A stretch of DNA of 64,000 nt, from assembly GCA_903813345.2 (NCBI GenBank), contig CAIIXF020000001.1:5952001-6016000 (forward strand). The letters run 5' to 3'. The stretch's first letter is position 1. Every line of letters starts with the position of its first letter. The notes below the pieces were generated by a model. The model worked only from the letters and a program-made list of their open reading frames with translations, was not told the origin of the DNA and did not search any database. Source of the stretch: Owenia fusiformis (lineage: Eukaryota). Made by a program: the position numbers and the translations under genes. Positions 1 through 64,000 of the stretch are shown piece after piece.

Positions 1-843
1 ATGAGTTGGAGACAGATGGACAGAACAAAAAGCAGAATGAGATCTCAAATTTGAGAACAAACACACGAATTAAACGGGAATACACCATTTATGGGAGTTC
101 AGACACACAGTGGTATGAAGGTAAGTGGAAAAGGTTGTCAAGAGACTCAAGATTGATAATATTTCTATCCTTTATATTTCAAAAAGTCTGACAGGATATA
201 CAGCATGATTTCATTCTTCCATCGATGTTCGAAATGAGTATTGGCCACAAATTTTATATCACTAGCCTTGTTCTGACTTTATATTTAAGAGATTTGAGTT
301 TCAACCTTTGGTTGTCCTTCAGTCACAATCAAAATGTCAAAAAAAGTTTTTTCAAATTGATTTTTGGATCCAAATTAAATCTTCCTAAACACAAAGTACC
401 TACTGAGGTCTGAAAAAGTAAAATCATCAAGGTCAAAAGTTGAGGTTATCAAACTTGATCACAAACATTGTCAGCAACATATTGGAGGTCAAAAAGGTAT
501 TTTTAACTTGCCCAAATGTTTTTTCAATATCTGTATCACTTTTGAAACCATTCACATGTTAATGCCTTGTTTGCCATTTTCTTGTTAAAACTCTTTAAAT
601 GTCGTAAAGCCGTATTTTGCTTTAAGTAAGCAACACTTGCAACTTGCAAGTAGAAATATGTATGATGAGATATGATATAGTAGCAGTGGCTTTATTCGTA
701 TTATGTTTCTATTTCCAGGCACAATAACCACACGGAAAAAGAAGTGCATAACAGTATCCTTGGATAATGGTGACGAGACATCAATGACCCTCAAACACGC
801 AAATTATTGCCTAAAGCAAAATAATTTGGTTATAATAGACTGA
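1..843 (+). CDS. 3' end of a spliced gene with a Tudor-like C-terminal motif; exons <1-120 and 719-843
   Basis: GAAG|GTAAGT donor at 120/121 and TTTCCAG acceptor at 718. The phase-1 join reads ...SSDTQWYEGTITTRKKKCITVSLDNGDETSMTLKHANYCLKQNNLVIID*, with stop at 841-843. WYEGTI...ITVSLDNGD resembles a Tudor-like beta-barrel motif. Confidence 0.55.
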
Positions 844-2172
844 CTACAATAACTGCCAGATTCTAACTTTTTGCATATAAATGCCTTGTATAATATAAGT
901 TCATTGCAAAATACAATGGTGGTGAAATAAGCATGGAAATACAAGAATAGCATTTGAACAACTTAAGAACTTCAGCCAGTGACTTTTTGCTTGTAAATGC
1001 CTTGTATATTACTGTAAGTTTATTAGTATTGTAAATATTGTATAATATATTGATGGTGAAATTAGCCTACAAATGTAAGAATAGCATTTTTACAACTTTC
1101 TAACAATTACCAGACTTTTTTCTGAAAATGATTTTTTAAATTGAAACCAGGTACTGACATTTTGTCATGTTAATGCCTTGTTACAACTTCGTAGCAATTA
1201 CCAGATGATGACTTTTTGTATGAAAATGCCTTGTTAATTATTGTTCAAGTTGTATTGTTCTTCAAAATTATTAAGGTGTTCTAAGAAGTTCAGATCTGAC
1301 CTTAGATGGGAGATTTGATATTCAATGACCTCAAGCTCAAATAAGTCCTTGATTCAAATTCACCAAATTTTTTCTCAGAAGTTTTTTACTTAGATTAGAT
1401 ATTTCACCTTGGTTGAAGTTTTTGGATCCATTTTTTTTTAAATTGAAACCAAGTGCTGACATTTTGTCATTTTGACAATTGCCAGATGATGACTTTTTGT
1501 ATGTAAATTATAATGATGCATATGTTTATTGTACAATGTATTAGTCTTGAAATAGGCTCTGTATACAAATACAAGTATAGCATTTTGTATTTCCCATTTG
1601 TTGTAAAACTAAATGTCAAAAATAAACTAGATATGAGATATACATATTTGCAATTGGTTCTTTATTATTATTATTAGGAGTTTGATATTCATCATACAGA
1701 TATTTATACTAATATCTCCAAAATGTTGCAATTCATAATTGTGGATCAAAATCGCATATGCCCATCTTTAGGATTGAGGACTATTGTCTAATTGTAGACA
1801 TAAAAACTTACAAACGCTTATATGAAAAACAACTTGCATCAGTATTGCTTTGAAGTTTCATCAACCCCATACATCTTCATTTAACCTTTTTTAAAACTTT
1901 GACATAAGAAATGAAAAATGGCCGAAATGAATAGCTAGGCCTTTAAAAATTTGACGATTTGCATCATAATTTATGTATTGAATAATCTTACAATATTTGT
2001 GACATGAGTGAAATGTTTCTCATTGAAACCGACCACATGATCTATGGTTATTCCCGGTCATCTGCAATATCCACTTACAGTCTCGTTTTCAACCGAATAC
2101 ACCATGAAGTCAAGTATGGTAGGCTATGTACCACGCTAAAAGAAGGTTCTGATGTATAGCGTATTGCAGGTA

Positions 2173-2614
2173 CAGGGTGGTAACAAAATTGGAAGCCCTG
2201 CCACTATTTTCATCATATCTCACCATTGCGCTGTAGGCAAACATGCTCAAGTAATTCAAAATGTCCTTATCTCGGGTTACTTTCCTTTTACCTGTAGGGA
2301 TATACCGAAGACAAAGTGTACAAGAATGGCCTCATCGGAACAATTGCAGACCTTAAAAGGGAGATTATCTGTGTCATTCAGGCCATAGGCTCTAAGGAAT
2401 AAAGTCGGGTCATTGACCACGTGTGCAGGTTTGCATGCAGCATGCAGCATGTTCAAAGTTCTGTTATATTGTAACTATTAGGCTGATAGTCATGTAATAT
2501 GCTAGGCTAGTTGGAAATGGAATGTTGTACAAAGGTGTAAAATATCAGGTAGTAATTTTCTATAATGACAAAGATATGAGGAAGACGCATGGTTTCCGTT
2601 TTTTGACCACCCTG
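2173..2614. mobile_element. Tc1/mariner-type MITE
   Basis: TA|CAGGGTGGTAACAAAA ... TTTTTTGACCACCCTG|TA: terminal inverted repeats (TIRs) flanked by TA. Confidence 0.7.
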
Positions 2615-2737
2615 TAACGGTATATTAGATTACGTTTTCTCCTGACTAGCCAAGATACAGCTTTACCCCATGCAAGATATTGCCATTTTTCATCCTAAGA
2701 AGTCACACGTGTAAGATGAAAAAAACTTTCTTGTACT

Positions 2738-2857
2738 CGTACCTTTGCAAAATCGTCCATTCTTGAGGCGCTTTGATAATGTTTCTTTATCTCGTCTGCG
2801 ACTCGATAAAGAAGAATCATCAAAGCTCATCAAGAATGGATGATCTTGCACTGGTAC
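2738..2857. repeat. Short imperfect palindromic (hairpin) element
   Basis: GTAC..TGCAAAATCGTCCATTCTTGA..CTTTGAT..TCTTTATC pairs with GATAAAGA..ATCAAAG..TCAAGAATGGATGATCTTGCA..GTAC. Confidence 0.6.
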
Positions 2858-3691
2858 TCATATAAGAACCTTTATATTCCAGTCATAGAAGTGACAAACG
2901 TTAGTGTTCATTCATGCTGTTGTTGCAGCTCTTTCATGTAACACAACTGTAATACATGTTACCGTTAACTACAATATAAGGCCAAATAACTCTCCGACAA
3001 TGGACAAGAAATCCATTTAAGATATATTTAAAAAGCATCGCCACAATAAATCCATTTTAAATATACAATGCTTGTATCTGGAAAGATATGCAACCGTTTC
3101 GTATATTCCCTGAGTAAAGTGAGAGACAAACCAATGGGCAGGATGAATGGAAAAACACAAAAACGGAAATTATTAGGAAACTTTCAACTGTTGGATTACA
3201 CATTTGTCTTTTGTTCAGCTAAGCATGACGGAATTTATAAAAAAAAACTTCATATTTGCTGATCATGTATACGAAATCATTGAATTTTAGACAGTCTAAA
3301 GGTAAATCGATACTCAGCCCTATGGTGAGAACACACTCTAAAAGTGCTGATCCTAGTTCTTTTATTATATTAATTTCCAGGGAAAATGTATATCATGCTT
3401 TTCTGAGCGTCTCAAATTTCGCGCATTTATTAATCATCTGAAACGCTCATGTAGGTCCTCCAAGACTTTTACCCCATCTGTATTTATCGATAATGTCCCC
3501 AATTTAGGTATGGTGGCGTGCACACCCCTGAAGTATAGAATGTCTGATATGTATATTTATATGGTAGTGTTCATATATGATATGATGCTGTGGTGTTTGA
3601 TTCCCAGGAAGCATCTTTTCAAGACCATGGTGATTTGAGACTTCATACTTTCCAATAATGTCGAGATACACATCCCTTAAGTTTTTTTATA

Positions 3692-4193
3692 CAGTAAAAC
3701 CTGTTTAATCCGAACGCCATTGGGACCGGCTAAAAGCGTTCATATTAGGAGGTGTTCACATTTCAAGGTTTTTGCATTCGCAATATTCCGGATTCTGAGG
3801 AAATGTGAACACATTCTCGATATATATTTATAGTTCTTCTGACCACATAGCTTTCAATGGCATTCCTGAAATTTGAAAATTCGATTCAAATGTATCTAGT
3901 CATGCTTGAAAGCCCCATTATAATTGACACCATTCTAGATTTTTTCCAAAGTTTTGATATCATGACAATATTTGAGCAATTTTGTATGAAACATCAGAAA
4001 TTTTATGAAAAGTGTTCAGATTAGACAAGTGAATTTTTCAAATATGACTGTTCACTGTTCAAATTGGGAGGTGTTCACATTATAAGTTTTTTTTAACATG
4101 GGCGTCAATGGGAGGAAAAAATTGAACCGAAAAAAGTGTTCAGATTGGGAGGTGTTCGGATTAGCCAGGTGTTCAGATATAGAGGTTCTACTG
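3692..4193. mobile_element. pogo/Tigger-like MITE
   Basis: TA|CAGTAAAACC ... GGTTCTACTG|TA, with internal GGTGTTCA(C/G)AT subrepeats. Confidence 0.7.
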
Positions 4194-4940
4194 TATTTTA
4201 CATTTTGTAAACTTTCATCTACTGATGATATAGTCTCTTGAAAATTCTCTTCCTTTTAACATGGGAAATCCTCACTTCAGCAAATCCTGGTGTCATTTAT
4301 TTATGGTGAGCACTGTACACAATCTTCATCAAGCCTCAACTAGACACAATACTTCTCTCTTTCTCTCCAAGCCATACATGTTCACAATAGTCCTCACTGA
4401 GCCTCAACTAAACAATACTTCTCTCCAAGCCTTCCCTGTGCACAATACTCCTCAATGAGCCTCATAGTAATGCATAGTAATTCATGGGATCTGGTTTATT
4501 ATACTTTCATGGATTTTCCTTCTTTCAAAGTGCATACGCCACATTCAATAAACTAGAAGAATTTCTTGGGTATCCTTATAACATTTTCTTCATTACATGC
4601 TGATAAATATGAAATAAAGATTAAATTATAGATAAACAGAACTACAAAGTTCAATTAATTCGAAACCATTTATTCCAATAATATACTTGTACATGCAGAG
4701 CCCAAAACCTTTGGAACTTCATCATCATTCATAAGATATAAGATGACCCATCAAGTATATACGAAACATTATTCGGGAAATGCCAGCACATTTTCAATTG
4801 ATTCCCTAAAAGAAATCTGCCAGGCTGGCTACTCAAAGTGGATATTATGAACATAGTTTACCATAATTTAAACAATTATATATTCTCCAAATATATGAAC
4901 TCCAAAAAGACAAGTGAAATAATTTGTTGCCTTATAGGTA

Positions 4941-5285
4941 CAGGGTGAGCCAAAAAAGGTAACCCATCCAAATGTATGTTTATTAACTCAGTCATTCAGC
5001 ATGGGTTTAAAATCATATTTGGCACAATTAAACCTTGTTCAATGTACTTTCATTCTACTAAGTGTCATTGATTTATCCCTGATAGCCACAATTTCATGGC
5101 CATTTACAAAACATACTCAAAATGCCAAAATGTGCCTCACTGACTGGACATAAATCCTACCAGATTTTTATCTGTAGGCCTATTTTTTACACTTACAACA
5201 TTGAAACAAGAGATTACAACACTAAACCCATGCAGGATGACTGAGTAATTAAGATTTGATATGGTTACTTTTTTGGCTCACCCTG
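4941..5285. mobile_element. Tc1/mariner-type MITE
   Basis: TA|CAGGGTGAGCCAAAAAAGGTAACC ... GGTTACTTTTTTGGCTCACCCTG|TA; internal arms also pair (ACTCAGTCAT / ATGACTGAGT). Confidence 0.8.
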
Positions 5286-7990
5286 TATATAACTGACAGG
5301 GAGAGCTATCATTTCTTGACCCTAAATTTGGATTACCAGAACTCTTGAAATAACTCAAGCAGGTATTCAAAGTGTCATTGAACAAAGTGTCATTGAACAA
5401 AATGTCAAATTTTTTACATGCAGTTATATTAGTGCATGTCATTCATATGCTCTATGATACAGTAGCAGTGGAATCTGTAAAGTAGGACACCTATAATAAA
5501 AAGTAGAACATCTATACTAGTGGAACACTTGACCAAGACCAATTGAGTTAATGTTAAATGAACCTTCATAAGTACAACCTCCAATGAGGGACACTTTTTA
5601 GATGTACTGAAGGTGTTCAACTTATTACTGTTTTATTCTTCACTGAAAATACATAGTAGGGAGTTTAAGCTTGCATATAAAATCCAAATGCAAACCTCAA
5701 TGTATGACCATCACCCATACAAATGCATCATTTAAATAACTTCAATACACCTCTAGGTTGTGAAAAAAACAATGCAAGCTTAAACTCCCTATTAACAGGT
5801 TGAAAGTAACATAGATTTTATAAATAGAATACTGTGGATGTGAATGGAATTTCAACAAAATCCATTACATTGATACAAATGAAGTTGATATTGGAGAATG
5901 ATATTGGAAAATTTCAAGATTTGGCCTTTTCAATTTTTGACCTCTCAATTTGTAATGAATGCTTGGGTTAATTTGGGCCCGCTTTGATTTGGCAGAATAG
6001 ACCAAAAACACCAATTTACATCTTCGCCAAAATTTAGAAAGGATCTCTGGGAATTTGATTTGGTGTGTTAAAGTCAGTTTTAACAAATCTAAAAAGGATA
6101 AAAGTGATAATAAGAAAATGCCACTTCTAAATTGGCTCAGGGGAACTGCTTAAAATATAGTAGTTGAATTGTAGGAATGGGTGTAACAATTTATATTTTG
6201 TTCCAGTGTATATGGGAGTTGTGGTGTCAGAGCATGTTCAAGCCCCAGTGTCCGCCAAATTAAATAGCCAAAAAAGTGGCAAAATCGCCAAATGAAGTAG
6301 CGCCAAATGAACCCAATCTACAGTACGCAACAAGAAATAATGAAGTATAGGCTATAGAAAACTTAGAGAAACTTCAAAAACTTAGATTTGACCTGGATTG
6401 TTTGAGTTAGTTTTAGACATTAAAGTTTCGATACTTTTTAATTTACATTAATATTATGATCCTTTCACTGACTCATCATTTAATGATGTATCACTTTTTA
6501 TAGAACAAAGTTCAGACAATATTAAATTGTGTATTGTTTTCTTGTCCCATTCTTTCCTCTTGGTCTGATTCTATGTCTGACAAGTCTGACAATTCAGAAT
6601 CATCATCACTCTCCGAGGTGTTGTCAACAATTGTTTCATCAAGCATAGGCCTCATCATTAAAGAAAGGTAAACCCACCAATCCTTTCATATATGTAGCAT
6701 CGTTGATATTGTTTACATCCATTTCCATTCCTACATTTCCATTTGTATCTTTAGACTTGTATAATATAATAGAAATTGTTTCATTTCTTTTTTAAGGAGG
6801 ACCTCTTCCTCTTTAAGTCTTTCAAATGATTCTTTCTTATTAACAAGGTCTCTTTTCTTCCCCAGAGTAATGTCCGACCTCCATGGGAAATCAGCTTTCA
6901 GAATACATCCCATTTCGGTTGAATTTATTTGTACTTCATTTTCTATATCTTGTGCAGCAATGTTGTATATTTCCACTGCATTCTCAATTGCTTTCTTTGT
7001 CTTTTGGTTGGCCCTTCTCAGCTTGTGGCGTTCCTTACTTGTCTCTGAAAAATTCAAACAACCAAGTTCCTGAATATGTTAATCTTGTATTGATGGGATA
7101 TCATACATTGTAATGTCTAAAACTAACCATTATTGCAGTATTAATGCTCATCCCCTAATAAGCCCCCACCCCACTTTCAAGGCTTAGATGCAAATCCACT
7201 GTACCTATTTCCAAAAAACATAATCACATTATACTAGAATGATACTATTGTGATTGTTCAGAGGGAACAAATGTTTCACTTTGTAATAACTAGGAAAGCA
7301 AATCATATAAATATAAATAAATAACATATTCATAAGATAGCTTACCGGTAACTATTCTTGGTTGTCCATTGTTTAAAGCATTGAAAACATCTTCTTGTTT
7401 TCTCAGCTGAAAATATTCTACCTCGGGAGAAACACCATTCCTATTTGTAGAATCTGGAAAAGGTGAAAAATGATATAAAACTACAAATCAGCAACTCCAC
7501 GGAGTAGCAAATCCCAATGAACACTGCATACATGAATCTGTAAATGGCTCAATGTAATATTTAAAATCTATTCTAACCTTTATTAAATTGGCAGATATTC
7601 CATTTAGGAGTTTCAAAGGCACAAATGATAGACATTAGAATGTTTGAGATCTAATAGAGTATTATGTAATCTTAATTTGAAAATGACAACTGCAACAACA
7701 AAAAAATTCGACCAACAATGGAGCATGTTGTTAGGTCATCACATGATATATCCTACCTTGAACATGATCAAGTATATCTTGCTTCATTTCAATGAGGTCA
7801 TATTCCTTGTACTTGGCAAGGTCTTCTTCAGACTCAGCAACCATTTTCTCACCTATTTGAAATAAAAAGTTTTGACATACAGGCCAAAAATTGCTAGCAA
7901 AGGATTGTTTCCTGCATATACATCCAGGGTTTCCACTAGAATTTTTCACAGCAGACTAAGTAAATGAAAACAGCAGGCAATATTAATGGA

Positions 7991-8766
7991 AACTAGATAA
8001 CGGCAACTCCGCGGAGTAGCAAATCCCAACGAACAAAATATCAATTACCGAATTCCAATCAATTATACTCATTACTTTGGTTGAAAATGAAAAAATTAGA
8101 TTTTAGAATTGCGAATTCCTGCAAAGCAGCCATTTTGAATTTTCTGAGGTACAAATCTGAAAAATAATACCATAATTGTGATCTACTCCAAAATTCCTTC
8201 AATTTGAGTATAATATAGCCATACTTTTAAGAGATCGAAAAATTATTGCGAAATCGTACATTAGACGGCCATTTTGAATTTTACGAGGCTCGAATCAGAA
8301 AAAAGATACAATATTTGCAATCTACTCTTAATTGCTTTTCATTTGAGTATAATAAAGCTATACTTCAGAAAGATCTAAAAATTAGCAAAAATTTCTGTTT
8401 TCCTGTCCCCCCATACATGGCCCCTGGGGGTCAGGATGAAAAACACAGAATATATGTGAAATAGATAAATGTTGTAAATACACTACCAAAATTTCAAACA
8501 ATAATATTAATTACTTTGGTTTAGAATGAAAAATTTATGATTTTTGCGAAAAAGTCCCGTCATTTTTAAAGCGGCGGCCATCTTGAAAAATTTTTTTTTG
8601 CGTAAAACTATTCACCAATATACATCTTTCGACTAAATATGAAGAAAATCTGTCAACTAGTATTTGAGTTATTTTCCGGACAGACGGACGGACTGACTGA
8701 CTGACTGACGGACAGACGGACGGAGGGCTTCACTATATCCCTAACGAACTTCGTTCGTTGGGATAA
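7991..8766 (+). mobile_element. Helentron-associated non-autonomous (DINE/HINE-like) element inside a KDZ intron
   Basis: Starts AACTAG..CAACTCCGCGGAGTAGCAAATCCCAACGAAC; has a (GACG/GACT/GACA)n microsatellite at about 8678-8722 and a 3' hairpin CCCTAACGAAC-TTC-GTTCGTTGGG. A second copy lies at 22736-23326. Confidence 0.65.
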
Positions 8767-8968
8767 TCATAAATTCAACATGGAAAAGTTGAAAAGTCCC
8801 TCAAAACAATGGGCGATTATATGAAAACAACTGCTGAAAATCGCTTGTTGCCTGCTGCTAATGAAGTCCCTGTACATCTATTCCTGGTTTTCTATACATT
8901 TGAAAAATATGACAAATAAAGGATTAACACAGGGAACTCTGAACTCTAGCTCAAATTATTACAATGTA

Positions 8969-9146
8969 AAGTAAAACCCATCTGAGTGGACACATCTCTC
9001 AAGTGAACACCTGTATCTAGTTAACACCCTTCCTCTCCCCACATACTCTACTGACTTTTGTAGAAATTATTCTCTCTGGAGTGAACAGCTACAAACCCTG
9101 AACGTTTTCTCAGTAAAAAAATGTTCAATATACACAGGTTTTACTG
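8969..9146. mobile_element. pogo/Tigger-like MITE
   Basis: AAGTAAAACC ... GGTTTTACTG|TA, with internal AGTG(G/A)ACAC repeats. Confidence 0.55.
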
Positions 9147-9192
9147 TAGTTGATAATGTGCAGTTCTTTCTGTTTCAAACATATTCCATGTA

Positions 9193-9503
9193 CAGGGTGA
9201 TCCTGATGTAACTTCAAAGATATTGCATTTCCATACTGAATCTCAAACAAAACTAAGTGTATACAAAATATATAGTCTATTTTTGATTGGTTGATTTTGA
9301 AAGATTATTCTAATTTATTCAGCTTATCAAGTCAAGAGAGTTTTATTTACCCCATATGACATCACGATGGGTTACCATGGTAACCATGAAACGAATCACA
9401 TTGTTAACTAAGAAATTTTTGTGGAAAATCTGTTTTAAGTTTCAAGATGACTGTCAAGTAGAATTGAATTGACAAAACCTTTGAAGTTACATCTGGATCA
9501 ATT
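9193..9503. mobile_element. Degenerate mariner-type MITE
   Basis: TA|CAGGGTGATCCTGATGTAACTTCAAA ... TTTGAAGTTACATCTGGATCA; right terminus decayed. Confidence 0.5.
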
Positions 9504-11848
9504 TATATAAAGATACCTTCCTATATCTTCGAGTTAAATACTCCAGGAGCGACTTCACTTTCTTCGTTCCCCAAAATGAAACGAGACGTGTGATCACCTC
9601 CTCTCTTCCTATAAAAGTGAGGCAAAAAAATGTGTAAATCATTTGTTTTATGTTTTCTTCTGACTATACCTGCCGACAAACGGTATGGAGGCATTCTTTA
9701 TTGATAATTTGTTTGAAAATGTATAATTTACTATTACTTAGTTATTGACTTCAACTGTTTGAATATAGTTAACAATTTTACTCACTAGCACAACCCATGT
9801 ATTTGGAGGGCTTGCAAGCATTGGATGTTGTCCAAGCACCCTTCTTCCAATCACCACCCCACATTATCTGAAAATACATATGTTCAGTTTTGTAACTGGA
9901 TGATCAGGAGCTTGATATAGCAAAATACATACTGCCAATAGGAATTTTGCCCACCTCCAGCTCCTGATCATCCAGTATTTGTTTTTTATGCACTTCTCAA
10001 TCAAGATACTGAGTGTACATCTTTTAAGAATTTCTGGTTTTCTTAAAACTCAAGATGGCGTCCTATACACCAAACAAAAACAAAAAACGTTGTACCAGGA
10101 ATTTTCTTTTTCATTTAATATAGTTTTTGTACTGTATATGTTATGCTTTGCTGTATATTCCATATCATTGAAGCTAATAATAAAAAGGTATTCTCAGTAT
10201 TCAAAAAAGGAACACTTATATACCAAGAATATATAAGACTATATATTGTAGTTAAATACTTTTTCTTACCTGGCATGTAGAAGAATGGCCTTTGGCCATA
10301 TGAGTGCATACAGTGTGCATAAGCGAATATCTCCCCTTGGAACATGTTTAGAAGTTGAGGAGGTATAACATGTCTGCATGTAGAGCCAAATACACCAGTT
10401 TGGTCAAGACGTGCCATCCTATGCGAGCTCTCTTTAGCAGCTTTCCAGTGGCTTTGTCCACAAACATCAACTTCTGAGTTCTACAAAAAGAATATAGCAC
10501 TTATTTTGAACACAACTGAATGAAACATTTCATATTTTTCAATAAATATAGTTTTATCCATTGTGCATATATATCTCTTACATAAGTCAATAATTTGCCC
10601 AGATAATCGTGGCAAGATTTTGTCACACTTTCATATTGGATGGATGGAGGGTTTCACTTTATCCCAACCAAACTTTGTTAGCTTGGATAATAAAGGTATG
10701 AATACATGTCAATTGCTTTCATATTTATGGTATTAGAATGAATTTTTCTACTTTAATAGGCCATGAAATGAATTCTCTGATATTTAACAGAGAATCTACT
10801 TTTTAAGGCACAATGTCTTTTGTTATTAAATTTACTTACAGGGGTAAGATCACTGCTGATCTTTTTAAGATGACATACTGGTCGACTTCTTCATCTGGGG
10901 TGAACAGTTCAGATCCAAAATATGATTTTCTTTCTCCCCTAATAAAAAAAATAATAAAAAACAAATCATAGAAACAATCAGGATGAAAAACAATATAATG
11001 AATAACAGGATATCTGTTGTAAGATATGTGATGTGTTAACATTCCTAACTTATACATTTTTATGCCATCAAGTATTCACATATCATCACATATGAAAAAA
11101 AATAAAACAGTCCATTGGTTTTTGAGTTTTGGCAATAATCATAGACAAGGCATTAACATGCAAACTGTCACCACCTGTCATTTGTTACAGACAGCAACTG
11201 CCGAACACCAACCACTGAACACCAAACACAAAAAAAATTGGTGACCATAAAAATATGTCACATGCAAGACTGCTTTAAAACCCACACACTAATTACATGC
11301 TCAGCCTTTTTATCTTCATATTTCCATCAATCATAATAGAATGGGTACTTAAATCACTTAACATACCTTAAGAATATCTATCTTTGACTGTGGTTTGTTT
11401 GTTGGTTGTCTTGGAACCCAAGCAGGATTGCTACTATTCCAAATAATATCAAAGAGTGGTTCTGGCTGTATTCTCGATATTGAGGGATATAATGGCTGGC
11501 CATCTTCATCCACACAGTCAAGGTCAAGGTCTTTAGAGGCAACTTTCTTAAAGTTTTCAATCGTAAAGGGCCCATTGTCTTTGATATACCATGTCCAAAA
11601 ATTCACTGTGTCTCCAGTTTTTTGAGTCCTCCAATATGCATCAGCAACAAGCCTTCGCTGTGATAAGGTGCCGATTTCATGCTCATGCTTATCATCATAC
11701 TTCACGCCACGCTTGATTCTGGAATGCAAACATTCATCTTTAACTTTTAATTACGGACAGATTTATAATAATGGGAGGCTTATAGGCATCAATGTTCAGT
11801 ATAAATTTCCACTGGATTTTAAATATTTTTTGAACCATTAGTAAGATA

Positions 11849-12313
11849 CTGTAGATTTGGTTAATTTGGTGCCCGCTTTAATTTGGCGAATTTGGGGAAA
11901 TTGTAAAATTCGCCAATATAAATCTTCGCCAAAATTTAGAATGAATCCCCGGGAATTATCTAGGGTATTTTGTCCAGTGTATTTAGGTCACTTCCGGTTA
12001 AGTTTTTTCCAAAAATATGAAAAAAAGTCTCATAAATTGGCTCAGAACTGGTCAGTCACCCATTAATACTCAGGGAAAAACTAGAAAGGAAAAGCGCGGT
12101 ATAGTAGCAACATCGATCGAAGTGCAAAATGTAAAGGTTGATCTCACAAAAATGTACAAACATGGTGAATATCGCCAGTGGTCCTCAAAAGAAAAAATGA
12201 ACATAGCCAAACATGCCCAATTTTTTGCATATCCGCCAAATTAAATAGCCGCCAATATGCCAAAAATGGCAAAATCGTCAAATTAAGTAGCGCCAAATTA
12301 ACCCAATCTACAG
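11849..12313. mobile_element. TA-flanked MITE with CTGTA termini; related decayed copy at about 5960-6323
   Basis: TA|CTGTAGATTTGGTTAATTTGG ... CCAAATTAACCCAATCTACAG|TA, with internal CGCCAAATT repeats shared with 6250-6323. Confidence 0.75.
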
Positions 12314-12522
12314 TAACAGAAATTCTGTTTTGACCTCCAGTCAGTTTGACTAGTTCAACATATCATTTACATGACCAGGATCACAATGTACATGGTCAGA
12401 GGGCTGAAAAAATTATTTCATCATGTTTAGGGTCATTCTGACCATGTACATTGTGATCCTGGTCATGTAAATGATATTTGGCACTAGTCAAACTGACTGG
12501 AGGTCAAAACAGAACTTTGTTA
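12314..12522. repeat. Near-perfect hairpin; deletion derivative of the foldback element at 32405-33374
   Basis: Arms of about 87 bp, TAACAGAAATTCTGTTTTGACCTCCAGTCAG...GGTCAGA / TCTGACC...CTGACTGGAGGTCAAAACAGAACTTTGTTA; the same sequence occurs in the arms at about 32480-32790 and 33190-33290. Confidence 0.8.
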
Positions 12523-15089
12523 TCCACAGGAAGATTAGGACTTGAGACATACGAGGGCTCTGCCTGATCTTCCATACAAACCCCTGTGCTGTTATCTTGG
12601 TTCAAAAAATCTTCAAAATTCAGTATGGTTTTGTCACTTCCTGTTTTGGCATTTCCTGTCAGGACCATGGCACCTCAAGATCATGCCTGCTGGAGATTTC
12701 AATTTATTTTTAAAAAAATTCAAAAAACAAACATGGCGACTTCGTGAATCGAAAATATAAGCCAATGTCGAAATAACCCCATGGTCGAAATAGCCCCATG
12801 ACCATAGATCTCGGCCAGATTCTTTTGTAGTAGGATCAGTAGCTCAATAATTATTCTTTGAGCCTATGAGATCCTACTACAAAACGATCTGGCCAATATC
12901 TGTGCCCATCACGAAGTAAACCCATGGTCGAAGTTCGACGGATCTCCCCTTTACTATGATTTTTTCGGTTAACATGCCCCAATACGAAATCTTTATTGAA
13001 ATGGTACAATTGAAGGCTACCCACACTGTCCTCCTAAAGAGAAAGGTGCAATTCCTCTCAGAGAATATTGCATCTCCCTCACACTGGGCTTGTATTGAAG
13101 ATAAGGGAGGGTCTAGGAACACACGAGGTCATTGTTCGATACCCCATTCAAGCCCCTGTATTATTATTAAATACTCCCATATCTTATGTTTTGGGAATGG
13201 CTGGAATGGAAAATAATTCGAAAAATAATTTCTACTTCTTACCTGGAACGACTTTTCGGCATTTTTGTAGACTAGATAGATTGTTGTTGCTATGCTATGT
13301 TTGAACGTGGAACTAATGATCTCTCCTTTACAAGATAGAATGCAGCAAGGTTTCCCAATGATATAATATTTAGCCATTTATTCAAGAAATCATTCCTCTT
13401 GAAAACGCGTGCAGCGCGCCATTTTTAAAGAATACGGAGTGAATACGATACGCAAGCATTATTATCTAAAAGTCTATCATATAACTCCAATCTGTGATGA
13501 TTCGTCATACTATTCTATTTAAATTAATAGTGAACCCAAAATATAATTTTTAAATACTCAAATTTAATAAATAATATTAGCACTGAATTTGACATTAATA
13601 GCCTATTGCGGCATGAGCGCAACTGCTACGGTTGCGGGAATACCGCAATGGTATTAGGAGTATTGACTGAGTTGTACAAACGTTAATGCCCAGTTTTATT
13701 TTATTTACATCATGTATCGTTAGTTCAATATATAAAAGATATTTATAGTGCTAGGATATTAAAGTCAAATAAAAAGTGTTGAGTGAAACCAAGACCCTGA
13801 GTTTAAGGGAATCTGGTCACATATTATGACAACTCTAGTATACCATGCCATGAGGCAACGCGTATTTGAGGAAAGGAAGAACAAGGATGCCATTCCGGAT
13901 GAATCGGGTGATGAAGAGGAAGATGATTTACCTTCCATTCAGAAGATTGTAGAAATTTATGAGGCCCATTCAGACCTGTTTGACATCCGCCATGAAAAAT
14001 ACCGCAATAACAAAAACACGGTCCCAACTATACACGAAAAACTATTAATTTAGACCTACCAGATGTTTGAAAATTAAGGAATGTGAGTCTCATACTGCAC
14101 CGTTTTTCTTCAAACTTGTTCCATTCAAAGCAAAACAAAAATGCCTTTCTGTTGGTACATAACTCTGCTATACTCTGTAATATTAGCGCTTGTCTTCAAC
14201 ATATTCCAAGACATTGCGTGGACATTCGGCTTTGAATGGAACAAGTTTGATGTAAAACAGTGCAGTATCAGACTCACAATCCCTGATTTTCAAACATGGG
14301 GTTATTCTGAAATTCAAATTAATGGTCGGAGTTGGCACCGCATGAAACTGAAGGAGGCTAGGCAGAGTAGGCAACAGATATTATAAAATGGAAATTTGAA
14401 AGCCGAATGTGTACAGTAAAGTAGGTCATAATAAAAAATGAAATTGTCCAAAATTGCAATGTTCACTTCAGACACTTCCAAAATGAATATGAGATCATAT
14501 ATGATATGTGATTTGTGGATATGTGGATGAGAACCGAGCTGGATCTTCCAGGAAATCGAGTCAATCGTCTTGCGAGCTTTTTCACAGCAAATGACAGAAA
14601 ATATATTCCGAAGGTACATTACCTATCAAACCCATACGGTAGACCTAAGTTACATACACGGTATTTCGAATTAAATCGACAATTCTGTTGTTTTCCTAGC
14701 TATTTTTTCGCAAATGTGTGACATTTTCTAAAACATATGATACTGATACACGTTTGTGAGAAAAAATGTCGTGGGGATTTTGCCTACGACGCGTGAAATA
14801 AGGAAAAAAGAAAAATCGTACCTTCGCCGTTCCGACATTTTGTCGAGCGGATCACCAGTGTTCATGCTAATACGCCGTTTAACTTTCCAAACATTTGATA
14901 ATGAGCATGGATAATTTGATATACCATGGACTTGGAGGAATGGGTTTTAATCTGCTATCTATTCAATGGTCTCGACCTGATTTACCAACTCGGGGAATCG
15001 AACAGATCCAGAATATTTTATTTTGATTTATTTTACAAAGAAATGTCATTTAATTTGGCGGCCATATTGATTTTTCAAATTGATTTGCA

Positions 15090-15817
15090 GCTTTTACAAT
15101 TTTACAAGAAATTTGATCGAGAAAAACTTTGTCAGGTTTTCTGTGGTACTTCCTTTGAGATGATTAGTAAAATACATACTGGGAATTTGTTCAGACAAAC
15201 TGAGTAACTAGTACTATGAACCAAAGTTATCATCTTTCACTTACAAAGTCCTTCATAGATTTTTAGCAACTAATACATACTTAAAAATGTGTGGACTCAT
15301 AGAATCAGACATTTGCACTTTTTGTAAACTAAATCCTGAAACGATTTGCCATCTTCTGTATGAATGTACTATTGTAAGTGCTTTATTGGCTCACTTTGGA
15401 GCTCACATTGCTATGTACTAAACAAAATGTATTGATAGGACCTGAGAGTATAAATGAGAAAAAAACAATCATCCTAAATAATATGCTATATGTATTTTTA
15501 AAAGGTATGTTTATTTGTGCAAATATTCTATGCTAAAACCAACACTTAAAGGTTTTATAAGTAATGTGAAGGAATCTTTCATCACGTACTAACGAGTTGG
15601 CAGAGGCGATAAGTAAAATCATGGAAGCAAAATTAAACAAATGATTTTTCCTTTAAATGAAAAAATTGCCAATGGTATAAAATTCTTAAACACTAACGTT
15701 TAACCAATGCTGTATTGTAAAATGTACGTTTACCATGTAACTGTATTGTAATTGTTTTTTGCAATTGCTTTAACATGTTTTTCTTCTCTGAAATAAAAAA
15801 AAATAAAATAAAAAAAA
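15090..15817 (+). mobile_element. Decayed 3' fragment of a Tx1/L1-clade LINE
   Basis: Translates ILATNTYLKMCGLIESDICTFCKLNPETICHLLYEC (C-terminal CCHC knuckle) at about 15260-15370; A-rich tail at 15792-15817. Confidence 0.65.
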
Positions 15818-18617
15818 GAATTTGGATGTTTGAACGGAGAATCACATTTAGAGAGACAGGTTTTCGTAAAGATCCTTATTTATTTTTTTAAGAAAATGAT
15901 TTATGACTCGACGGGCTATTTTTCCTGTATTGTAGGTATCATAAAAACAATATGCAGAGAATCCGTCACAAAACAGATGATAATGTTGGTGGTGATACAA
16001 CAAGTGATGCGTCCAAGAATTCAGATGAGCGAGTATAAGATGGAAGACGGCGTCCAAATCAGACAACATGTCATCGATGACATGTTCAAAATGAGGAATA
16101 TAACAATTTACTTTTTTATATACCTTGTTACGAACATAAAAGTTTATATTGACATGCACCGATATAGACTTCATGTGTCAATGACATGAAACTATAAATG
16201 AGCTATTACCACTGGTGTCAATTTCAAGTTCTATTTAGCAAATAAAAAGTATAAAAGACATTTGTGTGAATATAACACTTTTGTGATTTACTATGGTCTG
16301 TATGTTATGAGTCTCGTTCTTGAAAAGTTTCAAACATGCTCGTCTTTCAAGACATTCTTATCGTGAAGAATAAGTCTGTGTTTGAACTAGCAGCAATTCA
16401 ATACTCAAGATAATGCAAAGTCCTTTGACAAATTATTTACTTTTCTCTAATCCACGATAAAGAAACTATGAGAAATTAATTCATAGGATAAGGGTATGAT
16501 ATTTAGGTGAAGATATAACCCCTCGTCGTTATGGCAAACACTCCAGACGAAATAATTTAAAAAGGACAGCATACAGATGGGAATTGGTTTTATTGATCCT
16601 ATATTTTATATCGAGACATTGACGTTGCTGGTAAGAAAGTTAGATATGTTTGGATTTAATCTTATTATATTTTGTTTTGAGTAGATTGCTTGTTTAGCAT
16701 GAATCTTTCATCGGGGAACAAATCTTTTTTATTCTAGCTTTGGACATATTTGCAATCCACTTATGAACATGAGAAAACATTCAGGGCTGATTGCGACTAA
16801 GTAGTATAGTGTTCTAATCTTTTTAAGCGCAAATGAAAACATATTTGTCCAGTTGTGCAAGATCAAGCATGGACGTTGATCCTATAGATTAAAGACGGAT
16901 TAACTATTCTCAAAGCTAAATTGCTACCCAATGGATTTAATAGTGTTCACCTTTGTTGATTAGGTTGACGATAAGGCCAAGATGTAAACATTGAATGGAG
17001 GGTACATCTCTATATACTCTCAATTCGACAAACTCGCACATATCAAGGAATACTTTGAGCAGGACAATAGAAATAAACGACATGTTTGATAAGAACAACA
17101 CATTGACGGAATCTCGAAAGGTTGGTATATATATTCATTAATTCATTCCTTATTTCTCTAACATTACTGTACCTGATGTACAACCACGTTTTAGTGTTAC
17201 GTTTTAATCAAATAGAATTTACATTGAATTTACCACGAAACACTGCCAGTGTTCTCTGTCAAGTTGGAAAATGGACATGAATTCGAGTACAATAATACTT
17301 GGCCGATTGTACTCAGCTAAGTTGCCATGAAGTCCCGGGTTGAAAGTACAGTGACATGATTTTGATACAGTTGAAATATGCATTTTAACATCAAAATCAT
17401 CCGTTGAAATATGCATTATGCACCTTTTTGAAAAGGTCGAATCAACCGAAAATGGTTGCGATAACCCCTAGTCCTCGAGAATGACCCCCAAATCATGACT
17501 TTTGAGGGCCTGGGATGACAATGATCGGCACCAAACTGATTCTCAAAACGTATGATTTCGTCCTAAAAATTGAAAAACGGACTATGGTCGAGTTGAGATG
17601 CTCCAAAACATGATGATTTTTCGCTCATAAACAGTGTATTCGGACGTTTTCGCACGAAATAACGACAGACTATAAAATGACGCAAATTGATCGAGTTGGT
17701 CTCTCTATGAACTAAAATGTAATGTAAAGGATTAAAACATAAAACAAGGGGATGGTCGCCAGAAAAGATGCTCTTAATTCTGGACCACCTTCATGTCCGA
17801 TGAAATTTGTAAAAAACAAAAACAGTTTTAACAATGATCGCCCACAGTTGAAGCCCATTCGGCAAACTTTTCTCCCGGGAAATTCCAATGACTTATTCAG
17901 TTGGTGTAACCTTTGATGGGGGGGGGGGGTAATTTGCGCTAGTTTGATCACATAAGCTCCAGCGAACAACATTAAAAGCAACTCAAACCCATCCGCAGTC
18001 AGTTACGTTCAAAACATTGCAATACAACACAATGCAATACAATACAGCAATAAAATCCCGGCATCGGACTGACTAACTATAAATACCCAGAGTACACGTA
18101 CTGATGGCCGTCTGGACAATGTCGTAACAAGTCCCAAGTAAGATCGAAGTACGGCAATTCTGTTCTTAGTATATTGTCTCTCGTTGCAAATGGCATTGCC
18201 ACCAGAAAATTGTGAACAGGCTCGAAGTTACTTAGGAAGCACCCAGAGCACCTTCCGGCAAAAGTTTAAATCTTTTCTGCAAAATGTACAAGAACTTAAT
18301 GACCATGGGCTTCGACTTGAGGGAGCTATTTTAAAACCCATGGTGTGACTGAGGGGTAGCTGAAATAATTATTTAGTATAAAACAACTGGTAATTGAGTT
18401 TAAACCATCAAAAGTATCAAATCTGTTTTCATCACGTTCTGTCTACTTCACATCAGATTGCTGACATTTAGATCCTTTTGTATGTTCCAGTAATCGATGA
18501 AACGGTTTAAAAGAAATGATTATGTCAATAAAGTGATCAATTAATATTTTTCAGGTAATCTAAAGAACAATTTGACGGACAGGTTTTCCGACACTAAAGA
18601 AGACCAAGAAATCTCCA

Positions 18618-19751
18618 ATGACAATGTCATTCAACCCACCAAAAGTCTCCAATGCACTCCCGGGCATTTCCGAAAGACACCAACAGGATCATGGTGTTGT
18701 TTTGATGAATAATTTCATAAATGAAGACAAGGACAATGGACAACCTGGCTATCTGAACCGGAATAAGGACAATAGCAATCTTCCAGATATCAAACGCGTT
18801 GTGTATGATAGAGGAACTTTGAAAAGTAAACCTCCTGATGTGAAACGCAGAGGAATGTTTGGTGGGCCCTCAGAGATGGCGAACCGTCGTTCGTCTCCTG
18901 AAAAACGCAATCATATGCAAGGGAGGAGTACCAGTCGTGGCTATAAATATGACCGGAATATAAGGAATAATCGTAAATCTTTAGATTGCAATAGTGATGA
19001 CAATTTATTTGAACGTCAATCTTGCACAGAAGTTATGGAATCTCCTTTAGAATCACCTTGGGGTCAATTTGAAAATCATGTAAAGAACATCGACGATGAC
19101 ACTCAGTACTACACAAAGCCTAGAAAAATCACATTCAGATCCAGTACTGATTATTCAACTCTTGTCGACGAGCTACGTAAGATTGAACGGAAAAAAGCTG
19201 AGCGAAAACAAATGCTGGCGTCAGTAAAAAAGGAAGCTGTTGTCGTAACACATGGAATGGATGGGGTTATTGAACAAAATCGTAATATTGAAGAGGAGGC
19301 GGAAAGGGAGGTGGCTCAACAAGAGCGTTTAGAGGAAGAACGTAAAAGGCTTAGAGCTAAGAGGTACTGGAACAAAATTAGAATGCATGTCCAAGAAAAA
19401 ATAATGAAAAAGAAATCGAAAACAATTGGTTGGGGTGTAATAAGTCATACCATAAAGAAAATGTCTGACGGCGAACGGACAAGGGAAGATCTGTACGAAC
19501 GTTACCTTAAACACCATAACCCTATGTTCAATAGGGGCGAACCGCCAGATTCATTCGTACAAAGGGTGAGGATTATGAGTGCCACCTCAAGAAAAGAGTC
19601 TTCTCTTGATCGACATGGACGTAAACCGCGATCAAAAAGTGCAAGTGCTAGTTTGAGTCGACCTGGTAGCTCAGTTTCTACCTTAAGTCGACCACGGACT
19701 GTCCACGGATCGGACAAAGATAACGAAGACGTCTTCCCGAGGTGGATGTAA
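18618..19751 (+). CDS. Uncharacterised 377-aa protein in a single coding exon (charged coiled-coil centre, Ser/Arg-rich tail)
   Basis: Long uninterrupted ORF with higher GC than its flanks. TTTTTCAG acceptor at about 18555 just upstream; candidate non-coding upstream exons end at the donor at 16631 (GTAAGA) and at about 17121. Candidate AATAAA near 20498. No family recognised. Confidence 0.75.
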   Translation: MTMSFNPPKVSNALPGISERHQQDHGVVLMNNFINEDKDNGQPGYLNRNKDNSNLPDIKRVVYDRGTLKSKPPDVKRRGMFGGPSEMANRRSSPEKRNHMQGRSTSRGYKYDRNIRNNRKSLDCNSDDNLFERQSCTEVMESPLESPWGQFENHVKNIDDDTQYYTKPRKITFRSSTDYSTLVDELRKIERKKAERKQMLASVKKEAVVVTHGMDGVIEQNRNIEEEAEREVAQQERLEEERKRLRAKRYWNKIRMHVQEKIMKKKSKTIGWGVISHTIKKMSDGERTREDLYERYLKHHNPMFNRGEPPDSFVQRVRIMSATSRKESSLDRHGRKPRSKSASASLSRPGSSVSTLSRPRTVHGSDKDNEDVFPRWM

Positions 19752-19907
19752 TATGGCCGATGATTGTTTAGTTCAAATTATAAAAATATTTTTGATGGAG
19801 ATGCAGGAATCAATTTTTCAATTGTTTAAGAAATTGAACAAAAAATGAAAGGAAAATGTCACAATATGGTAACTTGCTAATATTTACAATGTTTTGATCA
19901 GTAATTT

Positions 19908-20443
19908 CACTGGTGATCCGCTCGATTACGCTGGTTACCGAAACGATTCGTTTTGGTAACAAAATGTCGGAACGTCGAAGGTACGATTTTTCTCTTTTCC
20001 TTATTTCAAGCGTTTTAGGCAGAATCCCAACGGCGTTTTTTCTCACAAACGTGTATCAGCATCATATGTTTTAGAAAATGTACATGTTTGCGAAAAAAAT
20101 AGCTCAGAAGACAACAGAATCGTCGATTTAATACCTCACTTAAGTTACATAAACGGTTTGGGTTAAAAGTGCAGATCTTAACTGTTTTTCGAAAAACCGT
20201 TTATGTAACTTAAGTGAGGAATTAAATCGACGATTCTGTTGTCTTCTGAAGTATTTGTTCGCAAATATGTACATTTTCTTAAACATATGATACTGATACA
20301 CGTTTGTATTAAAAATGTCGTGGGAATTCTGCCTACAACGTGTGAAATAAGGAAAAAAGAAATATCGTACCTTCGATGTTCCGACATTTTGTTACCAAAA
20401 CGAACCGTTTCGGTAACGAGCGTAATCGAGTGGATCACCAGTG
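19908..20443. mobile_element. Foldback MITE with CACTGGT termini and 5-bp TSD (AATTT); partial copy ends at 14860
   Basis: AATTT|CACTGGTGATCCGCTCGATTACGCT ... AGCGTAATCGAGTGGATCACCAGTG|AATTT; arms of about 250 bp with a short loop. Confidence 0.8.
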
Positions 20444-22089
20444 AATTTCATGGGCTTTCAAGATGACTCGAATCAGCATTTGGGATTACCTATCTGTAAT
20501 AAAATAAATCGTTAGAACATGTTAGTGAAAGTTTTTTTGTGAAAAGGAAGAAGAATACATACATTGTTGTTTCATTTATTGTAAACTAGAAAAGTTTGAC
20601 TCCTTGGAGTAGGCTTACAGTAGCAAATCCCAATGAAGAAATTATCCATAAATCTGCTAATCCCGATATCGGTAGGCCATTTTGGATTTTTAAAGGCAGA
20701 ATCAGATCTAGCAAGTATTCATAATACAAATACAAATAAGTTTCTTCAAAAATAAATAAATGGAAACCTATAACTTTGTTGAACCTGAAGAAACATCAAT
20801 TGTTTGTCAAATAAAGTATGCAGCTTCAATTGTCTAGTCAGCTTGCATTTTTTGCGAGAACTCGGATGATTTGCAGCAAACCTACAATTTCTCATTGGTT
20901 CACATGAAATATTGATTTTCAAAAATTAATCAGATTTATCATCAATTTTCGACCAATTGTAATTGTTGAAAAATTTGGAGGTATTGGAAATGATGTCAAT
21001 TTATATTTTCAATCCTCAAAGTTTTTTCTTTACATATTATGCAAATAAACGTAAAGAGGGTTTAACACGTTATCGAATGGGGGAGTTAAAGTTGCCAGAC
21101 TTTTTGAGTAGGGTATATGTATAAACTGTACATATATTTTAATATATATGCACTATTGAAATGCGTATCAGTGTTGTTTAAATGTATTTTATTATATGTA
21201 ATTTTTTCTATATTGAGGTTTCTAAAAAAATTAACATACAGTTTTTAAAATGACTTAAATTTTTTATTATCTTTCAAATTATTTCCAGTTTCAGTTACAC
21301 ATGCATGAGTGTCATAATTACAAATATTCTATTGATCTCATGTTTCACGCTGATACAGCACTAGAAAGAGGGTATTAGAAAAGAATATGAAATGATCATT
21401 CATCATAATTCTATCATGATTACATCTACATCACATTTAAAAACAAATATCAAATACAATGTGTGTATAGAGAACTGCAATTTACCTCAGCAAATAAGGT
21501 ATATGTGTCTGTTTCAACTAAATCCTCTAATACAGAATGAGATTTTGCAAGCAACCTTTCTAAACATATTGGAATGTGAATCACATGTTGCTTGCAATAT
21601 TTTTCATTTCATGTATCATGTGTCTTTAAGTACTATAGTATCAGAACAATGTATGTAGTTTGCCAACCTATAATTTGCTTTGTAATCTGTATTGAGACAA
21701 TTTAATCCTGATGATGCATTGCATCTCGCAATTCTCAAAAATGGCTGTCCAAACTTTAATCAATTGTAGAACTTGTTCGAAGTTGAAGAAAATCTAATGA
21801 TAAGATTTATCAAAGAAACTTCTAAAATGGCTGGCGGAAAACAAGATGGACAGACAAAACTGAACAATCAACTGCTGTAGAACTTGGTTTTCTGTAACAG
21901 TCTAACATGTGTATGAATCCTGAGTTCAATTGAATAAAGATTTTGAATGCATAAAACCTGAGTATAAATGCTAAATATGTTTTACCTTTATTAACATGAA
22001 GTTAAAAGGTGAGACTCAAAACAGTTCCACTTAACTGCTTAAAAATGATAATCATCATTTCAAGCACCTACACATATAAGTTATAGAAT

Positions 22090-22625
22090 ATGGATATTTG
22101 AGCCAAGAGGATGACTTGTGTTTATAGTATAGCCTACAGATATTTTGGCCATACCAGAGGATGACGGATGTATGTGTTTATAGTATTTCAGCCATCCAGA
22201 GGATGACCTTTGTGTTTAAAGTACATGGATATTTCAGCCATCCAGAGGATGACCTTTGTGTTTATATAATAGTATGGATATTTTAGCGATCCAGAGGATG
22301 ACCTTTGTGTTTATAGTACATGGATATTTCAGCCATACAGAGGATGACCTTTGTGTGTATAATATATGGATATTTCAGCCATACCATAGGATGACCTTTG
22401 TGTTTATAGTATAGCCTACAGATATTTCGGCCATACCAGAGGATGACCTTTGTGTGTATAATATATGGATATTTCAGCCATACCAGATGATGACCTTTGT
22501 GTTTATAGTACATGGATATTTCAGCCATCCAGAGGATGACCTTGTCGTTTATAGTTCATGGATATTTCAGCCATCCAGAGGATGACCTTTGCGTTTATAG
22601 TATATTGATATTTCAACCATACCAT
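22090..22625. repeat. Minisatellite, about 46-bp unit, about 11 diverged copies
   Basis: Unit GATATTTCAGCCATCCAGAGGATGACCTTTGTGTTTATAGTACATG; period of 46 seen between 22515 and 22561. Confidence 0.9.
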
Positions 22626-22735
22626 AGAACACTCCATTACTAATTAATGATTTATAACAAGAATAATAGCAACTCCATGGAGTGGCAAATTCCAATGAAT
22701 AAATTATTCTTGAATCTGAAGTGTGTCACAATATT

Positions 22736-23326
22736 ACTAGAAAACACAACTCCATGGAGTAGCAAATCCCAACGAACAAAATACGGGCTATTTAATGGAG
22801 TGGTCATCTGAAAATTCATTCTTGGGCAGAACCCTTATGTCCCTAAAGCATCAGCATATAAAATTAAAACAAAATACATCAACTTATTATGAAAAATGGC
22901 AGCCATTTTGAAGTGAGCGGCCATATTGAAAATATCTTTTTGAGCAGAAGTTCTTTGCCCATTAGACATTAACATATATTTGGACAAAATTCCATAATTG
23001 CAGCCATTTTCAAATAAAGTGGCCATATTGAAAATTTCTTTTTGAGCAGGACTCCAATGCTCCTAAGATATCAGCAAATAAAATTTGAACCAAATCAGTT
23101 TAATGGTATTTGAATTATTAAAGATTCCATTTGTTACGAAAAATGGTGGCCATTTTGAAATTCAGCGGCCCTCTTCAAGATTTCTACTTGATCAGATGCA
23201 GACATCAAGCAAAGATATAATTTGAATCAATTCCTTCCACCAGTAAATGAGTTATTTTTGGAATGGGTGGACTAATGGACGGAGGGCTTCACTATATCCC
23301 TAGTGAACTATGTTCTTTGGGATAAT
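22736..23326 (+). mobile_element. DINE/HINE-like element (same family as 7991-8766), just downstream of the CDCA3-like stop codon
   Basis: ACTAG..CAACTCCATGGAGTAGCAAATCCCAACGAAC start; GGACGGAGGGCTTCACTATATCCCTA..GGGATAAT end. Confidence 0.6.
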
Positions 23327-23448
23327 TAAAAGTCACTGTGACTGTATATTTCTCTCTTGCACTCCCAGATTATTAGGTCTCTCCAGGTTTCAAAGCACCA
23401 TGATTGTTCTCAATGTTCTGGGTATCAAGTCTCCATAACCTGTTCAAG

Positions 23449-25352
23449 TCACTGAGCCCCAATATTTTCTTTGTCACCAAATGCCTCGTATTTACTGGGA
23501 GAGTCAAAACTGCCAAGTTTCCTCATATTCAAGTTGTTAACTTGCTTTCGTTGTACAAGCATTCTTGGTGAAGCATTGTCCATATTCCTCAAACCAAGGG
23601 GTGACCTGGTATTGTCCTTCATTTTGTCAGCAACCTTACACCAGAGCAGCTTCTCCTTCATTTTGCTGGGGGTGGAAGCTGATTTGAACAAGACTTTTGG
23701 TTTTGCTTTGTTGGATTTAGTTGAACTGGACAGAGGACTTTTCTTTGCCGATGATGCTTTTTTCTCTGGAAATACAAAATATTTGAAATTTTGATGTGTT
23801 TACTTGATCTCCATTTCGAAGACATCCTATTATTCTATACTTGTAGGATGTCAATGGAAAATGAGTCCGCTATGGGAGAGCAAGATTTTTTTAGAAATAC
23901 ACTGACCTTACATTTCATTTCTTTCAGATGTTGTGATGCCATTGAATTTGAATATGTTGCAGATTTCATGATTTAATACAAATTAGCAGGCAGTAGAGTT
24001 GCTTTTTATAGAAATTACACTCATATCAACCCAAATTTGTCTTTAAAGTATCTAAACCATTGCTTGGGTTATGAAGTTTCAAGTTTTAGTTTCTTAAACC
24101 CTTCCATGGATTGGTTCTTTGTATTTTAGGACGATTAGTTAACTTGTGGTGTGTTAATTACCTTACTCTCCAAACAGTGCAAAATGTTTAGAATTTGACA
24201 TCAAAATCATTTTCCGTAATATTCTTACCTGGTTTAGCTTTGATTAGAAACTGGTCATCATTGGTTAGATCAGGCTCTGAGAAGGACCTGTTCATGGTTT
24301 CAAATGACTCTGTAAACAGCTCAGTCTCTGCAGTTGCAGCCTTCTTCATTGTACTACTTGTGACAGGTGAGGTGGATATTGGGCCAACTGGACTTGGAGA
24401 TTTGGACAATTCATGTGTTGTGTCATCATTTGTGCATGATATGTCGAACTTGACTGGTGACAATGTGTCTGGAAATGTACATCAAATGTGAAACGAAGGT
24501 GTTGCTTTAAAAAATAAATTTGTTAATCTTATGAAAAAATGCCTGAAAGGAATGGTCATTCTACAATGCATTGAGTCTTGGTCTGAAATACTTTTCACAC
24601 ATTGCAAAATATTTTCAACAAAATCATCTAAAATATACAAAATCACTAAAAGAATATATTCAATGAAACTATTTTGCAAGGGTCAAGTTGACAAAGTATC
24701 AATTACAATCTGTCGATGGCTGTTCCGGGGTGTACATTCTCCCGCCCTTTTATTCATGCATTTTTGTGCAACTGTCTGCTCTCTTTGATAGAAAATACAA
24801 GAGGGAGAGGGAGTGAATGGAATAGTCAACTTGAAAACAAGACATGTTGCAATTGTTGTAAGATACAACCTTGCATGAGTTATTGAGTAGTAATATTGAA
24901 TGCAGGTTACATGGAATAGTGTGTTCTGATTGGCTGGAATTGGACACACCTTGCCTATCTATGTGTGGAATACTTGAAATTCATTTTAAAAACCTACCAT
25001 TAAGATAAGTGAATTTCTCCACAAGAGGTGTCCTGACTATCTCTTCATTTGGAGATCGCGGATCATCAAGCATCTTATCCACACTAAGTGGGGTCCTGGC
25101 AAACTCAACTGATGGTGATCTTGGATCAAATGCCTCTGTGTTAGGTGCTAATGGTGTTCTCATGATTCCTAAAGAAGGGGATCTAGGATCTTCAGAGACT
25201 GGTGTTTTCTCAACTTGGATAGGTGTCCTACTGAAGAGACAAGTGGGTGATCTGGGGTCATGGTCTAGGATCTTGCGGGCTTGTTCAGGCGAAGATGTAG
25301 AATCAGTTTCTTCAATCATGTCTGCAAATGTCTTGCTATTCAGTGCACCCAT
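23449..25352 (-). CDS. CDCA3: CDCA3 / Tome-1-like cell-cycle protein, about 303 aa; coding exons 25352-24998, 24468-24229, 23765-23449; probable 5' UTR exon ending at 27823
   Basis: MGALNS N-terminus, four DPRSPxxxxxRTP repeats, RSPL and a C-terminal KEN box (GDKENIGAQ*), matching the hallmark motifs of CDCA3. Exons join in phase through GT-AG sites (355+240+317=912 nt). Acceptor at 25363/4 and CAG|GTAAGA donor at 27823/27822. Confidence 0.85.
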
Positions 25353-25924
25353 TTTGGAAACTCTGAAACCAAATTAAAATATATGTAAACTAAATGTTTG
25401 AGAGAAAATGCATTGGGAGTCTTGGCAAAAGAAGACATTGGGTGACATTAGAAGAATGATATTGGTCTTTAGCGATTTTGAAGATTCTTAAAGGGTATAG
25501 ACGATATTTCGATCTTGTTCTTCCAAAAATGCCTTCCAGAAATGGTTCGCTTATAAATGAATAGAAATATTTAACTCAAAATGTTACGTGGAATTATTTA
25601 ATGGTGTTTTCACATTATTGTCAAGTTGCACATTATCGAGGTAAATTGGACCGGGGAAATTGGTTTCAATCAAGCAGCTGAACCTGAAAATTGTAATTTG
25701 AGGTCTGTTCGCCATGTTATTTTATTGAAGAATTAACATGGTAGAGAAGCATCAATATAAGGGGTTACAACTTAAAGACTTTATGAGCGAATTTACAAGC
25801 AATCCAACATATACAAATGTCATTCGTGTGCAATATGAATATATTTTTCTATATATTAGACTATTGCACAATATTATTGAGATTTAATTCAGGTTTAAAT
25901 GCTTGTCTTTGAAGCAGTGTAACA

Positions 25925-26473
25925 TTATCCTGTACCAGGACTATAGTCCTGTAACAAGCACATTCTTTTGCCTGTACGATTACAACTTGGGAGAATTATC
26001 TATGCCCCTTACACTTAAGATACCTACTTCAATAGATTCCTGGGTGTTTTAGCATTCTTTTCGTGTAGTTGAATCCACAATTGTTTGGGTATATCGGCAG
26101 AATGGGAACATTTTTCTTTTTCATCAAGAGATATTCCAACACTTTCCAAGATGGCGGTTGGATTTAAAAGGGGATTCCCCGTTTGACTGACCCGGAAGTA
26201 GCCCGGATGTGTAACCAATAAATGGAAGAATTTGACGGTTGAAATAAGTTAAATATTACATGCAAATATTGCGATCAAAAACGAAAATTTCTTTGTTCTG
26301 CCGATAAACCCAGACAATTGTGGATTCAACTACACGAAAAGAATGCTAAAATACCAAGGAATCTATTGAAACAGGTATCTTAAGTGCAAGAAGCGTAGAA
26401 AATTCTCCCATGTTGTAATCGTACAGGCAAAAGAATAAGACGTTCGCAGGACTATAGTCCTGGCACGGGATAA
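25925..26473. mobile_element. Foldback MITE 1 (TTATCC.. termini, 8-bp TSD GTGTAACA)
   Basis: GTGTAACA|TTATCCTGTACCAGGACTATAGTCCTG ... CAGGACTATAGTCCTGGCACGGGATAA|GTGTAACA; arms of about 170 bp. Confidence 0.8.
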
Positions 26474-26481
26474 GTGTAACA

Positions 26482-27239
26482 TTATCCCGTTCCAGGACTA
26501 TAGTCCTGTACTGAGCGCATACATTTGCCTGTACGATTACAACTTGGGAGAATTATCTACGCCCCTTCCACTTAAGAAACCTACCTCAATGCATTCTAGA
26601 ACTCAAAATGTAACTTCTAATATATTGGAACCGCCGATTGTCTGGGTAAGTTGGCAGAACGAGGTCTTTTTGTTTCTTATGGCTCTTTTGGTCGAAGTTC
26701 GATTAAGATGGCGAGTATAACGGAATTTCCCGAACTTTTCCGTAATAGCACGTACCGTACTTGGTATTTCGTTAAGTCACTTCCGTCTAAAATGGATTTG
26801 TTTCCAGTAAGAGGGAATTTCGAAAATTTCGGACAATATTTTCAATATATACTGCCATGTCGACATCCTATGCTCTTAACTGTATACCGAATGGTTAAAC
26901 AATGTTTCTTACCGGAAACAAATCCATTTAAACACGGAAGTGACGTAACGAAATACCAAGTTCGTGCTATTACGGAAAAGTTCGGGAAATTCCGTTATAA
27001 CCGCCATCTTAATCGAACTTCGACCAAAAGAGCCATAAGAAACAAAAAGACCTCGTTCTGTCAACTAACCCAGACAATCAGCGGTTCCAATATATTAGAA
27101 GTTACATTTTGAGTTCTAGAATGCACTGAGGTAGGTTTCTTAAGTGGAAGGGGCGTAGATAATTCTCACAAGTTGTAATCGTACAGGCAAATGTATGCGC
27201 TCAGTACAGGACTATACATGTAGTCCTGGAACGGGATAA
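26482..27239. mobile_element. Foldback MITE 2 (same TIR family, same 8-bp TSD), arms of about 330 bp
   Basis: GTGTAACA|TTATCCCGTTCCAGGACTA ... TAGTCCTGGAACGGGATAA|GTGTAACA; arms nearly identical. Confidence 0.85.
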
Positions 27240-27441
27240 GTGTAACAGACTACGTGTAAGTGTTGCATGGCATAAGCTTGGAATCAGAATAAAGGCAATA
27301 ATAGATTGAGTTTACTTGTTGAACTAGTCTAAACCAAGTCAATTTTTTGCAAGCGGGTTTTAGAAATATCAGTTTACACGTTCCTGCGCGACAAACACAC
27401 AGACCCAAACACTTGAAACAGGAACAACTTTTTAATATTTA

Positions 27442-27679
27442 CAAGTTGGGGACATAAATAAATGACAGGTGGATTTGCTGAAGTGAGGATTTCCCATGTT
27501 AAAAATAAGAGAATTTACAAGAGGCCATACATCAGTGGATGAGATTATACAAAATGTAAAATATACAAATTTTAAGGGATATATATCTAGACAATATTTG
27601 AAATTATGGGCTTTCAGACCACCATAATTAGGAAATGGTGATCGAAAATCGACCTGTCATTTATTTTTGTCCCCAACTG
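27442..27679. mobile_element. mariner-type MITE
   Basis: TA|CAAGTTGGGGACATAAATAAATGACAGG ... CCTGTCATTTATTTTTGTCCCCAACTG|TA. Confidence 0.7.
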
Positions 27680-27822
27680 TATTGACTCACAAAAAATCAG
27701 AAATTCACAATCAGATAAGATTTCCAAAACACCATCGGTTCATGGCTTATATATAGGTTCACCAGGTACTTCTTAAATACACTCCCTGTTTAACAATAAA
27801 ATCAGAATATTCAAAATCTTAC

Positions 27823-28152
27823 CTGTTTGAAGAAACAAGCCTTACTACTTTCTGCAATGAATTTTACGGTTTTATCAACAACTAGGCCTGAATTTTAAAG
27901 TTCCCGCTTGAACCAATCAAATTGTAGATAACAAAATTATTTTTCAGTTGACATTGGAACACGAAATGTGATTGGCTCAAACTGTTTTAAATCAAAAAGT
28001 ATTGTTTTGATCAAAACTGTAATAAACTTTGTGAATTTTAATAAATCTAAATTGATAATAGTTTTTAATGCGTTTTCTGAAAAAACACATAATTTTTGGC
28101 AACGGAAACAACAATATCTAAAATATATTTTGCATTGAGACTATTTTTCAAA
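27823..28152. promoter_or_regulatory. Bidirectional CDCA3/USP5 promoter with a CDE/CHR-like element, an E2F-like site and CCAAT boxes
   Basis: On the minus strand AGCGG (27908-27904), a 4-nt spacer, then TTTAAA (27899-27894). TTCCCGC at 27901-27907; CCAAT at 27913 and ATTGG at 27953 and 27971. Lies between the two divergent first exons. Confidence 0.6.
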
Positions 28153-31100
28153 ATGGCAGCCTCCTTGGAAAAATATTTGTCCAAAATTAAAGCTCCTTTG
28201 GGCGGTGAAAAAGTCTATAAAGATGAATGTGCATTTTCCTTCGATACGCCGGTAGGTTTATTTGACTTAATTCCATTACAAAGAGTGCATATTTGTCATT
28301 CTGACGTCAAATGGACATTTCATTTCAGAATTATTTGAAATCATTTCAATCATTCTGTGTCTCTGAGGCTGAATCATTGAATAAAATAATCAATCAATAA
28401 ATAGAATATCATACAAAGTCTGAGTGGATCTAGTTCAACAAGTTAAACTCAATCTAGCTTTATTTATTGATCTAAATTTTAATTGGTGTTGGACCGAGTT
28501 TGTCCAGGCAATGTATTCATTAGTCCAACAACATTAGGCTAGACCTACATGTAGCCCGGGCCTCGTTTCTTATCTGACATGTGTTATGGCCCGGCTAGGT
28601 CTAACCTCCATGACCATTTTGCCTTTGATGCGTTAATTGAATCGTTCAGCAGGTTTCGACAAGCGGAACAAATTAAACCCTGAAAACATGGCAATATTAC
28701 ACAAAGAATGTGATTCAAACATGCATACATACCTTATAAACACATAGACCCCGTCCCGTATCCCCCTTAGACCCTATTGATGCATAATTACGAAAATATT
28801 GGAGACAGGTTTGGAATATGACGAAAATGTCGGTCAGTTTCGGTAACATCGAAATTGCAAATCGTTTCAGGAATTAACCGTCATCACGGCACTGCATTAA
28901 CGAACAGTGGGTTTGCAAATAATAACTATTTTGCGTGTATACACGCGCTATATAAATTAATCAAAGATACCTGTTATCCTCAAAATTGATCTTTTTATCC
29001 CGAGTAATCACGATAATAATTATCAATCTATTTGACAACAATTTCGTTTCGCTGGTAGTTTAATTTTACGATCCGGGACACTCAGACGAACAGACACAAT
29101 GACGGACATGCGGAAATGTCACTTTAGAGATTGGTAAGTGTAGCCTCATTTTACTCGTATAAATGAACATTTAACACAAAAATATTGTGTTAAATCGCTT
29201 GATGTTATGTGTTTTTATATTATTGTCAAGTATCAGTTGCACGTTATCGCGGAAAAATGGTTTCGATGGATTCAGAACTTGCATCAAAGGAAAGAATAGT
29301 AAGGAGGTTAAACTCAATAACGGCCCCAAGAAAATTCCTAATAATAAAGAACGCCGTTATTGAGTTTAATGACGTTGAACTATGTATTCATCTGAGATTA
29401 AATCTATAGTCTGTATCTAAGATTTGTCAAGACCAGAGACGCATGACCAAGCATAGAACATTTTTTTAAGTTGAGCTTCTGAAAAACTACGGATCTGTTG
29501 TTCTTGCTTTTTCTTGGAGTTCCTTACCTTAATCTCAGAAATTCTTGCACCACAACGTTGCACCCCTGCTTGGCTTCAAAATGGTACTCCATTTGTTGGG
29601 GTAAATCCAAAGTCAGCACTATCAATGGTATACTCCTAATAATGATATAATCCTAAAAGTTCGAAAGCTTTTTGCCATTTTGTTTCACAACTGCGGTATG
29701 GTATAACTCCACCTTTTTTTTTATTCTACTTTATACCAGCATGTATTTATTAAAAGTTTGTGATTATTATACAATTCTCTCTTTGTATTGCATTCCTTTT
29801 TTTATATTTAAAATTTTTTTTATTTCAGATAATTCAAAAAAGATTACATAAATTTAAAAATTTGTTTACATAAGTTACCTGTTGCATTACATGATAATAT
29901 TTCTCTTGGAGAGCTCTAATTTAAAATTATAGTACAAGACTCCACCATTGTTTTGCCGTTTCACTACTTGCCACAATCAGCCTCACTGCCAGCATATCAA
30001 ACCAGGCCCATTTTCCATCAAACCTGGCCCAACTACTATCAGGTGGATGTCCTTCAAAAATCAAGTTGGCATGGTTACCAAAGCCTAATAGTTGCCATGG
30101 CAACCGTAGAAATGGGGTAAAAAATGGGAGCAAAAAAGCACCCAAACCCACCATTTTTTTTATTAAAAAACTATATTTCAAATCAAAAACATATATACAG
30201 TACAATTAATACATTTACATATAAAGGTTACATGTTGTAAAATGATTTTTCCCTATTATCTATCATTTTCAAAGTTTCCTGCTCATTCAGCAGATCACAT
30301 TTAAACATATGGATAGCTATTTTTATAATCACACTTTTAAAATATTTTTATTGTGCGAAATTTTCAATACCAAGTTTTTGTTTATCACTGAGACAATTAC
30401 AATCACAGGTGTTCCAAATATTTAAAACTTCTTTACACTTCACAAAATACATGAAATAGTGCATATCATCATCAATTTCATTATCACAATATTTACATTT
30501 ATCTGAATCTTGTATTTTACACTGTTTTAGATATTTGCCACTTGGATAAATTTTATGGATAATCCTCCATTGGATAATTTTGAGCTCATTATCTTTTGTA
30601 CAATTAAAAAGTGTGTTCCACACATCCTTACTTATCAATGTATTATCATATTTAATATCACATTTTCTTGCCAAGACTAACTCTGATCGTATATACTTTG
30701 AATCTGATTTACATAATTCTCTATTTACAAATCTCAAGTTGTTATTATTCTCTTCATCTCCATACTTTGTAATTAACTCTTGTTTAACACATGCTTTTAA
30801 AATATTATACTGCAGCATGGTTTGTCAATTGCGCTGTACTTTTTGAACTATGACATTATATGAACATAACATTCCATCTTTAACAATATCATTTATATAA
30901 ATTACATCATTTTCAATCCAATGTTTAAAAAATAATGATCCCAAACCATGGTGGGTCACGTGCATTATCTCATGGAAATGGGCATACCAGTGCAAAGATC
31001 TTTGTTCCGTGATAAAGGAAAGCTATCTAACATTGTCTGAAGAGCATTCTAATTCTACTTTTAACATGGCGACCTGGACAACATATAGCCATTTGGGCGA

Positions 31101-34100
31101 TAATAGGTGATTCTAAGTGAAAATGAGTGCTTTTTTCGTAGCTTTACTTTGACCAAGGCTTGCAAAAAATTGAAGTGATAAACCTTCCCCCAATTTTTGA
31201 TATTTTTGTTGTCTAGAAGTGTTCTAGATGATATCAAAGTTTAAGAAAATTTGTATGTCTCGAAATATTTTGAAAATAAGTGCCATTATGGCGGGTCTGG
31301 GTGTTTTTTGCTCTCATTTTTACCCATTTCCACGGTTGCCATGGTAACTCATACCTGCCAACCTACCGTATTTTTACCGGCATCTACCATAAAATATTCG
31401 TTTTTCGGTAGAAAAACACAAATACCGTAAAAATTACTGTTTTTTCCTGTAAACACGACCGTAAAAAATCTACTGTAATTTTACCAAAATCTACCGTAAA
31501 ATATTTTATTATAATTCGATTTTTTCCATAAGAACAGCCTAAAAATATACCGTAAATATTTGAAAACTACAATATATCTGCTGGAATTTAAAGTATTCTT
31601 GTTCAAACTACAGTAAAATCTACCGTAATTATCATGAAATTCTGAAAAATTGAATTCTTCTCGTATTGCCCTTGTAAAATTCCATTACCAACCCAAAAAT
31701 AAATAGGTGCCGGCAGGTCTTTGATGGTGGTTATTGCGTACTTAGTAAGTAACTAAGTAAGCTGGCGTGTAATCAGTCAACACACTGGGGAATATCACGA
31801 TGCAAAAACAGTGTTCAACTGTGTATCACAGGAAGAGTAATCATGATTAATTTGTAAAATGCTACATTGTAGCAATGGTATGAGTATGATGTCACAATAC
31901 ACTGGGGCCTAACTGGCGTAAAGGGGAGAAAAAGGGCAGATTTTCCACATGGGGACCACATTTGACTCAAAATATTTGCATTTAGCAACATACATTTCAG
32001 TACATTCTGTGTAATACTTGAAAGGCATTGCTATAATGATTTACAAAATGAGATAATCTCGGGGATTTTGCATCTAAATTTTTTGCATGAGATGTCTGAA
32101 GTGCATGACCCAATTTTAGGTCATTTTGGCCAGTTTTTAGAGACTCAGCCCTCACCTATTTCCCCAAATATGACTAGATTTTGTAGAAAATGTGTTAAAA
32201 GTTTGAAAATCCAGCTGTTTTGAGCATGAAATAACTCAATTGTTTGAAAAAATGCTGAATGAGCATAAATTATCATGGTAAAATTTTTCCATTTTTGGAT
32301 ATTAAGGTGTTACTACTGTAAATACCACTTCCGGGTAGGACAGTGTTTTTTAATACTTAAAAACGAAGCCATGCCAACTTCAATGGTGTGCATAGTAGGT
32401 TTAAGGTGCCATGGAAGTTAACAGTTAACGAAACAGGAAGTGAAATTTTTTTTTGCATTTTTAGACATTTTTTGAACAAAGATAACAGAGTTCTGGTTTG
32501 ACCTCCAGTCAATTTAACTATTTCCACATATCATCACACTACTATACCTTGCATTTGGTGTTCATGAGCAACCCATTTGGCTTATTAGTAATGATTATGT
32601 ATTTGTTTTTATTTGTCTGTTCCTTATGAATGGTTTATCGGTTGAAAATTAGATGCTAGTAAGGCACTTTCAAAAATATATTAAACAATTCAATTAGACA
32701 AACAAAGTATCTTATGCATTTCTAGGTGTTAGGTATAGTAGTGTGATCATTTACATTACCAGGATCACAATGTGCATGGTCAGAATGACCCTAAACATGA
32801 TGAAATAACCTTTTTAGCCCTTTGAAAGTGTGACTGAAAAAAAGCTAAAAGTAGGAGCTAGGGAAGGTCACTGAACAGAATCTTTTGAATTTTTCAGAAA
32901 ACGTGCCCAATATAATGCTCTAACTGATACAATCTTTGAAATTTTAGAAAATGTTCTTAAACAAAAATGGCGGTCCTAAAAAGGAAAATAGATTGCTTTT
33001 CAAATCAGTTTTTTTCAATTTTTTTCTTTTTCTATGAATGATATCAAATTTTCAAAGATTGTATCATTAGAGCAATACATTGGACACATTTACTGGAAAA
33101 ATCACAAGATTCTGTTCATTGACCTTTCCTGAGCACCTACTTTTAGCTATTTTTCAGTCACATTTTCATAGGGCGGAAAAGGTTACTTCATCATGTTTAG
33201 GGTCATTCTGACCATGAACATTGTGATCCTGGACCTGTAAATGGTATTTGGAACTAGTTGAATTGACTGGAGGTCAAAACAGAACTCTGTTATCTTTGTT
33301 CAAAAAATGTCTAAAAATACAAAAAAAAATTGTCAATTCCTGTTTTGTCATTTCCTGTTAACTTCCATGGCACTTTAAGTATATGCATTGTGGCCATTTG
33401 AGGTATGTATGTAAAGCTGAGGCCAATTACTTTCTTAATGTGCCATTTTAGAAAGAAATCGCCAAAATATAGTGCCGTAAACTGGAACTACTTTATTCGT
33501 TAATTTTCATCGGTGAAGCAGGGATTTTACCTAAAAATGAGTCCCTATGTTGGCGTAGTGATATTTAAAAATCGAGACGCAAACCCAATGTTAAATGTAT
33601 GGTCAAGATGAAGGTTATGTATAGGGGAACGCAGAAATATAGTTATTGTATGGGCTAATTCGTTCCCAAACTTGAATTTTGTGATTTTTTCAATATTTTT
33701 CAATGATTTACCGTAGTGACACCTAAATGGAAATATAAACACTTCTGGTAAATATTCGGTTCAAGTGCGAATTTGGACAAACTTTTGCAAGTTTGACCAG
33801 GAAATCACCTTTCATTTGGTATGTTAGTAACGTTTTTGATCGTATTGGGTATGTAAGAATCATATACATGTCGAGTTATTAGCATAAATGTCACAGTTTG
33901 AAGGATAAATGGAAATATAACACTTCCGGGAAATATTGTCACAAAAGCCTTTTGGACTTTTAGTCTCTATATACCTTAGAATATACCATTGATAGTGCTG
34001 ACTGTGGGTAAATCATAATATTTCCATCAAATTATTGAATTGATTTCTTGAAGCGATCTTCAAATTTTGCAAATTGTTCACTGAACCATAGGCTTTCAAT

Positions 34101-37100
34101 GTGAGGAACTGCCCGGGTTATTGACTTTTCCGTGCTTTCCAAGCCACACACTATCATCTCGCTGAAAACATTACACAACATATATCCATGTAATGAGATT
34201 TTAAATCATCTAGAATTAGAGATAGTTCATTTTGTGAGAATTGCAATGTAATTGACAATGTTAAACATAATTTTTATGAGTGTACAAAAATAAGGGATAT
34301 ATGGAAATTTTTTGATAATATCATTTTGAACAAATTATAGGAATAAATAAGTATAAGAATTATAAAGAAGTCCATTGTTCTCAAACTGTGACGTCATTAT
34401 ATCCATGGTTATAACAATTGATTTAGGAATTTGTAACTTTTCGAAGTTTCTGTTAATGACCCCCAGGAGGGCAATACAAATTTTCAATATAGACAAAACT
34501 GGAAGTATAGATGCTTATTTTGAAAAAGAAAAACTGTACAGAAATTAAACAATGTAATTAGGCCTATGTATAATGTATAATTGTATATGTTTTATTCTTG
34601 AAATATAGTTTTTACAAAAAAAAAATCATCTCGCGGAAGTCTCATATGCTTTGAGAAGTCCATTTGAAAAAAATATTTTAACAAATCGTGACTTTTCAGT
34701 CCAATTACCGCAATTATATCGTGTTCAACAACTAATATCTAAGTCTAACCATTGGTTGCTAGTTGAAAGCCCTTGGTTTAACAATTAATCATTTAAGATC
34801 ATATTGGGACAAACATATTTCACACAATAACTGGAGATCAAAAGGGAATAAACTCCAAACTAGCGCTGGGTTCTAAATTAAATTTTTTCTCAAGTTCATG
34901 AATTCTAATATGGGACGATCCACACCCTTAATGAGGGGAGCCCGGCCTATGTATTCATGCACCATCAATTTTGGATCGATTTTCAAAACTATAATTTTAT
35001 ACAGTGGATGCAGCACCCACCTGAGATTTTAAAAACAGGCTTGCACCCATCAGAGATTATGCTCCCACTTGCAATTAGAAAAATCATGTAAAATGGGCAT
35101 ATTTTGTCTTGATCAACTTTGGACTAAATTGTGAGAATTTTGCACCCACTTGAGAAAAAATCCTGGAGAGAACACTAGTAGAATGAGGCTTTTCTTTTCA
35201 ATTTCTGAAATGCATTTGTTCATCTGTGGGTCACTAAAACAAAACTTTGCCTCGAATCAAAATTGTTATCTAATGATAATCATTATCGCCATCACTTGGT
35301 TTATTTCTGACACAATTTGCCATTTCAACATTACGGGAACCTGAACCAACTTTTTCCAAAGTTGTCTCTAATATTTTCGAAATTGTACATTATCAAGGAC
35401 ACAGGGGGAGGGGATATGGGATGATGTGTTTTTATTCATAAGGTATGTATGCTTACTTTGATCACATTATTTAAGGAGTAACATCACAAAATCATGAATT
35501 AATTATAAGCGCTGGCCGAAGATGAGCTACCATTCAATTTTCCACATACTTGGCGGAATATACATGGACATCAAACCTAGTCGGGGCCACATATGTCTGA
35601 TAAGAAATAAGGCCCAGACTAGGTTTAAATTGTTGAACTAAGTCTGAATCAGTTAAACTGCTTCATAATAACCAGGTTATTGATGTATATGTATAAGTGT
35701 ATTTTTGGGCTCACACAGTGAGCCTATTGGATCGACTAGTTCGAGTTTACACACCCCGTGGATTGCAACCCAGAGATTCTACTTGCATTTAAACTTGCCA
35801 AATTATAAGGACTTAAATCATTTGCAGGGATGTGAAACAGGTCTGTATGTGTGTATGAGTACATTCATTGGTGTGGGGAAGAAACATGTTGAACGCTTTT
35901 CAAGACAAACAGGCAACAATGTCTTCTTGCATATGAGACGGATCAAGAAAGAAGTAAGTAAAACTCAGTAACTGCTACCTGTATTTTAATTTACATATTG
36001 TAATTTCACCACCAATAGTGTTTACATATTGTTATGGTCTCCATTTTTGTGACGGCGGTTCGGGTTGGCGGGTGGTGGTTCAGGTGGTTAACATCTGGTG
36101 TTTGTAACAAATTCTTAAAACTTCAAATAACTTAACAAATACGGTTTAGACTGACTTCAATTTTTTTCAAAATCATCTAAAAGTTCTTAGAAGTTCAAAT
36201 CTGACTTTAGATTCCACCTTTAATCAAATGACTTTCTCAAGGTCAAAAAAGTATTTTTCAACTTGCTTTAAATTAACCTTTTTTCAAAATCATCTACAAG
36301 TTCTCGAAAGTTCAAATCTGACCTTAGATTTGAGATTTGACCTTCAATGACCCTCTCAAGGTATAAAAAAGTCAAAAGGTCTTTTTCAACTTGCTTCAAA
36401 TTGATCAAACCTTTTTTCAAAATCACCTACAAGTTCTCAGAATTTCAAATCTGACTTAAGATTTGAGATTTGACCTTCAATGATCTTCGCAAGGTCGAAA
36501 AAGGTCAAAAAGGTATTTTTTCAACTTGCTTCAAACTGACAATTTTTTTCTAATCCTTTTCTTGAAAGGACACATGTGTTCTGACTATGTATCAAAGTTT
36601 CAAAATTATCCAAAGAGAGATTCAGTCAGAATGACTAAACTCAGATCTTGGAAATGGAAAATGAAAATTATGTTGAATCATTTGAAATAACATTTCCTTT
36701 CCAGAAATACAGAATTTCCTTTCCAGTGGTGGCATATTTGCATGATTTTGCTCAACGTGCCTAATATTTGTTTTGATAAATCAAATTGAAGCCATTGTCC
36801 CATCCTATACACTGTAACTAATATTTGTGTTTGGTTTTAGATTCCAAAACAGGAAGATGACCCACCAGCCAAGAAACCTACCAAGCTAGCAATTGGTAAG
36901 TTAAGAGAAGAATCTGAGACAGCAAGCTGATTATCCAAAAGGTCTCTAGAAACAACGAGCTTTTAGACAGGCATTAAGCCATGCTTTTAAGATATCTCTA
37001 AGGTGGGGATATCATGCACTTTGTGTTCTCTTTTGAGATATTACATTTGAGAATGTAATGTTATAAACAACTGCTTGCTCCTGCACATGTATCTCCAATT

Positions 37101-40100
37101 CTTAATTTAATTCGCTTTAATGAACATTTAATAGATACAAAGACAGATACGAAAAAAAATTAATGTCAGCATCACTGTCATTTGTAACGGTTTGAAATTG
37201 ACATTGTTCTTTTAATATGAAAGTGTTGATGACATGTATGCCATAGGGGATAAAACACTTAACATTATACAAATTACAATTCACTTTTCTGCCTTTATGG
37301 CACATATCTTGTAATTTCCATTTTTGCATCTGTAGCAGTTATCTCGAGCCAAGAGATGGTCATCTCACATGAATGCTATCTGTACAAAAATTTCCTACTT
37401 GATCATGACTTCTCTACAAGACTAGACATAGACTGACTTTAAATGCAATGACCACTATCTATTACTCCATGATTTATTCCTACTTAAGCTATTGTAACCT
37501 TTTATGGAGAAATGCCATAAAAACTCTTATTCAAAAATTGTTTGTTCTGGAAAAGAAATTCTTAAGAGCTATCACTTATTCTGATCGTCTAGCTCCTTCA
37601 GGACCTCTCTTTTCAAAACTGAAAATATTGAATATATTTGACATCAATAAACTACAAACCGCTAGCTTTGTTCAGAAAACTGTTTCAGAATCACCAGAAT
37701 TTCCTTTTCAAAAGTTCAAACATTTATTTGTTCCAGGAACAGCAATTCATAATCATGACACAAGAATTAATAAGAATTTAACTGTAAAAAAATCCAGAAC
37801 AGAAATTGGAAGAAAATCAAATGAAACAAGGGGCCCATAACTTTACAATACTCTTTCACTTGATCTCAAAAAATCTAAACATATCAAATCATTTGAACGA
37901 AAGTTAAAGTTTGATTTGCTAAGTCATTATTAGATGTTCTTTGAAAAATGCTTTCTTCTCATTACATGTACTCGTATTTTATATTATGATGCATTTCATG
38001 CTTTGTCATTTTTTTGTTTCCATATAACCGGACTGTTAATTTAATAAATGATATATTGTATGTTAAACATGGAACTTATACACCCCTCGGGGTGTCTTTT
38101 CATGTTAATGTAAGATACTGTATCTGAAACATTTGAAATAAAGTGAAGTGAATTGAAATTGAATTACATATGTACAAAATGTCCATGCTGCAATTGAAGG
38201 TGTTGAAGGTGGCTTTGATGTTGATGACAAGAAGTATACAGTAGAAGAGGTGAACTCTATTGTTGTTCTACCAGAATGGACAGTCATACCACTACCTACC
38301 ACAGACATACCAATGATGGTGAGTCATTTGGGTGACCCTGATAAATGCAATCCTCTGATATTGGAACTACTTTTTGTATTATGGTGGAGCTTTTTGAGTA
38401 AATTAAGAGTTCTCCATGCGTGGACCAGTTGTGTGCTTTTATTGCATTAGTCCACTCCGCATGAGGATTAGAGTGTGAATCCAGAGGAAAATTATGGGAC
38501 ATCATTTTTCATGTTACTTTAAGTTTTTTTACATATTTTTATGAATGAGAGTATGCTTATGCGGCAACATGATTTGTAAAAAAATCTAAGTGATTAATGC
38601 TAAATAGACCATTATTTCACAAATGGAATTACACAAATTCAAGAAAATTCCTCCAAAATAGTAAATGTTATTTGAAAATTAGACATGCATTTTTGGGCCA
38701 CCCCTTATCTGTCAAAGATACACCCATAAATACAATTTTAACACATGAGATTCTAGATATTTTTTTATGAAGTCCTATTATTATGAAAAGCTCAGTTAAA
38801 ATCATTATTCTCTTTATGAATAAGCCAATGTAAGTTCTAGTTTTGCATAAATATTTTGTGACTTCAAATCAAATGTAGTCTTCACCATCTTATGCATTCT
38901 GAATTATGCATTGATATTATGATATGTTTTAGGTTTGTAAACATCAAATAATGAATCTATTTAATGTTTTAGGCACAGCTGTCAAGTGCAGCTATTATTG
39001 CAGCTGAGTCTGCAGCTAAGGCTGAAGAGGCTGCAGCCATGGCAGACACTTGGGAGGGAGAAAAGAGGGTCATCTCGAGGTGTGTATAATGAAATATATT
39101 GGTCCCGGAAAGGAGTAACCAGCAAGTATTTTGTAGCTAAATATGTATACACTGAGTTTTCGTGTTTTAAGGAATGGTCTCATGAAGTGTTCATGGTCTG
39201 GTGTAAGATGATGCCACATGTCATCGTTCCATCGTATTACCATTTGCCTTAATAGTCAAAACTTAAGTTTGCTTATAATATACTGTAGATTTGTGGATTC
39301 TTAGCACCAAGTGTTCAATCAGTAGTGACCTTAAGATACATGTTTGACCTTTCAAAGTACTAGTATTTTCTTTGATTCTCTCTTTGTTCCACCTGTCTAG
39401 GCATGCTGCAAACTTGCTTCAACTCGACAATGGTGTTAAGATTCCACCAAAGGGCTGGGTTTGTTCACGTTGTGAGCTGACTACTAATCTATGGGTGAAC
39501 CTGACTGATGGTACCATCTTGTGTGGCAGAAAGTTCTGGGATGGCAGTGGGGGCAATAACCATGCAGTTGAACATTACAACGAGACCAAGTACCCCCTGG
39601 CTGTCAAGTTGGGTACAATCAACCCAGATGGAGCAGGTATATAACATATATATGATTAACCATTTACAACATACTGTAAAACGGGTATTGTTAGCGAGGG
39701 GTAATTGTTAGCGATTGTTAGCGATCGCTATAGAAACTACATGAATACTAGTATTTAACCTTTAGCGTGCTGCCGGCGGACTCGTCCGCCGAGACTAAAA
39801 TGTCTCTCACAACTGCCGGCGGACCCGTACGCCCGATTTCAAACTTTTAAAAACTTTACTTTTTCGCGCCATTCGTATTGTCCAATTAGATTGCCCGATT
39901 TATTCAGTGCCTAACATGACTTCCTGTTGACCTAGAAATGGCGATATTTCTAAAAATAATTCTCAATTCAACAATTTAAACAGTGTTTTAGTCGTTTTTA
40001 GTGAACGAATCGTACAAAATGGTGGACAAATACGATCACAACGAAAATGTGGAGGAAATGGATTACGATTTCGAGCTCTTTAGGCTCTTGGAAGCCGATA

Positions 40101-43100
40101 ACGGTCATCGAAAATAGAAACTAGAATATTTTCTGAATTGAAAAATTGAACATTCGATCGCTGCAAATTCAGATTTGGATTCTGACCAGACGAAGAGGCG
40201 GAGCGGCGGATTTCGGAGGAGTATTCATGGTATATTTATGCCCAGTCGTGTTAATGTACGAAAAAATTCATGAGAACATTTTTTTTCATGAGCCAGGCCA
40301 CTGTATCTTCCCTTTGTGAAAATTTTATCCAGATTCATTCAGTAGTTATTGAGATATTAATTATTTAGTCCAGGCATATCATTTTTTGCACTCTTTGAAA
40401 AATAAGCCAGTTGCGTGGGATATATTTGCTGAAATAAGGCAGCATGGTAAAGGTTAAGGAGCTTTTCATTCAGTGCTCAACTTCCGGTTTGTAATTTGAA
40501 AAAGGTAAATATTTTTAAATCGTATGTTTCTTTCAATATCTGAAGGATAAATAGCCATCCATCAGTGAAATAGTATTAGTAGTAAATATATTGATAAAAG
40601 GTGTTAATTGAACACGGTGCAACAACCAATGATATTGCTTAAATTCTCCCGTACCAAAAGTGAGCAACATGAATGATAAAATTTCTAATGCATTTCGCTA
40701 ATTTGATTTTTTAAAGATTAATCTTCATTTCACTAAAATTTCTCGCGCTAAAACCCCCTAAAATTGAAAAATCGCTAAAATTTCCTGGTGTCAAAATTAC
40801 ACGTTTTACAGTACTCCCCAAAACTTTGAAGATGTTGCATTTCTAGGAAGAGTAGGCATAGATTCATTTAAAATGTTAGTGATGAATCTGTAAGTTCTAG
40901 TTATTATATATTATACCACTCTAAGTCCAATTACAGTTGTATAACATGGGGCTATAACAACGATATACAGTGGAGAGTGGTATATCGTCATCGTATACAA
41001 CTCCTCCGTATACACTCCAGCGTATACCACTGTAGAAGTGCATTCTGGGAACTAATGAATAAAAAAATCATGAAATTGTTCATGATTTCCTGGAATCAAG
41101 TGACGTCATAATTGGTTCGAGATCAACATCAGCATTATTGAGTTGGCTATGGGATATTTTTATGGTTTTTAATTGTTATGATTGTGTTCGAATCAACTGT
41201 AATTGAACTTAGAGTGGCATAATAAGATTATATAATGGTTCATTCTGTATATCGTGCATTTTATACTCTCGTGAGAATATAATATATTCACTCGTTCGCT
41301 ACGCTCACTTGTGAATATATCATATACTCACTCGAGTATAAAAACGATATACAGAAAGAACCATTATATAACCTCATATTATCTAATACTTTGTGTCAAA
41401 TTGTGCAGCCATATTAACATTATTATGGATGAAACACTGATCAAAATAGTTGAAAATCAAGGATTGTCGACCAAATTCACCTGCTTTGAAGGACACCAAT
41501 GAAATGTTTTACTTTTTCTATGCACAAAATGCTATCCATAATCCAAGAAAAAGGGATGGAAAATGTTCAAAAGTAGTAATAAGATGAGAATGTACTTAGT
41601 GCCTCGTTTGCTGAGTAAAACATAAATCAGTTGCACTGTGAGTCTGTGGCTGGCTACATTCATTTAGAATTCCACTTCCCCCATGAGTGATATGCATATA
41701 CCAGTACTGCTGTACTGTGTTCATCTGATCTTTTGAAGTTAAGTCTTTTGTATAAAAGTGGTTCAAACTAGATTTCAAGTTGTGGATCAATCTTACCAAA
41801 TTGAAGATTGTTTGGATTAAATTTTAACCAAAATAAAATGTTCACTTGCAGATGTTTATTCATATGATGAAGATGATATGGTTGAAGATCCAGATCTTAA
41901 AAAACATTTAGCGCACTTTGGAATCAATATTTCTGCAATGCAAAAGGTAACTCTTGCATGAATTGGATATAATTACTTTCTTGCATTCAAAATGATCATA
42001 TAATGCTTTTGTTTCATGATACAGAATTATTTTGAGAAAAATATCTTGAATGTAAATATTATGTACAATGACTTTGATGTTTAAGTGTGTGGCTGCATTA
42101 AGATTAAGAATATCTTATTTTACTGTTTATATTATAGACTGACAAATCTATGGTCGAGCTAGAAATAGATCTGAACCAGCGTATTGGAGAATGGGACGTC
42201 ATTCAAGAATCTGGAAGTAAGCTTAAGCCTCTCTATGGGCCAGGTTTCACTGGGATGAAGAATCTTGGCAATAGCTGTTATATGAACTCAGTCATGCAAG
42301 TCCTCTTCAACATTCCTGATTTCAAAGCTAGGTGTGTACCATACATGATATCGCAATTTTTAATAGCATATCAGTAGATACAGTAGAGATGAGAACAATA
42401 TTACATTCCATAACAAACAGTATATGTGTGAGTATTTTGCTGTCAAGGTCACTGGACAGTCTTTTGCTGCAAATGAAAAAGGATTGTTGGGCTCATGTTG
42501 TGAGCCTATAGAATCACCAACTTGTGCATATGTTCGTCTGTCAAAATTAGCCAAAAATGTTACAACAATTTTACTATGAGGTAATTACTTGAATTTTATT
42601 AGGTCGGTTTTATTTATTCACGATATGTTTGGAAGTTGATCTACTTTTGCAATTTGATCTACTTTTGCAACCTTACCTATATTTTAAAGGTGACCACTAA
42701 AAGCATAGATGGTGACAGTTTTCAAAATGTATACAGCACCATATGACACGATTCATACATTTGGTAAAAATGTCTTTACTGTATATAAACAGTTGTATTT
42801 ATTATCTGTTCTATTATAAGGTATGCTGATCAAGCTGAGGAGTTGTTCAACACTGCACCAAGAGACCCTACTTCAGACTTCAGCCTTCAAATGTAAGTAG
42901 AACAATATCATGAATAAAGCAGGGCATTCTCAAGATCATTTTGGAAATCTATCATGATCCTTAGAAGAGTCCTTATTGCATGGCCATCACACTAAAGTGA
43001 TACATTTTAAAATTGCAAGATGTATTAAATTGAAAAAACTGTTTTGTTTCAATTTTAGAACTGATTTTGCAGTGGTTTATTGGTCTCAGCCTTTGATCAA

Positions 43101-46100
43101 AATCAATGAATATCTGGCTAATTCATTCAGGATTGTATGCCTGCCAGGTGGTTTTCATTGAAATTGTCTCAAGCCAACTCTCAAAGAATACACTGTACTT
43201 TCTTTTGTGTAAACAGGGCGAAGCTTGGCAATGGTTTGCTATCAGGAGATTACTCCAAGGTGCCACAAGATGGAGAGACAACCACAGAGGGCAATGGTGA
43301 TGAGGGCAAAGAGAGAATTGTGGTAAGTGACAATATTAATGCTATGTTTGGCATTCTATTATTGTGTATTGGCACATCACAGATACTAATACATGTTCAT
43401 GGTTTACAATGGATTCCTTTAGTAAAAACAAAAAAAATCAATATTTAATATGGGTCCTTATTTTTATCTTTGTCAGTGAACTCTGTATTAAGAACATCAT
43501 AAGCTTTCATACACAGGGCCAAAACACATGAATCTAATTGAATAACTGCAGTTACTCTCATCACAAATGGCAGACATATCACTAAACTAAGTAATCAATT
43601 CACAATTGTAAACAACTTTTTGAAATGCTCAAGCCTCTCCAAATTCAGGAATTTGAACGAAAACAGTCTCACTCGGAGGAGTGAAGAAACCTAAGTGGAA
43701 CAGTGTGATAAGAATGATTGAATTGTTTTATTATGATTTAAGACGGACACAGGAATTCGACCCCAGATGTTCAAGACATTAGTTGGTCGTGGTCATCCCG
43801 AGTTCTCTACAAAGAGACAACAAGATGCCCAAGAGTACATTCTGCATCTCTTTAGTCTCATAGAGGTAAGAAGCATATCACCAAATATGCTGAAAATCAC
43901 ATTTACAATGCACTACTAGATAATAGTTACAATACACTGTGCTATTAAATACAAGCCTAGGTCTAAGTGACATTTTGGCTTATAGTGTATGTTAATAGGC
44001 AATTTAGTAGCTCTCAATAATTAATGTTGGAAGATACGATATGATGAACTGATGAATAATGAATAGAAGATTCAGAAGTAGTACATATAGACAAAATTCC
44101 TAAATGATTTATCAATAAATATTGCAGATAATTTCCTGATACTTTGTTAATTGAATTTTGATCACTTGTCAGATTTGAGTCTCCAAATGAGATCGGTGTT
44201 AGATTATGTTCATTTTATCAAGATTACCTTTTGGTCAACCATTTATAAACTTTCAATATATCAATTCCTTGCTTCATGTACCATTGTCTAATATGATATA
44301 TTGTGATTGAGAAACATGTAAAGGGTTATTGCCTATTTACATTGCCTGCATTATCAATTGAGGGAGTTGCATTCAACACTTATTCTTCGAATATGTTCAT
44401 TTAAAGGTAAATCTACCCTTGACTCTTTACAGAAACTAAAGAGTGTTCTGTTTTGTTTATATTATGTTATTTTACCCCTCAGTACTGTAAGCATTAATGA
44501 TTTGTGTTTACTGATGTAGAAAGTTGGACTTCCAGTATTGGGGGGGGGCACAATGGCCCAGACCTGTGAATGGTTATAATACTTTTGCCATGTTTTATGC
44601 TTTATCACCTTACATAAATCTTAGCACAGATTTCTTTTTGTTACTATTCAACAAGAAACTGAAGTGATTCTTTTCCTTTTGATTGTCAGAATGCTTACTT
44701 TACTTATGGGATGGTACACATATTTTCACCACCTTGCTTATTATTCCCGCTTATATTATACATAATAAGCTTTGTTTTGTTCCTGATGCCTAAAGGAAAT
44801 CAAGCCTTATCTAAGGAAACTGAAGTTTTTCTGAATTGAGTTATATTCAAACAGTTTTTAATCCAATATATGAATATAGAAATGAAATACTGTGACTAAT
44901 GTTAATAGAAAGCAAGAATTATGGTGCTAAAGGGAAATTAGAAGAATAACGTACCTTATATACCTTTTCTAATACCCTGTCTTAGGTTCATTTAAATGCA
45001 ACATTGTTTGGCTACTGCTACTGCCAGATATGAAGGTTTTAATCACAATCATAATACTTTTTAATGAGTATTAAACATTCTTATTTGTCAACATCTGTTA
45101 TATTAGTGAAAGTGACATTCTGCCTATGGTATACAATCCCATCTCACTGCACACTTAATTTTTGCTTTATGATCAAAGCAATGCAAGGAGCTCCATATTT
45201 GCTTATTGTGGCTTTAAGATGAACTTTCTCCCTATTTCTCCTACTTTAACTGGCTATATTGTAAGAATGTCCCATACCTTTATGTGTCAAGTTTTTGCTT
45301 CATTGAGGGTTGGAATTGGGTAACGCAGGAATAACCTTACAACTATGGAGGGCTCGAATAGGGATGTTTTGCTGTGGAAACAGGGGCTCTACCTGCAAAA
45401 ATGATATTTCAGCTCTATCTATACACACAATCGCTGATACATGTAGATCTATGATACATTCAAATTTTTCAATCATGTTCATGTTTATAATTTGGCTTAC
45501 CCTTTTGAAGCCTTACTTCAATAACTTATTCCTGATAGTATTGTTTATAAGCCATTTACTGTTTACCACCTGCCTTGTCCCAGGTGCCGTGCTTATCTTT
45601 CTGTATGGCAATACAAAAAGACTCAATATATATGCATTACTGCAATCTCTCATATGCATATCATCGGTTTTCCTTGTTCCAGGGTCAGGAACATATGCAT
45701 TTAACCCAACATTATCCAAACTGTTGTTAATGCTAGCAGGTGACGTTCACCCTAATCCAGGGCAACTACACAATAACGAAATTAATGACTTAAGCTTTAT
45801 GTTCTCAAATATCAACAGTATTTTTGCAGATTCTGGTGCACGCTTTGAAGACTTAAAACAACGAGCCTTTGACCTAAAACCTGGGGTAATAGCTTTATGT
45901 GAAGCTGGAAATTTTATTAATAAACCAACAGATTTTGACCTTCGTCTGGGTAACTTTAAACATCCAGTCTTCTCTAATCTTGGTCGAGGACTTGCAATCT
46001 ATGTTCACGATGACGTTCCATCCAAGCCTCTTAGTCCAGACCTGTACATAAAAGATCTTGATATTCTTTTCACAGAATTAACATGTGATCATAAAAGTAT

Positions 46101-49100
46101 TTTGTTTGGGGTCTGCTACAGATCCCCCAGTCAGAATGCAGAGGAAACTCGTGCATATTTTAATAGGCTTAACCGTCAGCTTGACATAATTCAAAATAGC
46201 ACAAAAAAGTTTGACCACATTTTGCTCATGGGAGACTTAAATGCAAAACATCCTAACTGGTATAAAAATGACAAGAACTTAGCAGGAGAATTATTCCTGG
46301 AAACTCTAAATACCAATTGTTTTGACCAAATTGTTGACCAACCAACAAGAATAACAAGTACTTCTAGCACATGCATAGATCATATTTTTACAAATTCTTG
46401 TGAACAAGTCAAATCCTGGTCAGTTATTGATCCAATTGGTAGATCTGATCATGGAACACTTCTTGCTTCTTTAAATCTCTCTAAACCTAGGCATCCTCCT
46501 ATTAGGCGTATAGTCTGGCAATATGACCGTGCAAACCCTGAAGATCTTAACAATGTTATTAGAAATACCGACTGGCAATCTATTTTGAACTCACAAGATA
46601 TTGATACATTAACATCTACCTTTACGGAAACATTATGGTCAGTTTATAAAGACCAAATTCCAAATAACTTTAAGATTACAAAATCAAATGATCAACCATG
46701 GTTCAATGAGAAATTAAGAGTCGAGTCTATCAAAAAACGATCACTTTATAAACGCTATCAAAAGAACTCAAATCCAATTAATGACCAACTTTACAAAACC
46801 CAAGCAGAATTGGTGACAAATCTTATTAAGGAAGCAAAACTGCGGCATGAAAATAAAATTTTTGAATCTGTTGAAAAACTCAATAAAAATGACAAAAACT
46901 TTTGGAAACTAATTACCTGTCTAATTGGAAAAGGCAAAGCACATTCAAACATACCAGCACTATTTAATAGTAATGGTGATCCAATTACATCAAATTTTGA
47001 CAAGGCCACATCATTTTTAAACTTTTTTGTTGAGAAATATAAAAATGACACTCCACTTAATTACGAGCCAATTTTCCCCATGAGAACAAATTCATTCTTG
47101 ATGTCAATACAAACTAATTTTGAAGAGGTCATGAAAATAATTCTAAAACTTGACAGCTCCAAAGCCTGTGGCCCGGATAAAATAACTAATAAAATGCTCT
47201 TAATGACTGCACATACAATATCTCCTCCTTTAGCTGACCTTTTTAACAAGTTACTCAAAAATTGCACTTTCCCGAACTCCTGGAAAATTGGAAATATTTG
47301 CCCCATTCACAAAAAAAATAATAAATCAGAAATATCGAACTATCGACCCATTACACTATTGAGCTGTCTGTCAAAAATTTTTGAAACTATTGTCGCTGAC
47401 AGAATTAAAAACCACTTGATTTCAAATGACCTTTTGTTTAAATTTCAATCAGGGTTTCTGCCAGGGCACAGTACTCAGGCGCAGCTAGTCGCCATTGAAC
47501 ATCTTATACAAACTAATTTGGATAAAGGAAAGGGAATAAAAGCCCTATTTCTAGACATCGCGTCAGCCTTTGACTGTGTGCCACATAGACTTTTACTCTT
47601 AAAAACAAAATCATATGGTATAGGTGGCCAAGTTCTCAAAATGTTGAAGTCATATCTAAATGATCGCAGAGTTAGGGTCACAATAGCAGGCACTTCCTCA
47701 CATTTATCTGAACCAAATGCTTTAAAAAAGCGGTGTCCCACAGGGGTCAATATTAGGCCCCTTGCTTTTCCTTTTATTTATAAATGATCTACCGGATGAC
47801 CTTGACACAGACTGTTTCATCTATGCTGATGATACCTCAGTATATTTTCCATTTAGTACTCAAAATCCAAAAGAAATTGACGATAAAGTAAATGAATCTA
47901 TAAGAAAAATTATACTTTGGTCTGAAAAATGGAAACTTAGTTTTAAACCCGAGAAAACGAAAGAAATAATATTCCATAAGTCAAAAATTCAAGGAAACGG
48001 GCCAATATATTTAGATGGTTAAAAAATCATGCTGTTGACATATGTTTCCTGCAAGAAACATTCAGCGTTAAAAAAGTTGAACAACAATGGAAAAATGAAT
48101 GGAACTCTGAATGCTTCTACAGTCATGGATCAAACCACAGTAAAGGTGTCATGATTCTTTTTAATAAAAAACTTGATTACGAAATTCTTGGTATGGTGAA
48201 AGATGATAATGGTAGACTTTTATTAATAAATATGAAAATAGAAGAAACTGAATATAGTTTGTTAAATTTATATTCCCCAAATGATGTAAAGCAGCAAGTT
48301 GAATTTTATAGGAATGTCAACCAAAAACTCAATCAACATAGTATGGAAAATATCATTATTTGTGGAGACTTAAACTGTGCATTAAGTAACATTGATAAAA
48401 GAGGAGGAAAAGAAGTAACAGATAAAATAAAGGTAATTGAAGAAATTAACATAATAAAACGTTCGCATGATTTGTGTGATATTTGGAGATACCAACACCC
48501 CAATGATAGAAGATTCACGTGGCATAATCCTGGATACACTATCCAATGCCGACTAGATTATATATTTGTCAGCTCACATTTAATAGACTCAAGTACAAGT
48601 GACATTATAACTGCCCCATCCCCAGACCATCTTGCCACAAATTTAGTAATTCAAACTAAAGATTTTAAAAGAAAGGGAAAAGGCTTTTGGAAATTAAACA
48701 CTAGTTTACTAAACGACCCTAAATTTAAGGAAAACATTATATCTGAAGTAAATAGAATAAAAGAGGAATATAACAACATAGATGATGACAGATTGAAATG
48801 GGATATGTATAAAATGAGTATTAAAAATGCATGCATCAAATTTTCTAAACAAATAGCCCAGAATAAGAGGGATGAAGAGAAAAAAGTCTTAATGGAGGCA
48901 AATCTTGCTCAATTAAAGTTTGATAAGGACCCTTCATGCGACAACAAAAATGAACTAAATAAAATTAAATTAAAATTAGATATAATTCAAGATAGAAAAA
49001 CTAAAGGACACATTTTAAGAAGTAAAGCAAGATACTATGAAGAAGGTGAACATTCTACTAAATACTTTTTCAACTTAGAGAAAAAGAATAACATAAACAA

Positions 49101-51951
49101 AGTAATAACAAAATTACAAAATGAAAACAATGAAATAATAACAGAACCTAAAAACATTCTTGAATCAGAGAGATTATTTTACAAAAAGTTATATACCTCA
49201 ACAAAAGCAATAACTAACTCAAAGGAACAACAAGAAAACCCCTTCTTCAATAAAGACAATGTACCTAAAATTAATGAAAACGATAGAGAAAAACTTAATT
49301 CAAAAATAACAGAGGAAGAATGCCACAAAATAGTTAAAAGCTTCAAGAAAAACAAAACACCTGGAATAGACGGATTCCAGGCTGAATTTTATTTAACTTT
49401 CTGGAACCAAATAAAAGATCAACTAATGAAATGTTTTGAAAAAGCCATATTAGAAGGAGAATTATCAATTACACAGAGAAGAGGAATAATAAGCCTTATA
49501 CCAAAAAAATCCAAAAATAGAATGAAATTAGCAAACTGGAGACCTCTTTCATTATTAAATACAGATTATAAGATTTTTACAAAAATATATGCAGAAAGAT
49601 TAAAAGGTATTTTACATAAGATTATTAGTACAGACCAGACAGGATACATAAAAGATAGGTTTATTGGAACTAATGTTCGATTGTTAAATGATTTATTAAA
49701 ATATAGCGACGAAAAGAATGAAAAAGGTCTTTTTCTATTTGTTGATTTCCAAAAAGCATATGATAGCATTGAATGGCATTTTATAGAAGATACAATCAAA
49801 GCATTTGGATTAGGCGACAAATTTTTAAATATTTTTAAAACAATTTATAAAAATAGTGAAAGCTGCCTTTCAAATAACGGTGAACATTCTGAGTTTTTCA
49901 AGTTAGAAAGAGGTGTGCGACAAGGAGATCCTTTATCCGGAATTCTTTTCATTATGGCAATAGAAACACTAAGTATAGCGATCAAAAAGAAAATTGAAGT
50001 GAAAGGAATGACGATCAACAACCAGACAATTAAACTTACACAATATGCTGATGACATGACACTAATACTAAGAGACAAAGATTCAACAAAAGAAGCGCTG
50101 AAATTATTTAGATTATTTGAATATCACTCTGGACTAAAATTAAACAAAGATAAATGTGAAATATTGTGGATAGGAAGAGACAAAGATAAAAATGAAGACA
50201 TAGAAAACATTAGATCAGTTAGAAAATCAACAGCATTAGGTTATTGCTTTTCACACTTACGAATAATATCTGAAGAAGTAAATATAAAACAAAAAATTGA
50301 AAAGATCAAGAGTAAACTGAATATATGGACAGGTAGAAACTTAACAATTCAAGGGAGAATACTATTAGTCAAAAGTATAGGTATCTCCCAAATTATAAAT
50401 ATAGCTTCAGTAACAACAATACCAGATAAATATATACAAGAGATAGACAATATTATATTTAACTTTATATGGAATAATAAACCCCCAAAAATTAAAAGGA
50501 AAACAATAATAGGTTTATATGAGCAAGGAGGCTTACAAATGGCAGAATTTAGGATTATTAACAAAGCAATGAAGACCGCATGGGTTAGAAGATTAAGTAA
50601 CGAAGACACTGATGCTAACTGGAAAATTATACCACACTACCACTTGAATAAATTAGGAGGAAATTATCTATTTGACTGTAGATACAATATAGAGAAGCTA
50701 AAGATAAAAAATGAATTACCTGATTTTTACATTGAGGTTTTGGAAGGATGGTCTAAAATTCAAGAAAATACACTAAATGTACCTGACAACAAAATTGTGA
50801 TACAAGAAGAACAAATATGGAACAACAAAAACATTTTGATTGGTGAAAAATCGTTTTTCTTCCCGAGATGGTACAACAAAAATATTAAACAGATAAAAGA
50901 TATTATAACGGAAGATGGAACATTTCTCACAAAACAAGAAATAGAGAACAAGTACAACATAGACATTCAAGACCTTGATTATAACGGATTACTAACTGCA
51001 GTCCCAACAACATGGAAAAGAGAATTGAAAAATTTTGAAAAAGTGGAAACCACAACAAATAGAGATAATACAATAAAACCAATGAATATAACATGTAAAA
51101 TTGCAAAAAAGATTTTCACAGCAAAAGAGTTTGTTGCCCCTACGGGAATACAACATTTGAAAAATGACTTAACAGATGAAGATATAAAATCAACATTTAT
51201 GCTACCTAGAAAAGTAACAAAAAATGTTAATCTCCAAATTTTCCAATTTAAAATTTTACATAATATACTTGTTTGCCAAAAAACGCTGCATAAAATGGGC
51301 ATAAAAGATTCACCGAAGTGCCCAAATTGTAATCAAATTCAGGACATTAAACACATGTTGGTGGAATGTAAATATGTAAATTGTATTTGGCAAAGTTTTT
51401 CAGAAATAATGGAAAAAGTAGGGTACAAGGCGAGATTGTCGGATAAAGATAAATTATATGGCCACAAACCAAAAGACGATGAGTACGACAATTTTAATTT
51501 TGGCATTATACTTGTCAAGTACTTTATATATAAAAATTTCTTAGGAGAACAACTACTAAATGTACAAAGTATGAAAAATTTCCTGAAACATTATATTGAA
51601 GTTGTCACATACAACAAGGTAGAGAATAAATTAACAGAAATATACGACAGACTTTAAAGGTAAAGGTTAGCTTTTTGTTATTTAGTTTTTGTGTGAATAA
51701 GTATTTGCATGATAGGAATGAATGTCAGTAAGAATGTGAGTAGATGGATGATTTGTTTAGGTAAGTATATTTACAATTATATAAAAACACATTAGGCTAC
51801 ATAATACAAAGCATAACACAACACCAAATCCAAAAATATAGAAACAGTCTTTGCAGCATGACATAACATAAGAAGGGTGTTCATCTTATATATTATCAGA
51901 TCAATATTAGTCAAAATGCATGTTATTAATTGTAAATATAATTATCTAGGA

Positions 51952-51992
<41 letters not shown>

Positions 51993-53474
51993 AAAAATTC
52001 AATTATCACAGGTAAGTGAAACAGTCATGAACAATATACCCATTGATCGTGTGAATTCACAGAAACACTTAGGATTTATATTTGACAAGCACTTGACAAA
52101 TGAAGCACACATCTTGTCAATTCGAGATAAAGTAAATAAAATGATCAATCCGCTTAAGTCTCTACAACGAAATCTTACATCTAAATCTTTGGAAACTATT
52201 TTTGTATCATTCATAAGACCACATTTTGAATATGGTGCCATTATTTTTAACTCTTCGAATAAATACCTTCTCAATATTTTGAACCAATGCTTTTACCAAG
52301 CAGCACTTATCTGTAGCGGCTGTATTCATGGAAGCAGCACAGAAAAAGTCATTGATACACTTGCATGGACACCTCTTGAGACCAGAAGGGATATGCAAAT
52401 TTTGAGATTTATGTATCGCGTAAATCACAATTTATGTCCAAAATACATTACCGATATTTTTGAGCCTTTAAAAATTCAAAATGCAAGAACATTAAGACAT
52501 AAGATAGACTATAGATTGCCCGCAAAATGCTCAGATAAATTGAAAAAGTCGCCAGCTTTTAATGCTGCCTCACTGTGGAACAGAGCTCCACAATATCTAA
52601 AAGAAAGTCCAAGTCTTCCTATCTTTAAAAGTCGCCAAAAAAAACTTATCCAAGAATCAAAACCTAAATTTGACCCTACAACCAAACTAAAGCTTACCAG
52701 GAACTTAGAAATCGTACTAAACAGATTCAGAGTAGATCTGATTTTTAAAGCCCAACTATATGCACACAACTTTACCACTTTAAACACTCCCAACTGTGCA
52801 TGTGGATTACCTGAAACCCCAAAACATGTCTTTTTTAGATGCCCTCAAAATCTTGCAAGCAGAACAATGTTTTTTAATAAAATCTCAATATACAAACCAA
52901 ACACTATCAAAAATGAAAACCAAATTATGCATTTTTTGAAATATGGAAGTAATGACCTTTCAATCCTTCAAAAGAATGAACTTTTTGAAAACGTTGCAAA
53001 CTTTATCCAAGAAAATATGAAATAAGACCCCTTCCATAGTTTTTCTGTATCATCCTCATCTCCCTTTTTGCCCTCATGGAACCAAAAACTTGACACCTAA
53101 CTCTCATTCTTAGCCAGACACCCCCAGTTCTTCTATGCCACAATGGACAAAATGCTGTTCCTAATTGTATAAAATATAAATTATGTATTTAAGCTTGGCC
53201 TATAATGCCACTAGGCGATTGGCAAGCAATTCGATGTAAATTTGAATATCATGAAATAAATAGTTTATCATATATAAAAAAAAAAAAAATATATGTTTAT
53301 TTACTTATTCCTATTTCCAGAGAAACAGTCGAGGTAGTGTCAATCCCACTGATGCCTTCAGGTTTTCTGTGGAGGAGCGTATACAGTGCTCTCAGTCCAA
53401 AAAGGTGCGCTACACCAACAGAGATGAGTTCATCTTGGAGTTGCCTATACCTCTAGAAGCTGCTACTAACAAGG
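28153..53474 (+). CDS. USP5: Ubiquitin carboxyl-terminal hydrolase 5/13 (isopeptidase T), partial; exons 28153-28251, 35828-35953, 36841-36895, 38200-38318, 38973-39079, 39401-39636, 41852-41946, 42138-42331, 42821-42892, 43217-43322, 43743-43865, 53321-53474; continues beyond the window
   Basis: Twelve GT-AG exons join in phase (1486 nt, about 495 aa). They give [42 protein letters not shown], ZnF-UBP ([52 protein letters not shown]), Cys box [16 protein letters not shown] and [18 protein letters not shown]. The UBA domains and His box were not found in the window. Confidence 0.95.
30153..30940 (-). mobile_element. Decayed 3' fragment of a Tx1/L1-clade LINE
   Basis: ORF 30348-30818 has [36 protein letters not shown] (zinc-knuckle region); T-run (reverse poly(A)) at about 30154. 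Confidence 0.7.
32405..33374. mobile_element. TTAA-flanked foldback element (Kolobok-like termini)
   Basis: TTAA|GGTGCCATGGAAGTTAAC ... GTTAACTTCCATGGCACT|TTAA; arms pair over about 330 bp once the insert at 32535-32745 is removed. Confidence 0.7.
32535..32745. mobile_element. Small MITE with CAC termini and 5-bp TSD (ATCAT), nested in the foldback arm
   Basis: ATCAT|CACACTACTATACCT ... AGGTATAGTAGTGTG|ATCAT; the empty site ATATCATTTACA is seen in the related copy at about 12360. Confidence 0.8.
36050..36560. repeat. Fragment of the tandem-core repeat family also at about 230-520, 1130-1480 and 57155-58810
   Basis: Repeated AGTTCTCAGAAGTTCAAATCTGACCTTAGATTTGAGATTTGACCTTCAATGA..AAGGTCAAAAA motif. 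Confidence 0.65.
37448..37933 (+). mobile_element. 3' fragment of a CR1/L2-group LINE in USP5 intron 3
   Basis: [50 protein letters not shown] is typical of the post-RT region of these LINEs; stop at 37840. Confidence 0.7.
39674..40811. mobile_element. TA-flanked MITE (CTGTAAAACG termini) hosting a nested piggyBac-like MITE
   Basis: TA|CTGTAAAACGGGTA ... TTACACGTTTTACAG|TA. Confidence 0.7.
39759..40453. mobile_element. piggyBac-like MITE
   Basis: TTAA|CCTTTAGCGTGCTGCC ... GGCAGCATGGTAAAGG|TTAA. Confidence 0.75.
40911..41378 (+). repeat. Hairpin-rich interspersed repeat, copy A (inverted copy B at 58843-59387)
   Basis: Long near-identical reverse-complement match to 58843-59387; internal hairpins such as TTATATAATGGTTC..GAACCATTATATAA. 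Confidence 0.85.
47993..51987 (+). mobile_element. Young 5'-truncated Tx1/L1-clade LINE nested in the CR1/L2 element
   Basis: 15-bp TSD AAGTCAAAAATTCAA at 47978-47992 and 51988-52002; AATAAA at 51951 followed by about 35 A. Confidence 0.93.
47995..51657 (+). CDS. LINE ORF2 (APE endonuclease, reverse transcriptase, CCHC knuckle), uninterrupted but lacking its first few residues
   Basis: Frame is open from 47995 ([22 protein letters not shown]) through [52 protein letters not shown] and [13 protein letters not shown] to the stop at 51657. Confidence 0.9.
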   Translation, partial: KRANIFRWLKNHAVDICFLQETFSVKKVEQQWKNEWNSECFYSHGSNHSKGVMILFNKKLDYEILGMVKDDNGRLLLINMKIEETEYSLLNLYSPNDVKQQVEFYRNVNQKLNQHSMENIIICGDLNCALSNIDKRGGKEVTDKIKVIEEINIIKRSHDLCDIWRYQHPNDRRFTWHNPGYTIQCRLDYIFVSSHLIDSSTSDIITAPSPDHLATNLVIQTKDFKRKGKGFWKLNTSLLNDPKFKENIISEVNRIKEEYNNIDDDRLKWDMYKMSIKNACIKFSKQIAQNKRDEEKKVLMEANLAQLKFDKDPSCDNKNELNKIKLKLDIIQDRKTKGHILRSKARYYEEGEHSTKYFFNLEKKNNINKVITKLQNENNEIITEPKNILESERLFYKKLYTSTKAITNSKEQQENPFFNKDNVPKINENDREKLNSKITEEECHKIVKSFKKNKTPGIDGFQAEFYLTFWNQIKDQLMKCFEKAILEGELSITQRRGIISLIPKKSKNRMKLANWRPLSLLNTDYKIFTKIYAERLKGILHKIISTDQTGYIKDRFIGTNVRLLNDLLKYSDEKNEKGLFLFVDFQKAYDSIEWHFIEDTIKAFGLGDKFLNIFKTIYKNSESCLSNNGEHSEFFKLERGVRQGDPLSGILFIMAIETLSIAIKKKIEVKGMTINNQTIKLTQYADDMTLILRDKDSTKEALKLFRLFEYHSGLKLNKDKCEILWIGRDKDKNEDIENIRSVRKSTALGYCFSHLRIISEEVNIKQKIEKIKSKLNIWTGRNLTIQGRILLVKSIGISQIINIASVTTIPDKYIQEIDNIIFNFIWNNKPPKIKRKTIIGLYEQGGLQMAEFRIINKAMKTAWVRRLSNEDTDANWKIIPHYHLNKLGGNYLFDCRYNIEKLKIKNELPDFYIEVLEGWSKIQENTLNVPDNKIVIQEEQIWNNKNILIGEKSFFFPRWYNKNIKQIKDIITEDGTFLTKQEIENKYNIDIQDLDYNGLLTAVPTTWKRELKNFEKVETTTNRDNTIKPMNITCKIAKKIFTAKEFVAPTGIQHLKNDLTDEDIKSTFMLPRKVTKNVNLQIFQFKILHNILVCQKTLHKMGIKDSPKCPNCNQIQDIKHMLVECKYVNCIWQSFSEIMEKVGYKARLSDKDKLYGHKPKDDEYDNFNFGIILVKYFIYKNFLGEQLLNVQSMKNFLKHYIEVVTYNKVENKLTEIYDRL

Positions 53475-54869
53475 GTGAGTATTAGAGGGGGAAGGGCAGG
53501 GTTAATGCACAGGATCACATTAATGTCCCAAAACATTTCAATGGTGTCTCGAAACATTTTTATTTCAGATTTACCCCCTCGGCTAAAATGCAATTGAACA
53601 TTGGCTGTCCAAGTTTGTATAAGACTTAGTATAAATATAATATATTGTTCCGTTTAATGAATACAGTAGCAGAACACAACTTTATGCATTGCATAACTTG
53701 TAGTAGAATGAAATATCAAAACCAATACAAAATGTAATACGGTGTTCAATAACTATAGAAATAAGAAATAGTGGAAAGCTTTGTGGAAAAGTATGAGATA
53801 GCTTTCAGGTGTTGCTGTAGCCAACTATTGTTTAAAAATGTTTGAATTTAAACCAAGAGTATTGTGCTTTATAAATCCTTTTTTTGAAATGATACTGTGG
53901 ATGGTTGGTTATCAACATATTGACCATATCATTAGAACAAGGATATCTTACACTTGGTTTCTGCTTGTGTTTAACTTTCAGTTCAAAAATATTTTCTTGT
54001 CATCTTGATTAATACAATTATGTAACTACAGTGTATATCCATAAGGGTGTCAGTTGCCTGTACACTGAACATTGATAAAATTGATAAACTACTGTGCAAA
54101 CTGTTAATGTAAAAATAATGTCATTATTTGAATGAAAAACAGCTACCATTAGATAGATTATCAGAAAGGTTTGATTAAATCTGGCAATTTGAAAATCTTT
54201 ATTTTTTGTATCACTGCCATATTGGATTTATAGCATGTCTTACCCATCATCGAACTCATCAAACAGAAGTCAGTTAACATTAAAAATCATTAACGGTAGG
54301 TTAGTTTTCAAAGTTTTACCATATTTAAAACACCATCCTACATATTAAGTTTGCTCTCATAGATGCTATTGATATTTAGAAAGAGTATATTTGAACTGTC
54401 AACTGCCAATTTGCTTTTTCCTACAAATCAAAATATTGAAATTGTTCTGAAACTGACAACGAGACTGACTGATATCTTCACTTTTCTGAATTCTTTAAAC
54501 TCTACAGATGACATTCCAAGTCGTTATGTCATACATTTTAAAGACAGAAATGAATAAGACCTCCCATGTATGTATTATCAAGAGCTACAATTTGTTCTTA
54601 TTAATCATTACAAGTTGTCAGGAACTGATCCAATATATTTAACTGATTAATAGCTATAATAGACTTTTGTTATTAATTCTTGGAGATTATTGAGTTCTGC
54701 AAGACCCAAAGAAGCTTCAATAACTGAATTTTAACCTGCTTTAAAGATAATCAAGTTTAGTATAATGTCATATTAATGATATTTCTGATCTAAATATTTC
54801 AGATTTGCACATAACGATGTCAACCATATTCTGAACATTTAAACATAGATAGATCTTGTGAAGCACTTG

Positions 54870-55840
54870 CACATACAATGTTACACAACACTTACACAAT
54901 GTTACACATATTCTGAACCACTTACAGTACACTTAAACATTGTTACATATATTCTGAACCACTTACAATACACTTAAACAATGTTACACATATTCTGAAC
55001 CACTTACAGTACACTTAAAAAATGTTACACATATTCTGAACCACTTACAGTTCACTTAAACAATGTTACATATATTCTGAACCACTTACAATACACTTAA
55101 ACAATGTTACACATATTCTGAACCACTTACAGTACACTTAAAAAATGTTACACATATTCTGAACCACTTACAGTTCACTTACACAATGTTACATATATTC
55201 TGAATCACTTGCTGAGTACACTTAAATAATGTTACACATATTCTGAACCACTTACACTACACTTAAACAATGTTACACATATTCTGAACCACTTACAGCA
55301 TACTTAAACAATGTTACACAATGTTACATATATTCTGAATCACTTGCTGAGTACACTTAAACAATGTTACATATATTCTGAACCACTTACAGTACACTTA
55401 AACAATGTTACACATATTCTGAACCATTTACAGTGCACTTAAACAATGTTACACATATTCTGAACCACGTACAGTACACTTACACAATGTTACACATATT
55501 CTGAACCACTTACAGTACACTTAAACATTGTTACATATATTCTGAACCACTTACAGTACACTTAAACAATGTTACACATATTCTGAACCACTTACAGTAC
55601 ACTTAAACAATGTTACACATATTCTGAACCACTTACAGTACACTTAAATAATGTTACACATATTCTGAACCACTTACAGTACACTTACACAATGTTACAC
55701 ATATTCTGAACCACTTACAGTACACTTAAACATTGTTACATATATTCTGAACCACTTACAGTACACTTAAACAATGTTACATATATTCTGAATCACTTGC
55801 TGAGTATACTTAAACATTGTTATATTCTGAACCACTTAAA
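54870..55840. repeat. Minisatellite, 41-bp unit, about 23 copies
   Basis: Unit TTAAACAATGTTACACATATTCTGAACCACTTACAGTACAC; period of 41 between 55561 and 55602. Confidence 0.95.
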
Positions 55841-57154
55841 TTCACACTGTTATAGATATTTTGTACCACTTACACATTCACATGAGTCACACATGTACTA
55901 AACCTGACTTAGTTATCATCGTGCTTAATGTCCCCTATTATATCAGGTGTTGGCATCTGTTAATCAGTTTTAGTATAAAAATAGCTTGTCTGGGTGTTAG
56001 GTCTGTTGACTTGTTTCATTGTTGTCTTTACCCAAAATCTGTTCTGTCCAAAATTCAGTTTGGAAGGATTAATGATGCCTTTAAGTGAAAGTGATAAGGC
56101 TACTATTAAATACTGTTTCAAGGTGAAAGGATGGGGTCGGAGATGAATTGCAAAGGAATGATATCATTGGAAGAAATGTTCAACAAAAATGGCTTCTTTC
56201 AGATTGTAATGTGACATTTCCATTGATATTGGATATTTTGGCATACTGTTTTTAATTTGAGAATACATGCATGCTATGTCACAGATCTCTTTTAAATTTA
56301 TTATCTCATTATTGATACCATACAGTTCCTCAATAAAAAATTTCAAATTATTTGGCTTCTCTCTTGCCGAGAAAAAATTTGTCAAAAGTCAATTCATTTT
56401 TTGGGACACCCAATATATACAGTATATAAAAGTCGTCAATCTGTCCAGGCAATTAAACAGGTACAGCATATGAAACTACATGTATGATATTAATATGGTT
56501 ATAATACAACATTTTTTTTAAACACTTTTTTTCATCACTAACACGTATGTATGTCTGTCCTGGTGATAACTCAAATACCATTATCCTGATTTTGTTCATA
56601 TTTTGTACACATGTGCCATATGGGAGTAGAAGTTCTGCCTGAAAGCAGGTTTTCAAAATGGCTGCTTCAGGCTTGTTTTTTAAAAGTGGCAGCCATTTTA
56701 GTGCTGATCTTACAGTAATTTAGGTACTGTATATATAACTGTAATAGCGATATGTTTTAAATGTAAAAAAGTTATATAGGACATTAATAAAGCTAGAAAA
56801 GTAGTAATTTCAAGAAATAAATGGCAGTCATATTGAGAAATGGTGGCTATATTACGATTGAAAAGTAGTGGAGCGATTTTGGCCTTTCTTAAATGTGTTA
56901 TTTTATGATATTTGCTATACATTTCGCTTGTAAAAATGCCAGCCATGGCTATTCGATTAGATTTGCTATGCTTTGGCGTTGCTGTTGTGTAGTTAACTAT
57001 GCGATGATGTCAAAGGAAAATTGTTGATTGGATATTACAACTCTGAAGAGTTTTAAGTTATTGGAAATAAAGTCAAGTTACATCTCTTATCATGTCATAT
57101 ATACACATCATCCCATCCCTCTGTTTGCTCTCCCCCTCCTTTCAATTTTAATAA

Positions 57155-58810
57155 TTTTTATCGCACTTTGAAAAAGTGCTATATTGTCGTCGTCTTGTGC
57201 TGTTGGGCGGGCGTGCGGGCGGGCGGGACATAAACCAAATCTTGTCATCAAATTTCCAGGATAACTGCTTACCTGTTCAACTTGAAATTTTAACAGATGC
57301 AAGAGCAGACTAGTACCAAGATCTGATTAGGTTAAGGGCATGCTGGGTAAACTACGTGGCGGCCATTTTGAATTTTTCAACAAATCTTGTCATCAAAATT
57401 CCAGGAAAACCACTTATCCGTTCAACTTGAAATTTTTACAGATGCAAGAGCAGACTATTGCCAAGATCTGATTAGGTTTTGGGTATGCTGGCTGAATTAC
57501 ATGGTGGCCATTTTGAATTTTTCAATTTGGCCGCCATTTTGAATTTTTCAACTTGCTCCAAATTGACCAAATTTTTTTTTAAAAACATCTACAAGTTCTC
57601 AGAAGTTCAAATCTGACCTTAGATTTCAGATTTCACCTTTCGTTCACCTTCAGTGACCTTGAAAAGGTCAAAAAGTTGATTTTCTAAATTGATATTTTGG
57701 ATTTAAATTGAGGTCAGCTTAATTACAAAACACCTATTTTTCAATTTGGCGGCCATTTTGAATTTTTCAACTTGCTCCAAATTGACCCAATTTTTTTTTA
57801 AAAACATCTACAAGTTCTCAGAAGTTCAAATCTGACCTTAGATTTCAGATTTGACCTTTCGTTCACCTTCAGTGACCTTGAAAAGGTCAAAAAAGTTGAT
57901 TTTCTAAATTGATATTTTGGATTTAAATTTAGGTCAGCTTAATTACAAAACACCTACTGAGGTCTGAAAAAGTTAAATTTTCAAGGTCGAAGGTCAAGGT
58001 CGTTAAACTAGGTCACAAATGATGTTATCCAAGTTTCTCAAAGTTTGAGACTACAAATCAATTCTTGTCATCAAAATTCCATTGAAACCGCTAACCTGTT
58101 CAACTTGAGATTTTTACACATGCAATAGCAGACTAGTGCCAAGATCTGATTAGGTTTAGGGCATGCTGGGTAAACTACGTGGCGGCCATTTTGAATTTTT
58201 CAACAAATCTTGTCATCAAAATTCCAGGAAAACCACTTATCCGTTCAACTTAAAATTTTTACATATGCAAGAGCAGACTATTGCTAAGATCTGATTAGGT
58301 TTTGGGTATGCTGGCTGAATTACATGGTGGCCATTTTGAATTTTTCAATTTGGCCGCCATTTTGAATTTTTCAACTTGCTCCAAATTGACCAAATTTTTT
58401 TTTAAAAACATATACAAGTTCTCAGAAGTTCAAATCTGACCTTAGATTTCAGATTTCACCTTTCGTTCACCTTCAGTGACCTTGAAAAGGTCAAAAAGTT
58501 GATTTTCTAAATTGATATTTTGGATTTAAATTTAGGTCAGCTTAATTACAAAACACCTACTGAGGTCTGAAAAAGTTAAATTTTCAAGGTCAAAGGTCAT
58601 CAAATTAGGTCACAAACAATGTTATCTAAATTTTCCCAAAGTTCAAGACTACAAATAAATTCTTGTCATCAAAATTGCAGGAAAACCGCTAACCTTGTCA
58701 ACTTGAAATGTTTACAGATGCAAGAGCACACTAGTGCCAAGGTCTGATTAGGTTTTGGCCATGCTGGGTAAATTGCATGGTGGCCAGTTTGCTCTTCAAA
58801 GTGCGATATT
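57155..58810 (-). mobile_element. Helentron-associated (DINE/HINE-like) element with internal tandem duplications
   Basis: Inverted repeats ATCGCACTTTGAA (57160) / TTCAAAGTGCGAT (58795-58807), terminal hairpin GCACTTT-GAA-AAAGTGC, (GGGC)n microsatellite, and duplicated blocks of about 120-230 bp rich in GGCCATTTTGAA. Confidence 0.65.
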
Positions 58811-58842
58811 TATCACTGTGTGTCTTGTTTATATAACGTATA

Positions 58843-59387
58843 CTATGAGGTTATATAATGGTTCTCTCTGTATATCGTGTTTATACTCAAGTGAATATAT
58901 TATATTCTCACGAGAGTATAAAATGCACGATATACAGAATGAACCATTATATAATTTTATTATGCCACTCTAAGTTCAATTACAGTTGATTCGAACACAA
59001 TCATAACAATTAAAAACCATAAAAATACCCCATAGCCAACTCAATAATGCCGATGTTGATCTCGAACCATTTATGACGTGGCTTGATTCTAGCAAATCAT
59101 GCCGGAACCATTTATGACGTCACTTGATTCTAGGAAATCATGAAAATTTTGAAGTGTCGGAACTCCTCATTCGCTCCGTTCATTCGAAGGACACAACAGT
59201 CTGTGTAACAAAACATACACCTTGTTCTTCAGTCTATATTCATTAGTTCCCAGAATGCACTTCTACAGTGGTATACGCTGGAGTGTATACGGAGGAGTTG
59301 TATACGATGACGATATACCACTCTCCACTGTATATCGTTGTTATAGACTCATGTTATACAACTGTAATTGGACTTAGAGTGGTATAA
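58843..59387 (-). repeat. Interspersed repeat copy B (inverted relative to 40911-41378)
   Basis: Reverse-complement match to copy A, with an extra internal segment at about 59090-59230. Confidence 0.85.
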
Positions 59388-60876
59388 TGCATTTTACAAA
59401 ACCAGCAATGACATTGATTTTGTAACGATAGCAAACATTTACATTTGCACGTTAGACGTTGGTGACTTCCTTACTTTTCAAAAATATTTTCACCAAAGAA
59501 TCGTATTTAAAAAGAATCAAAATAAAAGGTATCGACTGACATACATCAACTAGGCTCAAGATAAATTCACAGAAATTGCAAATAGAAGTTAGACAGTACC
59601 CACAACCAAAACTTAAACCCACAAATGAACAGTAGTGTTGTGAATGTGTGATAATAGAGGATAATTGATAAGTATGTCATTTATATGGCATAATTAATGT
59701 GTCAGTAAAAGATATATGAGAATTTGAACAGTCTCCAACTTTTCTGAGAAAGTGGTGGTGTTTGGCATTTGGCTTCTGTGAGGTGGTTTCATTTTGCATG
59801 TTAAAGGACAACAGAAATAGTAATTTAATCTTTTAATAATGGATGTATTATATTTGGATATCTCATCTTATCAATAATATGGCAACTTTTTCATTTTACT
59901 AAACACGGTAATGCTAGAAAGCAATATTTAGGAAATGGTCTGTGACATATTTTGGCCCCCACATGTTCTTTCAGTGTGGCCACTTGGCCCATTTTGGTCC
60001 TTTGAATCATGACGCCATAATTCCAAGATGTTTTGTTATTTGTTTCCATAACAATTGAGAGATTTTGCACTGAGTTCCCTAACTTCATTATCAGGAATTG
60101 GTGGCAGCTAAGAGTATAGATTGACAGGAATATCTAGAAGCTTTGGCAAAATATCTTGTAAAATTCAAAAATTGCTACCACCTTGACAAACTAAAAAGTT
60201 ATGTTTTCAGCTCTTTTTGGTCATCCAAAAGTATTCATTCAACTGCAGTCTAGCTTCGCTTATAACTACCTTATTTTACAAATAAACAATAATGTTTACA
60301 ATTTTCGACAAAATATGTCACAAAGATTCAAAATGGCCATCATTTTTATTGTCATTTTAGATATTACTTTATATGTTATAAAATCAAAATATATTGCATT
60401 GATTTGGTTGATTATACAGGTACATTGTGGCAAAGTGTTACGTTAACAATAATACCTAGAATGCACTTTCACGATGTGAGCCCAGTACCCATGGTATTAT
60501 TTATTCTAGTTTGGCTATAGATCCAAAAGTATTACATTGATTTGCTAGAAATTTTCACTATTAAATGCTTGTTGTCAGAATATCATTTTTTACGATATGT
60601 TCTTAGAAATGTTACAATCAACTCAGTTTAATGTTAAGTCATTTAAATATTCTAAGTTCTTGTATTTAACATTAAATATGCATGCATGACAATTTTTAAG
60701 AAGGGGTTAATAAGTCTGTCAATAGATTGAAAACATAATCTTCATCTGAATTGTACTCCAGGCATATATTTCTAACATATATTTGACAACTGTGTATTAT
60801 TCCTATTTCCCAAATTCAGTGGTATTATGTAGGAGAATCACTTCACCTTCACAATTTACCATATGGGTTATAATTG

Positions 60877-61254
60877 TCACACTAAGGTCTCTTTGCCTTC
60901 TAAATGTTCCTCATTTGTTGGCAGACTGAGATTGATCAGAGCAACTGACTCACGGCGGTTTCTGATAATAAAACTATCTCTCTTTACAAACTCCTCGTAA
61001 TAATATGAGTAACGTGCTTCATTCCGCTGACTACTAACATAGCGTACCATTAGTACTACTATTGCCAGGGCATAGAAAGCCAGAACAGCAAGGATATACA
61101 TGAATGCCTCAAATGGCTGGTAGTCTTCCATTGGGTTGGTCATGTTCTTATGCATACTTGTGTTCAGTGCCTCTTCGGAAAGGATCAATGCCGTTGCATA
61201 TGTTTGATTATGTTGTATAAAACGTAGAGTAATTTCCATGCCTTCATTCAACAT
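60877..61254 (-). CDS. 125-aa single-pass membrane protein, KCNE/MinK-like, antisense within the presumed USP5 intron 12
   Basis: ACCACCATG start context with a CAG acceptor about 17 nt upstream. Three N-glycosylation sequons (NQT, NTS, NMT) precede one hydrophobic helix AFMYILAVLAFYALAIVVLMV, followed by RYVSSQRNE..YSYYYEEF. This parallels the KCNE layout of TM helix + YIRSKK.E + aromatic/acidic segment. Confidence 0.65.
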   Translation of the reverse strand: MLNEGMEITLRFIQHNQTYATALILSEEALNTSMHKNMTNPMEDYQPFEAFMYILAVLAFYALAIVVLMVRYVSSQRNEARYSYYYEEFVKRDSFIIRNRRESVALINLSLPTNEEHLEGKETLV

Positions 61255-62566
61255 GGTGGTTATTCTAACACCTGATGTCCTGGGTTTTTATGTATCTCAA
61301 TATAGTGAATTGAATCAATTAATTCCTGTATTTCCGTTGTTCCATTATAAAGTTGATGACACTTTGACATACCCCAATTTATGTTTAGAACAGATAGCAT
61401 TTACTTGTCGCTTACCCAACTCTCCACTGGATATCATAGCCTTTCCAATGCAGACTCATTCTATCACTTTGCTCCAATGCTCAAAAATCAAGTCACTAAT
61501 AAATCCTTTTAGTGAAGATTGCCATATTTATGGTTTACTTTTTCAAGTCTCAATGTTCTATATACTGTTTTCCTTAACTGAGTGTTATGAAAGTGTCCAT
61601 ATATCATTGATTGTGCTGATCACTGCGTGCAGGTTCAGGAACTAAACTAATGATGTTGATATATGGCACAGTCGCATCTCTCTCTGCAGATATCTTATGT
61701 CTTAGGATTGTCATTAAAGTAAAGGTTTATTACATCCTTTAAAACATTTATCACTGTAACCCGGTTGATTTAATGAGCAACTTTATCTTTGTTCTCTAAG
61801 ATGATGTTATGAGCCTCCATACTTTGAGAACATATTTGTATTATTACACGCACATAAAAACCATAAACTATAAACTATCATTACATCTCATTGGATTCTA
61901 GATATTCAATCAATTTCCTATTAAAGCCAATACATCCTTTTCTGTCTTCTAATTAATGCAAATCTTTCCTCTGATACTGTCTCTCATCAGCTAATGTCAA
62001 GTGAAACGGAATTCAATATACAAGCTTTAAGAGCATCATTATCTCAAAATTACTTAATTCACAAGAATTATCTAGAGAGAGAGAGAGAGTAAAAGCTGTT
62101 TAACACATAATGTTGTATGAAGTATGTGTTATTTATTGCCTATCTATGACACTTACTGTGATAATGTGAGGAGTATTCCCGAATCGGGATATCAAATCTG
62201 ATTTATATCCAAGACTGAATTGCCATGTATACATATAGTAGTGTATTAATACAGATTTGTTGCCTACAATGCTCTCTGACATTTACTTTCATGTTGTTTA
62301 GTCTCCCATTCGATATATATATAGATATATCCGATGAATTGTATGTCTGTAATAAGAATGGGTACATCCTTTGTTTTTACAAATATTCATTTCCATGAGA
62401 GAATCTTAAAGACATTCATCATATGCAAATATCATTATCTCTAAGGTCATGATGTTGTTACTTATACTTCTTAGAGTCTAGATCAACAATAACAACAGCC
62501 AGCAATCCTCTTTATCCTTCACAGCTCTACATGTACATTGGAAGTATAAAGTAATATGAGCATGCT

Positions 62567-62964
62567 CACTGGTACTCACCTAGTTTCACTGACGACACGT
62601 CAGCGTAACAAGATGGAAGAACTTCTGGGCTTCGTTTTCGGTAAGATATTTTTATTTATCGATTCCACACCACTTACGAGTCAAGTTATGGATAATAATT
62701 TGGCTCAAAGTTAAGGAAGATAGTGTAGTTTGAGAATATGCAGGTGTTTCTATGTTTGGTATATTGACAAAGATGCAATTCAAATATTTAGTCCTTCGCT
62801 TTTGTTACGTTGACGATCTCCATGAACATTGTCACATTGGCAATATTATTGTCCACAACTTGACTTATAAGTGGTGTAGAATCGATAAATAAAAATATCT
62901 TACCGAAAACGAAGCCTGGAAGTTCTTCCATCTTGTTACGCTGACGTATAGGTGAGTACCAGTG
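62567..62964. mobile_element. Foldback MITE with CACTGGT termini and 5-bp TSD (ATGCT)
   Basis: ATGCT|CACTGGTACTCACCTA ... TAGGTGAGTACCAGTG|ATGCT; arms of about 110-120 bp. Confidence 0.8.
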
Positions 62965-63349
62965 ATGCTACCTATACTCCAGCACTGCCATTCTATATAC
63001 AGTATTTGTATAATTCCCCAGGTAAAAATCATCATCTGTATCATCTAAATCATCCTGTATTTGTTAAAATTTCATCCTTAAAACTGTAAACAAAAAATAT
63101 TAAGTTCAGTTATTTTGACCGATGTAGTTTTTTTCTAAGAGATAATGGTGATGCATTTCTGTATTGGAGACTAGATATGAGATACAAGATCAATGTTGTT
63201 ATTAAATTACATGGAAGTTATAAAAGTATATATTTTATTTAATAGACCTATCCAGGGGGTGAGAGTCAACCTTTAAATTCATTCTGATCTGATTCATTGC
63301 CATAATATCATGATGTGATTTCATCCTTAACACAACCAGCAATGCATTT

Positions 63350-63851
63350 CAGGGCTTGCATTAACGGCGTCCCGTACATGTTAAGGACTCAAAAATAATT
63401 TGGAAATATTTCCGTTTTTTGGACGCAAAATTTTTTTTAGGTCACATACTACAATGTGTTTACAACGATACCTAACAAAAACAAATAATTATGATCTCTC
63501 ACCTTTATTTGAATCGTAAATAAGGCTCAACATGTTGAATAATTACAAATAATCATGATTCTCTCGAATTTTTTCGACCTTGTTTATTTTTAGATTTGAA
63601 ACCATGACACGCAACAGTTTTTCCTATTCAGAAACAAATATTAGGTTTTTCATGAAATGAAATGTATTCATTGTCGAATGAACGAACATGCATTTATTCA
63701 GTCCGTACTTAACGTTTACTTCCATTTTAAATTCGCGGCAAGAAATCAAAAACTGAAAAATAAGGGACACACTTTTTTTTCAAAGGACACACTTTTTAAA
63801 AAAAATTGCGTCCTTGGGACTCACAAATTTTCTAACCTAATGCAAGCGCTG
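63350..63851. mobile_element. hAT-like MITE
   Basis: CAGGGCTTGCATTA ... TAATGCAAGCGCTG TIRs; the TSD is not clean. Confidence 0.55.
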
Positions 63852-64000
63852 CATTTTGTGGTCAATAGTTTGATAGTCAATTGGCCACACTTTCAACAAA
63901 TGTTATCAAGTATTTCAAATAAGGTACAATGTACAAATAAGGCAAATTTCCTGAATTAAGGTAGTTATTTACATGGCTCCATACTATAATTAGGAGCAAT

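Follow-up and report, generated by a model that had tools for sequence, protein, structure and literature searches.

The vertebrate KCNE proteins (the MinK/MiRP proteins KCNE1-6 and KCNE0), auxiliary subunits of KCNQ1 and other Kv channels, are single-pass membrane proteins of about 100-180 aa; their extracellular N-terminus is glycosylated, and they lack an evident signal peptide. As a rule their genes have a single coding exon, and vertebrate KCNEs are not known to carry a PDZ-ligand tail. Two recent papers date the family to early vertebrates and state that invertebrates have yielded no kcne gene (PMC11659587; bioRxiv 10.64898/2026.04.28.721385). Our literature search, with most subscription journals outside its coverage, turned up no paper describing a KCNE from a protostome or cnidarian. 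The closest described invertebrate system is that of Caenorhabditis elegans, where four single-pass Kv subunits, MPS-1 to MPS-4, are called KCNE-related and partner KVS-1 and other Kv channels, as set out in one account (PMC4210162); another describes the MPS proteins as nematode-specific (bioRxiv 10.64898/2026.04.28.721385). There are no nematode proteins among the named relatives of the protein described below.

We have analyzed a 64-kb stretch of the genome of the marine annelid Owenia fusiformis (the window, 64,000 nucleotides in full), in which the initial annotation had noted an intact minus-strand ORF of 125 aa with a strong start context, and had suggested that it encodes a KCNE-like regulator of Kv channels. 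The coordinates of the features discussed here are collected in Table 1. The ORF is indeed open from ATG to TGA. The ATG lies in the context ACCACC-ATG-T, with an in-frame stop codon 33 nt upstream (61288-61290) and an acceptor-like AG 25 nt upstream. The elements that had been described in the encoded protein were all found in the sequence. Three sequons (N16-Q-T, N31-T-S and N37-M-T) precede a single hydrophobic stretch of approximately F48-V70, which is followed by R71-Y-V-S-S-Q-R-N-E and then by Y84-Y-Y-E-E-F. No signal peptide is evident in the N-terminal residues 1-47. The free C-terminus, E-T-L-V followed directly by the stop codon, matches the class I PDZ-ligand pattern x-[ST]-x-[hydrophobic], and R-R-E-S103 is a possible kinase site.

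These features, together with a structural model, suggest a small type I membrane protein that has its N-terminus outside as a predicted N-glycosylated ectodomain, and a transmembrane (TM) helix that runs on into a cytoplasmic helix. In the AlphaFold2 model, made with the family alignment, residues 46-107 are predicted to form one long helix, with pLDDT values of 86-98 at residues 51-90 and 93-98 in the TM helix. The ends are disordered, and the N-terminus (pLDDT 55-57) is without secondary structure. Foldseek found no PDB match to the model at E ≤ 10, which is unsurprising for a single helix.

Table 1. Positions in the window of the KCNE-like gene and its predicted protein features, of the host gene USP5, and of the contigs that cover the locus. 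A slash marks the position of a splice-site-like junction.
Feature	Position	Strand	Basis or depth
KCNE-like coding sequence, single exon, 125 codons + TGA (P0001)	60877..61254	minus	ORF, family profile, codon usage, polymorphisms
Predicted extracellular N-terminus, residues 1-47, sequons N16/N31/N37	61114..61254	minus	sequence and model
TM helix, residues ~48-71; stretch aligning with the KCNE1/2/3 TM helix	61042..61113	minus	alignment A1 and model
Juxtamembrane cytoplasmic helix, residues 72-95 (Y-V-S-S-Q-R-N-E-A-R-Y-S-Y-Y-Y-E-E-F-V-K-R-D-S-F)	60970..61041	minus	alignment and model
R100-R-E-S103, basic-basic-x-Ser site	60946..60957	minus	sequences of P0122-P0124, 11-sequence subgroup
C-terminal E-T-L-V, class I PDZ-ligand type	60880..60891	minus	sequence, A1 consensus ETxV
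Start context ACCACC and acceptor-like cag/g (61282-61280)	61255..61282	minus	sequence only
Two donor-like sites right after the stop: TG/GTAAAT (last exon base 60860), AAG/GTGAAG (last exon base 60847)	60841..60860	minus	sequence
USP5 exons 1-12, host gene	28153..53473	plus	12 exact-match stretches, residues 1-495
USP5 exon 12, residues 445-495, last host exon in the window	53321..53473	plus	exact match to P0003
X1 Logan contig	60742-60856		depth 3
X1 Logan contig	60847-61370		depth 65
X1 Logan contig	61402-61780		depth 43.7
X1 Logan contig	62005-62431		depth 6.6
X7 Logan contig	60851-61131		depth 98.8
X7 Logan contig	61265-61370		depth 68.9
X7 Logan contig	61414-62143		depth 30.8
X7 Logan contig	62139-62464		depth 4-8

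The host gene was examined by exact matching to an 821-aa Owenia protein (P0003, 'unnamed protein product [Owenia fusiformis]'), to which one USP5 exon is 100% identical. Twelve exons were placed in this way, and no exon for residues 496-821 was found in the window. Since exon 12 ends at 53473 and the remaining residues lie outside the window, the ORF falls within intron 12, no less than 7.4 kb from its start, and runs antisense to USP5. Thus USP5 does not stop before the ORF, and the proposed nesting after exon 12 stands. From collinearity we infer that exon 13 lies beyond 64000, and that intron 12 extends from about 53475 to past 64000. The preceding intron 11 is filled with LINE elements. 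The gene had also been thought to be possibly unannotated. The exact ORF protein is absent from a collection of 15 billion proteins that includes Owenia USP5, and neither the near-length word search nor the family profile search returned an Owenia entry. The gene at 60877-61254 is therefore apparently unannotated, although an annotated model with other ends is conceivable.

When 1.84 billion representative proteins were scanned exhaustively with HMMER, 144 relatives of the ORF protein were found at E ≤ 1e-3, six of them at E ≤ 1e-10, so that the ORF is conserved. The best relative has E = 7.4e-19 and 51% identity. All the matches span query residues ~46-100, i.e. the TM helix and the juxtamembrane block. 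A word-indexed search gave no match to the ORF at near length, and the family surfaced only on exhaustive searching. Most of the relatives' records carry no taxon name, and the named members are all 'hypothetical' or 'uncharacterized'. These come from the molluscs Patella, Babylonia, Mizuhopecten, Pecten, Ylistrum and Pinctada, the annelid Capitella, the mite Oppiella and the horseshoe crab Tachypleus. Examples are Capitella teleta CAPTEDRAFT_199433, Patella caerulea SNE40_004980, Mizuhopecten yessoensis LOC110463311, Pecten maximus LOC117325984, Pinctada imbricata FSP39_004547 and Tachypleus tridentatus LOC143230476. The named protostome proteins belong to the same family by sequence, matching the family profile at E = 1e-25 to 1e-35 or the ORF at 1.5e-9; they have the TM and juxtamembrane blocks in common with the ORF protein, and mostly the same type of C-terminus. 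Judged by its sequence, the product of 60877-61254 is a member of a conserved protostome family present in molluscs, annelids and chelicerates.

Alignment of 72 family members (A1) reveals a common layout, in which a variable, sequon-rich N-terminus is followed by a conserved block, a variable tail and the ending E-T-x-V. The consensus of the block is D-A-F-L-Y-I-V-V-V-L-x-F-Y-A-x-S-x-V-x-L-M-V-K-Y-I-R-R-E-x-E-E-A-x-L-x-x-Y-Y-x-E-F-V-K-R-E-x-F. Three positions within the TM helix (Y53, V57 and Y61, in the Owenia numbering) and one in the juxtamembrane helix (R92) are invariant, and A50, I54, F60, L68 and M69 (TM) and Y72 and E88 (juxtamembrane) are nearly so. The juxtamembrane helix, residues 72-95 in the Owenia protein, shows the strongest conservation of any cytoplasmic block in the family. 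Motifs were counted in 165 of 184 collected family proteins, the other 19 having been dropped because they did not match a simple TM-start pattern. At least one sequon precedes the TM helix in 153 of the 165. The C-terminus conforms to x-[ST]-x-[VILF] in 85/165, and to the narrower [ED]-[ST]-x-[VIL] in 62/165; many of the members lacking a PDZ-type ending probably come from short contigs on which the gene model is truncated. A core-region tree places the Owenia protein among 11 short-tailed sequences that form a subgroup (support 0.83). The members of this subgroup share a basic-x-Ser site after the conserved block, of the R-R-E-S type in the closest relatives, and in both respects the Owenia protein is unlike the named protostome proteins. 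The 17 sequences of alignment A2 represent a second subfamily, with a helix that starts N-A-Y/W-x-Y-I-L-F-V-L and a post-helix block that ends W-Y-K-D-K-N-L-Y-D.

The length of the ORF is weak evidence for coding taken alone, since ORFs of at least 125 aa were found in 18 of 300 first-order Markov simulations of a 10.5-kb intron stretch. A family profile of 71 members, with the Owenia protein left out, gave the ORF a score of 76.9 bits (E = 5.4e-23), while the runner-up among 1509 stop-to-stop ORFs in the window had 8.3 bits; there is therefore no second copy of the family within the 64 kb. With that score, and with 144 relatives, a chance ORF is ruled out. When scored for USP5-exon codon usage against intron background the ORF frame has a value of +0.10 bits/codon, while the other five frames lie between −0.22 and −0.44. 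All 3000 random intron windows scored below the ORF. The GC content of the ORF is 0.40, compared with 0.325 for the intron and 0.45 for the USP5 exons. A contig from run X1 differs from the window at five positions within the ORF, four of which are synonymous (H15, T21, S26 and V67); the fifth, Q17K, keeps the sequon. All four of the invariant residues of the family are retained. We are almost certain that 60877-61254 is a real, conserved coding gene. A plus-strand ORF of 135 aa (61238-61645) overlapping the 5′ flank has no Pfam family and poor codon scores, and was taken to be a chance ORF.

How is this family related to the KCNE proteins? A profile search for the Pfam family ISK_Channel (PF02060) had been proposed at the outset. 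ISK_Channel is the best of the six families listed for the ORF, with residues 31-95 aligned on profile positions 25-87 (18.9 bits, E = 0.0013), yet this lies below the gathering score of 22.1 bits. Because the ORF taken alone is under the Pfam threshold we term the protein KCNE-like, and not a canonical KCNE. Its relatives are drawn more strongly to the same family. By hand count, ISK_Channel is found at E ≤ 0.01 in 89 of the 144 and is missing at that level in 55, and 30 of the 144 score 22.1 bits or more. Relatives above the cut-off include P0174 (33.7 bits and E = 3.5e-8, the best score among them), P0135 (28.3 bits) and P0127 (25.9 bits), for which the E-values against the ORF are 6.4e-8, 1.2e-9 and 5.4e-11 respectively. 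Other Pfam families are sporadic and weaker on the relatives, and a precomputed PF02060 label is attached to 8 of 53 profile hits. There is thus a significant transitive link from the ORF through its relatives to ISK_Channel. As both of its steps are significant and cover the same region, this sequence relationship makes it likely that the ORF protein and KCNE have a common ancestry.

Searches of PDB sequences point in the same direction. With the ORF as the query four of five matches were KCNE2/3, at E-values of 0.11-0.6 that are not significant. The A1 profile gave KCNE1/2/3 in nine of ten matches (E = 0.037-1.5), and the A2 profile of the sister subfamily gave KCNE3 or KCNE1 in all five (best E = 0.0079). 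In the A2 alignment the pre-TM D-D-N-S and Y-M-Y-I-L-F-V-M-F-L-F-A of KCNE3 lie opposite D-x-x-N-A-Y-x-Y-I-L-F-V-L-t-f-Y-A of the family. The KCNE alignments reach past the hydrophobic core, into the acidic stretch before the TM helix and the basic Y-x-R stretch after it. Much of the KCNE-aligned stretch is hydrophobic helix, where chance similarity arises more easily.

In a language-model search the closest look-alikes of the ORF protein were SMIM34A (0.95, 216/256 features), KCNE1 (0.93) and SMIM34 (0.93), with SRTM1 the nearest other family at 0.92. PF02060 is carried by 13% of the members of the chordate SMIM34/SMIM34A cluster, a likeness that is one of neighbors in feature space, without alignment or E-value. 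SMIM34 is perhaps the protein termed KCNE6, though this is a guess on our part and the name SMIM34 is absent from the KCNE6 paper. For a member of the second subfamily the look-alikes, both at 0.89, were an ISK_Channel cluster from chordates and a mollusc cluster in which 25% of the members carry PF02060; these serve as leads only. The Pfam, PDB-sequence and language-model searches gave no better match to an unrelated single-pass family. With ISK_Channel/KCNE best for the ORF, if under the threshold, and dominant for its relatives, the KCNE-like reading of the initial annotation is upheld.

The Owenia protein resembles the vertebrate KCNE proteins in size, in its single pass, in its N-terminus (where glycosylation is predicted) and in having no evident signal peptide, and its coding sequence likewise occupies one uninterrupted exon. 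In both, an acidic/Asn stretch opens the TM helix and leads into aromatic-Y-[IV]-L-x-V and F/Y-A, and after the helix comes Y-[IVT]-R with a basic stretch. The main distinctions lie on the cytoplasmic side, where the juxtamembrane block E-E-A-x-L-x-x-Y-Y-x-E-F-V-K-R and the C-terminal E-T/S-x-V are specific to the family of the Owenia protein. In addition, the T-V-G position of KCNE3 reads A-I-V in the Owenia protein when the ORF is aligned with the PDB sequence; T-V-G or F-T-L is described in the literature as the gating 'triplet'. Finally, the family occurs in protostomes, where the literature places no KCNE.

Evidence on transcription was sought in sequencing runs. In two raw RNA-seq samples, of which 6% and 12% respectively were read (about 12.7 and 11.0 million records), the region 57000-64000 had zero reads over 60510-62381 and heavy coverage of the flanking repeats; this region contains no USP5 exon that could serve as a positive control. 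From the zero depth the gene must be silent or expressed at a very low level in both samples. None of the runs on record as RNA contains the ORF stretch. Between 28 and 70% of its sampled words occur in ten runs that belong to three studies and are only guessed to be RNA. Contigs from runs X1 and X7, again of guessed RNA nature and without strand information, have depths of 31-99 from 60847 to 61780 or 62143, compared with 3-24 in neighboring unique sequence. This is a local enrichment of 7-20-fold, with a sharp edge at 60847-60851 that coincides with the donor-like AAG/GTGAAG after the stop codon. The edge would perhaps fit a transcript that is unspliced 5′ of the coding exon and spliced just past the stop, and the enrichment would also fit an open-chromatin library. 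No splice joint at the ORF was found in the X1 and X7 contigs, and sequence alone gives no placement of a 3′-UTR exon or poly(A) site. The acceptor to which the initial annotation had pointed is present as a sequence upstream of the start codon, but its use is unsupported because the contigs of both runs continue unbroken across 61265-61370.

Two other explanations of these data must be considered. The ORF might not be a working Owenia gene, being either a chance ORF or a recently silenced, untranscribed copy. The zero reads in two RNA-seq samples and the lack of any run recorded as RNA that contains the ORF would be accounted for in this way, yet contigs of runs from three studies cover the ORF at 7-20 times the depth of the neighboring unique intron. 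Equally long ORFs do occur in 18/300 simulated introns and the protein is absent from the annotated set; a chance ORF is nevertheless excluded by a leave-one-out E of 5.4e-23 and 144 relatives. Further points against a non-working gene are a frame that runs unbroken from a strong start context to the E-T-L-V typical of the family, the retention of the invariant Y53, V57, Y61 and R92, exon-like codon usage, and four synonymous polymorphisms out of five. We consider a non-working gene very improbable.

The other alternative accepts the gene and disputes its function. The protein might be a conserved protostome single-pass protein that is not a Kv subunit, its likeness to KCNE reflecting convergence of the helix or an ancestry that is too remote. 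The PDZ tail would then have a role elsewhere, for example in an adaptor, a trafficking partner, or a subunit of some other receptor or channel at junctions or synapses. The matches to KCNE are indeed all marginal (18.9 bits in Pfam; best E = 0.11, 0.037 and 0.008 in the PDB searches), yet nearly all of the PDB matches are KCNE chains (4/5, 9/10 and 5/5) and the alignments extend past the hydrophobic core on both sides. SRTM1 is also among the language-model look-alikes at 0.92, and 55/144 relatives are without an ISK_Channel match at E ≤ 0.01; but KCNE/ISK_Channel is the sole family that recurs, being top for 89/144 relatives, with 30 past the Pfam threshold and E-values down to 3.5e-8. The Y-Y-x-E-F-V-K-R block and the E-T-x-V ending have no counterpart in the KCNE stretches of the PDB alignments, and the literature that we searched reports no invertebrate KCNE. 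Against this, the size, topology, predicted glycosylation of the N-terminus and single coding exon all fit KCNE. A role other than that of a Kv subunit seems to us rather unlikely, though distinctly less so than a non-working gene.

We therefore favor, with moderate confidence, the explanation that 60877-61254 is an intact, single-exon and apparently unannotated Owenia gene lying antisense in intron 12 of USP5, whose product is a type I glycoprotein of a protostome family distantly related to KCNE. By analogy, we put the chance that the protein acts as an auxiliary subunit of Kv channels slightly above even. As such a subunit, its N-terminus with the glycosylation sequons would face outside, and its single TM helix would sit in the groove that separates the voltage sensor of a voltage-gated K+ channel from the pore, the place taken by KCNE1/3 on KCNQ1. 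At the inner face of the membrane the amphipathic helix containing the conserved Y-[IV]-basic ... Y-Y-x-E-F-V-K-R might tune gating, interactions with lipid or calmodulin, or trafficking. The E-T-L-V tail could anchor the channel complex by binding a Dlg/PSD-95-type PDZ scaffold, and R-R-E-S103 might act as a phosphorylation switch.

A broader proposal, to which we give slightly less than an even chance, is that KCNE-type subunits are an old bilaterian family. Protostomes, among them molluscs, annelids, chelicerates and probably further groups, would then have several paralogous subfamilies, one of which is strikingly KCNE3-like at the start of the helix, while another, including the Owenia gene, has gained a PDZ tail that tethers Kv channels, perhaps KCNQ, to Dlg-type scaffolds. 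These genes would have been overlooked in the literature, and in Owenia by the annotation as well, because they are tiny, have a single exon, and are sometimes hidden in introns. Since databases already attach PF02060 to some members, the link to KCNE has been latent in Pfam, and was unremarked in the literature that we searched. What is new here is a KCNE-like family from protostomes that has a juxtamembrane block and a PDZ tail of its own, represented in Owenia by an apparently unannotated nested gene.

Small single-exon genes nested in introns escape genome annotation, and this locus may be an instance. The predicted PDZ-binding tail suggests a route to the clustering of channel complexes that is not used by the vertebrate KCNEs. 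If the relationship is true, the family would provide new and unstudied channel modulators for invertebrate neurophysiology, in Aplysia, Lymnaea, Platynereis and oysters, and a conserved protostome family with members above the Pfam cut-off for KCNE would push the origin of such Kv auxiliary subunits back as far as the bilaterian ancestor.

A sister subfamily of the KCNE-like invertebrate family was also observed, comprising the relatives P0140, P0146, P0156, P0162, P0180 and P0193 together with others (alignment A2). The start of the helix in this subfamily is nearly identical to that of human KCNE3, taking the latter as printed in PDB alignments. In the alignment there is a single conserved N-terminal sequon, located within an L-Y-x-N-[IL]-[ST] motif, and the proteins lack a PDZ-type ending.

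A plus-strand ORF of 135 aa (61238-61645) overlaps the KCNE-like gene at its start and runs on into the 5' flank. It matches no Pfam family, has poor codon scores on the plus strand and was taken to be a chance ORF.

Other open frames and fragments of the window are summarized in the table. Intron 11 of the host gene USP5 is occupied by LINE-type retrotransposon sequence (45307-53022, plus strand), in which the longer of the two tabulated frames is apparently intact. A further plus-strand frame of 387 aa (51862-53022), in the same LINE-type stretch, has no Pfam match. Upstream of USP5, the minus-strand frame at 11361-11750, near the KDZ fragment, likewise has no Pfam match, and a stop-free plus-strand frame of 391 aa (18576-19748), which may be either a repeat or an exon of an unidentified gene, was assigned to no Pfam family at E ≤ 0.001. 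The three Ser/Pro-rich frames have no Pfam family and resemble exons belonging to a gene that lies upstream of USP5.

Open frames and fragments in USP5 intron 11 and upstream of USP5
Feature	Position	Strand	Remarks
KDZ (Kyakuja-Dileera-Zisupton) transposase-matching fragment	10118-10480	-	E = 6.7e-7
Three open frames (116, 97 and 130 aa)	23452-25373	-	Ser/Pro-rich, repeated D-P-R-S-P motifs
826-aa open frame, endonuclease and partial reverse transcriptase	45307-47784	+	USP5 intron 11, LINE-type
1225-aa open frame, endonuclease, reverse transcriptase and zf-RVT	47980-51654	+	Downstream of 826-aa frame

Heavy RNA-seq read coverage was observed on repeats within USP5 intron 12, at 57234-59573 and 63318-64000. 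The reads there are mostly 95-99% alike, i.e. multi-copy, and the numerous joints and loose ends have the appearance of copy variants. Between 57234 and 58871 there is a strong strand bias, with a first-mate depth of up to 362 on the minus strand compared with about 20 on the plus strand. The repeats in both intervals are transcribed transposon families.
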